This document shows, in pieces, positions 1 through 64,000 of a DNA stretch of 64,000 bases. The DNA comes from Yuukianura sp. NJ FZ-2021 (taxonomy: Eukaryota), in the NCBI GenBank assembly GCA_046563655.1, contig CM102283.1, positions 310,001 to 374,000 on the forward strand. The letters are read 5' to 3'. The position numbers and the translations under genes were made by a program. Below the pieces are notes generated by a model that searched no databases, had not been told where the DNA came from, and saw only the letters and a list, made by a program, of their open reading frames with translations. Within the stretch, counting starts at the first letter, position 1. Each line of letters opens with the position of its first letter.

Positions 1-23
1 ATAACGTTCATCCATTTCGCACA

Positions 24-438
24 TAGCCTGCCAAAAGAAACCGCAAACCACTTCCGGTCAACTTGCCCGTGCACATGCACGTACAATTCCATTTGAATTT
101 TCACTTTGCAAAACAACATCAAGGTCAATGGTCAAACAGAGTTCAGCTAGCTCGGGGGCGTGACTAGTCGTCCGTCTCTTGAGCCAATCAGCTTTGAGCA
201 TTTCAAAAGTGGGCGTGGCTCGAGGAAATGGAGACATTTGATTGTTCGAGACTTGCCGCTACGCTCGGGGGTGTCTCTAGCTCTAGCCAATGAACGTTTA
301 CCACTTCAATCGTGGGTGTGGCGTCGGAAATTGGAGACATTTGATTGGTCGACAAAACTTTTTACACATTGGGCCCGCCATGAAGCCATAATGTTGTCAT
401 TTCCTGCTTAAACTCAGACAAGTCGCCCGGGCGGACTG
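24..438 (+). repeat. Left arm of ~415-bp inverted repeat (partial Polinton TIR)
   Basis: Reverse complement of 4169-4582 with scattered substitutions and indels (TAGCCTGCCAAAAGAAACCGC...CCCGGGCGGACTG). Confidence 0.9.
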
Positions 439-968
439 GTCAGAGCGTCCATTTCGATTACATCTTATGGTAGGGGCAGTGAGTTCGACTCAACCTGACT
501 CCAAATAATTTTTATGTAGCTCAAGCGTTTACGGAACAATATATACTTAGGCTTGGCGTTTCTCACTGGTATGCCCGCAAGCTTACGCTTACACAACTAT
601 GTTGAATTAAATTACGAAACCGTCTTATCAGAAAAACGTACGGCATGAACCTGACTTTGAATAACCGTATAAAACATAACCGGCAATTTGTGATAACACC
701 AACAACTTGATGGAAAACCAAAAACATGAATGCAGTTTTTGGTTTCTTTTTTGTCCTAGGGCCTTGTCCTTGACCTTTTTTTGTTTTTTTTTCGTCTTTT
801 TCTAATTTCTGTTTTTTTTTGTTTTTTTCATTTTTTTCTACTTTTATTTTTAAAAGACATCATGTTTTTTTTTTCAATAAATAGATTAGTTTTTTTTTCA
901 TATTTTGAAAAGTTTACAACAAAAAAGACTTGAGACAGGGCTAATGAAGGTTAAAAATAAAGTTATTT

Positions 969-2829
969 TTAAAAGAATATTTTTTTGTTGGATGCAAGTC
1001 CAGTAATTCTATTTCGATCAATTTGTAAAGTTTCGTCTTCGATTCCGACGATGAGAACCACCAAATCCTTTGTCGTCGGGGTTTCAAAATGAATTTCCAA
1101 CCCGTATTGCCCACATCTGGTCGCATTGTATCCGTCAGTCCACAAATCCTGGACGTTAAATGCAAAGATTGCATTTCCGTGTACAAACTTGTCGTAGGAA
1201 ATGTCATTTCCTTTCAGTCTGACGAGAAACCAACTTGCACAAATTGTGGTAGGCAAGCATGTAATTTTTGTCTTTGAAAATCATTTTTTGATAGACCAAC
1301 GGTTTTTGCTCAAATTTTAGCAACAGACGGGTAACACCGTGGGGCTTAAAGTTGAATGGTGACTTTTCAACTTTTTTCCCTTCGTAAACTTCTCGTTCCA
1401 AAATGCCAACTAAAAGAAGTTTTGGCTGCATAGTACTGTGGTAGGCATTTGTCAAATCAACCGAACTGAGATTTTTCGACACATATTCTAAGCGCATGTG
1501 GGCCTGATCGTATGAATAGTTGGCCACTTTATTTTTGGCAAACCCTTGCCGGATCTGAGTCCCTATTTTTTCACTGGGATTCACTTGGCGAATATAATAC
1601 TCGGCCAATTCGACTGTAATTTTGTATTTGGTGGTAGTGGCCGGTCCTCGCAAGCAAAATGATGCATCGCTCTTTTTAATTTCAAAATAGAATTGAGTGT
1701 TGTGCGGGAATAGCTTCTTGTTAGTGAATAGGCGGACAAACGGGCGCCCAATCATTTCAAACGTTTGACTATTTTTTTGCCAAGTTTAAGCGCGCCTTGT
1801 AACTTGGGTTTGTGTCGTCGTAGGTGTCCATGACATCTCCAGCATAATAACCAGAGATGTCAAAAATATTTTTTATCAATATTTTAAATGTTTTCAATAT
1901 TTCGGCCTTTTTAGTCAATACAAAATATTTACTTTTTAGTAAATATTTACATCAATATTTCACCGATGTCGAGAAATATTCACTAGAAAATCGGAATTGG
2001 AGCGAAAATAACGTTTAAAATGGTCAAAAAGAAAAAAAAATCTTAAAAATTTAGTTTTTGTTGATCGCCGATGCTGGTAATATCGTTTTTCTCTTTTTCG
2101 TGGTCATTTTTTTTTTCAAATTCGGTCTCGTTTTGCGTCTAAATTGAATTAGTCGGCGATACAGATACTAAAACAGTACCACCAAACCCTGTAAGAATTA
2201 CTACAGCCGTCTATCAGCGTATAGCGTTTAAAATACGAGAGATCCAAATTAAATTACCATGAATTAAGACTTGTTGTTAGAGGCAAGTTACTTACATGAT
2301 CGGCTAATGTATAAAGTAAAAAATTTTAAAACTAAATTTTAACACAATGAGGTCTACCCTAAGGTTACTTTTGATTCGGGAGTTTCTACTGTAATTCCAC
2401 AGCTAACAAAACAATTGAAAAACTATATTTCTTCATAATCTGACACTCATACTTGTTCAAGGTTATGTTTTATTCCAGTGTTACATTGTGGCAGAGTCCA
2501 TCATCAGTACGTATTATTAGCAAATATAAGTAAATATTTTCATCAATATTTGAGCAGTTTTCAATGTGGTCTGCATCGGTGAGCGGAGTCCCGTCACTTT
2601 TTTTAATTGAAAACACTAGTTTTAAAAATGAATCGGACAGGTCCAAGTAACCACGCGCTGGCTGCTCCACTCGAAAGTAGATTGGATTAGGGTCTGTCGC
2701 TGGTGAAAATGGTTTCACTACTAGATAATTGCCCAAAATGCACGACACATCCGTGGTTGGCTTTGAAAATAGGTCGAATTTTTCACTTGTCGTGACCAAT
2801 TTCGAATTCACTGGCACATTAACCTCCAT
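969..2829 (-). pseudogene. Polinton/adintovirus major capsid protein (double jelly-roll, hexon-like), disrupted
   Basis: N-terminus MEVNVP..SEKFDLFSKPTTDVS..P..IYFRV..YLDLSDSFL; middle GYY..MD..N..YKAR..NSQTFEMIG..SPFNFK..YMLAYHNL; C-terminus GNDISY..GNAIFAFNV..G..GLEIHF..LQIDRNR. All match Polinton MCP motifs. Broken by a ~700-bp insertion (~1852-2545) and frameshifts near 1775 and 1230. Confidence 0.85.
1852..2545. mobile_element. AT-rich insertion in the MCP gene, probable hAT-type MITE fragment
   Basis: Begins CAGAGATG, has repeated AATATT/TCAATATTT subterminal motifs and interrupts the MCP frame. The second terminus is missing and roughly 50 MCP codons appear deleted. Confidence 0.5.
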
Positions 2830-2974
2830 TTTAGCACAAAAACACGCACGAGATGCTGCCCCGACGGTTTCCAATTGACGACTGAGCACTATTTTCAAGG
2901 GTTAACGTGTAAATTTTGGGGTAGCACTGCACAATCGACACGTGTTTACTCGTCGAAATGCAAACGCAGACTGA

Positions 2975-3381
2975 CTAATTGTTGTAAAATAGGCTCCCTT
3001 TTATAGCCTTTTGCGCCAAATTTTGCAATTTTGCAACAATTTTACGCCTTTTTCGCCCACTTTTGGCAGATTTCTCTGGTTTTCTGCTATTGTCTTTAGA
3101 AATTTTCATTTTTCTGCAATTGTTGCAAAGATTTTCGTCTGAATCTGTATTGCTCGACCTATTTTTGGGTAAATTTTTCTTCAAATTTTTTACTTTTTGG
3201 GGCGTGAGCGCGTTCTTACCCTCTTTTTGGGCAATTCCGCAACCATTTTCTGAGCAATAGCAGTTGATGCTATGGTTTTTGTGGCTAAACTTGCATTGTC
3301 GCACTTGTTTTCGCCAATTTCTGGCGTCAAACTGCCACTATTGTTGCTAAAATCAGAGTTTTCTGGTTCGCTAAGTTCCAT
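2975..3381 (-). pseudogene. Small Lys/Arg-rich Polinton protein between penton and MCP (possible core/DNA-binding protein), likely frameshifted
   Basis: MELSEP... starts at 3381. Its TTTTGTG..AAAATGGA context and upstream TCAGT are shared with the MCP start. It has basic tracts (PKKRVRTRSRPKK, GRKRRK) in two overlapping frames joined at an A-run near 3190. Confidence 0.45.
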
Positions 3382-3567
3382 TTTCACACAAAAAACAAAC
3401 GAGACGTTGCTTCGACGACGACGAATTCGATACTGACGACGTTTTAATGGGTTTTGGGGTAAGTTTTGCACAATTTTGCACTGTTTTCGTGTTGCTTGGT
3501 CGCAAGTCAAACGTCAACTGAACAGATTTTGTCTTTTGTGGCCTTTAATAACTGATTTTTTGAGAAT

Positions 3568-3957
3568 TTAGGTGGCTTTTCTGACGTGAAGTTGGGTAGC
3601 GCTGTGTGCTTCAGGAATTGGTGCAAGGCTTTCGTCCAAAAGTTGAACGTAAATGGAATTGATCATAGACTGTCTTTTTACAGCAAAATACCGCGGTTTG
3701 ACTTGCAAGTCGACTGGCTTGCCATCCTGGTCGGCTTGGCGGAAGATTCCAATCAACGGCAGGACTTTTTCCCCAAACTGGGTATAGTCGGCAACATCGC
3801 ACACAACAAGGAGATGTTTTGATGTCACCCCAAGGTCAATTTCGGCTTTGGCTGGATGAGTTTGGCTAAATCCTTTGAATGCAGCTCCGAATGAAGGGTT
3901 TAACAACGACGGCCATTGCTGACGGCGATTTGAACAATAACAAAGTAACACTTTCAC
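3568..3957 (-). pseudogene. Polinton minor capsid protein (penton), C-terminal fragment
   Basis: AEIDLG..HLLVVCDVADYTQFGEKVLPLIGIF..PRYFAV..INSIYVQLLDE..PIP..LHVRK resembles the conserved penton C-terminus (..VYCD..Q.VGD..PLL..P.Y..V..I.I.I.D..P..LHFRK). No ATG and no N-terminal half. Confidence 0.75.
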
Positions 3958-4036
3958 TTAAACTTTTTTAGGAGAAGGTAATGTTACCGACGCAGAAGCT
4001 AGTGAAACACTCAGCCGCTTGTGGCAACGTCACGGC

Positions 4037-4066
4037 CTTATATAGGCACAGCCGGTGACGTCACCG
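4037..4066 (-). promoter_or_regulatory. Putative Pol II promoter (TATA box plus CRE palindrome) facing the capsid genes
   Basis: TATATAAG on the minus strand (4037-4044) and the 14-bp palindrome CGGTGACGTCACCG (4053-4066) lie just inside the right IR. Confidence 0.45.
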
Positions 4067-4168
4067 TAAAAAACTGCAAAAAAATGCAGGGGTCGCGTGG
4101 CAAGGGGTGAAGACGTGACAGTCGCAATGTAACCACCGACAAGTAAGCGTGACCATTTTGTGTATAAA

Positions 4169-5295
4169 CAGTCCGCCCGGGTGACTTGTCTGAGTTTAAG
4201 CAGGAAATGACAACACCATGGCTGGCGGGCGGGCCCAATGTGTAAAAAGTTTTGTCCACCAATCAAATGTCTCCATTTTCCGAGGCCACGCCCCCGATTG
4301 AAATGGTAAACGTTCATTTGCCAGAGCTATCACGCCCCCGAGTGTAGCGGCAAGCCTCGACCAATCAAATGCCTCCATTTCCTCGAGCCACGCCCACTTT
4401 TGAAATGCTCAAAGCTGACTGGCTCAAGACATGGGCGACTAGTCACGCCCCCGAGCTAGCTGAACTCGGTTTGACCTTTGACCTTGATGTTGTTTTGCAA
4501 AGTGAAAATTCAAATGGAATTGTACGTGCATGTGCACGGGCAAGTTGACCGGAAGTGGTTTGCGGTTTCTTTTGGCAGGCTAGCCGGAAGTGGTTTGCGG
4601 TTTCTTTTGGCAGGCTAACCGTAAGTGGTTAGCTGTTTGTTTTGGCACGAGTGGCACCCAACTAATCCTCTGACCAGCCGAAAATACTGCCCATGCACCA
4701 TACTTGATCCTCTTGGTCCCGGGATCCCAGAAAAGGGCTCCCGGGACTTGACAATTTCAAAATGCTCGATTGACCTTGAGAAAAATGACTTTGAACAATT
4801 TACATGAAATTGCAAATGGGCGCGCATGACCTGACGCAAATTCATATGCCAATGCAAAGGGCGCGCATGACCTTGAAAAAAAAAATTGGAATGACCTTGA
4901 AAAAATTGGCGTGACCTTGACATTTCAAGTTGGGGTAATCTGGGGATATTTACCTTCACTTTTGATTTCAATTTCCAAGTTTCAAAACATTTTCCAATTT
5001 CTAAATTTCAGGGAAAAATTTTTTTTCAAAAAATGATTTTTCTTTCAAAATTGATTTTTTAAAAAAAAATTTCAATTTTGTGGTTTGGGGGAGGGGGGCA
5101 CGTGACTTGGGGGTCACGTGGGGGGGATATAGGGGGAGGGATGTATAGTGGGGGGGGGTATGGGGGGTGCGGAAGGGGGGGTGATGACGTCATATGCAAA
5201 ACGTTTTTGCGCATGAGCTAAAAACGTTTTTATGCAGATGCAACTGCTGATGAGGATGGCGGCCATCTTGGATTTTTGGAAATTCCTCTACCACT
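4169..5295 (-). repeat. Right terminal inverted repeat region of the Polinton remnant
   Basis: 4169-4582 matches the left arm. It includes a ~35-bp tandem duplication (4549-4617), TGACCT-rich repeats, a G-rich tract at ~5085-5182 and the putative terminus at 5295. Confidence 0.75.
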
Positions 5296-5739
5296 AAGTA
5301 TAGCTTACGGGAAATGCGTTTGGGCCCAGATTCCTATTCATTTCCAAACTCCTCCTTTGCTCTGAGATGCAAACAGTGCGCCCACGCCATTTGCAAGGAA
5401 ATAGGGTACTGTGTTATTTTCTAACCCAAACAATTACGGAAGTGGGTGCCATAAAAATTAGAAAGTAGGTTATAAAGTTCAAAATCGCTCTACATCAATT
5501 TATAACCTGTGACAAAGTTATAATATTTTTTATAAATTTGAAGTGCTTGTGCTTTAACCAAAGCCATACTATAATAAATCAACACATAAATTATTGTAAA
5601 CTTAATTATCTTATCTTACAGCTGTAGTTACAGTACATTAAACTCATACGAAACAAAGCTGTATTGAATCCCATTGGAATGCGATGCTTAAAAAAAGAAA
5701 TAAACCGGTTGTAATAGCGCATAAGCAAGGTATGGCAGT

Positions 5740-6795
5740 GCTCAAAGGTTGAGCACACGTCTTTTGTAGGTTAGGTTCGCAATTTCGCAATTGATATAGC
5801 TTGTAGCCCGGCTGTCCGCAACCCCGTTGAAGAAAATCGTTAAGAAACCATTTTCACGAAATTTATGCAACAAAACGTCGCTGGTAATTTTTAGTGCAGA
5901 TATTTCTTCGCAATTGCACCAAAATGTTAAGAACCCGTTTGCATCCAAATGTTGTTAAACTTGAGTTCTGAACAGTTCTCACTTTCTTCAAAATTATTTT
6001 GATGCACAACATTTTAGTTTTCTGGAGACGCATGTCTACGACATGCTAAAGAAGTCTATTGATACGACATTACTGTCTGTCCGTCCGTTTCGTCCGTCCG
6101 TAATGTGTTTAAGGACCCTTTCCCTTGAAACATTAGCCCCATCGCAGTCGGTGGGTTATCTATGACTTAAGTGTTTTTAGTAGTAAAAGTCGTACATTAG
6201 CTACGTACCAGCAGTATCGTGGCTCCGCAAAACTGTTTTGGTTTCCATTGCACTCAAAGTATTTATAAAGAACGGAGTTTTGATCCGGTCATTTTTTGGC
6301 AAGATGTTTATTTACGTTGTTAAATTAAGACTGATTAGAGGGTAGAAAATTCGGGTTAAATTCGTAACATGTACACATTGCATGACGTAGTTAAAAGGTG
6401 CCTTTGCAAGAAATTTTTATAATTGTGAATTTACACAAGTGATATTTGACTCTAAAGAATTATAGAATATTTGAAGTAAAGGGATTCTAATTTTGGGCAT
6501 ACTTGAGAACAATTTGATGCAAAAATGTTATGCTTCAAAAGATTTGAACAGAGTGAAATCTGAGCTAAATTTGAACAACGTTTTCATGCAAACGGTTTTT
6601 TCACATTTTAGTGCAATTTTGCACAAAAACGCCCCATATCTGCATTGAAAATTATGAACGAGGTTTCGTTGCATAAATCTTGTGAAAACGGTTTCTTAAC
6701 GTTTTTCTTGAACGAGTTTCCGGACAGCCGGTCTAAAAGCCGTATCAATTACCAACTCCCTCCAGAAGACCAATGCTCAACCCTTGAACATTGCC
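5740..6795. repeat. Old diverged inverted repeat pair (~5740-5970 vs ~6560-6795)
   Basis: Visible reverse-complement similarity; the spurious ORFs 5742..5948(-) and 6645..6839(+) share LHK..ENGFLT.F.N..DSR. Confidence 0.6.
6012..6375 (+). mobile_element. DINE-1/Helentron-like non-autonomous repeat, family A
   Basis: TTTAGTTTTCTGGAGACGCATGTCTACGACATGC (hairpin) followed by a GTCY microsatellite. An inverted homologue lies at ~42058-42195 and ~43180-43256. Confidence 0.55.
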
Positions 6796-7275
6796 CTATT
6801 TTGTCTGCATCATTTTTGCATCGAATTGTTCTCAAGTAACCACAAAATAAGAATGTCATTGAATCTGTTCATGTAAATGCACAATTATTCGGATGTAATC
6901 ACCATTCTAAAAGATGTATGTGCAATTCTCTAGTATGCACAAATTTTGAAATAACAAAGTCCATTAACCAGCGTCAAAATAACTGTGGAATTCGACATAC
7001 CTAGTGAAGCAAAGGTTTTGCGGATTAGGTGGGAGAAAGCTGTTTGATTAACCTTTTGAAGGCTAAATACAACTAAAGTCGTTTGTTTTTTGCGACCTCA
7101 GGGGCCGGTTGACGACTATAGTCGTCTGTTGTTGGTTTTAAAAAACCGCTGGAGGAAATAAAAAACCGTTTTTTCCATAGCAACGTATTATGCATGCGTT
7201 GCATCGGTTTTTTGGGAAAATATGCATCGTCTCAGCAAGAAAATACAGATTATTTTGCACGCCTCAAAAGGTAGG

Positions 7276-10200
7276 TTTGTTGACGCTCATGGTAAACCTC
7301 ACTGCATTTGCGTTGGGTTTGAAAATGTGTTTTTCCAGAATACTTTGGTGCTGTAAGCCTCGCTCACCTTTCCCAACAGCAAAAATAACTGTGAAATGCA
7401 CCCAAAGAAGAACAACGTGATTTCTGTAACAGGGCCAAAATGTGGCACTGGACTGCGAGTCAGCATGCCACTGGCGAAGCCAATAAAACTCGATCACGTC
7501 AAGGGATGGGACAAGTGATCCGTATCTTCATAGACTCAGTGGCCTTTCCGGCACTCGCGAAATAAGTCGTAACGACACAAAAATATTGGTTAACAGCCGC
7601 GTAATGTTTAGGCGTTGGTACATCGGCGTAAGAGCAAGCAGAAAGCGGACTTAGGTGGTACTATTGTAACAAAGAAAAACCTATAATTACATCAGGTGAA
7701 CTCGAAAAAGCCCTGATATCAGTTCTCTTCAAAGCCAAATTTTGAAGTGATGAGAAATAGTCGTTGCTATAGTTTTACAGTTTGATTAAACTAGCTTTGT
7801 TGACGCTCATGGTGTAAACTTCAATGCATTTGCGCTTGGTTTGAAAATGTGTTTCTCCAGAATACTTTGGTGCTGTAAGCCTCGCTCACCTTTCCCAACA
7901 GCAAAAATAACTGTGAAATGCACCCAAAGAAGAACAACGTGATTTCTGTAACAGGGCCAAAATGTGGCACTGGACTGCGAGTCAGCATGCCACTGGCGAA
8001 GCCAATAAAACTCGATCACGTCAAGGGATGGGACAAGTGATCCGTATCTTCATAGACTCAGTGGCCTTTCCGGCACTCGCGAAATAAGTCGTAACGACAC
8101 AAAAATATTGGTTAACAGCCGCGTAATGTTTAGGCGTTGGTACATCGGCGTAAGAGCAAGCAGAAAGCGGACTTAGGTGGTACTATTGTAACAAAGAAAA
8201 ACCTATAATTACATCAGGTGAACTCGTAAAAGCCCTGATATCAGTTCTCTTCAAAGCCAAATTTTGAAGTGATGAGAAATAGTCGTTGCTATAGTTTTAC
8301 AGTTTGATTAAACTAGCTTTGTTGACGCTCATGTTGTAAACTTCAATGCATTTGCGCTTGGTTTGAAAATGTGTTTCTCCAGAATACTTTGGTGCTGTAA
8401 GCCTCGCTCACCTTTCCCAACAGCAAAAATAACTGTGAAATGCACCCAAAGAAGAACAACGTGATTTCTGTAACAGGGCCAAAATGTGGCACTGGACTGC
8501 GAGTCAGCATGCCACTGGCGAAGCCAATAAAACTCGATCACGTCAAGGGATGGGACAAGTGATCCGTATCTTCATAGACTCAGTGACCTTTCCGGCACTC
8601 GCGAAATAAGTCGTAACGACACAAAAATATTGGTTAACAGCCGCGTAATGTTTAGGCGTTGGTACATCGGCGTAAGAGCAAGCAGAAAGCGGACTTAGGT
8701 GGTACTATTGTAACAAAGAAAAACCTATAATTACATCAGGTGAACTCGTAAAAGCCCTGATATCAGTTCTCTTCAAAGCCAAATTTTGAAGTGATGAGAA
8801 ATAGTCGTTGCTATAGTTTTACAGTTTGATTAAACTAGCTTTGTTGACGCTCATGGTGTAAACTTCAATGCATTTGCGCTTGGTTTGAAAATGTGTTTTT
8901 CCAGAATACTTTGGTGCTGTAAGCCTCGCTCACCTTTCCCAACAGCAAAAATAACTGTGAAATGCACCCAAAGAAGAACAACGTGATTTCTGTAACAGGG
9001 CCAAAATGTGGCACTGGACTGCGAGTCAGCATGCCACTGGCGAAGCCAATAAAACTCGATCACGTCAAGGGATGGGACAAGTGATCCGTATCTTCATAGA
9101 CTCAGCGGCCTTTCCGGCACTCGCGAAATAAGTCGTAACGACACAAAAATATTGGTTAACAGCCGCGTAATGTTTAGGCGTTGGTACCTCGGCGTAAGAG
9201 CAAGCAGAAAGCGGACTTAGGTGGTACTATTGTAACAAAGAAAAACCTATAATTACATTAGGTGAACTCGTAAAAGCCCTGATATCAGTTCTCTTCAAAG
9301 CCAAATTTTGAAGTGATGAGAAATAGTCGTTGCTATAGTTTTACAGTTTGATTAAACTAGCTTTGTTGACGCTCATGGTGTAAACTTCAATGCATTTGCG
9401 CTTGGTTTGAAAATGTGTTTCTCCAGAATACTTTGGTGCTGTAAGCCTCGCTCACCTTTCCCAACAGCAAAAATAACTGTGAAATGCACCCAAAGAAGAA
9501 CAACGTGATTTCTGTAACAGGGCCAAAATGTGGCACTGGACTGCGAGTCAGCATGCCACTGGCGAAGCCAATAAAACTCGATCACGTCAAGGGATGGGAC
9601 AAGTGATCCGTATCTTCATAGACTCAGCGGCCTTTCCGGCACTCGCGAAATAAGTCGTAACGACACAAAAATATTGGTTAACAGCCGCGTAATGTTTAGG
9701 CGTTGGTACATCGGCGTAAGAGCAAGCAGAAAGCGGACGTAGGTGGTACTATTGTAACAAAGAAAAACCTATAATTACATCAGGTGAACTCGTAAAAGCC
9801 CTGATATCAGTTCTCTTCAAAGCCAAATTTTGAAGTGATGAGAAATAGTCGTTGCTATAGTTTTACAGTTTGATTAAACTAGCTTTGTTGACGCTCATGG
9901 TGTAAACTTCAATGCATTTGCGCTTGGTTTGAAAATGTGTTTCTCCAGAATACTTTGGTGCTGTAAGCCTCGCTCACCTTTCCCAACAGCAAAAATAACT
10001 GTGAAATGCACCCAAAGAAGAACAACGTGATTTCTGTAACAGGGCCAAAATGTGGCACTGGACTGCGAGTCAGCATGCCACTGGCGAAGCCAATAAAACT
10101 CGATCACGTCAAGGGATGGGACAAGTGATCCGTATCTTCATAGACTCAGTGACCTTTCCGGCACTCGCGAAATAAGTCGTAACGACACAAAAATATTGGT

Positions 10201-13200
10201 TAACAGCCGCGTAATGTTTAGGCGTTGGTACATCGGCGTAAGAGCAAGCAGAAAGCGGACTTAGGTGGTACTATTGTAACAAAGAAAAACCTATAATTAC
10301 ATCAGGTGAACTCGTAAAAGCCCTGATATCAGTTCTCTTCAAAGCCAAATTTTGAAGTGATGAGAAATAATCGTTGCTATAGTTTTACAGTTTGATTAAA
10401 CTAGCTTTGTTGACGCTCATGGTGTAAACTTCAATGCATTTGCGCTTGGTTTGAAAATGTGTTTTTCCAGAATACTTTGGTGCTGTAAGCCTCGCTCACC
10501 TTTCCCAACAGCAAAAATAACTGTGAAATGCACCCAAAGAAGAACAACGTGATTTCTGTAACAGGGCCAAAATGTGGCACTGGACTGCGAGTCAGCATGC
10601 CACTGGCGAAGCCAATAAAACTCGATCACGTCAAGGGATGGGACAAGTGATCCGTATCTTCATAGACTCAGTGACCTTTCCGGCACTCGCGAAATAAGTC
10701 GTAACGACACAAAAATATTGGTTAACAGCCGCGTAATGTTTAGGCGTTGGTACCTCGGCGTAAGAGCAAGCAGAAAGCGGACTTAGGTGGTACTATTGTA
10801 ACAAAGAGAAACCTATAATTACATCAGGCAAACTCGTAAAAGCCCTGATATCAGTTCTCTTCAAAGCCAAATTTTGAAGTGATGAGAAATAGTCGTTGCT
10901 ATAGTTTTACAGTTTGATTAAACTAGCTTTGTTGACGCTCATGGTGTAAACTTCAATGCATTTGCGCTTGGTTTGAAAATGTGTTTCTCCAGAATACTTT
11001 GGTGCTGTAAGCCTCGCTCACCTTTCCCAACAGCAAAAATAACTGTGAAATGCACCCAAAGAAGAACAACGTGATTTCTGTAACAGGGCCAAAATGTGGC
11101 ACTGGACTGCGAGTCAGCATGCCACTGGCGAAGCCAATAAAACTCGATCACGTCAAGGGATGGGACAAGTGATCCGTATCTTCATAGACTCAGTGACCTT
11201 TCCGGCACTCGCGAAATAAGTCGTAACGACACAAAAATATTGGTTAACAGCCGCGTAATGTTTAGGCGTTGGTACATCGGCGTAAGAGCAAGCAGAAAGC
11301 GGACTTAGGTGGTACTATTGTAACAAAGAAAAACCTATAATTACATCAGGTGAACTCGTAAAAGCCCTGATATCAGTTCTCTTCAAAGCCAAATTTTGAA
11401 GTGATGAGAAATAGTCGTTGCTATAGTTTTACAGTTTGATTAAACTAGCTTTGTTGACGCTCATGGTGTAAACTTCAATGCATTTGCGCTTGGTTTGAAA
11501 ATGTGTTTCTCCAGAATACTTTGGTGCTGTAAGCCTCGCTCACCTTTCCCAACAGCAAAAATAACTGTGAAATGCACCCAAAGAAGAACAACGTGATTTC
11601 TGTAACAGGGCCAAAATGTGGCACTGGACTGCGAGTCAGCATGCCACTGGCGAAGCCAATAAAACTCGATCACGTCAAGGGATGGGACAAGTGATCCGTA
11701 TCTTCATAGACTCAGCGGCCTTTCCGGCACTCGCGAAATAAGTCGTAACGACACAAAAATATTGGTTAACAGCCGCGTAATGTTTAGGCGTTGGTACCTC
11801 GGCGTAAGAGCAAGCAGAAAGCGGACTTAGGTGGTACTATTGTAACAAAGAAAAACCTATAATTACATCAGGTGAACTCGTAAAAGCCCTGATATCAGTT
11901 CTCTTCAAAGCCAAATTTTGAAGTGATGAGAAATAGTCGTTGCTATAGTTTTACAGTTTGATTAAACTAGCTTTGTTGACGCTCATGGTGTAAACTTCAA
12001 TGCATTTGCGCTTGGTTTGAAAATGTGTTTCTCCAGAATACTTTGGTGCTGTAAGCCTCGCTCACCTTTCCCAACAGCAAAAATAACTGTGAAATGCACC
12101 CAAAGAAGAACAACGTGATTTCTGTAACAGGGCCAAAATGTGGCACTGGACTGCGAGTCAGCATGCCACTGGCGAAGCCAATAAAACTCGATCACGTCAA
12201 GGGATGGGACAAGTGATCCGTATCTTCATAGACTCAGTGGCCTTTCCGGCACTCGCGAAATAAGTCGTAACGACACAAAAATATTGGTTAACAGCCGCGT
12301 AATGTTTAGGCGTTGGTACCTCGGCGTAAGAGCAAGCAGAAAGCGGACTTAGGTGGTACTACTGTAACAAAGAGAAACCTATAATTACATCAGGCAAACT
12401 CGTAAAAGCCCTGATATCAGTTCTCTTCAAAGCCAAATTTTGAAGTGATGAGAAATAGTCGTTGCTATAGTTTTACAGTTTGATTAAACTAGCTTTGTTG
12501 ACGCTCATGGTGTAAACTTCAATGCATTTGCGCTTGGTTTGAAAATGTGTTTTTCCAGAATACTTTGGTGCTGTAAGCCTCGCTCACCTTTCCCAACAGC
12601 AAAAATAACTGTGAAATGCACCCAAAGAAGAACAACGTGATTTCTGTAACAGGGCCAAAATGTGGCACTGGACTGCGAGTCAGCATGCCACTGGCGAAGC
12701 CAATAAAACTCGATCACGTCAAGGGATGGGACAAGTGATCCGTATCTTCATAGACTCAGTGACCTTTCCGGCACTCGCGAAATAAGTCGTAACGACACAA
12801 AAATATTGGTTAACAGCCGCGTAATGTTTAGGCGTTGGTACATCGGCGTAAGAGCAAGCAGAAAGCGGACTTAGGTGGTACTATTGTAACAAAGAAAAAC
12901 CTATAATTACATCAGGTGAACTCGTAAAAGCCCTGATATCAGTTCTCTTCAAAGCCAAATTTTGAAGTGATGAGAAATAGTCGTTGCTATAGTTTTACAG
13001 TTTGATTAAACTAGCTTTGTTGACGCTCATGGTGTAAACTTCAATGCATTTGCGCTTGGTTTGAAAATGTGTTTTTCCAGAATACTTTGGTGCTGTAAGC
13101 CTCGCTCACCTTTCCCAACAGCAAAAATAACTGTGAAATGCACCCAAAGAAGAACAACGTGATTTCTGTAACAGGGCCAAAATGTGGCACTGGACTGCGA

Positions 13201-16200
13201 GTCAGCATGCCACTGGCGAAGCCAATAAAACTCGATCACGTCAAGGGATGGGACAAGTGATCCGTATCTTCATAGACTCAGTGACCTTTCCGGCACTCGC
13301 GAAATAAGTCGTAACGACACAAAAATATTGGTTAACAGCCGCGTAATGTTTAGGCGTTGGTACATCGGCGTAAGAGCAAGCAGAAAGCGGACTTGGGTGG
13401 TACTATTGTAACAAAGAAAAACCTATAATTACATCAGGTGAACTCGAAAAAGCCCTGATATCAGTTCTCTTCAAAGCCAAATTTTGAAGTGATGAGAAAT
13501 AGTCGTTGCTATAGTTTTACAGTTTGATTAAACTAGCTTTGTTGACGCTCATGTTGTAAACTTCAATGCATTTGCGCTTGGTTTGAAAATGTGTTTCTCC
13601 AGAATACTTTGGTGCTGTAAGCCTCGCTCACCTTTCCCAACAGCAAAAATAACTGTGAAATGCACCCAAAGAAGAACAACGTGATTTCTGTAACAGGGCC
13701 AAAATGTGGCACTGGACTGCGAGTCAGCATGCCACTGGCGAAGCCAATAAAACTCGATCACGTCAAGGGATGGGACAAGTGATCCGTATCTTCATAGACT
13801 CAGCGACCTTTCCGGCACTCGCGAAATAAGTCGTAACGACACAAAAATATTGGTTAACAGCCGCGTAATGTTTAGGCGTTGGTACATCGGCGTAAGAGCA
13901 AGCAGAAAGCGGACTTAGGTGGTACTATTGTAACAAAGAGAAACCTATAATTACATCAGGCAAACTCGTAAAAGCCCTGATATCAGTTCTCTTCAAAGCC
14001 AAATTTTGAAGTGATGAGAAATAGTCGTTGCTATAGTTTTACAGTTTGATTAAACTAGCTTTGTTGACGCTCATGGTGTAAACTTCAATGCATTTGCGCT
14101 TTTTTTGAAAATGTGTTTCTCCAGAATACTTTGGTGCTGTAAGCCTCGCTCACCTTTCCCAACAGCAAAAATAACTGTGAAATGCACCCAAAGAAGAACA
14201 ACGTGATTTCTGTAACAGGGCCAAAATGTGGCACTGGACTGCGAGTCAGCATGCCACTGGCGAAGCCAATAAAACTCGATCACGTCAAGGGATGGGACAA
14301 GTGATCCGTATCTTCATAGACTCAGTGACCTTTCCGGCACTCGCGAAATAAGTCGTAACGACACAAAAATATTGGTTAACAGCCGCGTAATGTTTAGGCG
14401 TTGGTACATCGGCGTAAGAGCAAGCAGAAAGCGGACTTAGGTGGTACTATTGTAACAAAGAAAAACCTATAATTACATCAGGTGAACTCGTAAAAGCCCT
14501 GATATCAGTTCTCTTCAAAGCCAAATTTTGAAGTGATGAGAAATAGTCGTTGCTATAGTTTTACAGTTTGATTAAACTAGCTTTGTTGACGCTCATGGTG
14601 TAAACTTCAATGCATTTGCGCTTGGTTTGAAAATGTGTTTCTCCAGAATACTTTGGTGCTGTAAGCCTCGCTCACCTTTCCCAACAGCAAAAATAACTGT
14701 GAAATGCACCCAAAGAAGAACAACGTGATTTCTGTAACAGGGCCAAAATGTGGCACTGGACTGCGAGTCAGCATGCCACTGGCGAAGCCAATAAAACTCG
14801 ATCACGTCAAGGGATGGGACAAGTGATCCGTATCTTCATAGACTCAGTGACCTTTCCGGCACTCGCGAAATAAGTCGTAACGACACAAAAATATTGGTTA
14901 ACAGCCGCGTAATGTTTAGGCGTTGGTACATCGGCGTAAGAGCAAGCAGAAAGCGGACTTAGGTGGTACTATTGTAACAAAGAAAAACCTATAATTACAT
15001 CAGGTGAACTCGTAAAAGCCCTGATATCAGTTCTCTTCAAAGCCAAATTTTGAAGTGATGAGAAATAGTCGTTGCTATAGTTTTACAGTTTGATTAAACT
15101 AGCTTTGTTGACGCTCATGGTGTAAACTTCAATGCATTTGCGCTTGGTTTGAAAATGTGTTTCTCCAGAATACTTTGGTGCTGTAAGCCTCGCTCACCTT
15201 TCCCAACAGCAAAAATAACTGTGAAATGCACCCAAAGAAGAACAACGTGATTTCTGTAACAGGGCCAAAATGTGGCACTGGACTGCGAGTCAGCATGCCA
15301 CTGGCGAAGCCAATAAAACTCGATCACGTCAAGGGATGGGACAAGTGATCCGTATCTTCATAGACTCAGTGGCCTTTCCGGCACTCGCGAAATAAGTCGT
15401 AACGACACAAAAATATTGGTTAACAGCCGCGTAATGTTTAGGCGTTGGTACCTCGGCGTAAGAGCAAGCAGAAAGCGGACTTAGGTGGTACTACTGTAAC
15501 AAAGAGAAACCTATAATTACATCAGGCAAACTCGTAAAAGCCCTGATATCAGTTCTCTTCAAAGCCAAATTTTGAAGTGATGAGAAATAGTCGTTGCTAT
15601 AGTTTTACAGTTTGATTAAACTAGCTTTGTTGACGCTCATGGTGTAAACTTCAATGCATTTGCGCTTGGTTTGAAAATGTGTTTTTCCAGAATACTTTGG
15701 TGCTGTAAGCCTCGCTCACCTTTCCCAACAGCAAAAATAACTGTGAAATGCACCCAAAGAAGAACAACGTGATTTCTGTAACAGGGCCAAAATGTGGCAC
15801 TGGACTGCGAGTCAGCATGCCACTGGCGAAGCCAATAAAACTCGATCACGTCAAGGGATGGGACAAGTGATCCGTATCTTCATAGACTCAGTGACCTTTC
15901 CGGCACTCGCGAAATAAGTCGTAACGACACAAAAATATTGGTTAACAGCCGCGTAATGTTTAGGCGTTGGTACCTCGGCGTAAGAGCAAGCAGAAAGCGG
16001 ACTTAGGTGGTACTATTGTAACAAAGAGAAACCTATAATTACATCAGGCAAACTCGTAAAAGCCCTGATATCAGTTCTCTTCAAAGCCAAATTTTGAAGT
16101 GATGAGAAATAGTCGTTGCTATAGTTTTACAGTTTGATTAAACTAGCTTTGTTGACGCTCATGTTGTAAACTTCAATGCATTTGCGCTTGGTTTGAAAAT

Positions 16201-19200
16201 GTGTTTTTCCAGAATACTTTGGTGCTGTAAGCCTCGCTCACCTTTCCCAACAGCAAAAATAACTGTGAAATGCACCCAAAGAAGAACAACGTGATTTCTG
16301 TAACAGGGCCAAAATGTGGCACTGGACTGCGAGTCAGCATGCCACTGGCGAAGCCAATAAAACTCGATCACGTCAAGGGATGGGACAAGTGATCCGTATC
16401 TTCATAGACTCAGTGGCCTTTCCGGCACTCGCGAAATAAGTCGTAACGACACAAAAATATTGGTTAACAGCCGCGTAATGTTTAGGCGTTGGTACCTCGG
16501 CGTAAGAGCAAGCAGAAAGCGGACTTAGGTGGTACTATTGTAACAAAGAGAAACCTATAATTACATCAGGCAAACTCGTAAAAGCCCTGATATCAGTTCT
16601 CTTCAAAGCCAAATTTTGAAGTGATGAGAAATAGTCGTTGCTATAGTTTTACAGTTTGATTAAACTAGCTTTGTTGACGCTCATGGTGTAAACTTCAATG
16701 CATTTGCGCTTGGTTTGAAAATGTGTTTTTCCAGAATACTTTGGTGCTGTAAGTCTCGCTCACCTTTCCCAACAGCAAAAATAACTGTGAAATGCACCCA
16801 AAGAAGAACAACGTGATTTCTGTAACAGGGCCAAAATGTGGCACTGGACTGCGAGTCAGCATGCCACTGGCGAAGCCAATAAAACTCGATCACGTCAAGG
16901 GATGGGACAAGTGATCCGTATCTTCATAGACTCAGCGGCCTTTCCGGCACTCGCGAAATAAGTCGTAACGACACAAAAATATTGGTTAACAGCCGCGTAA
17001 TGTTTAGGCGTTGGTACATCGGCGTAAGAGCAAGCAGAAAGCGGACTTGGGTGGTACTATTGTAACAAAGAGAAACCTATAATTACATCAGGTGAACTCG
17101 AAAAAGCCCTGATATCAGTTCTCTTCAAAGCCAAATTTTGAAGTGATGAGAAATAGTCGTTGCTATAGTTTTACAGTTTGATTAAACTAGCTTTGTTGAC
17201 GCTCATGTTGTAAACTTCAATGCATTTGCGCTTGGTTTGAAAATGTGTTTCTCCAGAATACTTTGGTGCTGTAAGCCTCGCTCACCTTTCCCAACAGCAA
17301 AAATAACTGTGAAATGCACCCAAAGAAGAACAACGTGATTTCTGTAACAGGGCCAAAATGTGGCACTGGACTGCGAGTCAGCATGCCACTGGCGAAGCCA
17401 ATAAAACTCGATCACGTCAAGGGATGGGACAAGTGATCCGTATCTTCATAGACTCAGTGACCTTTCCGGCACTCGCGAAATAAGTCGTAACGACACAAAA
17501 ATATTGGTTAACAGCCGCGTAATGTTTAGGCGTTGGTACATCGGCGTAAGAGCAAGCAGAAAGCGGACTTAGGTGGTACTATTGTAACAAAGAAAAACCT
17601 ATAATTACATCAGGTGAACTCGTAAAAGCCCTGATATCAGTTCTCTTCAAAGCCAAATTTTGAAGTGATGAGAAATAGTCGTTGCTATAGTTTTACAGTT
17701 TGATTAAACTAGTTTTGTTGACGCTCATGGTGTAAACTTCAATGCATTTGCGCTTGGTTTGAAAATGTGTTTCTCCAGAATACTTTGGTGCTGTAAGCCT
17801 CGCTCACCTTTCCCAACAGCAAAAATAACTGTGAAATGCACCCAAAGAAGAACAACGTGATTTCTGTAACAGGGCCAAAATGTGGCACTGGACTGCGAGT
17901 CAGCATGCCACTGGCGAAGCCAATAAAACTCGATCACGTCAAGGGATGGGACAAGTGATCCGTATCTTCATAGACTCAGCGGCCTTTCCGGCACTCGCGA
18001 AATAAGTCGTAACGACACAAAAATATTGGTTAACAGCCGCGTAATGTTTAGGCGTTGGTACCTCGGCGTAAGAGCAAGCAGAAAGCGGACTTAGGTGGTA
18101 CTATTGTAACAAAGAAAAACCTATAATTACATCAGGTGAACTCGTAAAAGCCCTGATATCAGTTCTCTTCAAAGCCAAATTTTGAAGTGATGAGAAATAG
18201 TCGTTGCTATAGTTTTACAGTTTGATTAAACTAGCTTTGTTGACGCTCATGTTGTAAACTTCAATGCATTTGCGCTTAGTTTGAAAATGTGTTTCTCCAG
18301 AATACTTTGGTGCTGTAAGCCTCGCTCACCTTTCCCAACAGCAAAAATAACTGTGAAATGCACCCAAAGAAGAACAACGTGATTTCTGTAACAGGGCCAA
18401 AATGTGGCACTGGACTGCGAGTCAGCATGCCACTGGCGAAGCCAATGAAACTCGATCACGTCAAGGGATGGGACAAGTGATCCGTATCTTCATAGACTCA
18501 GTGGCCTTTCCGGCACTCGCGAAATAAGTCGTAACGACACAAAAATATTGGTTAACAGCCGCGTAATGTTTAGGCGTTGGTACCTCGGCGTAAGAGCAAG
18601 CAGAAAGCGGACTTAGGTGGTACTATTGTAACAAAGAGAAACCTATAATTACATCAGGCAAACTCGTAAAAGCCCTGATATCAGTTCTCTTCAAAGCCAA
18701 ATTTTGAAGTGATGAGAAATAGTCGTTGCTATAGTTTTACAGTTTGATTAAACTAGCTTTGTTGACGCTCATGGTGTAAACTTCAATGCATTTGCGCTTG
18801 GTTTGAAAATGTGTTTCTCCAGAATACTTTGGTGCTGTAAGCCTCGCTCACCTTTCCCAACAGCAAAAATAACTGTGAAATGCACCCAAAGAAGAACAAC
18901 GGGATTTCTGTAACAGGGCCAAAATGTGGCACTGGACTGCGAGTCAGCATGCCACTGGCGAAGCCAATAAAACTCGATCACGTCAAGGGATGGGACAAGT
19001 GATCCGTATCTTCATAGACTCAGTGGCCTTTCCGGCACTCGCGAAATAAGTCATAACGACACAAAAATATTGGTTAACAGCCGCGTAATGTTTAGGCGTT
19101 GGTACCTCGGCGTAAGAGCAAGCAGAAAGCGGACTTAGGTGGTACTATTGTAACAAAGAAAAACCTATAATTACATCAGGTGAACTCGTAAAAGCCCTGA

Positions 19201-22200
19201 TATCAGTTCTCTTCAAAGCCAAATTTTGAAGTGATGAGAAATAGTCGTTGCTATAGTTTTACAGTTTGATTAAACTAGCTTTGTTGACGCTCATGGTGTA
19301 AACTTCAATGCATTTGCGCTTGGTTTGAAAATGTGTTTTTCCAGAATACTTTGGTGCTGTAAGCCTCGCTCACCTTTCCCAACAGCAAAAATAACTGTGA
19401 AATGCACCCAAAGAAGAACAACGTGATTTCTGTAACAGGGCCAAAATGTGGCACTGGACTGCGAGTCAGCATGCCACTGGCGAAGCCAATAAAACTCGAT
19501 CACGTCAAGGGATGGGACAAGTGATCCGTATCTTCATAGACTCAGCGGCCTTTCCGGCACTCGCGAAATAAGTCGTAACGACACAAAAATATTGGTTAAC
19601 AGCCGCGTAATGTTTAGGCGTTGGTACCTCGGCGTAAGAGCAAGCAGAAAGCGGACTTAGGTGGTACTATTGTAACAAAGAGAAACCTATAATTACATCA
19701 GGCAAACTCGTAAAAGCCCTGATATCAGTTCTCTTCAAAGCCAAATTTTGAAGTGATGAGAAATAGTCGTTGCTATAGTTTTACAGTTTGATTAAACTAG
19801 CTTTGTTGACGCTCATGTTGTAAACTTCAATGCATTTGCGCTTGGTTTGAAAATGTGTTTTTCCAGAATACTTTGGTGCTGTAAGCCTCGCTCACCTTTC
19901 CCAACAGCAAAAATAACTGTGAAATGCACCCAAAGAAGAACAACGTGATTTCTGTAACAGGGCCAAAATGTGGCACTGGACTGCGAGTCAGCATGCCACT
20001 GGCGAAGCCAATAAAACTCGATCACGTCAAGGGATGGGACAAGTGATCCGTATCTTCATAGACTCAGTGGCCTTTCCGGCACTCGCGAAATAAGTCGTAA
20101 CGACACAAAAATATTGGTTAACAGCCGCGTAATGTTTAGGCGTTGGTACCTCGGCGTAAGAGCAAGCAGAAAGCGGACTTAGGTGGTACTATTGTAACAA
20201 AGAGAAACCTATAATTACATCAGGCAAACTCGTAAAAGCCCTGATATCAGTTCTCTTCAAAGCCAAATTTTGAAGTGATGAGAAATAGTCGTTGCTATAG
20301 TTTTACAGTTTGATTAAACTAGCTTTGTTGACGCTCATGGTGTAAACTTCAATGCATTTGCGCTTGGTTTGAAAATGTGTTTTTCCAGAATACTTTGGTG
20401 CTGTAAGTCTCGCTCACCTTTCCCAACAGCAAAAATAACTGTGAAATGCACCCAAAGAAGAACAACGTGATTTCTGTAACAGGGCCAAAATGTGGCACTG
20501 GACTGCGAGTCAGCATGCCACTGGCGAAGCCAATAAAACTCGATCACGTCAAGGGATGGGACAAGTGATCCGTATCTTCATAGACTCAGCGGCCTTTCCG
20601 GCACTCGCGAAATAAGTCGTAACGACACAAAAATATTGGTTAACAGCCGCGTAATGTTTAGGCGTTGGTACATCGGCGTAAGAGCAAGCAGAAAGCGGAC
20701 TTGGGTGGTACTATTGTAACAAAGAGAAACCTATAATTACATCAGGTGAACTCGAAAAAGCCCTGATATCAGTTCTCTTCAAAGCCAAATTTTGAAGTGA
20801 TGAGAAATAGTCGTTGCTATAGTTTTACAGTTTGATTAAACTAGCTTTGTTGACGCTCATGTTGTAAACTTCAATGCATTTGCGCTTGGTTTGAAAATGT
20901 GTTTCTCCAGAATACTTTGGTGCTGTAAGCCTCGCTCACCTTTCCCAACAGCAAAAATAACTGTGAAATGCACCCAAAGAAGAACAACGTGATTTCTGTA
21001 ACAGGGCCAAAATGTGGCACTGGACTGCGAGTCAGCATGCCACTGGCGAAGCCAATAAAACTCGATCACGTCAAGGGATGGGACAAGTGATCCGTATCTT
21101 CATAGACTCAGTGACCTTTCCGGCACTCGCGAAATAAGTCGTAACGACACAAAAATATTGGTTAACAGCCGCGTAATGTTTAGGCGTTGGTACATCGGCG
21201 TAAGAGCAAGCAGAAAGCGGACTTAGGTGGTACTATTGTAACAAAGAAAAACCTATAATTACATCAGGTGAACTCGTAAAAGCCCTGATATCAGTTCTCT
21301 TCAAAGCCAAATTTTGAAGTGATGAGAAATAGTCGTTGCTATAGTTTTACAGTTTGATTAAACTAGTTTTGTTGACGCTCATGGTGTAAACTTCAATGCA
21401 TTTGCGCTTGGTTTGAAAATGTGTTTCTCCAGAATACTTTGGTGCTGTAAGCCTCGCTCACCTTTCCCAACAGCAAAAATAACTGTGAAATGCACCCAAA
21501 GAAGAACAACGTGATTTCTGTAACAGGGCCAAAATGTGGCACTGGACTGCGAGTCAGCATGCCACTGGCGAAGCCAATAAAACTCGATCACGTCAAGGGA
21601 TGGGACAAGTGATCCGTATCTTCATAGACTCAGCGGCCTTTCCGGCACTCGCGAAATAAGTCGTAACGACACAAAAATATTGGTTAACAGCCGCGTAATG
21701 TTTAGGCGTTGGTACCTCGGCGTAAGAGCAAGCAGAAAGCGGACTTAGGTGGTACTATTGTAACAAAGAAAAACCTATAATTACATCAGGTGAACTCGTA
21801 AAAGCCCTGATATCAGTTCTCTTCAAAGCCAAATTTTGAAGTGATGAGAAATAGTCGTTGCTATAGTTTTACAGTTTGATTAAACTAGCTTTGTTGACGC
21901 TCATGTTGTAAACTTCAATGCATTTGCGCTTAGTTTGAAAATGTGTTTCTCCAGAATACTTTGGTGCTGTAAGCCTCGCTCACCTTTCCCAACAGCAAAA
22001 ATAACTGTGAAATGCACCCAAAGAAGAACAACGTGATTTCTGTAACAGGGCCAAAATGTGGCACTGGACTGCGAGTCAGCATGCCACTGGCGAAGCCAAT
22101 GAAACTCGATCACGTCAAGGGATGGGACAAGTGATCCGTATCTTCATAGACTCAGTGGCCTTTCCGGCACTCGCGAAATAAGTCGTAACGACACAAAAAT

Positions 22201-25200
22201 ATTGGTTAACAGCCGCGTAATGTTTAGGCGTTGGTACCTCGGCGTAAGAGCAAGCAGAAAGCGGACTTAGGTGGTACTATTGTAACAAAGAGAAACCTAT
22301 AATTACATCAGGCAAACTCGTAAAAGCCCTGATATCAGTTCTCTTCAAAGCCAAATTTTGAAGTGATGAGAAATAGTCGTTGCTATAGTTTTACAGTTTG
22401 ATTAAACTAGCTTTGTTGACGCTCATGGTGTAAACTTCAATGCATTTGCGCTTGGTTTGAAAATGTGTTTCTCCAGAATACTTTGGTGCTGTAAGCCTCG
22501 CTCACCTTTCCCAACAGCAAAAATAACTGTGAAATGCACCCAAAGAAGAACAACGGGATTTCTGTAACAGGGCCAAAATGTGGCACTGGACTGCGAGTCA
22601 GCATGCCACTGGCGAAGCCAATAAAACTCGATCACGTCAAGGGATGGGACAAGTGATCCGTATCTTCATAGACTCAGTGGCCTTTCCGGCACTCGCGAAA
22701 TAAGTCATAACGACACAAAAATATTGGTTAACAGCCGCGTAATGTTTAGGCGTTGGTACCTCGGCGTAAGAGCAAGCAGAAAGCGGACTTAGGTGGTACT
22801 ATTGTAACAAAGAAAAACCTATAATTACATCAGGTGAACTCGTAAAAGCCCTGATATCAGTTCTCTTCAAAGCCAAATTTTGAAGTGATGAGAAATAGTC
22901 GTTGCTATAGTTTTACAGTTTGATTAAACTAGCTTTGTTGACGCTCATGGTGTAAACTTCAATGCATTTGCGCTTGGTTTGAAAATGTGTTTTTCCAGAA
23001 TACTTTGGTGCTGTAAGCCTCGCTCACCTTTCCCAACAGCAAAAATAACTGTGAAATGCACCCAAAGAAGAACAACGTGATTTCTGTAACAGGGCCAAAA
23101 TGTGGCACTGGACTGCGAGTCAGCATGCCACTGGCGAAGCCAATAAAACTCGATCACGTCAAGGGATGGGACAAGTGATCCGTATCTTCATAGACTCAGC
23201 GGCCTTTCCGGCACTCGCGAAATAAGTCGTAACGACACAAAAATATTGGTTAACAGCCGCGTAATGTTTAGGCGTTGGTACCTCGGCGTAAGAGCAAGCA
23301 GAAAGCGGACTTAGGTGGTACTATTGTAACAAAGAAAAACCTATAATTACATCAGGTGAACTCGTAAAAGCCCTGATATCAGTTCTCTTCAAAGCCAAAT
23401 TTTGAAGTGATGAGAAATAGTCGTTGCTATAGTTTTACAGTTTGATTAAACTAGCTTTGTTGACGCTCATGGTGTAAACTTCAATGCATTTGCGCTTGGT
23501 TTGAAAATGTGTTTCTCCAGAATACTTTGGTGCTGTAAGCCTCGCTCACCTTTCCCAACAGCAAAAATAACTGTGAAATGCACCCAAAGAAGAACAACGT
23601 GATTTCTGTAACAGGGCCAAAATGTGGCACTGGACTGCGAGTCAGCATGCCACTGGCGAAGCCAATAAAACTCGATCACGTCAAGGGATGGGACAAGTGA
23701 TCCGTATCTTCATAGACTCAGCGGCCTTTCCGGCACTCGCGAAATAAGTCGTAACGACACAAAAATATTGGTTAACAGCCGCGTAATGTTTAGGCGTTGG
23801 TACATCGGCGTAAGAGCAAGCAGAAAGCGGACTTAGGTGGTACTATTGTAACAAAGAAAAACCTATAATTACATCAGGTGAACTCGTAAAAGCCCTGATA
23901 TCAGTTCTCTTCAAAGCCAAATTTTGAAGTGATGAGAAATAGTCGTTGCTATAGTTTTACAGTTTGATTAAACTAGCTTTGTTGACGCTCATGGTGTAAA
24001 CTTCAATGCATTTGCGCTTGGTTTGAAAATGTGTTTCTCCAGAATACTTTGGTGCTGTAAGCCTCGCTCACCTTTCCCAACAGCAAAAATAAATGTGAAA
24101 TGCACCCAAAGAAGAACAACGTGATTTCTGTAACAGGGCCAAAATGTGGCACTGGACTGCGAGTCAGCATGCCACTGGCGAAGCCAATAAAACTCGATCA
24201 CGTCAAGGGATGGGACAAGTGATCCGTATCTTCATAGACTCAGCGGCCTTTCCGGCACTCGCGAAATAAGTCGTAACGACACAAAAATATTGGTTAACAG
24301 CCGCGTAATGTTTAGGCGTTGGTACATCGGCGTAAGAGCAAGAAGAAAGCGGACTTAGGTGGTACTATTGTAACAAAGAAAAACCTATAATTACATCAGG
24401 TGAACTCGAAAAAGCCCTGATATCAGTTCTCTTCAAAGCCAAATTTTGAAGTGATGAGAAATAGTCGTTGCTATAGTTTTACAGTTTGATTAAACTAGCT
24501 TTGTTGACGCTCATGTTGTAAACTTCAATGCATTTGCGCTTAGTTTGAAAATGTGTTTCTCCAGAATACTTTGGTGCTGTAAGCCTCGCTCACCTTTCCC
24601 AACAGCAAAAATAACTGTGAAATGCACCCAAAGAAGAACAACGTGATTTCTGTAACAGGGCCAAAATGTGGCACTGGACTGCGAGTCAGCATGCCACTGG
24701 CGAAGCCAATAAAACTCGATCACGTCAAGGGATGGGACAAGTGATCCGTATCTTCATAGACTCAGTGGCCTTTCCGGCATTCGCGAAATAAGTCATAACG
24801 ACACAAAAATATTGGTTAACAGCCGCGTAATGTTTAGGCGTTGGTACCTCGGCGTAAGAGCAAGCAGAAAGCGGACTTAGGTGGTACTATTGTAACAAAG
24901 AAAAACCTATAATTACATCAGGTGAACTCGTAAAAGCCCTGATATCAGTTCTCTTCAAAGCCAAATTTTGAAGTGATGAGAAATAGTCGTTGCTATAGTT
25001 TTACAGTTTGATTAAACTAGCTTTGTTGACGCTCATGTTGTAAACTTCAATGCATTTGCGCTTAGTTTGAAAATGTGTTTCTCCAGAATACTTTGGTGCT
25101 GTAAGCCTCGCTCACCTTTCCCAACAGCAAAAATAACTGTGAAATGCACCCAAAGAAGAACAACGTGATTTCTGTAACAGGGCCAAAATGTGGCACTGGA

Positions 25201-28200
25201 CTGCGAGTCAGCATGCCACTGGCGAAGCCAATAAAACTCGATCACGTCAAGGGATGGGACAAGTGATCCGTATCTTCATAGACTCAGTGGCCTTTCCGGC
25301 ACTCGCGAAATAAGTCATAACGACACAAAAATATTGGTTAACAGCCGCGTAATGTTTAGGCGTTGGTACCTCGGCGTAAGAGCAAGCAGAAAGCGGACTT
25401 AGGTGGTACTATTGTAACAAAGAAAAACCTATAATTACATCAGGTGAACTCGTAAAAGCCCTGATATCAGTTCTCTTCAAAGCCAAATTTTGAAGTGATG
25501 AGAAATAGTCGTTGCTATAGTTTTACAGTTTGATTAAACTAGCTTTGTTGACGCTCATGTTGTAAACTTCAATGCATTTGCGCTTAGTTTGAAAATGTGT
25601 TTCTCCAGAATACTTTGGTGCTGTAAGCCTCGCTCACCTTTCCCAACAGCAAAAATAACTGTGAAATGCACCCAAAGAAGAACAACGTGATTTCTGTAAC
25701 AGGGCCAAAATGTGGCACTGGACTGCGAGTCAGCATGCCACTGGCGAAGCCAATAAAACTCGATCACGTCAAGGGATGGGACAAGTGATCCGTATCTTCA
25801 TAGACTCAGTGGCCTTTCCGGCACTCGCGAAATAAGTCGTAACGACACAAAAATATTGGTTAACAGCCGCGTAATGTTTAGGCGTTGGTACCTCGGCGTA
25901 AGAGCAAGCAGAAAGCGGACTTAGGTGGTACTATTGTAACAAAGAGAAACCTATAATTACATCAGGCAAACTCGTAAAAGCCCTGATATCAGTTCTCTTC
26001 AAAGCCAAATTTTGAAGTGATGAGAAATAGTCGTTGCTATAGTTTTACAGTTTGATTAAACTAGCTTTGTTGACGCTCATGGTGTAAACTTCAATGCATT
26101 TGCGCTTGGTTTGAAAATGTGTTTTTCCAGAATACTTTGGTGCTGTAAGTCTCGCTCACCTTTCCCAACAGCAAAAATAACTGTGAAATGCACCCAAAGA
26201 AGAACAACGTGATTTCTGTAACAGGGCCAAAATGTGGCACTGGACTGCGAGTCAGCATGCCACTGGCGAAGCCAATAAAACTCGATCACGTCAAGGGATG
26301 GGACAAGTGATCCGTATCTTCATAGACTCAGCGGCCTTTCCGGCACTCGCGAAATAAGTCGTAACGACACAAAAATATTGGTTAACAGCCGCGTAATGTT
26401 TAGGCGTTGGTACATCGGCGTAAGAGCAAGCAGAAAGCGGACTTGGGTGGTACTATTGTAACAAAGAGAAACCTATAATTACATCAGGTGAACTCGAAAA
26501 AGCCCTGATATCAGTTCTCTTCAAAGCCAAATTTTGAAGTGATGAGAAATAGTCGTTGCTATAGTTTTACAGTTTGATTAAACTAGCTTTGTTGACGCTC
26601 ATGTTGTAAACTTCAATGCATTTGCGCTTGGTTTGAAAATGTGTTTCTCCAGAATACTTTGGTGCTGTAAGCCTCGCTCACCTTTCCCAACAGCAAAAAT
26701 AACTGTGAAATGCACCCAAAGAAGAACAACGTGATTTCTGTAACAGGGCCAAAATGTGGCACTGGACTGCGAGTCAGCATGCCACTGGCGAAGCCAATAA
26801 AACTCGATCACGTCAAGGGATGGGACAAGTGATCCGTATCTTCATAGACTCAGCGGCCTTTCCGGCACTCGCGAAATAAGTCGTAACGACACAAAAATAT
26901 TGGTTAACAGCCGCGTAATGTTTAGGCGTTGGTACATCGGCGTAAGAGCAAGCAGAAAGCGGACTTGGGTGGTACTATTGTAACAAAGAGAAACCTATAA
27001 TTACATCAGGTGAACTCGAAAAAGCCCTGATATCAGTTCTCTTCAAAGCCAAATTTTGAAGTGATGAGAAATAGTCGTTGCTATAGTTTTACAGTTTGAT
27101 TAAACTAGCTTTGTTGACGCTCATGTTGTAAACTTCAATGCATTTGCGCTTGGTTTGAAAATGTGTTTCTCCAGAATACTTTGGTGCTGTAAGCCTCGCT
27201 CACCTTTCCCAACAGCAAAAATAACTGTGAAATGCACCCAAAGAAGAACAACGTGATTTCTGTAACAGGGCCAAAATGTGGCACTGGACTGCGAGTCAGC
27301 ATGCCACTGGCGAAGCCAATAAAACTCGATCACGTCAAGGGATGGGACAAGTGATCCGTATCTTCATAGACTCAGTGACCTTTCCGGCACTCGCGAAATA
27401 AGTCGTAACGACACAAAAATATTGGTTAACAGCCGCGTAATGTTTAGGCGTTGGTACATCGGCGTAAGAGCAAGCAGAAAGCGGACTTAGGTGGTACTAT
27501 TGTAACAAAGAAAAACCTATAATTACATCAGGTGAACTCGTAAAAGCCCTGATATCAGTTCTCTTCAAAGCCAAATTTTGAAGTGATGAGAAATAGTCGT
27601 TGCTATAGTTTTACAGTTTGATTAAACTAGTTTTGTTGACGCTCATGGTGTAAACTTCAATGCATTTGCGCTTGGTTTGAAAATGTGTTTCTCCAGAATA
27701 CTTTGGTGCTGTAAGCCTCGCTCACCTTTCCCAACAGCAAAAATAACTGTGAAATGCACCCAAAGAAGAACAACGTGATTTCTGTAACAGGGCCAAAATG
27801 TGGCACTGGACTGCGAGTCAGCATGCCACTGGCGAAGCCAATAAAACTCGATCACGTCAAGGGATGGGACAAGTGATCCGTATCTTCATAGACTCAGCGG
27901 CCTTTCCGGCACTCGCGAAATAAGTCGTAACGACACAAAAATATTGGTTAACAGCCGCGTAATGTTTAGGCGTTGGTACCTCGGCGTAAGAGCAAGCAGA
28001 AAGCGGACTTAGGTGGTACTATTGTAACAAAGAAAAACCTATAATTACATCAGGTGAACTCGTAAAAGCCCTGATATCAGTTCTCTTCAAAGCCAAATTT
28101 TGAAGTGATGAGAAATAGTCGTTGCTATAGTTTTACAGTTTGATTAAACTAGCTTTGTTGACGCTCATGGTGTAAACTTCAATGCATTTGCGCTTGGTTT

Positions 28201-31200
28201 GAAAATGTGTTTCTCCAGAATACTTTGGTGCTGTAAGCCTCGCTCACCTTTCCCAACAGCAAAAATAACTGTGAAATGCACCCAAAGAAGAACAACGGGA
28301 TTTCTGTAACAGGGCCAAAATGTGGCACTGGACTGCGAGTCAGCATGCCACTGGCGAAGCCAATAAAACTCGATCACGTCAAGGGATGGGACAAGTGATC
28401 CGTATCTTCATAGACTCAGTGGCCTTTCCGGCACTCGCGAAATAAGTCATAACGACACAAAAATATTGGTTAACAGCCGCGTAATGTTTAGGCGTTGGTA
28501 CCTCGGCGTAAGAGCAAGCAGAAAGCGGACTTAGGTGGTACTATTGTAACAAAGAAAAACCTATAATTACATCAGGTGAACTCGTAAAAGCCCTGATATC
28601 AGTTCTCTTCAAAGCCAAATTTTGAAGTGATGAGAAATAGTCGTTGCTATAGTTTTACAGTTTGATTAAACTAGCTTTGTTGACGCTCATGTTGTAAACT
28701 TCAATGCATTTGCGCTTGGTTTGAAAATGTGTTTCTCCAGAATACTTTGGTGCTGTAACCCTCGCTCACATTTCCCAACAGCAAAAATAACGGTGAAAAG
28801 CACCCAAAGAAAAACAACGTGATCTCTTTTACAGGATCAAAATGTGGCACTGCACTGCGAGTAAGCATGCCACTGGCAAAAAACCCAACAGGTCATCAGT
28901 TGACCTCGTAAAAGCCCTGATATCAGTTCTCCTCGAAGCCAAATTTTGAAGTGATGGGAAATAGCCGTTGCTACAGTTTGACTGTTTGATTAAACTAGCT
29001 TGGTTGACGCTCATGGTAAACTTCAATGCATTTGCGTTTGGTTTGATAATGTGTTTCTCCAGAATACTTTGGTGCTGTAAGCCTCGCTCACCTTTCCCAA
29101 CAGCAAAAATAACTGTGAAAAGCACCCAAAGAAAAACAACGTGATCTCTTTTACAGGACCAAAATGTGGCACTGCACTGCGAGTAAGCATGCCACTGGCA
29201 AAAAACCCAACAGGTCATCAGTTGACCTCGTAAAAGCCCTGATATCAGTTCTCCTCGAAGCCAAATTTTGAAGTGATGGGAAATAGCCGTTGCTACAGTT
29301 TGACTGTTTGATTAAACTAGCTTGGTTGACGCTCATGGTAAACTTCAATGCATTTGCGTTTGGTTTGATAATGTGTTTCTCCAGAATACTTTGGTGCTGT
29401 AAGCCTCGCTCACCTTTCCCAACAGCAAAAATAACTGTGAAAAGCACCCAAAGAAAAACAACGTGATCTCTTTTACAGGACCAAAATGTGGCACTGCACT
29501 GCGAGTAAGCATGCCACTGGCAAAGCCAATAAAACTCGATCACCCCAAGGAATCAAGTTATCCGTACCTTCCTAGACTAAGTGGCCTTTCCGACACTCGC
29601 GAAATAAATCGTAACGACACAAAAATATTGGTGAACAGCCTCGTAATGTTTAGGCGTTGGTACCTCGGTGTAAGAGCAAGCAGAAAGCGGACTTAGGTGG
29701 TACTATTGTAGCAGAGAAAAATCTATAATTACATCAGGTGAACTCGTAAAAGCCCTGATATCAGTTCTCTTCGAAGCCAAACTTTGAAGTGATGAGAAAT
29801 AGTCGTTGCTACAGTTTGACTGTTTGATTAAACTAGCTTGGTTGACGCTCATGGTAAACTTCAATGCGTTTGCGTTGGGTTTGAAAATGTGTTTTTCCAA
29901 ACTATTTTGGTGCTGTAAGCCTAGGTCACCTATCCCAACAGCAAAAATAACTTAAAAGTACCCAAAGAAAAACAACGTGATCTCTTTTACAGGACCAAAA
30001 TGTGGCACTGCACTGCGAGTAAGCATGCCACTGGCAAAGCCAATAAAACTCGATCACCCCAAGGAATCAAGTTATCCGTATCTTCATAGACTCAGCGGCC
30101 TTTCCGGCACTCGCGAAATAAGTCGTAACGACACAAAAATATTGGTTAACAGCCGCGTAATGTTTAGGCGTTGGTACCTCGGCGTAAGAGCAAGCAGAAA
30201 GCGGACTTAGGTGGTACTATTGTAACAAAGAAAAACCTATAATTACATCAGGTGAACTCGTAAAAGCCCTGATATCAGTTCTCTTCAAAGCCAAATTTTG
30301 AAGTGATGAGAAATAGTCGTTGCTATAGTTTTACAGTTTGATTAAACTAGCTTTGTTGACGCTCATGGTGTAAACTTCAATGCATTTGCGCTTGGTTTGA
30401 AAATGTGTTTCTCCAGAATACTTTGGTGCTGTAAGCCTCGCTCACCTTTCCCAACAGCAAAAATAACTGTGAAATGCACCCAAAGAAGAACAACGGGATT
30501 TCTGTAACAGGGCCAAAATGTGGCACTGGACTGCGAGTCAGCATGCCACTGGCGAAGCCAATAAAACTCGATCACGTCAAGGGATGGGACAAGTGATCCG
30601 TATCTTCATAGACTCAGTGGCCTTTCCGGCACTCGCGAAATAAGTCATAACGACACAAAAATATTGGTTAACAGCCGCGTAATGTTTAGGCGTTGGTACC
30701 TCGGCGTAAGAGCAAGCAGAAAGCGGACTTAGGTGGTACTATTGTAACAAAGAAAAACCTATAATTACATCAGGTGAACTCGTAAAAGCCCTGATATCAG
30801 TTCTCTTCAAAGCCAAATTTTGAAGTGATGAGAAATAGTCGTTGCTATAGTTTTACAGTTTGATTAAACTAGCTTTGTTGACGCTCATGTTGTAAACTTC
30901 AATGCATTTGCGCTTGGTTTGAAAATGTGTTTCTCCAGAATACTTTGGTGCTGTAACCCTCGCTCACATTTCCCAACAGCAAAAATAACGGTGAAAAGCA
31001 CCCAAAGAAAAACAACGTGATCTCTTTTACAGGATCAAAATGTGGCACTGCACTGCGAGTAAGCATGCCACTGGCAAAAAAACCCAACAGGTCATCAGTT
31101 GACCTCGTAAAAGCCCTGATATCAGTTCTCCTCGAAGCCAAATTTTGAAGTGATGGGAAATAGCCGTTGCTACAGTTTGACTGTTTGATTAAACTAGCTT

Positions 31201-32050
31201 GGTTGACGCTCATGGTAAACTTCAATGCATTTGCGTTTGGTTTGATAATGTGTTTCTCCAGAATACTTTGGTGCTGTAAGCCTCGCTCACCTTTCCCAAC
31301 AGCAAAAATAACTGTGAAAAGCACCCAAAGAAAAACAACGTGATCTCTTTTACAGGACCAAAATGTGGCACTGCACTGCGAGTAAGCATGCCACTGGCAA
31401 AAAAACCCAACAGGTCATCAGTTGACCTCGTAAAAGCCCTGATATCAGTTCTCCTCGAAGCCAAATTTTGAAGTGATGGGAAATAGCCGTTGCTACAGTT
31501 TGACTGTTTGATTAAACTAGCTTGGTTGACGCTCATGGTAAACTTCAATGCATTTGCGTTTGGTTTGATAATGTGTTTCTCCAGAATACTTTGGTGCTGT
31601 AAGCCTCGCCCACCTTTCCCAACAGCGAAAATAACTGTGAAAAGCACCCAAAGAAAAACAACGTGATCTCTTTTACAGGACCAAAATGTGGCACTGCACT
31701 GCGAGTAAGCATGCCACTGGCAAAGCCAATAAAACTCGATCACCCCAAGGAATCAAGTTATCCGTACCTTCCTAGACTCAGTGACCCTTCGGGCACTCGC
31801 AAAATAAATCGTAACGACACAAAAATATTTGTTAACAGCTTCGTAATGTTTAGACGTTGCTACCTCGGCGTAAGAGCAAGCAGACAACGGACTTAGGTGG
31901 TACTATTGTAACAAAGAAAAACCTAAAATGTCGTCAGATGAACTCGTAAAAGCCCTGATATCAGTTCTCTTCAAAGCCAAATTTTGAAGTGATGAGAAAT
32001 AGTTGTTGCTATAGTTTTACTGTTTGATTAAACTAGCTTTGTTGACGCTC
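7276..32050. repeat. Satellite array of a 522-bp monomer, 49 units (~24.8 kb)
   Basis: TGACGCTCAT recurs every 522 bp from 7801 to 28681 (40 periods), after a 520-bp first unit. Eight terminal units follow (~324, 322, 516, 514, 522, 325, 323, 516 bp). Central units differ by only a few SNPs. Confidence 0.98.
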
Positions 32051-32055
32051 TATCT

Positions 32056-32249
32056 AGCTATCCCCCTAGGTTACTATAGCGTACACACTGATTCTTAGAT
32101 ATGTACGAGTGAGGGATTAGTCTCAATATAGCCTTTCGCAGAGCAACAAGCTCTTCCGTGTCTCTTGTCTGTCCATTTGACCTCATCTCTGGCTGACCTC
32201 GGCTCCACCGAGCAGCCATACAGGAGATATCCGGACGTTTCCCGTCTCA
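32056..32249 (+). repeat. 5' LTR (first ~25 bp missing)
   Basis: Direct repeat of 40413-40606, followed by the PBS-like TGGCGACAAC. Confidence 0.95.
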
Positions 32250-33322
32250 GGTGGCGACAACAGTGACTCATGACGAGTCTGGAGTCTACACATCCGAAGA
32301 TCCGAAAACACCGAAAGGACAACTTCAACAACAAAAGGAAAGAAAGGTACCCCTAACACATTAAGCTGCAACCAATTAGTGCTTTGCTTCGCTGTTTTCA
32401 TTAGAATAGCGGGTTTTCAGGTCACATTAACGTTTCTTGTGCACGGGTCATGCCCGCTTTTTCTAAAAAAAAGGCTAAAAACTTAAAGTTTACAAAATTT
32501 TCAAAATGGCTGTCCACATGAGTCTGCAATAGAGAGAAAAAAAAAAGAAAAAAAAGGAGTTCAAAAGTAAAATAAAGTAAAGACATTCGTATCAGTGAAT
32601 TAGCATATTCAATTATCTTTTTCTTTCAATTGCATCCAGTGCACTTTACCAAACATAACGGAACACAGCATCAGCACATAAACAAACAAATCTCTTCAGC
32701 TCCTTTTGCTTATACCTTGATGGTAACGACATTGATGGTCTCGGCGCTAAACTTTTTCTTCTAAAACTGCCTTGTACAGGCAAATCCCTTGATGGGAACT
32801 AAAAGTCAACGGCCTACAGTTAACTTACAAAAAACAAACACTCCCTTGATGGGAATTAAAGTCAACTTTTGCAAGTTTAACCCACAAACAAATTCAAATT
32901 AACAAAAATCAAATACAAAAGACAACAAGTTTAACTCAAAAATTAAAATACAAATTCAATCTGCGGAGTAACGGAAAATTTAAAAATCAAATCAATCTAA
33001 ATTAACAAATCACAAAAATCAGAGAATAACATCTCATTTCCCAAACTCTTTCCGTCAAACACAATTAAAGTCAATTCAAGTAAAATCAAATCAATACAAA
33101 ATACAAAGTATAAAGTACAATTCAAATAAAAATAAATGTAAAACCCACCTTGAAGGTAAACGCCCTCGAAGAGAATTTCGACTCATGTTCCTGATTGGAT
33201 GATGACGACCGGCTCATTTCCTTGTATTTTTCTGTATTTCCCCCCAGACCATGGACCCCCACCCCCGGATTTTCTGGACCAGACCCCCCGGAAGACCCCC
33301 ATTTGGCCCCCCCCCCCCAATG

Positions 33323-33520
33323 TGTAGTGGACCCTGATCCGCACCCCACTCACCCCCATAGGCTAAGTTAGGATACGGCACACAATACACACACACACTC
33401 ATTCTCTCAGTCTCAATAAACCATCCGTTGGTTTCTCATCTGTCTTGGTTGTCTCTCTCTCCGTACGCTTCCTTCTTTCCAGCATCCATCGCCAGGGTCA
33501 GAGGTCACTCCCCCGGCACA
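33323..33520 (+). repeat. LTR of a second, related Gypsy family (with its 3' UTR from ~33185) inserted before gag
   Basis: TGTAGTGG...CCGGCACA with AATAAA at ~33415. The upstream context (CCCCGGAAG...AATGTGTAGTGG...CACCCC) parallels the host element's 3' junction (CCCCAGAAG...AATGTGTAGCGG...CACCCC). Confidence 0.65.
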
Positions 33521-33572
33521 AATCAGAGATCAACAAAAAGCACTACGAGAGGCCGAACAGGAACAACAAATC

Positions 33573-34965
33573 ATGCAGCTAATTGAGCAACAAAAAATAG
33601 AGCAACAAAAAGACGTTCCACAATTTACACTACTTTCAAATCAATCTTCAACATCTCAACGAGCTATTGTACCAGTGCCATCTAGCCTCACTCAAACTCA
33701 AACTCAAACAACTCCAACATTGCAATCGAGCTTAAATAGCGTTTCTGAAACAATAGTCGAGGCAATAAAAAACATTCGCCTAACTACAGTCAACTAACAA
33801 ATCCCATTGCCAAATTTGACGCCAGACGTCACACAGCAGAATCCTTTTTGAAAGACGTTGAACGTTATTTTGTCAGTCAAGGTTATACCGCTCCCCAATG
33901 GCTATACCTCGTAAAAACGGTACTTCCCGAAGAATGTCATGCTTGGTGGCAACATACACATTCCCAATCTCAATCGTGGGATCAATTCAAAAAAGAATTT
34001 ATGGACAGATTCGACGGGAAGGGGGAACAACAGAAAAGAATGAAATTTTTAGCAAACAAAATGCAAGGATACAAAGATCCAACTGAAACGTACATTTACG
34101 AAACATTGCGTCTCGCCAAACTCTGCTATCCAAACGACAATACTTCCGAATCACTTCAACGTATACAATCATCGTCATTTCCCCGAATTCATACACAACT
34201 AATTCTCAGATCCAGCTGATATGTTCAGAGCAATTAAGAAGATTCATGAAAATTTAAAAGCGGAAGACAAGAAAAACAACATTTATGATGCACTACCGCC
34301 ATTAGTCGCACTCTCGCTTCAAAATAACTCTCATTCTCAAAATTATCATCAAAACTCCTATCGAGGAGCACCCAAAGGAAATTATTACAACAGAAGAGGA
34401 AACTCTGAAAGGCCAAACCCTCAGAATTCAGGAACTTCAAGATTTTACAATTCAAATCCACAACAAAATCCACAAAATCAACAAAATGAACAAAATCCAG
34501 AAAATAACGCCCAAGAAGGGAACCCACCTAGAAGGGAATTCAACAATTACAACAATAGAGGTTATCGCCCTCGTAACAATTACCGTGGACGTGGTTACAC
34601 AAATTATCGTGGAAGAGGTTACCGTGGAAACAATCGTCGAAGTTACAACAATTCCTACAGAGGTTACAATCCAAATCGTCGTCCTTACCGTGGTTACGGC
34701 GGACGAAACGGCAGACGAAATTACCAAGAATACTACCAACAACCTTACCTCGAAGGTCAAGGACAACAAAACCAAAATCAAAATCAAAACCAACCAGATC
34801 CAGGAAATTCTCAAAAATGCACAAAATGCCTTGGCTACGGTCACAGCAAAAGATTGTCCTACAAAACAAGGATTAGTTCTGTGTACTCAGAATGATCCCG
34901 CCTTTGTTCAAAGTTCAAGCTCAAATGAGCAACCTCAATTTCAAGACAATCAAAATTTAAACTAA
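33573..34965 (+). pseudogene. gag: Gypsy gag (capsid-like region, RG/N-rich region, CCHC knuckle), disrupted
   Basis: FLKDVERYF..CHAWW..SWDQFKKEFMDRF retrotransposon-gag motif; YRGRG repeats; CTKCLGYGH/AKDC knuckle across a frameshift. Confidence 0.85.
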
Positions 34966-35049
34966 TTACGGAGGATAAGAAAGCGCAATGTAATCTCCTC
35001 CCAATTCTAACATTCAATGATCCTGACTGCGCAAATTCATCAAATCAAA

Positions 35050-38000
35050 CAGAATCATCTCAAATTCGAACACTTTTTGATACTGGCAGTGATTACACTA
35101 TCATCGACATCTAATTGGCAAAGAAAATTCAAAAATCTTCGATCAATGCAAGGAAAAATCATTCTTTATTGCAAATAATTCAACAATTCAACCAACTGGC
35201 ACAATTCAATTGCAAATTAAGTTTGGAGAAAACGTTCTCCACACTACAGCCTACGTCATGGAACAGTTACCATTTCAATTAATAATTGGCAACGACGTTC
35301 TGAACAAATATCAAATCATCATTGATGTCTCCGAAGACAAATCTTGGTTCAAAAATCAACCAAACATCAAATTCAATACTCAATTCTCCAAAACCAATCC
35401 AAACAAAACTGTGTGTCTCAACGTCACAAAAGAAGATCCAACTCCACAGTCAATTGTAGACCCAACAGAAAAGAAAATTCTCGACTTACTTGCTCAATTT
35501 CCAGAAGTAGCAAAAAACGGCAATGAATACGGCAGAACAAACTGCACTCGTCATGAAATTGAGACAATTGGTCCACCAATTGCTCTCCAATCATATTCTT
35601 ATTCTCCAAATATTCGAAAAATTCTAAATCACGAAATTGAACAACTACGGAAAAAAGACATGATCCAACCATCAAGTTCACCTTACGCAGCCCCTGTCGT
35701 CATGGTCAAAAAGAAATCAGGCTCTTATCGCCTTTGTGTCAACTACATGAGACTAAATGAAACAATGAAAACTAACGCAGGCCTAATGGACAATGTCAAT
35801 TCAATTCTACGTACAATTCCCATGAACCACGTTTATTCTGTTATCGACATGAATGGCAGGTTTTTCCAAATTCCAATGCACGAGAATAGCATTCACAAAA
35901 CAGCATTCATTACTCAAGATGGTCACTACGAATTTAAAGTTATGGCTATGGGACTCAAAAATCACCAAAAACCTTCCAATCATTAATGCGAAACGTTTTA
36001 CATGGATATGTGGACGTTTTCGTCAAAATTTTCATGGATGACATACTCATTTACTCAGAAAACATGGAACAGCATCTTATTCACCTTAAATTAATCCTCC
36101 AAAGACTAAAGGAAGCCAATTTAACAATCAATAAATCTAAATCGACATTTACAAAACCCTACGTTGGATACTTTGGTCACATCGCTTCCAAAAATGGTAT
36201 TCAAAAAGAACCACACACGATGATCGCAATTAATAATTACGCAATTCCACAAAACAAACCCGACCTCTTCCGATTCCTAGGTCTCTGCGGATGGTACTCG
36301 ACTTTTATTCCAAACTTTAGTCAAAAAGCGGAAGCCCTCTACCATTTACTACGAAAAGAAAACGCATGGAGATGGGACCCTCCGCAACAAAAATCATTTG
36401 AAGATTTAAAAACAGCCATCTGTGCAGACGTCATACTCGCAACTATCGACTATTCAAAACCATTAATCATGCAGTGCGACGCTTCAACCAACGGTTTAGG
36501 CGCAGCACTTGTGCAAGAATATGATGGGAAAGAACGCCCCATCATGTTTGTCAGCAAGACTCTCAAAAATTCGGAACGTTCAGCTCATATCTACGAAAAA
36601 GAACTCTACGCAATTATTTCCGCTTACGACAAATTCCATGAATTTATTGAAGACCACCCCTTCATTATTGAAACAGACAACCGAGCAATCCGATATTTAA
36701 AAGGCATGAAAAACAAAAAACCCAAACTAATCAAATGGGCAATTGAAATTACATCATGGAATACGAAACTATGGTTTCGAAAAGGTTCCGAGAACGTGGT
36801 AGCGGACGCGTTATCGCGGGCAAGTGTTCCTGAAAATGAAGACGATCCTGATCTATTTAAGAAAGAGAAAAGCTTCACCTTCCAAAATTTCTCCTTGTGT
36901 ACTGCACAGCATCCTTGATGGAGATAGCCCAGGAGCAACAAAAAGATCCAATTCTTACCAAAATCATTACTACATTAAACTTTTCGGAAAACCTAGGGCC
37001 CGGGAACTCCAAGAAGTACAAGATGGAAAATAACACATTATTCATCAAAATCTCACCATTTAAACTCACTACTACAAATCAAAAATTGAAATCAATTCTC
37101 CAAAAGACAACAGGACCGTATACACCTGATTGTCAAATTCCAATTTGTACTACAAAACAATGTCCTCATTTTCAAAAATCTCAAGAAACTAATACTACAG
37201 GAGAAATCCACCTTGATGGTTTATTTACAAAAAAACACTCTGATGAGTTAATAAAAAATCTAGAAGATTACTTTGTTCCAGTTATTCCAGAAAATTTAAA
37301 ACAAAAAATTCTCCAAATATTTCATGATGCACCCGAAGCCGGCCACTTCGGAAGAAAGAAAACAATTGAAAGAATCAAGCAAAGATGTTATTGGAACAAC
37401 ATGAATAAAGAAACTGCAGGCTATGTCAAGTCCTGCCCAAAATGTCAAGCATCATAACCAACAAATCAAAAGCCTTATGGTCTTTTACAGTTAGCGAAAT
37501 CAGCTACTTCAGTATTTTCAACTTTACATGTGGATTACATGGGACCATTTCCCACAAGCATTGGCGGAAGACAACATAAAAATTTTCTTGTCGTCATTGA
37601 CGAATTGTCCAAATGGGTAGAATTATTCCCAATAAAGGACGCTACAGCAGAAAAAAACAGCAAACATTATCGAAAATAAAATATTTTGCAGATTCGGCGT
37701 TCCAAAGAAAATCCTTTCGGACAACGCTAGACAATTTGACGGCAATGTCACTGCCGAACTATGTGAAAAATGGGGCATTGAACACAAGTTCATCGCAGCT
37801 TACCACCCTCAACCGAATCAATTAGAAAGAACAAATAGAAACATAAAAAAGATGCTCCAAATCTACATTGAATCAAGTCACCACAAATGGGATGAACACA
37901 TACAGAAATTTGCATTAGCAATTCGAACTGTCATAAACGAAACAACTCAAGCCTCACCTTCACCACTTAACCTTGGCAGAGAAATTAAACTGCCGTTTGA

Positions 38001-38680
38001 TCGAAAACTAGAAGCAGAAACGGAAAATTCCGAAAATGCTGTTGAACAACTGAAAAAGTTACCAGAACTACTAAAAGAAATGATTCATTTTGTGAGAAAA
38101 AATATAAACAATGCACATCAGAAATCTAAAATAAATTACGACAGAACTCACCGTCAAGACAATTTTAAAACAGGAGAATTAGTTCTCATTAAATCTCATT
38201 TCCTGTCTGACAAGGACGCAGGATTTATGGCCAAACTTTATGGCAGGATTTATAGCCAGGATTTATGGCAAGGACCCTATGTGTCAGGTTAAAGAACTTC
38301 TAATGTAACCTTTGACATATTACAAATCGAAGACAAAAAATCTATTGGTAAAAGACATGTGTCGCAAATAAAACCATTTGTTCAAAGAGAAACAAAAATA
38401 AAAACGTTACTGAACTACCAAAAGACAATTCAAACTCAATTAATCAACCAATAGCTGTTAATGAAACAACAGAACCTTCACGTAGAAATCTACGAGACAG
38501 ACAAAAATTAAATTATCGCGAATTAGCAGGTTTTCGTTCAAAAACTATCGCTATAATCACTGAATCCGAATGGGATAAATTATTAAACTTCAACGATTAT
38601 TTAGAATCGTGCGACGAAATTATTATCGAAACAAAGAAAAACTTAGAAACACACCTTGATGGTTCTATACTAACTACATA
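35050..38680 (+). pseudogene. pol: Gypsy pol: protease, RT, RNase H, integrase (frameshifted)
   Basis: LFDTGS (PR, ~35075); PSSSPYAAPVVMV..YRLCVNY..KTAFIT..FMDD (RT); CDAS..GLGAALVQ..KELYAI..ETDN..NVVADALSR (RH); HDAPEAGHFG..CPKC, DYMGPF, AYHPQ.N..ER.N (IN). Confidence 0.95.
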
Positions 38681-38756
38681 AAGCTTGCATGACGCTTGCA
38701 AAATACTAAAAATTAATCACTCAACTAAAATGTAATATTTTTCTTTATATTACAGA

Positions 38757-40256
38757 ATGCCTTCTCCAATTAAAACTACGGTGAAGCCGGTAAACTACCC
38801 AGCCAAACGCCCAATGGAAAATTCACAGTATTTCCAATTTCAAAAATGGGTTTAGGAAAGAAACAAGAAAGGATTCGAATTTACTTCAAATCCAAATCAC
38901 AACTTGATTCGTGACTTCAATCTTTGTCCACCAAAAACATTACCAAATTTTGATGCAAGTACTGATGACACTCGATCTACAACTCCACTAATCATGTTGC
39001 AAGACGACAACGACTTTTAAAGTACGAAAAACGACCTTGAAGGTTCTACGGAAATTGCAATCGACTTGGAATTCTCGAGATCATTCGTATTGTGGATCAA
39101 CTTACACAGCAGTACTTCAAATTTCAACTCAGAAAAATGATTATCTCATTTGTCCCTTTCAATTTGGACACAAAGGACACGCATTTGCGAGTCTAAAAGA
39201 CTGATCAACATAACATTGAACACAACAAAGATATCCAAACCGCAAGATTTATTAAAAGTCACTAAAATTGGCAAAACTGACAGATACTTCAGAAATCAGT
39301 TCATGTTTCCTCGAGGAATTATCAAACGGAATCCAAATAAACCCGATTCTTACATTGTCATACCTCCAAATTCTGATCAAAAATCAACTCGAGCAAAACC
39401 ACTTCCAGAGGATGACTGGGACGAACCAACGACAACTTCAAATACAACGCAAATTCGAAAGAGTCAACCCCCAAAACCAATCCAAATTCAACTTAATCAA
39501 AACGACCAGAGAATCGTTCAAGAAATCGACACAATGTCAACAAAGTCATGGGATGACGAAATTTCTCTTCACGATTCTGATGAAGACATAAATACATTTT
39601 TACGACCAATCTCTACAGCATCAACCCAAACTGATGATTCAAAAATTGCTACTTCCGAGATTGCATGCCAAATTACACCATTATCAACAAACACCGCAGA
39701 AAAAGAAATTCAAACAGAGGAAAATGACGAAATCGAACTCGAAATTCAATGGGAAGAAATCGTCGAAACTGCACGAAAGCAAATCTCCGAACAAATCAAA
39801 AATCAACCAGAAATTGAAATCATGGAAATTCCAGAAACTCCAAACCAATCAGAAATTCAACCAATTGAAAATTCGGTTCCAAGTTCCCCTGAAATTCAAA
39901 TTATTGAACCACCTCAAAATCAAATTCCGATTCAGCATCAATTTATTCCCCATGCTGCTTTATCTGCTTCAAATCTGATCATGTTCGCCGAAACTGTCCG
40001 AACAACTCTCCAGAAATTCGATTATCTCTTTCCTTCCAGAAAGAAAGGAAATACAGAAGACAAATCCTTGAAAAACAATATCGCCACTATTTCAAAAAGT
40101 GTCGGGAAAAGTACGAAAAACATTCTTCGAAATCTTCGAACCTTGCAAGAAAATAAAATTATCAAATTAAAATTATCAGGAAAAAAAAATAATAAAAATA
40201 TCAAAAAAATCATCAAAAAAAATATACATACTCAAAATAAAATTATCAAAATATAA
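38757..40256 (+). pseudogene. Gypsy ORF3: N-terminal Rrp6/RNase D-like DEDDy exonuclease fragment followed by an acidic/low-complexity region and a basic tail
   Basis: Splice acceptor TTTTTCTTTATATTACAG (ends 38755) sits next to ATG 38757. Manual translation: NPNHNLIRDF..TTPLIMLQDDNDF*STKNDLEGSTEIAIDLEF, then after a frameshift near 39075 RDHSYCGSTYTAVLQISTQKNDYLI. It continues into ORF 39150-40256. Confidence 0.65.
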
Positions 40257-40387
40257 AATTTAATTTCCCCACTCTACGCTAATTGGTATTCTCTCGAATA
40301 CGAATTCGAGCCATAGAGGACCCACTGAGGCCGGTAGAGACCCCAGGATACCCCCAGAAGGAGGCCCACTTTCTTCGCGGCAGAATG

Positions 40388-40606
40388 TGTAGCGGTAGAT
40401 GACCACACCCCCAGCTATCCCCCTAGGTTACTATAGCGTACACACTGATTCCTAGATATGTACGAGTGAGGGATTAGTCTCAATATAGCCTTTCGCAGAG
40501 CAACAAGCTCTTCCGTGTCTCTTGTCTGTTCATTTGACCTCATCTCTGGCTGACCTCGGCTCCACCGAGCAGCCATACACGAGATATCCGGACGCTTCCC
40601 GTCTCA
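40388..40606 (+). repeat. 3' LTR
   Basis: TGTAGCGG...GTCTCA; direct repeat of the 5' LTR. Confidence 0.95.
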
Positions 40607-42294
40607 CCGTTTAATTGAACCAAAATCATGTTAAATTTTTGAGGCCGAAAACATCTGCACTGAATTGTAGTTGTTAATTTGTTGTGCACCAAATGTACAA
40701 AATTGAACGTTTAGGAGAAGGGGACGAATATCGTTCTTGATTTATGTTCTTAAAGACGGCTTATTGTTGATTTATTCACAACAATCGTTTCCGTTAACAA
40801 CTACAAAATTGATTTCTGTTTAACGCCAGACGTCGGCATATTTGTTCGTTTTCACCGAAATCCATCTTCGGTGACTCGTTTCGTACAAACATACAAACAC
40901 TTGCCGATGTCTTGGTGATTTACGTCGATTCGAAATCAAACTTCCAGAATTTTTGGTCAGTTTGTAAAATTTGTGCCAGGGACCCTTAGGATGGACATAG
41001 AAGTATGATTAATGGTATCAAAATTTGTGAAAAGCGATTGCGGGGTTTTCTATGGAATAAAAATTGGAAATTCCACCGTTTAAACCTAAAAAACAACGAT
41101 CATTCGTGACTACTTTTGTTTCATCGAATGCAACTTTTAAACGGGTTAAGGTATTTAAAACCTGATTCCATAGGATACCCCGCCATGCTCTTCCGCATGT
41201 TTTGGTACCTTACTTTACCCTCTACGTTGATCCTACGATTTTTAACTGATTTTAGAAAATGGTCAATTTTCAGTAGTTATCAGAACTTTTCGTTGCCGAG
41301 CGAACAGAGCCTTAATTTGTTGAGGAAGATGCACATAATGTATTGTCGTTGTCATGGCAATACTCAAGGTAGTTATCAAACCTGCACATACCTTCAATTG
41401 TGTGCATCATGTGTGCACAAAATTGTATGTTGTGGTGTGGTAGACTGGTTAAAAATCAAATGGAGAAAACATAGTTAACTAAGTTGTAGCGCCTAACCTT
41501 GCAAATGAAAATTTTTTGCGAAAGAAAAATTTTGGTGAAAAAAAAAAGTTCAATTTTTTAACGTTAAGGGGTGCGCAGCTTGTCCGAAGTCTGAAATCCG
41601 CTTTAAGCATCGTCATTGTATTTCTTAATTAATTTGTTAATTTAATTAATTAATTATCCCCTTGTAGCTACACAACATAACTCTGCACCGAGCTTGTACA
41701 ATGACGATCGATAAGCCTCATTGCAACAGAGAAGGTATTCAAAACACCGGAAATCGCACTATGCCAAATTCGAAATTTTAGACACAGCAAAAGTGCATTT
41801 GGTATTTGAACTTACCGATTACTAATTTGAACCAATTAATGAAACTTTGATCAAATCTGTAGTTAATTTGGGGGAAATTATTTTTTTTAATTTTTCTTAT
41901 AGAAAAAATAAGAGTTTGAAACGTTAGGCACTTCGAAATTCATACTTTTGTGGCTTTTAACCAGTCTACTGGGGTAGGGGTAGAATATCGTTTGTTTAAA
42001 ATCAAAATCATAGAAATTTCTTGTTAATGCAAATTCGAACCTTCCCATTCGCTGCTTACATATTACGAATTTAAACCGGAATTTCTACCCTTTAACTAGG
42101 CTTAAATTAACAATGTGAATAAACGTACTGTCAGCAAATGACAGGGTCAAAACTTCGTTGTTTAAATAAATTTTGAGTATAATCTAAACCAAAAAATGTC
42201 GGGAAACGACTTTACAGCGTAAAGTGGTCGCCCATTTCTACGTTGTTAATATAACACTTTATATAGCACTTTATGAGTGCAATATAGACTTAAT

Positions 42295-43093
42295 CAAGGT
42301 AACTAAACATAAATACACACGCGCTTTCTAAGATAGTCTCACGAGCGGTTTTTTCAGCTATTTTTGCGATATTTTTTGGTGGGGCGGATTGTTTGTTTTT
42401 TAAACATTCCTCTGACAACGTTTTCCTTCGGTCGGAGTACAAAATCAAATTCCTCCATTGTGACCATCCAGTGTACCCAATCATCGGGCTAGTGGTTTAC
42501 ATTGATTTTAGGATTGGAAAATGGAGTAAACAAATTTTACGCTTATAATTACTACGAATTCAATGCAACTCAATGACAAATAGTTAAATAGACAACTTGT
42601 AATCGAACACAACAGAACTGTACATATAAAAGTTAAAATTAGATATTATAAGTAATAAATTTCATCCAATTCTTTTTCGGGAGTAATGGTTCCGAGAATT
42701 GAGGCTGCATTCCCACGTTGGATGGCTATACTGATTCGTTGTAGAAGAAAGGCGGTTGACTTCTGCTCCCCGGTGTAATCAGTAATACGATGTCCAATCG
42801 ATTTGATAAGTTTTAAACCTTCGACCCCGAAGACTCCTGACGTTTCGACTGCGATGATGCCGACAATGTATTGAGTTTCCAAGACAAATAGTTGATTTTC
42901 GTAAAATACTGAACGCTGGGTACAACTAACACATCATTGTTATCTCTACCAACCTTTGCACGAATTTGATACAGTTTTATTTCCTTGGAAACCGAACAAT
43001 CCGCCCCACCAAAAAATATCGCAAAAAAATATTAAAAAACCGCTCGTGAGACTACCTTAGAAAGCGCGTGTGTATTTATGTTTAGTTACCTTG
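42295..43093. mobile_element. Non-autonomous DNA transposon (hAT/P-like), ~118-bp TIRs, 8-bp TSD
   Basis: TIR CAAGGTAACTAAACATAAATACACACGCGC...; TSD GACTTAAT at 42287-42294 and 43094-43101. Confidence 0.9.
42646..42882 (-). pseudogene. C-terminal fragment of a CRE-like (RLE-type) non-LTR retrotransposon inside the MITE
   Basis: IAVETSGVFG..IG..I...TGE..STAFLLQRISIAIQRGNAASILGT is the characteristic C-terminus of CRE-clade ORFs. Confidence 0.7.
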
Positions 43094-43429
43094 GACTTAA
43101 TGAAACCACGATGAGGCATACATAACCCCCCGCACAAAATGGAGCTTATGTTTTAGTGCAAAAGATCCCAAAAATTGAAACGGACAGACAGACCAACAAA
43201 GCCGCATCAATAGTCTTCTTCAGCATGTCGTAGACATGCGTCTCCAGAAAACTAAAAACAATAGCGAGGTTGTAAGAAGTTTACACTTGTACTTTCCCGT
43301 TTACTTTCCGCTTTTGATTTTGAGAAGGGAAACTAAAAGTGAAACTTCAGTTGTATAAATTTTTGAAGTTTCACTTTCCGCTTTGCCAAATTTTAGGACA
43401 TTCGGAAATAATCAAAAACCTCGTAAACG

Positions 43430-43640
43430 TATTGAAAGTAGCCCTTATTTGAGTACCCTTATTTTTTAGCAGTTTTTGAGTAGCGCTATCCTAGTGACCC
43501 TTATTGAAAGTAGCCCTTAGAGTTGTCCTTATTGAAAGTAGCCCTTATTGAAAGTAGACCTAATTGGAGTTGCCCTTATTGAAAGTAGCCCTTATTGAAA
43601 GTAGCCCTTATTGAAAGTAGCCCTTATTGAAAGTAGACCT
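43430..43640. repeat. 16-bp minisatellite (TTATTGAAAGTAGCCC)n
   Basis: About ten perfect and degenerate tandem copies. Confidence 0.9.
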
Positions 43641-43746
43641 TTTTATGAAACTACTAAGTTGTCTTGAGCAGAAAATTCGTTAAGATTCAGTAACCATCTG
43701 AATCATGACCAAAGAAATATTCTAAAGTTATTTTAGTCGAAATATT

Positions 43747-46700
43747 TTAAACGCCGAGCGGAGCTGTAGAGTGGTTATCAACCACAGAGACAGAAGTTCC
43801 TTCAATTCCTGGCACTGTTCCCGAAGTAGGCGTGTTGGTTTTAGAATGGTTCATGGAGTACGTAACCCCGCCAAATCCATGCAGAGTAATGTCATGTTCC
43901 GACATGTACCCTGGAATCTGTAAGTGATTCGGCGCAATGATCGTAAACAGTTCTTGTAGTCCCGCAATATTTTGGATCCTAGGCTTGATCGCAGGCGCCA
44001 TGAAGGTAGTGAACCACCAGGTTAAGATCTGTAAAACGTTAAGAACCTTAGCCTTTGCTGAGTGGACCTCACAGGAGTTTAGCATAGGTCCAAAAATTAT
44101 CGCTAACGTATTCACTTACTTTTGTCCACAAGGTTGGATGGACTATGCGTAGTGATTTGAGATTCTTCTTAAATCTGTACTCCATGTTGTCATAGACAGA
44201 TCTCATCCAGCGAAAGGACGGGTGATTTTCTGTTTCCGTTTTCGTATGGAAGTAGATGACTGTGTAGTCACCATTGATATCATCCAGCAATTTCACCAAA
44301 TATAGGAACGCTTTATCTATAACCATTCAACCGCAATTTAATTTTTGTCATCCGCATTTAGGTTAGGTTCAGTTAACATTAACTTTACCGTTAAGTTACT
44401 ATAGTGGTTTGTCTGTCTGTCTGTCCGTCCGTCTGTCTGTCCAGATTAATTATCTCAGAAACTACTGGTCGGATTTGATTCCGGTTTTCACCAGTGACCA
44501 TGTCATGACCCGGGCTTGGTCACTATTGAATATGACCCCCGTGTGTCAACTCCTTCCGGGTCAAAGCTCAAGGTCAACCGGTTTTATCCCCGGTAATATG
44601 GAAAATGACCTCTACAAAAGTTGTTCATCTCATCCAGACCAACAACTTTTGTGTGTAATGTGTGAGCCTAGGTCACCTGCTTCCGGGTCAAAATTGATTT
44701 TAAAGGTCATTTGTAATGCAAGTGTGGGTAAAAAAACTCTTTTTGTGAGACTGGAAAGGCAATTGGCATGGGACTTGATTCTCTGCTTAGCAAAAAATCT
44801 ATTACGCAGTTAACATGTACACGTGTGCCAGTCGCCTATCCATTCGTTCTGTTGTTGCTTCATCCAGATCCCACCTCTCCTCATCTTTGTTTGAAGTCAC
44901 TGCGACATCCCATAGGAGGTGAGGAAGTGGGAGAAACACCCTCTCTCCCCCGGGGCACTCACCCCCTCTCCTCCGGGGCACTCACCCCCTCTCTCCCGGG
45001 GAACCACCCCTTCTCTCTCGTGCAACCACCCCCTCTCCCCCGGGGTACCCACCTGCTCTCCCCCGGGGAACACACCCCCGCGCTCCCTGGGGTGCGGAGC
45101 AAAAAAGTGGGGGGAACACTCCCACTCCCCCCGGAGGGGCAGGAAAGTGGCGGAACACACCCCCGCGCTCTCTGGGGTGCGGAGCAAAAAAGTGGGGGGA
45201 ACACCCCCACTCACATGGGGGGGGGTCGGAAAATGGGGGGGGGGGGCACCGCCACTCCCCGGGGGGAAGTGGCGGGCGTCAAAGTGGGGAAAACACACTT
45301 TCACTCCCCCGGGGTGGGGGCGGGAAAGTGGGGGAACACCCCCACCCCCTGGGGGGCAACCCCTTATTTCTGAGCTATTATCAGTATGCGCAGTTTACAA
45401 CCGGTTTTTATAATAGCGAAGCTACTATTATAGAAGACGTCTGTCTGTCTGTCCGGATAATGTACCTCGGAAACCACTGGTCCGATTTGATTCCGGTTTT
45501 CACCAGTGACCATGTCATGACCCGGGCTTGGTCACTATTGAATATGACCCCCGGGTGTCAACTCCTTCCGGGTCAAAGGTCAAGGTCAACCGGTTTCATC
45601 CCCGGTAACATGGAAAATGACCTCTACAAAAGTTGTTCATCTCATCGAGGGGAACAACTTTTGTGTGTAATGTGTGACCCTAGGTCACCTGCTTCTGAGT
45701 CAAAATGGATTTCAAAGGTCATTTCTAATGCAAGTCTGGGTACAGAAAACTCTGCTTGTGAGACTGGAAAGGCAATTGGCATGGGACTTGATTCTCTGCT
45801 TAGCAAAAAGTCTATTACGCAGTTGACATGTACACGTGTGCCCAGTCGCATATCCATTCGTTCTGTTGCTTCATCCAGATCCCACCTCTCCTCATCTTTG
45901 TTTGAAGTCAATGCGACACCCCATAGGAGGTGAGGAAGTGGGAGAAACACCCTCTCTCCCCCGGGGCACTCACTCCCTCTCCCCCGGGGCACTCACCCCC
46001 TCTCCCTCGGGGCACTCACCCCCTCTCCCCCGGGGCACCCACCCCCACGCTCCCTGGGGTGCGGAGCAAAAAAGTGGGGGGAACACCCCCACTCCCCCCG
46101 GACGGGCGGGAAAGTGGCGGAACACACACGCGCGCTCCCTGGGGTGCGGAACAAAAAAGTGGGGGAACACCCCCACTTCTCCGGAGGGGGCGGGCGTCAA
46201 AGTGGGGTGAGCACACCCCGACTTCCCCGGGGAGGGGCGAAAAAGTGGGGGGACACCCCCACTCCCTGGGTGGCAACCCCTTATTTCTGATCTATTATCA
46301 GTATTCGCGGTTAATAGCGAAGCTATTATAGAAGACGTCTGTCTGTCTGTCTGTCTGTCTGTCCGGATAATGTACCTCGGAAACCACTGGTCCGATTTGA
46401 TTCCGGTTTTCACCAGTGACCATGTCATGACCTGGGCTTGGTCACTATTGAATATGACCCCCGGGTGTCAACTCCTTCCGGGTCAAAGGTCAAGGTCAAC
46501 CGGTTTCATCCCCGGTAACATGGAAAATGACCTCTACAAAAGTTGTTCATCTCATCGAGGGGAACAACTTTTGTGTGTAATGTGTGACCCTAGGTCACCT
46601 GCTTCTGAGTCAAAATGGATTTCAAAGGGCATTTCTAATGCAAGTTTGGGTACAAAAAACTCTGCTTGTGTGACTGGAAAGGCAATTAGCATGGGACTTG

Positions 46701-49700
46701 ATTCTCTGCTTAGCAAAAAATCTATTACGCAGTTGACTCAACTGTCACCTGTCACACTTCATCTGTTACATCTCACTTGTCACCTGTCACACTTCATCTG
46801 TTACATCTCACTTGTTACCTGTCACACTTCATCTGTTACATCTCACTTGTTACCTGTCACACTTCATCTGTCATATCTCACTTGTCACCTGTCACACTTC
46901 GTCTGTCACATCCCACTTGTCACCTGTCACACGTCACTTGTCACTTGTCACCTGTCACACATCACTTGTCACATGTCACACGGCACCCGTCACGCAGGAA
47001 AATGGGGGCACCCACCCCCTCTCCCCCCGGGGAACCACCCCCTCTCCCTCGTGGTACCCACCCCCTCTCCGCTGGGGAACCCACCCCCTTTCCCCCGGGG
47101 TACCCACCCCCTCTCCGCCGGGGAACCCACCCCCTTTCCCCCGGGGTACCCACAACGCGCTCCCTGGTGTGCGGAGCGAAAAAAGAGAGGGGAACACCCC
47201 CACTCCCCCCGGACGGGCAGGAAACTGGCGGAACACACCCCCGCGCTCCCTGGGGCGCGGAATCAAAAGTAGGGGAAACACCCGCACTCCCCCCGGGAGG
47301 GCGGGAAAATGGGGGGAGCACCCTTACTCCCCCTGGGGGGGGACGAAAAGTGGGGGCACCCCCACTCACCCGGGCTACCCACCCTCTCTCCCCTGGGGCA
47401 CCCACCCCCGCGCTCCCTGGGGTGCGGAGCAAAAAAGTGGAGGGAACACCCCCACTCCCCCGGGGGGGGCGGAAAAGTGGGGGAACACCCCCACCCCCTT
47501 GGAAGGCAACCCCTTATTTCTGAGCCATTATCCGTATGTGCGGTTTACAACCGGTTTATTATAATACGATGTGAGTCTTACCCAAATCGATGCTATCTGG
47601 ATTAAACCATTTCCCGACAACCACCAGCACGGGACGTCCTAACCTATCAGGACCGCTTCGATAAAGGCAACCAATTTTTGCAATGGAACTCAAATCTTCT
47701 TCATGAGCTCTGCGTAGAATCCTAGCTTGCCTGTAAAACAAAAACAACAAATTAGATATCAACCAAGTTCGCAGAACATTTTGTTTGTCACTGACGGATC
47801 TTCATAGATTCCTTTCACAGTAGAGTCCATTTCTTCCAATGTCTAAACAGTAAAAGTAATTTCAAAAAGTTGAAACATGTATAATCCCGATAACTTTGGC
47901 GAACGATAAAATCCGGAGAAATTAGTTTAAATGATTTGAAATTTAACTTCACACTCCTAATAAAATCATACCACAACGGATAAGGAAGGAAGAACTAAAT
48001 GAATTGACTCACAGTTACTAGCTGAATTGCGCTTTGTTATAACGAAAATCCAAATTCTTCCGTACTTCAGCAAGTAAAGATAAAAAATGCTGAACAGGGT
48101 GAGTAATCCCTATTAAAGTCATTGCTTAGGTGTTAATGCTTGACGCACCGTCAAGTGAAGTGGAATCACTTGACATCGATATGTCAGCTATTGACATAAA
48201 AGAATCTATATTTACATATTGTTGTTGAGTTCAAAACTGTAGAAATAAAAACAATAACCTCTTGAGTTTGACTCTGAGTAATAAAATTCAGTTGCTCACC
48301 GTTCTCTTGTTTCAATTTCAATTGCAATATGGCGCTCCCTATCGTTCATGCTCTGGAAACTGGGCCGTCTCCTGCCGTGAGCGTCAAACAATAGCCGTTC
48401 TTTGTCCACGTCGTCCTTCATCGTTACAAAATCCCGATTAAGTTCTGGAAGAATGCACTGACTGGAATCATCATCAACGTCTCTCAGATTCGGATTCTCC
48501 GCGGGATTAGAGAAGATTCGAATTCTCCTATCTGGCCACCATGTAGCACCAGTTTCATCTCCAATTTCTTTTGGCAATCGTGAACAGGCGAACTCTTCAT
48601 GGGAAGATTCTCTCGGAAAATAGGAAACCATCAAGGATTCGTACAATCTGCCAAAATTAAAAAAGAGTTAAGTGAAGGTGCACTCTCCTCTTATTTAGCG
48701 AAGTAACTTTGATCCGGAAGCGCTAATATGTATGGTATTGGTGGTTTTCAGCATGATTATTGCAAATATAAACTTGCTCCAATATTGCCCAATCACCTGA
48801 ATAGGTTTGGATCCGGAACGCTGAGGATGATAAGACTGGGGTACGAATGACCCTTCTCCAGGAATCGCCTGACTGTGCGCATTGCAATATGTACACCAAG
48901 TTCATCCGGAAACAATGTCTTTCCACCGTAATGAAGCGGCGGAATTCCAACAATTGTGAAGCTCCTTTCCAGAGAAAGCTTAAAAAAACAAAGTTGTGCA
49001 AATACATTCATAACGGACAAATTCAATATATTATTTAAACTAGTATACCTGAAGTACTGTGTTGTAGCAACTAAAAAGTGCAGTTTGTGCAGCAGTTTTG
49101 TATTGATCCGAGTACTTAGGACTAACAGTTAGGATGACATGTCGACATGGAAGATTTGGATGAGATTTGATCACCTAAAAAAAAGAATTATAAAACATTC
49201 AATATAAATTCTGACCCAGGGAAAAGCTTAAAAACTTCAAATGATTTTAACGTTGAATTAAATTAAAATTACTTTAGCATCACCCGTTCGGATTGAATGA
49301 ATTTCAGAACGAATTTCACGTTGGTAGTCGTGCCCAGTCCTTTCAAGTAATCCAGGAGAAAAATCGGACAGGGCTTCATTTGTCAATTGTGTCAAGCCAT
49401 CCATACACAATGAGAAGACGTCTCCATACCTGCGAATAGTACACAATGAACAAAGTTATTAGCTTACGCGTCCGCAATTACAATAACTTTCTCAGGGCGG
49501 TGAAGGAATACTGAAACAAGGACTTGGGGGGACTGGGAGTATTAAAAAACAGTATTGATCAGTCACACCGACAATCATTACCGATAATAGTACTGACAGG
49601 CTGGGAAATCGATGTCCGCAAAATTCCACTCACATGCAAATTCCGTATGTGACATTTCACATTTTATGCGTCATTCTTGTCGTTAGAAATTAAGTCTTGC

Positions 49701-51792
49701 TCTCTCAGTGACAAAAATTGTGGGGAGCAATTTAGTTAATACTAAGTAATTATATAACAATTATTCTCAACGTCACACATTGAGTGTTGTCGGGAAGATT
49801 GTTTGATGTCATTTGTCTAATATAAAATTGGAGGTCCCGAAGTTAAATGGCTTTTAAGTTAGAATAATAATACAGTTAATTAACCTTAGGTCTAGTTACT
49901 CTGTATTGTTTTACTACTACTAGTGACGAGCCCCGACAACGTTAAAGGTCATCAAGGTTTCTAGACTGAAAATTGGTATGAATTCTACTGTGAAATGTTA
50001 ATTGCTATCTGTTTGTTTTTCCTGAACTTACTTTATAGAATGTTTGCGACATTATCGACCAGGGATCGGTTATTATCAAAAAATTTTTGTTATTATCGAT
50101 ATTATCGATAATTTTGATAATATCAAATGCTAATAACAATAATAGCGTTGATAATTTCATGGCCCGTTGATAATAATGTTTTTTTTATTCATCATCCGAA
50201 ACTAAGTCAACAGTATTTTCGGTGCATCTTTTCTCGTCGTCATGTGTCACAGGAATGTTAATTACCTACTTCCTCTTCTTAGTCGGTTTGGTTGCCTAAC
50301 CATTTCATGTTAGTTTTGTCTTTGCCGGAGTCGTAGTTCCGGAATCGGTATATGAATTTCAGTTTGTTGGCCTTGTCATGTCCCAATCTATTTCTCAGCT
50401 TCGACAGTACAAAACCGTAAGTAGAAAAAATGCACTCAATTCCTGCAGTCGATGCGGTGGTTGACAGCAGCGTCAATTCCTTCCGATTCCCACTTGCGCT
50501 TTTTACGTTGCCCATAAGCCGGTATTATTTGGTTTACGGGAAGTATCGAAATGCTCCCAAATTCGATCCCTTTTCGGAGGCATTGTTTCAATTTAGTTAA
50601 CAAACAAATCGTCACGATTTACAAATAGCAATTTGGTCACTGTCGTTATTCTGTTCAAGTCGGTTTTAAAACGTCAAATTTCTAAATTGCGTCTCATCAT
50701 ACGTGCTTATCTGCATCAAACATTCACTTTCTTACGCGCTGCGGAAAAAAAAGCTTTGGTACTCATGCGTCATTATTATCATGATAACAATGGGCTTGAT
50801 AATTATCACTGATAATGTGATAATATCAACATTTGATAATATCATCGGCGCATCCCTGTTATCGACATAAGCCCACTTCGGCTTCCAGCATCACCACTCA
50901 ATGAGCAGAATCGGAAGTTTGCATTCTTGTACGATAGCGCACGACGAAACCTAAATATCCTGTTCAAACCATAGTCTGACGTTAGGATACGAGGATGACC
51001 TTGTCATTGGAAAAGGTGTGAGCGAACATCACTTTAACTGATGCTATTGCGATTTGCGAAGCTGTTTCATAATTCCTATAGTCTGAGTATGAGAATAAGT
51101 CCAACAATATTTCAGTGCGGTACGACATTGATAAGTCGGTATGGATGGAAAGTAGAACATCTTTAGGAGGCCTGCAATTTTCATTAAACTTGCTACAGAT
51201 TCTAAACTTATGTTCTGTAACCTGCTGGTCTAATCCAAACGAGATGAATGTTCCCATATTCAACTAACCTTTTGGAAGTGAAAATTACTAGTACTAATAT
51301 CAGGAACAAAGAGAATTTCCATAATCTTTTTGGTTTTCTCTTCCCAATGGAAAATAATTTTTGAGTACAAAATACGAAATACTAGTGCTAAATGGAAAGC
51401 TTCGACGCTTGTGACCACTGATTCCGCATGCAAACTGGATTTGAGGTAGGAAACGCTGAAAAAACAGCAATAAATCAAAACAATGGAGCAATTAACACCT
51501 CGTTCCGTGGCCTCCAGACATTAATAACACGAAGAAATTCATTTGTGTCGTATTCCTATTCCTAGTCTGTGTTACCACACGGATTCAAGAGCTGCGGACT
51601 GTGGAGGAATAGTAACGAATGCGGAGTTAGTGATGAATGTATTTTGTTTTACCATAAAGCCACACGTCCGTTGATTACAGGATCAACTGGAAAAGGACTG
51701 GATTCATAATTTCAGACGTATCCATTCATTTGTAGGTCGAGATGGCGTAGGTCCTTGTCGGACCATCTCGATATCTTATCCGTATCTAACAT
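43747..51792 (-). CDS. GDAP2: GDAP2 homologue (macro domain + CRAL-TRIO/Sec14-like domain), 8 coding exons; in-frame TGA in exon 1
   Basis: Exons 51792-51653, 49429-49273, 49174-49049, 48978-48797, 48647-48300, 47730-47582, 44316-44120, 44028-43747 all join in frame at GT-AG sites. Motifs: SPFP..INGRVALWYGDV, RTGDAK, HIAMRTVRRFLE, YFPR, LPKEIGDETG, LYRSGPDRLGRPV, YFHT, KKNLKSLRIVHPT, WWFTTFMAP. The start codon is uncertain. Confidence 0.9.
44396..47560 (+). mobile_element. Three head-to-tail DINE-1/Helentron-like elements (family B) in GDAP2 intron 6
   Basis: Copies at ~44396-45408, 45409-46310 and 46311-47560. Copies 2 and 3 begin with a TAATAGCGAAGCTA(C)TATTA hairpin; all have a GTCY microsatellite, a ~350-bp conserved core and variable C/G-rich minisatellites; copies 1 and 3 end in a GTTTACAACCGGTTT-type stem-loop. 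Confidence 0.7.
50060..50858 (-). mobile_element. Internally deleted hAT transposon in GDAP2 intron 1
   Basis: TIR CAGGGAT/ATCCCTG; TSD TTATCGAC at 50052-50059 and 50859-50866; hAT dimerisation-domain remnant ASTAGIECIFSTYGFVLSKLRNRLGHDKANKL (50279-50515); TGATAAT subterminal repeats. Confidence 0.92.
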
Positions 51793-52595
51793 TGCACTTT
51801 CGTTTTTGTTTGGACCCTCCTACGCCGCCAAGTCGATTGTTCCTGTTCCTGGACCAGCGATGTAGCAAGCGAATGTATTCGTTATAGCAAGCGAACCCTT
51901 TTAGAGAGCTTGGAGAATTTCGATGTTACTTCGTATCCTCGTCTCCGAAGATTCAGTAAAGATCCCAGTTTGAAATGCGGGACATCAACCTTTAATTTAT
52001 AAACAAACGAGGTATTACTGTTAGCGTTTACATACTTCACTTGTAAGTGCTTAACCTTTCAAAAGCTTATTAGATAACACAAAGCCTTCAACATGACAGA
52101 CAGCAAAATTGCTTTCAAAAAATTATATTTAAAAACTACAAAAAATTCAGTATTCAGTACTGAAGTAGTCAATGAACCTACCCGTACACGTTGACGTTAG
52201 CGATAAAGCCCAAGTTCACAAGTCACACACAATAAAATACGGATTGCTCCAACCGTTAAGGTCAATTAATATTGCTCTCTCCTCTTGGTGTGAGTTCCGC
52301 CCGGATATGAATATGTGATAAGTTTTATGTTCTGGCCATGCAAATGAGCTTAATCTAAGCCACTCCTCCATTTCTCGGAACAACTCCCCATCGATCTTTT
52401 TTCCCGCCGAAAGTTTGTTTCGGTTAAGAATTATGCGCGGCAAATAAAAGTCAACCGACGCTTTTTCTTTGCTTCTTGGCTATCAGTTTGCTCTGCTTTT
52501 TTCTAGTAAAATTTCACTAGTTAGAAACTAAATATTATTGAATTAAGTTACCGTACGACTATTAAAAACTGATCTGCACTTGAATTGAGAGAGAA

Positions 52596-53550
52596 TAAAC
52601 CGGTTGTAAACCGCCCATAATGATAATAGCGAAGAATAGGGAAGTTTTGTAAATAACACTGAAGCCCTCCCCTCCAAAGGTGAGCGGGGGTGTGTTCCCC
52701 CAACTTTCCCGCACCCCCCCCCCCCCTCCCCGGGGTAGTGGGGGTGTGCTCCCCCACTTCCCCGCCCCCCCCAGGGGGTGTTGACACGTGAGACGTGACA
52801 GCTGAGGCGTGGCAGGTGACAGGTGAGACGTGACAGGTGACACCCGGCAAGTAACACTTGAGGGTGACAGGTGACACGCGGCACGTGACAGGTGACACCC
52901 GCCAGGTGACAGGTGACAACCGGCAAGTGACAGGTGACATGTGACACCCGGCAAGTGACAGGTGACACCCGGCAGTTAACAGGTGACAGGTGACACCCGG
53001 CAGTTAACAGGTGACAGGTGACACCCGGCAGTTAACAGGTGACAGGTGACACCCGGCAAGTGACAGGTGACACCCGGTGGACACAGTGCATTTGTGTGTA
53101 ATGTGTATATGTCAACTGCGTAATAGATTTTTTGCTAAGCAGAGAACCAAGTCCCATGCCAATTGCCTTTCCAGTCTCACGAGCAGAGTTTTTGCTACAC
53201 ACACTTGCATTACAAATGACCTTTGAAATCCATTTTGACCCGGAAGCAGGTGACCTAGGGTCACACATTACACACAAAAGTTGTTTCCCTCGATGAGATG
53301 AACAACTTTTGTAGAGGCCATTTTCCATGTTACCGGGTGTAAAACCGGTTGACCTTGACCTTTGACCCGGAAGGAGTTTACACCCGGGGGTCATATTCAA
53401 TAGTGACCTAGTCCGGATCATGGGGTGTTGATAGGTGAAAACCGGAATCAAATCGGGCCAGTAGTTTCTGAGATAATTATTCTGGACAGACAGACGGACG
53501 GACAGACAGACAGACAGACGTCTTCTATAATAATAGCTTCGCTATTATAA
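52596..53550 (-). mobile_element. Fourth DINE-1/Helentron-like family B copy, inverted
   Basis: Reverse complement of the 44396-47560 units, with a GTGACAG minisatellite. Confidence 0.75.
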
Positions 53551-53632
53551 TAACTTCAAGTAAGGTGAGTGAGCCACTTCTATTGGGTTATAGTAACCAT
53601 AAGGGGTCCAATTTACTTAGAATTTTTTTTCG

Positions 53633-53915
53633 AGTGACATGACCTATGACAACCCAAAAAAGGACCTCTACAAAAGTTGGTGGACTTGATGAGGGGATCA
53701 TTTTTTGTCCTGCGACATATGACCCTGTGACCTTCCGTTGGGGGCATAGGTCAATTTGAAGGTTTAACCTAACATAACCTAACTAAGTTTCAAATATACC
53801 TATGACCTCAACGGAAGGTCACAGGGTCATATGTCACCGGACAAAAAATGATCCTCTCATCATGTCCACCAACTTTTGTAGAGGTCATTTTTTGGTTGTC
53901 ATAGGTCATGTCACT
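53633..53915. mobile_element. MITE with long imperfect TIRs and an AACCT centre
   Basis: AGTGACATGACCTATGACAACC... versus ...GGTTGTCATAGGTCATGTCACT. Confidence 0.75.
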
Positions 53916-54359
53916 ACCCTCCATATTCTGCATATTTCTTTCTCATTTCCATGTGCCTCTTGCTCAAATGTCAATGTAAAGCCAATAACTGGTATTTACA
54001 ATTTGTTATTTTAAGACAATAAATTCACCTTTATACTATCCGTAATAAAGCTTAATTACTAATTAGTAATTAATATTTCAAACTACTGTTGTAATACAAC
54101 TATGGTAGGCGCAACACTCCAATAAATCAAACTTTCCGACAGAATGAACGAGAATTTGGGTTGGGGTAAGCTTTAGTGGCCGTCATTGTATCCGCACAGT
54201 GTAAGCATCCGTGATTTTTAGTGGCTACAACGGGTGGTGGCTACTTTGCGTCAACATACGTTGCCGCTTTATGTTAGGTAAAAGTGGTAAAATTTCAGTT
54301 GCCACTAAGGTGTAGCCCTTATTGTAGTGACTAAAATAGCGGCATGCCTACACTGGTTC

Positions 54360-54907
54360 CAGGTCATAGCCGCCAATCCAAAAGCGGCCAATCCCATAGG
54401 AGCCAATCAATAGCGGCCAATTTCTAAAGCGGCCAGTCCCTTAGCGGTCAATCCTAAAGCTGCCAATTTCTAAAGCGGCCAATTTCCAAAGGCGCCAATT
54501 CCTTAGCGGCCAATCCTAAAGCGGCCAACGTCAATAGCCGCCAATATTTAAAGCCGACAAAATTAGAAACTGCCGATTATAACTTAAGGTAATCACCCTA
54601 CGTAGTAATTCACATTAACGTGGCCTAACCAAACCTAACCTAGGTTAATCAAGCATAACACAACCTAAATAACCTAGCCTGATTAAATTAAAACTCGTTT
54701 CTAGTTTTGTCGGCTTTAGAAATTGGCGGCTATTGACGTTGGCCGCTTTAGGATTGGCCGCTAAGGAATTGGCGGCTTTAGAAATTGGCCGCTTTAGAAA
54801 TTGGCCGCTTTAGGATTGGCCGCTAAGGGATTGGCCGCTTTAGAAATTGGCCGCTATTGATTGGCTCCTATGGGATTGGACGCTTTTGGATTGGCGGCTA
54901 TGACCTG
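54360..54907. mobile_element. Foldback-type MITE with GCGGCCAAT subrepeats
   Basis: CAGGTCATAGCCGCCAATCC...GGATTGGCGGCTATGACCTG; arms of ~200 bp built of tandem subrepeats. Confidence 0.8.
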
Positions 54908-54926
54908 CTACGGCGTACACTGTGCG

Positions 54927-55301
54927 CAGTGTTGGTGGATATCCACTTTTTCGACATTTCATCCACGGCTAGATATCCAGTGGAAGAAATGGACGAAATG
55001 GACGAATCCAAAGGGGCGGAGCTTTGCCCTCCGAATTTGCATTAATTGACTACAAAAAACTAAAAAACGAAAACACAGCATAAAAACTCTGTAAATATCG
55101 TTTTTGTATACGTTTTAAATAATATATTAACTATAATGGCGAAAGTAAAGCTTTCTGATTTCATTTTGTAAATTTAAATTTGAATCGATTTGAATTTCGC
55201 GCAAAATTTGTGATTTCTTCCATCCACTTTTAGTTTCGTCCATTTGGGGCGCGTTTCTTCCAGTGGATATCCACTGGACGTTTAAGCGTCCACCAACACT
55301 G
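54927..55301. mobile_element. hAT-type MITE
   Basis: TIR CAGTGTTGGTGGA; TSD ACTGTGCG at 54919-54926 and 55302-55309. Confidence 0.9.
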
Positions 55302-55529
55302 ACTGTGCGGCTACACTGACGGTCGTTAATCCTTAAGGCGACCAGTATTTCCGAACCGAGAGGGGGAGGTGTTCCGAGAAATGGAGGATCGGCTTAGAAA
55401 GCTCATTTGCATGGCCAGAACATAAAACTATCACTGTACTGCAAAACCGGAACACAGACTTTAGTCCTTTGATTTGATCAGCTGATTGTAACAATAATTT
55501 GGTACACGATGTTCTAATCTAAATGATGA

Positions 55530-56060
55530 GTCGAGCCGAGCCCAGCCCGGTAAGGATACATTGTTTTTAGCTCACACGTTTGCATTGGTTGGTTCGGCGA
55601 ACCAGCCGAACCGAACCAACAAGAAATGCTTCGATCCACGAATCGAGCAGAGCCAGTTGCTTTCCGGTTCGAACCGAACCGAACCGAGCCGAAATGAAAA
55701 ATGTTCGATCCACGAATGTCCGAGCAAGCGTTTTCCCTTTACGTTCCGAGCCGAGCCGAGCCAAATGCTACTGGTTCGGTTCGCTTGTAGTTGGTTCGCC
55801 GAACCGAACCAACCACCCTTTACGTGGTTCGCCGATCCAAACAGCTGTTTTTGCTGGTTCGGCGAACCAGCCGAACCGAGCCAACACAACTGGACGTCGA
55901 ACCGCGAGCCGAACCAATCCAATTCTTTTTCTCCGCGAACCGAACCGAACCGATTCAGCAAACACCAGCGAACCGAACCGAACCGGTTCGATTGCATCGG
56001 TTCGGTTCGCTCCCAACGAACCAGTTGGTTCGGCTTTTTGGTTCGTGCACACGTGTATCT
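55530..56060. repeat. GAACC/GGTTC-rich repeat, probable MITE
   Basis: Dense GAACCGAACC and GAGCCGAGCC motifs in both orientations; this explains the overlapping spurious ORFs here. Confidence 0.65.
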
Positions 56061-56896
56061 AGCTTAAATAGCGGGGTTTTTAGCACTTTTCCTAAAATTG
56101 CTAAGCTATCCTTTTTTTAGCGCTAAAAAGACCAGCCCTGTAATTCTTGCGAAAAAAATTATAGAAAAAACGGTTTAATTTGCGAATATGCCTTTCTTCA
56201 ACTTTTCTTTGCGTTTTTCAATTTTGAATTTTAGTGATCATATCAGCATCCTTCGTCTATCGAACAAAACATATCCGGGTCCGATTTTGAACAAAACGTG
56301 GTCCCTGACGTGCTTCTCAATGTAAGATTTACGAAAATGTTCAAAAATTTTCAGATTAGTACGTACATTTTTGTACAAAATTGAAATTTTGAAATTTCAG
56401 GCTGGTGATTCAGCGCTGTTATGGTTGGATTCGGTTGCGTTCGAGTTCAGTTTCGATTGATTTGATTCTGGGAGCTTCGTACGTGTGTGCTTTTCTTTGG
56501 GCTTTACTCGTGCTCAGTGTTAATCGGGTCGGTCGACAAGAAATCAAGTAAGGAAAGATTTCTCTTGAAACTTTTTTTAAAAAAAACTTTCTCAAAACTT
56601 TTAAATTTTCAAATATTGTGCCCTGTTTGAACAGAATCAACGCGAGATCTCAAAAACGAGCGAGGCTGGACTACGGAACAAAACTTGGAATGAATTCGCC
56701 GTTCTAAAAACCGGCTGCCATGCAAAATCGAATGTGTTTGAACAAAATTTAATGAGGTACGACTTGGTGTTCTACTCTAAGTTCAAATTTAGAAAAAACT
56801 TTAAAAATGTTTAGTGTTGAAAAGTGACAAATAATATTTGTATTTTTTAAAACAATAAGGTTTCTCACTGCAAACTTGTTTTAAAAAAATTCAAAT

Positions 56897-59800
56897 TCAA
56901 ACAGATACTCCAGCCTCGGCCAATCGCTTGTCCAGCTCATCAAACAAAGGTGTGAAGTAGTTGATCAGCGAAGATGTCGACAGTTTTCCTGGACCCGTCA
57001 AAACTTTCAGCGCTTCTGGCCAGTTTTCACGAAATCCCATTCCCATCATATCGCTGAAACCAAGAAATCAAAATTTTGAATTTTGAAATGTGCTGTAGCT
57101 GTTTGAACAATTTGCTGCTTGAACAGCATCAATTTGCCAACTTACGCCGATTTCTTTCCAGCATCTTTGTTTCCAGCAAAGTCGCATTGATAAAGTGGTT
57201 TAGAGGTGGGACTGCCTGGAGTAAATTCTTTAGCAGTGATGCACATTGCTTCATAGAACTGAAATTGTAGAATGTGACTGATGAAGTATCGAATGTACTC
57301 AACATTGGCCACAATGTGATACTTGGCAGCAGGGTCAAAGGTCACAGGATCCCTTGGTGCTGGAGGAACAATACGCTGATTCTCCTTTCGAATTTCCCAC
57401 CATCTCCACTCAACTTCCCTTCTATTACTTCCCAGCGCCACTTGTCCACCGAATAAGCAAATGGAAGAAATGCAATCTAAAATATACAAAGCAAACCTCA
57501 GTTGGACTGGACAGTTAACTCGATTCTCGCAGAGATTTCGAAATTTTGAAACATTTTTTTTTAAACTTTGAAATTTCGTTTTCAAAAAATTTAGAAATTA
57601 TGTTTTCAAAAATTTTTCAAAATGTAAGCTGAATTTTTTTAGTTTTTGTTTTTTACCTTCTCGCGAGCCATTTGGTACGAAAAGTTTATGTCGACTGGAA
57701 ATGGTGGAGGGGGCGGAGCTTGTGAAGCGGCTTTTTGATTGGAGCAATCGAGGTCAAGGCCAAGGTCAAGTTCCAAAGCACATTGGAGATGCTTCGGAGT
57801 AGTCACGGCGAGAGCTAAAGCGTCTCCTAAAGCTTCATGGAATCCTGGATTGGCTCCGTCCCGAAAAATGACGTGCTCATTGGTGTACTGCATGAAGTAC
57901 TCGATGTGACCTGTAAGGTCAAAGGTCAAGGTCAAGGTGACAAATCTATCTTTGACTTTGAAATTTTAAAAATTCGGTGTTGGTACGTACCCATTTGGTG
58001 GTGAGTAGTGACAAGGTCGTCTAATGCAACCTTGGTACACTGCTTGATTCTAAAGTTTAAAAAAAATCAAGGTCAAGGTCAAAGGTCAAGAAAAATTGCA
58101 CTGAATTTGGATTTTTTACAAACCTGAAGTCCGTGTTTCCTCTGCCCAAGCAGAAATCTAAAAAGAAAACAAAATTATTTCAGCTTTGAAGCGCTAAGCG
58201 ATAGACAGCAGCAGCGATTCAGCGATTGTGCTGGAAGTTTTTCACTTCACCTTCAACGCTTGCGTGACAAACGACTTCCCGGTCCGTTGGTTTGACCAGC
58301 ATGCTCTTCTCCCAGAACGTTGGGGTCATTCTCTGCAATCCCATGTCCCCAAAAAAGTCATCGGCCACTTCAAAAATCTTCTTGGGCGTGTACCCATGTT
58401 CCAAATTGTTCAAAATCATGTCAAAATTTCGAAATTTTAACTTTTCAAACCTTGTTGATCAAAGCTGCAGTGACATTGACAGCAGTAGCGTTCGGGTAAG
58501 GCTTAGTACTTGCGTCTAGTTCGCCCCACTGTTGTGCCCACAAATTTCCAAAGACATGTGCTGGCAGATACTGGCCGAATCCACCTTCTTCGAACTTGAC
58601 CTTCCATGCTGGATTCTGTTTCAGCTGGAGACCAACGTAAGAGTGGAGTTTTTTGTAATACGGCTCCAGCCAAGGTGGGTAAACAAGCAGATTGTTGATT
58701 GCTACAAAAGGTTATTCGTTAATTCGACGTTTTTTAATTTTGTTAAATAATTTTCAAAACTTGCTACGCCATGCCTTACTATGGTAATGATTTGTATGTA
58801 ATGTAACGGAATTGGTCCAAAATTGGTCCAAAAAGTTGTTTTCACTCAATTTTTATAAACCTCGGAGGTATCGAATAACCTCTTGTAGCAATACAATTGG
58901 TTGCTATAGCAACCTTGGCTCCAGCGATTTCCAAATCGCTTCCATTTCGGCCTTGAACTTAGCCGGAGTCCAATCGTTCGCAACGTCGTCGTCGTAGTCC
59001 ATCAGCGACAGTTCAGTCATCTGCAACGACAAACAAACGAAAAATAAACATTTTGTTTTTCAAAAAAGTTTTTGAAAATTATGATTCAGATCTCAAGAGT
59101 TTTGCTTTCCAACACAATTCCGTTCCTAAGATACGAATTTGTAAATGATTTTTTGAAATTTTGGAAAAAGATTTTAAGTTTTAAAGTTTCTGCTAGAAAA
59201 CTGTCCGGAACTATGCGGGGATTATACGGTTCAGAAAGGCTATTCGCGTTCAACTTTTTTTTTTCCAGCTCTCATATCCACCTCTTCGCTCCGTATAATC
59301 TCCTATCTCAATTCTACCAAAACCAGCCTGAAACTTTTCGATTCCTAGGATCACAAAATTCTAAAAATTATAACGTTTAGCCATTTCTGTAACTCCATCA
59401 GCCGGCTCAAGTTGCACAGCACAAATTCACATAATTTAGTGCAAAAATTTGCCCAAAAAAAAATCAAAATTCATAGAATTCATGTATTAGGTAACTTACA
59501 TCTTTGAATCCATTGGCCTTGGCTATTTTATTCTGGAGGTCAATGAACTGCTTGTACTCGTCTGGCGTGACCTTTGACCCCATCGTGTCATGTCAAGCTG
59601 TCCAGTAGTAAGCCAATTCATCATAATCTTTACTCGAGGTCAATTTGGCTTCAATTTCTAAAAAAAAAAAGACACCACAAATCATAAAAGTTCGAAGGAT
59701 GAAGTGATTCCCAACTTTCCGTTAAAGTTGAAACTTTTAAGTTCAATTTTTTTTAAAAACTTAATGTCATCCGCTGCTCACCAGGATCCAGTGTGTAGTT

Positions 59801-60311
59801 GCAAATTGTAGGATTTTGATATTCGCAAACAGTTGCTGTTGCATAAACAGATTCCATTTGAGCCTGGATTTCATTCATTCTGGCAACATGTGCTGGCAGC
59901 ATTGTTCCTGGACCGGATACTTGCAAGTACTTGATCTCTCTCTTCACAGTTTCATTCTTAAAGGAATCTAAATGCGGGAACTTCGCCAGTAGCTCTTTCT
60001 GCACAGTGGCTTGAAATTCTCCAAATTCATTGGTCGCCAAAACCTAAAAACCAAAATTTTGATGCAAAAAGGTTCACAAGGTCAAACTTCAAAATTTAAA
60101 ATCTTACCGAATTGTTCTCCGTTTCCGTTGTGACATTCGTGATATAACTCCATCTTGCTTCTGTTTGCTTGTTACATGCTGCCGAGTATCGTTTTTCCAA
60201 ATCTTCCAAGTACTGGATCGCTTCTGCTTCTTCTTGCTCCTGCGCAGAAGCAACTTGAAACACAAGCATAAAAAGCGCAACTAAAACGGTTTTCCAGTGT
60301 CTTAGTGACAT
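56897..60311 (-). pseudogene. Ace-like: Angiotensin-converting-enzyme-like (peptidase M2) single-domain secreted protein, disabled
   Basis: Signal peptide MSLRHWKTVLVALFMLVFQVASA; motifs [75 protein letters not shown]. Lesions: TGA near 59593, MITE in an exon (58671-58917), acceptor AG>AT near 58397, frameshifting deletion near 57410. Confidence 0.9.
58671..58917. mobile_element. 247-bp CAAGGT-terminated MITE inside an ACE coding exon
   Basis: Ends CAAGGTGG.../...CAACCTTG; TSD GCTCCAGC at 58663-58670 and 58918-58925. Removing it restores ...IWKSLEPYYKKLHSYV. Confidence 0.92.
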
Positions 60312-60702
60312 TATTCTGGCAAATGCTGAACTAGACTAAAAATCAATTTTGAATTGCTAGTTGTTTTGTCAGTTAAGCATTGCGAACCAAACACATCTTG
60401 CAACTTGAGAGCAAAACAATGGCCTTTTATAAACCTGTTCCTGATAAAAATTTGAGACGTTTTTTTTCCAAAGAATTCCCAAATTTTAATATCATACTAA
60501 AACTAAATAGATTTTTTTGTGTGTTTTCGCTTACTGGACCAGAAGTTGAAACAAAGTTTTGAACTGCTAAAATTGTTCTAAAAATAATCATATCAGAAGA
60601 AATGGTCAATGGTACATTGGATCATCTTCATCGTTCATTGATTACTAAATGAACTGGACAGCTGATTTCGACAACTGAAACTTCATCAATCAATGACCTC
60701 CG

Positions 60703-61479
60703 ATGACCTCTACTGAAGAACCAAAGACCCGAGGAAGGAAAAGGAAATCACAACAGGAAGAATCACCGGCTACAAAATCACTCAAAATGGGAGAGCCTAG
60801 CATTTCTTCAGTTCTTGCCGCTATCAAATCACTGAATGACAAGATGGACACCAACCATGCTGGAATAACTCAACAGATTCAATCACTCAGCACTGAAGTA
60901 ACAACTATCAAACAAAGAATGAAGGCATCCGACGATTTTCAAAGAACACTGTCTACTCAAATTGAATCTCATGATTCCGACCTTGAACGTCTCCAAATCA
61001 CCGTCAACAAAATCAACCAAATCGTTCACGGTCTTCAAATTACAAATAATGAAACGGCTGATTCCGTCAAAAATGAACTTGAAAGAATCTTCTCACTTGC
61101 TGTGCCGCTGATGAATCTTCCGATCATCGACGACAACTATCGTCTGGGTCGTCCTACTCCACAAAATTCCAGCAAGCCAGTCAAAGTGATTTTCAAATCA
61201 CTTAAAGCAAGGAACACGATTTGGAAAGACCGTAACATAATCAAAACTGCTTATCCTCACCTTAATATCACTCAAGATCTACCCCTGCAAACTAGGCAGA
61301 AACTCGCAGCACGTCGCCAAAATCGGAATGCATCTCCAGGATCGATTCAAAATTCACAACAAACTTACTCACAAGCCACATCTACTTATCCGAATCAAAC
61401 TTCCGCTGTATTTGGCAACAGCACCTTCACTCGACGTTCTCCGCCTCCTGCTCCACTACTTAATCAAAATACAGCCTGA
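60703..61479 (+). CDS. LINE ORF1 (coiled coil + RRM-like), CR1/L2 type
   Basis: 258-aa ORF with a heptad coiled coil and IDDNYRLGRP..KPVKVIF..I.QDL motifs, directly upstream of an APE endonuclease. Confidence 0.75.
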   Translation: MTSTEEPKTRGRKRKSQQEESPATKSLKMGEPSISSVLAAIKSLNDKMDTNHAGITQQIQSLSTEVTTIKQRMKASDDFQRTLSTQIESHDSDLERLQITVNKINQIVHGLQITNNETADSVKNELERIFSLAVPLMNLPIIDDNYRLGRPTPQNSSKPVKVIFKSLKARNTIWKDRNIIKTAYPHLNITQDLPLQTRQKLAARRQNRNASPGSIQNSQQTYSQATSTYPNQTSAVFGNSTFTRRSPPPAPLLNQNTA

Positions 61480-61504
61480 CTATCACGAGACTCGACCAAT
61501 CTCA

Positions 61505-62420
61505 ATCAACTAAAAATTGCTGGTCTAAATGTCTGTAATTTCAATCCGAAGTGTGACCTAATAAATCTTTTTCTCGACATTTACGACGTTGATATCCTGT
61601 GCATCTCAGAAACTCATTTGAACGAAAAACATCCGCCACGCACCGTAGAAGGCTACAACTTCATTCACACTGACCGTTCTTGGCAATCTAAAGGGAGTGT
61701 CGGAATTCCTATTAGGTCGTCCTTAAAGTTTTCGCTGAAGTTAACTTCACTATCTGAAAACCGAAACTTTGAAGTCATTAGTGCTGTCATACGACTGAAA
61801 TCAAACAAGTCTATAATCGTGTCTAGTGCATACAGGATTCCAAACTACAACACAGGTGCAATCGAAGCTGATTTGAACTCTATGACCGAACTTTTCAGCA
61901 CACTAGCTATCACCAACAAAAGTTGTTTTGTTCTTGGTGATTTCAACCTAAACCCAACCTACATTCCAAATAACTTTCAAACCAATTTTAAATAAACAAC
62001 TTCAATCTTTAAACAACTTATCACTACTCCAACGAGGGGAAACTCAACACTAGATCTTATTTTCACCAATTGCCCAGAAATTGTGACAAGCACAGTAGTC
62101 ATTAATCCTGGCATTTCGGACCATCTTTCAACTCATGTAACGGTCACCCTTAAAAAGCCGAAACTCCCCAAAGTAAAAATCAAATACGAAGACTACAAAA
62201 ACTTCGACTACGAAGAATTTGGGCTAAAGCGTGTGTTTACTTCATTTGACAAAAACAATAGAGACTTAGAATTGCAATTTCAAGAACTTATCTCCAAAAT
62301 CGGCAAACATTTCACAGACACGATCCAAACAAAGACTATCTCATTAACACAACGAACGATACCACTCCAATTATCAGAGAAAACAAAATCCCTCATCACC
62401 CAGCGTGATTTACTGATTAA
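61505..62420 (+). pseudogene. LINE ORF2 APE endonuclease (CR1/L2 type), truncated
   Basis: LNVCN, DILCISETHL, YRIP, VLGDFN, PTRGNSTLDLIFTN, GISDH motifs; internal stop at 61993-61995. Confidence 0.85.
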
Positions 62421-63709
62421 TTCGTTGAACTTGTCTTTAGTTCAGAAAGAAAACCTATATTTCAGTCTCTCCTAGAAAAACAGCGTTATTCTATCGGGGT
62501 ATCCCTCTGCTTTCCCCGATTTAACCTCCCTGACCTCTTTGTTAAGTCAAGTAGGGAGGACAGAGGGATGTCTGCAAGGTCTGTTCTATCTAGGAATGCT
62601 TTCCCAAACAGAACAAGCCTAGTACGGGCGTGCCCCTCGCATCCCAACAGAAAATGGTCTCTACTTTCCTCCTCCTTCCCACAGACACTGCAGGTTGGGG
62701 AGCCCGCAAGTCCTATTCTGTATAGGTGCTTTGCTAGCAAGCAATGTCCGGTCACAATCATAGCCAGTAGACGCAAAGATCCTCGGCCGAGGCTTAGACA
62801 GAACTTTGCCGTTTTTTTGCTGAAACTAGTCAGCAGCGTTTTTGCGTCTTTGCAGTCCTGGCTGTTTCTCCACCTTTCCTCGTGGCACTGCTTCCCCCAT
62901 CTGCTGATAGCATTGTGTACAGTGCTCACAGGTACAGGTAGAGTAGGCGCAGGACCAACAAATGGTATTTCCGTTGCTTCCTTAGCTAATCCATCGACAG
63001 TCTCGTTCCCTTCGTACCCGCTATGTGCTGGTATCCAGTGTACTGTGACTTGCCTGGTGTTGGCCAATGTGTTGAACGCGTCAAAGCATTCTCTAACCAT
63101 GCCAGCTTGTGGCCAAGGGCTAATTAGAGAGTCTAGAACGCTCTTTGAGTCTACGTAAATGTGCGCGGGGAAGGCATTTCTTTGAAGTAATAGTCTTCTC
63201 GCCGCACCTAAAAGGGCAAAAACCTCCGCCTGGGGCACGCTAGGGTGCTCTCCCAGAGGTAGTTTGTACCCTTTTGCTGGTCCATCCGGTGGAACGATGT
63301 AAAACGCTGCACCAGATTTCCCGTCAATGCGTGAACCGTCAGTGTAGCAGTTTATCGCATCACCCGGAGGACCATGTTTTGCCTTTTCCTTCCACTGCTT
63401 CCTTGAGATCACTTCTATTTCAAAGAATCTCTTAGTCGGCAGTGTGTTATATCTCTCGCAAGGAAATCCAATTTCTGGGATATCGCATGCGAATGATTCG
63501 CAAACTTGTGCGTGAGTTTGGGTCTTCAGAAAGTTGACCCTAGCGGAAATCCAATCACTAGAGATTCTAAGCCGGTGCATGGTCCGGAGTACAACCTCCT
63601 TAAGATGGATGTCTAGCGGTCTTAGGTTCAATAGAGCCTCCATGGCTGCTGTCGGTGTAGATTTCATCACTCCGAAAGTCGCCAACAGGGCAGCTCTTTG
63701 AACCTTGAC
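62420..63709 (-). mobile_element. 5'-truncated R1/LOA-group non-LTR retrotransposon (RNase H + CCHC knuckle)
   Basis: KVQRAALLATFGVMKSTPTAAMEALLNL, YTDGSR, QAEVFAL, YVDS, WIPAHSGYEGNETVDGLAK, TGHC..HL, CSVC..ESRDHFLLGC; ORF 62486-63685 is open. Confidence 0.88.
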
Positions 63710-63890
63710 AACATCATGGCCTTACCAATCGAGCTTCGGTCAATGCTGTCCAACGCATTTCCAACTAAAGTACGTGCCACTTTATTCAAATTCCTTATCG
63801 AGTCTCAGCGTATCTCGGAATTGAAGATGTTAGAACAGATGGACGATGGCCTAGAATTGCTACTCCATATTTTTAACACATCTTAATCAT
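63710..63890 (+). mobile_element. Probable resumed 3' end of the CR1/L2 ORF2
   Basis: ALPIELRSMLSNAF..KV..LFKFL resembles the CR1/L2 C-terminal LP...R...S...F motif and is followed by an AT-rich tail. Confidence 0.45.
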
Positions 63891-64000
63891 TTTATAAATT
63901 TAAATTTTAAAATTAATTTCTCAATTTCACATTATTTACCATTCGCATTATAATTACTTTTCAACCAGGAGGAAAGTAACAAGTAACACATAAAACGTAG

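Follow-up and report, generated by a model that had tools for sequence, protein, structure and literature searches.

A short reiterated sense-strand motif in a Ty3/gypsy retrotransposon of Yuukianura sp., putatively a multivalent protein-binding site in its RNA

A nine-letter word recurs, exactly or in close variants, on the sense strand of one Ty3/gypsy retrotransposon, as the initial annotation had indicated, and is found in the untranslated leader as well as in gag, pol and a third open reading frame (ORF3). The window, i.e. the whole stretch of DNA analysed, comprised 64,000 nucleotides (nt) of Yuukianura sp. NJ FZ-2021 (GCA_046563655.1 CM102283.1:310001-374000), and all positions are counted from its start. 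The motif probably has some selected function. The reading that fits best, with a probability of about one half, is that of a putative RNA-level site for multivalent protein binding. On this reading, (A)CCUUGAWGG(U) would be a cis-element specific to the lineage of this Ty3/gypsy family, acting on the sense-strand RNA. It may have been multiplied in the 5' leader by short tandem units, together with an 18-nt unit of copy-dependent number, and may also have become embedded in gag, pol and ORF3 where the protein tolerates it, multivalent protein binding to the full-length transcript being the most likely mechanism.

Distribution of the motif along a decayed Ty3/gypsy element

The carrier is a single LTR element on the plus strand (32056-40606), a Ty3/gypsy retrotransposon that has decayed. 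The part of its 5' LTR that is repeated at the 3' end (32056-32249) forms a 194-nt direct repeat with 98% identity to the 3' LTR (40413-40606), and no motif copies occur within 32056-32249. A candidate primer-binding site (PBS; 32252-32267), placed by position alone, starts with TGG 2 nt past the LTR end; no tRNA genes for matching it were found in the window. The leader also contains, 5' of gag, a diverged LTR-like relic (33170-33530), which is under the blastn threshold and was seen by block alignment with 40290-40606. The gag gene (33573-34962; first ATG at 33573), which occupies three frames in the present copy, combines a capsid-like domain with an RG/RGY-rich stretch and with a CCHC-type knuckle that a frame change interrupts. 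Its profile scores (Retrotrans_gag, 6.9e-5; Ty3_capsid, 5.1e-4) are both beneath the Pfam cut-off. Downstream of the RG-rich stretch, C-x2-C-x4-H is in frame at approximately 34816-34845 and the last Cys lies in another frame; a Pfam zf-CCHC match is absent because the frame of the knuckle is broken. The pol gene (34929-38681) encodes protease, RT, RNase H and integrase, is interrupted by several changes of frame and by a TAA in frame at 37455, and is matched by the Pfam profiles RVT_1, RT_RNaseH (6.2e-29), RT_RNaseH_2 (3.2e-30), Integrase_H2C2 (1.1e-20) and rve (2.4e-7). ORF3 (38757-40256), of about 500 codons in a single frame with three in-frame stops, had no Pfam match (39141-40253 searched) and no Atlas match, and belongs to no known family. 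A search of the whole window against Rfam 15 gave no matches at gathering score.

All six exact plus-strand copies of CCTTGATGG that had been listed before were retrieved (32715-32723, 32787-32795, 32844-32852, 36913-36921, 37211-37219 and 38654-38662), as were the variants CCTTGAAGG (33148-33156 and 39035-39043) and CCTCGAAGG (34748-34756), which lie on the same strand of the same element. A one-mismatch scan added CATTGATGG (32730-32738), one letter off the exact word. A seventh exact copy occurs outside the element, on the minus strand (48628). Seven exact copies in the window compare with 0.44 expected, and ten exact and variant matches with 1.12 expected, and these counts were reached by none of 100 shuffles in either case. 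In the internal part of the element (positions 32250-40412, with A at 0.385, C at 0.225, G at 0.148 and T at 0.242), CCTTGATGG is the second commonest 9-mer, the other top 9-mers being A-rich low-complexity words. Under Markov models of orders 1, 2 and 3 (200 simulations each), 0.0, 0.01 and 0.105 copies are expected in the element, and, as a look-elsewhere correction, any 9-mer with at least five G+C attained six copies in 0, 0 and 2 of the 200 simulations, respectively. With approximately 0.01-0.1 copies expected and six exact copies seen, the count is far above chance, as originally proposed.

The excess is both strand-specific, concerning the sense strand, and specific to the LTR element. 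Indeed, with one mismatch allowed, 9 sense versus 1 antisense matches are found inside the element, and the 16 matches in the whole window represent no enrichment over the 12.8 expected. This strand bias opposes composition, as the reverse complement suits the A-rich strand better.

Five of the ten sites are located in coding sequence, where they are placed at synonymous positions. The variant in gag (34748) is read as tyrosine-Leu-Glu-Gly, the copy at the RNase H/integrase junction (36913) as Ser-Leu-Met-Glu in a frame set by alignment to the relatives P0005 and P0001, the copies in the integrase N-terminal region (37211) and 17 nt 5' of the pol stop codon (38654) both as His-Leu-Asp-Gly, and the variant in ORF3 (39035) as Asp-Leu-Glu-Gly. 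Leu-Asp/Glu-Gly is encoded four times in the reading frames adopted, each time by the motif. The residues at 36913 are unconserved in P0005 and P0001, and the aligned residues at 37211 differ in P0005, so that, judged by these nearest relatives, the protein does not dictate the word. Furthermore, the enrichment outlasts a synonymous-codon shuffle of 6543 coding bases that preserves the amino acid sequence: three exact copies are present versus 0.30 expected (at least three in 1 of 2000 shuffles), and the variant copies number 5 versus 0.79 expected (at least five in none of 2000). The first refutation named in the initial annotation, based on such a shuffle, thus did not materialise.

The other five sites (32715-33156) are in the leader, 3' of the candidate PBS (32252) and 5' of the first gag ATG (33573), which is the position of a Psi packaging signal. 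Four of these are found inside 138 nt (32715-32852), one being degenerate in the present copy and exact in other copies of the family. This is the site at 32730: position 32731 is C in the contigs of all four sequencing runs, at a depth of 1386.4/1386.4, 277.4/277.4, 221.2/221.2 and 45/48.2 (X1 to X4), which yields the exact 9-mer with GACC/GGTC flanks. Hence, a site present in the family has been lost from the decayed copy. The family comparison was informative at this one motif site, among 40 listed of 895 variable places. In some other copies, the variant at 33148 belongs to a tandem array of 18-nt units, an X2 contig stepping back from 33160 to 33138 with ACCCACCTCGAAG in between, which makes three units in a row. 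Some family contigs (X1 and X4) apparently skip the leader cluster (32691 to 32884), on sides of only 20-24 letters. In three distant relatives, represented by partial contigs with only 43-47% protein identity, the motif was present in none of the three loci, and no further copies of the element family were found in the other collections searched.

It is unlikely that the word has no function, in which case a leader tandem repeat would hold it and the rest would stem from chance, small duplications or template switching in reverse transcription. Such an origin fits several observations. The copies at 32787 and 32844 are the two units of a 57-base tandem duplication and hence not independent, the right flank of the second being 7/10 identical to that of the first, and the 18-nt array is a tandem repeat too. 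The copies at 38654 and 39035 have ACCTTGAWGGTTCTA in common (14 of 15 bases), and the flanks of those at 37211 and 38654 agree in 11 of 20 bases (null P of about 0.01 per pair, with 45 pairs tested). Also, the Markov models exaggerate the margin, since in neighbouring real DNA one G+C-rich 9-mer or another is often present in three dispersed copies per 8.2 kb, and the element copy is dead, so that current selection cannot show in it. However, with the tandem pair collapsed, five copies were still reached in only 0, 1 and 3 of 200 simulations (orders 1 to 3), and the protein-preserving shuffle likewise speaks against chance. The copies are not fragments of longer repeats, because their flanks differ beyond 12-15 nt, and the letter that the family has at 32731 gives back the exact word, not a different variant.

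Complementarity of the flanks and predicted hairpins

The word had initially been described as a recurrent covarying pentaloop hairpin with flanking pairs that change together, a description that holds in part. The first flanking pair, which is the third pair of the stem, is complementary at all ten sites (AU at seven, CG at two and UA at one) and covaries; its covariation score of 0.328, versus 0.086 in shuffles, was reached by 1 of 500 shuffles. The second flanking pair is complementary at only five of the ten sites. At the four leader sites of the cluster this fourth pair is always complementary, with two pair types, when the letters of other copies are used at 32730. The two inner pairs (CC/GG) never vary, so that covariation is absent where it would be most telling and the word is mainly a sequence motif. 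The covariation corresponds to two independent compensatory events among paralogous sites, or about 1 in 72 by a hand count that re-pairs nine sites with the tandem pair collapsed. Among the 12 sense-strand occurrences of TTGAT, six have stems of at least three pairs, all with CC/GG, and the other six have 0-1 pairs; none of the 12 has its loop on any other stem.

A pentaloop hairpin at the motif sites is supported only in part by folding in context (30-nt flanks), as the hairpin probability exceeds 0.9 at only three of the ten sites and is below 0.2 at five. The unpaired probability of the loop is in the top decile at only two of the ten sites (median percentile about 0.6), and the central G is unpaired with P > 0.6 at five. 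Convincing predictions of the hairpin are limited to leader copies, with -3.5 to -5.9 kcal/mol. There, the copy at 32715 has a 4-bp stem (TACC/GGTA; -3.5 kcal/mol in isolation, z -3.28), its pairing probability in context being 0.11-0.18 because the neighbouring copy is its pairing partner. The tandem copies at 32787 and 32844 have the stem TCCC/GGGA, with -5.7 and -5.9 kcal/mol and pairing probabilities of 0.96-0.99 and 0.94-1.00, respectively. The structure of the leader segment overall is not unusual (z -0.49). The copies at 33148 (triloop, -2.0 kcal/mol, z -0.70), 36913 (3-bp stem, -2.4 kcal/mol, z -0.39), 37211 (-2.0 kcal/mol, z -0.39) and 38654 (-2.0 kcal/mol, z -0.31) have 3-4 bp stems that are no better than shuffles, which is again compatible with a lack of function. 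The variant at 39035 is predicted to form a triloop on a 5-bp stem (-3.1 kcal/mol, z -1.25), with a pairing probability in context of only 0.01-0.02, and that at 34748 a triloop within a longer 8-bp stem (-6.0 kcal/mol, z -1.58; pairing probability 0.91-0.94). As the GAAGG variants fold as triloops, there is no single fixed structure common to all sites.

Taken as an RNA-level site, the invariant CC...GG would close a minimal stem of 3-4 bp on which U-U-G-A-U is displayed (a triloop with G in the case of the variants), and the sequence would then be read by a protein.

Candidate partners and alternative levels of action

The likeliest partner would be the Gag protein of the element itself, given its RG-rich stretch and CCHC-type knuckle, and the purpose would be packaging, an assignment that is put forward tentatively from sequence features. 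If Gag is involved, the leader cluster may act as the core signal for encapsidation, with the dispersed copies as auxiliary sites that raise avidity. The complete scheme, in which about ten minimal hairpin words in the leader and overprinted on gag, pol and ORF3 would be read cooperatively by Gag as dispersed packaging signals, is doubtful.

Alternatively, an RNA-level site may serve a non-Gag partner, either a host RNA-binding protein or the ORF3 product, in the nuclear export of unspliced RNA or in its localisation, stability or translation, rather than in encapsidation. All sequence evidence for an RNA-level element fits this possibility equally, and the presence of a third ORF without known family is in line with it. 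A precedent is the LTR retrotransposon Cer1, whose extra protein CERV is needed for export of genomic RNA (PMC10309623). In addition, the A-rich transcript has splice-like signals (TACTAAC at 38668 and ttacag at 38750-38755, just 5' of the ORF3 ATG), which would create a need for help in the export of unspliced RNA. On the other hand, ORF3 matches nothing in Pfam or the Atlas, and the weak and inconsistent structure counts against binding of such a partner as much as against Gag binding. A non-Gag partner is rather unlikely.

A DNA-level array for a host factor (an enhancer, insulator or silencer protein), with stray sites elsewhere, is less probable still. In the Drosophila gypsy insulator, Su(Hw) repeats, twelve in number, form a cluster within the 5' UTR (PMC2493044). 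The leader cluster described here, with four closely spaced sites (32715-32852) and A-rich spacers 3' of the PBS, has the same location and layout, both being leader arrays of gypsy-type elements in which AT-rich spacers separate repeats of a short motif. Moreover, the word is a near-palindrome (NCC-5-GGN'), and its leader copy number differs between copies. However, the gypsy insulator, as described in that source, works at the level of DNA and does not extend beyond the leader, whereas the present motif is strand-consistent over 6.3 kb. The six sites outside the tandem cluster are all oriented like the cluster, against base composition, and all ten sites thus have one orientation, with a single antisense near-match, which differs from the free orientation and coding context of double-stranded DNA sites. 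Five sites are in coding sequence at synonymous positions. Finally, the two flanks vary in concert, a feature that recognition of DNA would not call for even with a dimeric protein, and this argues for RNA.

A splicing or translation signal (a 5' splice site-like G|GT, upstream ATGs, a stop-start overlap or a +1 slippage site at a Leu codon) is very improbable, for although T follows seven of the ten sites to give G|GT (G|GTAA at the leader sites 32723 and 33156), a good acceptor lies 5' of ORF3, TGA overlaps ATG within the word and an in-frame Leu codon CTY is present at four of the five coding sites (a phase bias that is not significant because a stop excludes one of three phases), three sites lack GT, most match poorly past +2, the TGA at 36913 is out of frame in the frame taken from relatives and makes no stop-start there, the variants have neither TGA nor ATG, and the sites are away from the gag-pol boundary.

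Comparison with known packaging systems

The putative multivalent RNA-level site resembles, in the first place, the dispersed packaging signals that mediate assembly in ssRNA viruses and hepatitis B virus (HBV; PMC6281560), and on which a SARS-CoV-2 preprint is available (10.64898/2026.06.18.733228); the concept is contested for STNV (PMC6475782). Those signals are many short, individually weak stem-loops with a small recognition motif, spread across untranslated and coding sequence of the packaged strand and overwritten on the protein code, and the sites described here, as putative stem-loops, would share this design. Unlike those signals, the motif described here has an invariant inner stem, so that sequence outweighs fold, its stems are only 3-4 bp with two loop forms, and half of its sites are clustered in the leader. 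Also, the carrier is an LTR retrotransposon, and no dispersed packaging-signal system in LTR retrotransposons is described in the literature cited here.

A second likeness is that to retroviral leader signals. Exposed guanosines are targets of zinc knuckles, and in MoMuLV the motif UCUG is present at several sites (PMC7599994). Similarly, the present cluster lies 3' of the PBS and 5' of gag and reiterates a short motif with a G that is predicted to be unpaired in part of the sites, in an element encoding a candidate CCHC-type Gag. The retroviral sites, as portrayed in that source, are confined to the leader and exposed by dimerisation, whereas the element has five more sites in gag, pol and ORF3.

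Thirdly, Ty3 belongs to the same superfamily, although the element is only distantly related to it, its best protein match of any kind being 53% identical. The cis-elements defined in Ty3 comprise a bipartite PBS together with a dimerisation site that is palindromic, and the accounts cited report no reiterated motif (PMC4974528; PMC11381356). According to the same accounts, the sequences that direct packaging in Ty3 have yet to be defined, and both retrosome localisation and packaging relied on 'UTRs or POL'. This points to redundant determinants distributed along the RNA, such as a dispersed signal would give. If Gag does read dispersed hairpin words cooperatively in the present element, it would provide the first case of an LTR retroelement with a packaging code defined at the sequence level, and a dispersed Gag-read signal of this kind would offer a concrete explanation of the 'UTRs or POL' redundancy of Ty3.

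Placement and strand of the repeated motif

The 9-mer CC-TTGAT-GG recurs along a Ty3/gypsy LTR retrotransposon (32056-40606, +). Re-reading of each site in the window placed the six exact copies (32715, 32787, 32844, 36913, 37211 and 38654, +) and the three variants (33148, 34748 and 39035, +) exactly where the initial annotation had them, and its claim that the motif exceeds chance was borne out by both Markov simulations and a synonymous-codon shuffle. By count, the motif ranks second among the 9-mers of the element's interior, in the company of A-rich low-complexity words. Markov simulations of the element gave 0.0, 0.01 and 0.105 expected copies at orders 1, 2 and 3, respectively; six copies of any 9-mer with at least five G+C occurred in 0, 0 and 2 of 200 simulations, and five copies, the tandem pair being counted once, in 0, 1 and 3 of 200. 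The true margin is smaller than this estimate, because copies 32787 and 32844 are units of one 57-nt tandem duplication and because 8.2 kb of real DNA from the neighbourhood often contains some G+C-rich 9-mer in three scattered copies. Six copies in four dispersed clusters were equalled there by a C-rich minisatellite only. A repeat search and flank comparison led to rejection of the copies as pieces of longer repeats.

The excess persisted when synonymous codons were shuffled over 6543 coding bases, with three exact copies versus 0.30 expected (at least three in 1 of 2000 shuffles) and five variant copies versus 0.79 expected (at least five in 0 of 2000). In the reading frames used, every Leu-Asp/Glu-Gly tripeptide (4/4) is encoded by the motif. 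The residues at 36913 and 37211 vary in the nearest relatives (alignment to the related proteins P0005 and P0001), so that the nucleotide word appears to impose the peptide and not the reverse; a protein-driven origin through a conserved Leu-Asp-Gly was rejected, as these residues differ and the excess survives the shuffle. With at most one mismatch allowed, the element holds nine sense sites versus one antisense site, and the remainder of the window is at expectation. An exact CCTTGATGG lies outside the element at 48628-48636 (-), its third position being unpaired, and fits chance (0.44 copies expected in the window). On the sense strand, a single sequence comes close to the motif's reverse complement (8/9; 35669-35677, +); it is located in the conserved stretch that codes for the N-terminal part of RT and could, judging from its sequence, pair with any motif copy.

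Sequence word, predicted hairpin and family variation

The evidence mostly favours a sequence word over a hairpin. The two inner C-G pairs are invariant, the one exception being the degenerate 32730 site of the window copy. Of 12 TTGAT on the sense strand, half (six) have stems of at least three pairs, all CC/GG, and half have 0-1 pairs. The third pair is complementary at 10/10 sites and of three types (AU 7, CG 2, UA 1), and the fourth at 5/10. The covariation score was 0.328 versus 0.086 in shuffles, 1 of 500 of which reached the observed score; once the tandem pair is collapsed, this covariation amounts to two compensatory changes that are independent of each other, for which our own count of re-pairings gives odds of about 1 in 72. 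Hairpins in the leader (32250-33572, +, between the 5' LTR and gag) are predicted to be stable (-3.5 to -5.9 kcal/mol, z -2.2 to -3.3), and the dispersed copies at 33148, 36913, 37211 and 38654 reach -2.0 to -2.4 kcal/mol (z -0.3 to -0.7). Site 39035 is at -3.1 kcal/mol (z -1.25), and site 34748 falls within a longer stem (-6.0 kcal/mol, z -1.58). The GAAGG variants are predicted as triloops. In context, a stem probability above 0.9 was predicted at 3/10 sites and a highly accessible loop at 2/10; taken as one piece, the leader segment has an unremarkable predicted structure (z -0.49). Scans of the window returned no Rfam family and no tRNA. Considering stems, context probabilities, loop accessibility and triloop variants, the modelled structure holds up well in the leader copies but poorly in the others. 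The observation underlying the initial annotation was thus confirmed, and its interpretation as a covarying pentaloop hairpin was supported in part: the covarying third pair and the leader stems agree with it, but the inner pairs, the dispersed stems and the triloops do not.

Sequences of the family were found in four public DNA sequencing runs (two studies and two organisms, A and B), with many contigs 80-99% like the element; no RNA run was among those listed. Position 32731 is C in nearly all depth in 4/4 runs, and the window reads CATTGATGG at 32730; with C at 32731, an exact tenth motif site arises at 32730, flanked by GACC/GGTC. One contig of run X2 reaches 33160 and, after 13 further letters, resumes at 33138, which yields three consecutive 18-nt units carrying CCTTGAAGG, CCTCGAAGG and CCTTGAAGG, and makes CCTTGAAGG and CCTCGAAGG interchangeable members of a leader repeat. 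Furthermore, the leader cluster (four sites in 32715-32852) is partly skipped in several contigs, over 78-192 nt (for example, from 32798 to 32877 in three runs). Together with the 18-nt tandem array in at least one X2 contig, this indicates that leader unit number is polymorphic in the family. None of the 40 variable places listed, out of 895, falls inside a motif copy, which is no measure of conservation.

The element and its surroundings

On the + strand, the composition of the element's interior (8163 nt) is strongly skewed towards A and away from G (A 0.385, G 0.148). A repeat search retrieved LTR direct repeats of 194 nt each, 98% identical (32056-32249 and 40413-40606, +), and sequence reading a candidate primer-binding site with a TGG start after the 5' repeat (32252, +). 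If the LTR begins at the TG at 40385, approximately 28 nt that stand ahead of the repeated stretch in the 3' copy are missing from the 5' LTR. Translation and Pfam gave the Ty3/gypsy domain order gag, protease, RVT_1, RT_RNaseH (6.2e-29), Integrase_H2C2 (1.1e-20) and rve, the match to Retrotrans_gag/Ty3_capsid being weak. The copy in the window is a dead element, since gag and pol extend across all three frames, an in-frame TAA occurs at 37455, and ORF3 contains three in-frame stops. In Gag, a long Arg-Gly/Tyr-rich (RG/RGY) low-complexity stretch (34440-34850) lies directly upstream of a CCHC-type knuckle, read as C-x2-C-x4-H with the final Cys in another frame, a frame change splitting the knuckle. 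ORF3 (38757-40256, +; translated as about 500 codons in a single frame) matched nothing in Pfam or the Atlas, and its product has an acidic central part and a Lys-rich end. Upstream of it, TACTAAC (38668-38674), a pyrimidine run and ttacag (38750-38755) look like the branch point and splice acceptor of a subgenomic mRNA. The leader contains a diverged LTR-like relic (33170-33530), blocks of which can be aligned to the LTR and 3' end of the element itself; motif copies flank it on both sides. This suggests either an origin of the family through recombination of related elements, two in number, or a role of the relic as an internal promoter.

The closest protein in a search of 5.8 billion is 53% identical, which indicates that this lineage is poorly sampled. 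No second copy was found in the window, and no family copies among metagenome, viral or prokaryote genome contigs; metagenome contigs held three distant partial loci (43-47% protein identity), with the motif in 0/3. The insertion site of the element lies in a satellite with spacings of 322/323 nt and 514-522 nt (28570-32055, or perhaps already from about 8000); between 8 and 28 kb, base composition is uniform. Elsewhere in the window are a G+C-rich block (44937-47492; 0.50-0.53) made up of minisatellites whose units measure 23 nt, 35 nt and 40-84 nt and are rich in C runs and CCCGGGG, two facing, mutually inverted arrays of 15-16-nt units with GGCCAAT (54367-54900), and non-LTR retroelement fragments (60697-63721), where Pfam recognised an Exo_endo_phos endonuclease (61480-61995, +) and RNase H plus zf-RVT (62486-63721, -).

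Candidate functions of the motif

A selected signal that is read on a single strand, i.e., on the RNA, is favoured by four features: a strand consistency that runs against composition, placement at synonymous positions, flanks that change on both sides, and the C seen at 32731 in the family. Ranked first, at a probability of roughly 0.3, is the tentative reading that the element's Gag would bind the motif copies multivalently on RNA, close to the dispersed Gag- or protein-binding signal proposed in the initial annotation. This ranking rests on the position of the leader cluster, where retroviral packaging signals sit, on guanosine binding by CCHC knuckles, which bind exposed guanosines, MoMuLV having several UCUG sites (part of PMC7599994), and on Ty3, whose signals are described as undefined, 'UTRs or POL' being sufficient (PMC4974528 section 9; part of PMC11381356). 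A site on the RNA for a partner other than Gag, for example a host protein or the ORF3 product, is less probable; CERV of Cer1 provides a precedent (part of PMC10309623). Just as doubtful is a motif without function; in that case, tandem-repeat dynamics and small duplications would be shown to mimic a signal, and how far. A DNA-level factor array, resembling the twelve Su(Hw) repeats of gypsy (part of PMC2493044), is more unlikely still, reading on one strand being what the strand and synonymous evidence favours. Splicing or translation signals are the least probable. G|GTAA at 32723 and 33156, both within motif copies, could be splice donors. Termination-reinitiation at 36913 was rejected, the frame fixed by the relatives putting the TGA out of frame.

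The packaging determinants of LTR retrotransposons are described as undefined even in the best-studied models (again PMC4974528 section 9 and part of PMC11381356). In this family the candidate signal is a single reiterated, easily mutated word that can be seen in the leader and is written over three genes, and it would open the packaging question to direct binding and probing tests. Should the motif serve export, localisation or a host factor, it would still be an unusually clean nucleotide-level signal imposed on transposon coding sequence. As a variant, the feature belongs with the reiterated cis-motifs of retroelement RNAs and with dispersed packaging signals.

Follow-up and report, generated by a model that had tools for sequence, protein, structure and literature searches.

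A decayed Ty3/Gypsy retrotransposon with a probable Rrp6/EXOSC10-derived exonuclease segment in its third reading frame

What does the reading frame that follows the integrase of an LTR retrotransposon encode, when it does not look like an envelope gene, and from where was it acquired? This question is raised by an element located within a 64,000-nucleotide stretch of DNA (referred to here as the window). A preliminary description of this locus had proposed that the third frame (ORF3) of a Gypsy retrotransposon carries an exonuclease-like sequence in place of env. The element in the window is a decayed member of a Ty3/Gypsy LTR retrotransposon family that is present in multiple copies, and the first third of its ORF3 was probably derived from a cellular DEDDy 3'-5' exoribonuclease of the Rrp6/EXOSC10 type.

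The element lies on the plus strand between two direct repeats, a 5' LTR at 32056-32249 and a 3' LTR at 40413-40606, which differ at 4 of 194 positions. The 194 nt represent the part that is common to both LTRs; both terminate in CA, the shared part is without an initial TG, and the 5' LTR is possibly cut at its 5' end. The 5' LTR terminus (...TCTCA) is followed by GG and then, from 32252, by the primer-binding-like site TGGCGACAACAG. No target-site duplication was resolved around the LTR pair. The Pfam domains between the LTRs occur in the order gag, Ty3 protease, reverse transcriptase (RT), RNase H, integrase zinc-binding, and integrase core. This arrangement of two LTRs around gag and a pol ordered PR-RT-RH-IN is that of a Ty3/Gypsy LTR retrotransposon, in agreement with the earlier assignment to Gypsy. 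The gag remnant (33749-34219) matches Retrotrans_gag (E 6.9e-5) and Ty3_capsid (E 5e-4), both under the Pfam cut-offs. Protease, RT, and RNase H occupy 35093-36918 in two different frames with a break within RT; matches to Peptidase_A2B and RT_RNaseH_2 (E 3e-30) were obtained in this region, and RVT_1 is divided over the stop-to-stop pieces 35093-35986 and 35938-36918. The integrase (36861-38681; Integrase_H2C2 E 1e-20, rve E 2.4e-7) is distributed over at least three frame pieces, which include a zinc-binding piece (36861-37457), a core piece (37636-38292), and a C-terminal piece (38352-38681). Since these domains occupy stop-to-stop pieces in different frames, and RVT_1 is itself divided, pol has at least four breaks. 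A search of protein clusters with the RT/pol sequence retrieved generic Ty3 RT/RNase H clusters and no useful taxon. The arthropod-like character proposed in the preliminary description is not supported by these clusters, nor by the labels of the public runs that contain the element, which go no further than invertebrate-associated.

ORF3 extends on the plus strand over 38757-40256, from an ATG at 38757 to an end stop at 40254-40256. It is interrupted by three internal stops (TAG at 38853, TAA at 39018, and TGA at 39138). These three stops in 499 codons compare with about 33 expected from base composition, and with 12 and 27 in the other two frames, and ORF3 is therefore a real coding frame, or was one until recently, with far fewer stops than composition predicts. 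Pfam searches revealed no env family match in ORF3, and no membrane span was detected (best 19-residue Kyte-Doolittle mean, 1.13). The C-terminal part of the frame (39181-40256, plus strand) comprises 1.1 kb rich in I, K, T, S, and E, and it has no recognisable family in Pfam, in a protein database, or in protein clusters.

The part of ORF3 that resembles Rrp6/EXOSC10 spans 38973-39173 (plus strand), from just before the Exo I motif to the helix that follows it, and is read in two frames; a weaker extension back to 38889 was aligned by eye. The D-L-E of Exo I is encoded at 39063-39071, with the D at 39063-39065 and the E at 39069-39071. These are the two residues that the preliminary description had placed at 39063 and 39069, and in alignments they coincide with the D-L-E of Rrp6 chains from yeast and of an Rrp6 profile. 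Because this D and E are in the ORF3 frame and ...HSYCGSTYTAVLQISTQKNDYLI is encoded in the next frame from 39082, the frames must switch between 39072 and 39082 on the plus strand; the best join takes the left part to 39080 and the right part from 39082. The translation proposed previously, which starts at ATG 38757 and passes through two stops (38853 and 39018) and one frameshift, is base-exact in the sequence. An assembly indel error at the frame change is unlikely, as there is no homopolymer at this site. The ORF3 gene is dead in the window copy, its frame being interrupted by the three in-frame stops, by the frame change just past the D-x-E of Exo I, and by one deletion.

To read across these interruptions, the two frames were joined in a single peptide (P0001), in which X replaces the stop and marks the frame change. 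At E<=10, the only Pfam family matched by P0001 was PF01612 (DNA_pol_A_exo1; E 0.0023). A match to this profile had been named beforehand as the check on the homology; it was obtained, and as the sole family, but its score of 18.2 bits is under the gathering cut-off of 23.6. In the PDB, P0001 matched nine sequences at E<=10, the best with E 5e-4. Every one of them is Rrp6; seven distinct ones carry the name 'Exosome complex exonuclease RRP6' and two the name 'Ribosomal RNA processing protein 6'. Chains of RNase D, WRN, EXD, polymerase exonucleases, and human EXOSC10 are absent from the PDB matches at this threshold; thus, the closest solved relatives are Rrp6 and not RNase D, WRN, EXD, or polymerase exonucleases. 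Neither frame alone matched anything in Pfam or the PDB. The segment contains the common Rrp6 pattern ...TEIAIDLE..HSY.G...LQIST...DYLI. The remaining catalytic motifs were reported earlier as not visible, and indeed Exo II (the acidic residue in the H-G-A...D stretch) has no match among 2645 six-frame pieces of the window, and Exo III (Y-x3-D) has none in any frame of the window. HRDC likewise has no match to the Rrp6 profile in any frame of the window, and neither PMC2NT nor HRDC was matched in Pfam at E<=10 by the 500-residue read-through of ORF3.

Searches of sets of 5.8 billion and 1.84 billion proteins identified no relatives of ORF3. When the 500-residue read-through was searched at protein lengths of 275-875, none of the best 8000 word-sharing candidates that were scored gave a match. 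The bridged peptide P0001 yielded one candidate at near lengths and 38 candidates at longer lengths, with no match among them. A 94-residue single-frame piece, searched with full HMMER against 1.84 billion representatives, had one match, to a 360-residue tandem-repeat protein (P0002), which we judged to be due to chance. No relative was found in viral contigs searched with P0001 and with RT/RNase H, nor in prokaryote genome contigs searched with both as a check for contamination. Rfam gave 0 matches on the whole window.

Other copies of the element provide a view of the family beyond this broken member. Part of this region is present in five public runs, of which four, among them X1, X2, and X5, were aligned to the window. 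Public contigs with two organism labels cover 38000-40700 at 80% to 99% likeness, and the word depth over the Rrp6-like segment (approximately 80-220, a depth that does not equal copy number) is similar to that over the integrase. An X5 contig of 1535 nt, which carries the label of another organism, spans from the integrase to 39173 at about 91% likeness; over 38000-39173 it shows 74 letter differences and 30 gaps, and beyond this point at least 255 further letters bear no resemblance to the window. On the other side, an X2 contig of 510 nt joins the window at 39181 after 49 unmatched letters, and X5 loose ends were also found before 39181. Because the X5 contig departs at 39173 and X2 and X5 sequences rejoin at 39181, other copies hold sequence that is missing here between 39173 and 39181. 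The simplest reading of these breakpoints (39173-39181, plus strand) is an internal deletion in the window copy, consistent with the suggestion in the preliminary description that this copy is deleted. The contiguity of the segment with the integrase in another copy, along with its integrase-like depth, likewise supports the view that it is a family gene and not a private insertion. A host gene fragment beside the transposon was ruled out on two grounds: the segment is flanked by the integrase and the 3' LTR, and in another copy no break separates it from the integrase.

The sequence beyond the breakpoint continues the resemblance to Rrp6. In the frame of ...DYLICPFQFGH, the 30 letters after 39173 in the X5 contig were read by hand as K-IQELSEIFQ-S. 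The consensus of the Rrp6 profile after Exo I is ...DWIVDTLKPLREKLEVLNEVFADPKIVKV..., including ...KLEVLNEVFAD..., and K-IQELSEIFQ-S matches the L-x-E-[VI]-F stretch of this consensus in register with one gap. This extension is from one contig only, and is independent both of the choice made by the earlier reader and of the TEIAIDLE motif used for fishing. Because other copies extend the Rrp6 match past 39173, the captured piece was longer than is seen here; Exo II and Exo III in the family rest on these 30 letters of one contig, and no intact copy was seen. No nuclease activity is possible from the window copy, because the 39173/39181 deletion takes the rest of the catalytic domain, including Exo II and Exo III. 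Further downstream, 36 nt that are present in X1 and X2 contigs, and matched by X5 loose ends, are missing from the window copy at 39311/39312, a second deletion that is in-frame and within the C-terminal part of ORF3.

We propose that the founder of this family acquired part of an Rrp6-type mRNA, beginning past the N-terminal PMC2NT domain. The acquisition may most simply have occurred by template switching in reverse transcription, and the captured piece would then have been retained within an expressed accessory protein. That a functional nuclease exists somewhere in the family is doubtful, if conceivable. If there are intact copies, their likeliest role would be the trimming of RNA or single-strand 3' ends on the element's own RNA or cDNA, as has been suggested for the DEDDy ORF3s of bdelloid rotifers (PMC5408684). 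A role against small-RNA or exosome surveillance, as put forward in the preliminary description, for instance as a decoy or competitor of the nuclear exosome, would be purely speculative. The full scenario, in which a high-copy Ty3/Gypsy family in an invertebrate-associated genome captured Rrp6/EXOSC10 independently of bdelloids, and its intact members make a working nuclease (as ORF3 or as a Pol tail) that trims the 3' ends of their own RNA or cDNA or competes with the nuclear exosome, is speculative and, taken as a whole, rather unlikely.

The homology to Rrp6 could also be real without the segment ever having been a working nuclease, if transduction brought a short stretch of a host Rrp6/EXOSC10 transcript into the 3' region of the family, where it has since decayed neutrally in all copies. 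Such a passenger would be expected to look much like the window copy, in which only about 65-95 residues are Rrp6-like, PMC2NT, HRDC, Exo II, and Exo III are absent from the window, and stops and a frame change fall inside the segment. It would also be compatible with the abundant contig form (X1), in which 13 gaps relative to the window fall within 38811-39124. However, the ORF3 frame is far more open than composition predicts, and in other copies the match to Rrp6 extends past 39173. We therefore regard neutral carriage of a host fragment in every copy as unlikely.

The spliced, env-style subgenomic mRNA that the preliminary description proposed for ORF3 is putative. A pyrimidine tract followed by CAG (38737-38756, plus strand) constitutes a splice-acceptor-like motif; its AG occupies 38754-38755, and ATG 38757 begins two bases after it. 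This motif was originally described as a strong splice acceptor; the tract and CAG are present and well placed, but by a loose rule the site is 1 of 10 acceptor-like sites in the 8.2-kb internal region, and is thus unremarkable. Strict patterns, which are a weak test, identified no splice donor in the leader (32250-34300). Furthermore, ORF3 continues the frame of the C-terminal integrase piece, with only two stops, at 38679 and 38733, in between. This shared frame, together with the leader that is without a donor-like site and the other stops that the window copy has acquired, would suit an exonuclease-like region that is the C-terminal domain of a Pol polyprotein and not a separate, spliced ORF3. 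However, two stops in 25 codons are denser than the three in 499 codons of ORF3, suggesting a true spacer, and ATG 38757 has the acceptor-like tract; a Pol-borne domain is therefore improbable.

A separate ORF3 has a counterpart in the gypsy-type errantiviruses of Drosophila, where the env ORF3 is expressed from a spliced subgenomic mRNA. The ORF3 in the window resembles errantivirus env in its location after the integrase and in the acceptor-like tract just 5' of its ATG, but unlike env it has no signal peptide, membrane span, or env family match.

The strength of the Rrp6 match was evaluated with a profile and a scan that tolerates frameshifts. A P0001 scan of metagenome contigs provided 13 loci for the profile, of which 12 were used (L011 is identical to L010 and was left out). 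All 13 are cellular Rrp6 genes with about 50% GC, an architecture extending from PMC2NT to the C-terminus, and the TEIAIDLE motif; they are not transposon copies. Since the loci were fished with the query's own TEIAIDLE, only scores in which this motif is masked are unbiased. In a six-frame search with the Rrp6 profile, the top 2 of 2645 pieces were 39021-39137 and 38992-39201, which are adjacent and colinear in the profile. The scan set contained 254,908 two-frame joined peptides (every position on both strands, in both shifts, joins and stops being written as X), which were scored against the exonuclease region of the profile (130 positions; rows with <40 residues in range were dropped). The best of all these joins was 39080/39082, at 41.4 bits; masking of the eight TEIAIDLE columns left it with 20.1 bits. 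The corresponding scores of the runner-up locus, at 50695 on the minus strand, were 12.9 and 14.0 bits. The 13 control windows comprised one reversed sequence and 12 versions shuffled in 300-nt blocks. Unmasked, any match was seen in 1 of 13, and none exceeded 14.9 bits; masked, any match was seen in 3 of 13, with 14.7 bits as the highest score. By exponential-tail extrapolation, a masked score such as that of the segment is expected approximately 0.004 times per window, a figure that is an estimate and not a computed P-value.

The Rrp6-like fragment of the minus strand at 50767-50693 (HxYxSF...CLMQIST) has no open frame around it, and at 14 bits is within the range of the controls, so it was rejected as a chance match; its CLMQIST serves as a warning on short-motif matches. 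In tblastn, the sum E-values for the Rrp6 match were only 0.014-0.14, and an unrelated chance match in the window had an E-value of 0.021.

That a short TEIAIDLE motif and a flattering choice of frame shift merely mimic Rrp6 Exo I is very unlikely: the Pfam, PDB, and tblastn scores are marginal, single frames are silent, a seven-residue CLMQIST match occurs elsewhere in the window, and the earlier reader was free to match any of many families, but with TEIAIDLE masked the site exceeds all other joins in the window and the 13 controls by >5 bits, such a score is extrapolated to about 0.004 per window, the order of the two adjacent pieces follows the profile, and the independent 30-letter extension from another copy keeps the match in register. 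We are therefore confident that the homology of the segment to Rrp6 is genuine. The identification of the post-integrase segment as an Rrp6/RNase D-like DEDDy sequence, first made by eye, is upheld by the Rrp6-only PDB matches, the top-ranking frameshift-tolerant join, and the D..E of Exo I.

DEDDy-exonuclease ORF3s have been described in the bdelloid rotifer LTR retrotransposons Juno and Vesta (Rodriguez, Kenefick & Arkhipova 2017, PMC5408684), so the bdelloid precedent invoked in the preliminary description exists; in a literature search of limited reach, these were the only LTR retrotransposons found with DEDDy exonuclease ORFs. According to that paper, the bdelloid ORFs are RNase D-like and have the DEDD residues altered to DEED, their resemblance to one another and to the ORFs of Athena/Terminon being much stronger than that to the cellular enzymes Rrp6, WRN, mut-7, and RNase D (PMC5408684). 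The window element is similar to Juno and Vesta in being an LTR element with a DEDDy-derived third ORF after pol that is without transmembrane or env features and of unproven function. In contrast, full-length copies of Juno and Vesta are described there as scarce (PMC5408684), and the family in the window has high depth. They also differ in that all PDB matches here are Rrp6, from which the published description sets the bdelloid ORFs apart (PMC5408684). The Rrp6-only PDB matches point to a cellular exosome gene as the source of an independent capture, and argue against membership in a pool of retroelement-borne DEDDy sequences. An Rrp6-type capture that is independent of the bdelloid elements, and is seen here in a dead copy, is probable.

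What the segment has in common with cellular Rrp6/EXOSC10, the 3'-5' exoribonuclease of the nuclear exosome, extends from ahead of Exo I as far as the next helix. Unlike the cellular gene, the window segment has no PMC2NT, Exo II, Exo III, or HRDC, and it is multicopy, broken, and situated inside an LTR element. DEDDy domains also occur in another type of mobile element, the Dada DNA transposons, where a DnaQ-like DEDDy domain is located within the transposase and keeps all four catalytic residues (PMC3706591). Dada and the window element are both mobile elements with a DEDDy domain, but Dada is a DNA transposon that has this domain inside its transposase (PMC3706591).

Accessory genes other than env are rare in LTR retrotransposons and reveal the borrowing of host functions. 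The DEDDy ORF3s described to date, which are from bdelloid rotifers only, look as if they were exchanged among retroelements and not derived from hosts. If true, a further case in an abundant family, this time of the Rrp6 type, would show that exonuclease capture is recurrent. It would also offer a tractable system, with many copies and a clear cellular donor, for distinguishing whether such a nuclease aids replication or blunts nuclear RNA surveillance. As the window copy is dead, it is only a pointer to the family, and matters only if whole copies exist elsewhere.

The element is embedded in a repeat-rich part of the window. Upstream, a satellite array at 7200-28900 consists of about 41 units of 522 bp with approximately 99% identity between neighbours, and past 28900 it is followed by variant units of 322/323 bp that continue to about 32050 and abut the 5' LTR. 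Directly 3' of the 3' LTR, the word depth leaps to approximately 7,000-17,000 at 40607-40700 (X1 and X2), and because of this jump the element is taken to adjoin another, far more abundant repeat. A GC-rich block (0.50-0.53) at 44400-47500 contains a duplication of about 1012 bp, C-rich 23-bp minisatellites (...CCCCCGGGG...), and 35-bp repeats of the GTCAC type. Finally, pieces of non-LTR retrotransposons are present in opposite orientations at 60697-63721, with a coiled-coil-like ORF and an Exo_endo_phos endonuclease (61480-61995) on the plus strand and RNase H and zf-RVT (62486-63721) on the minus strand.
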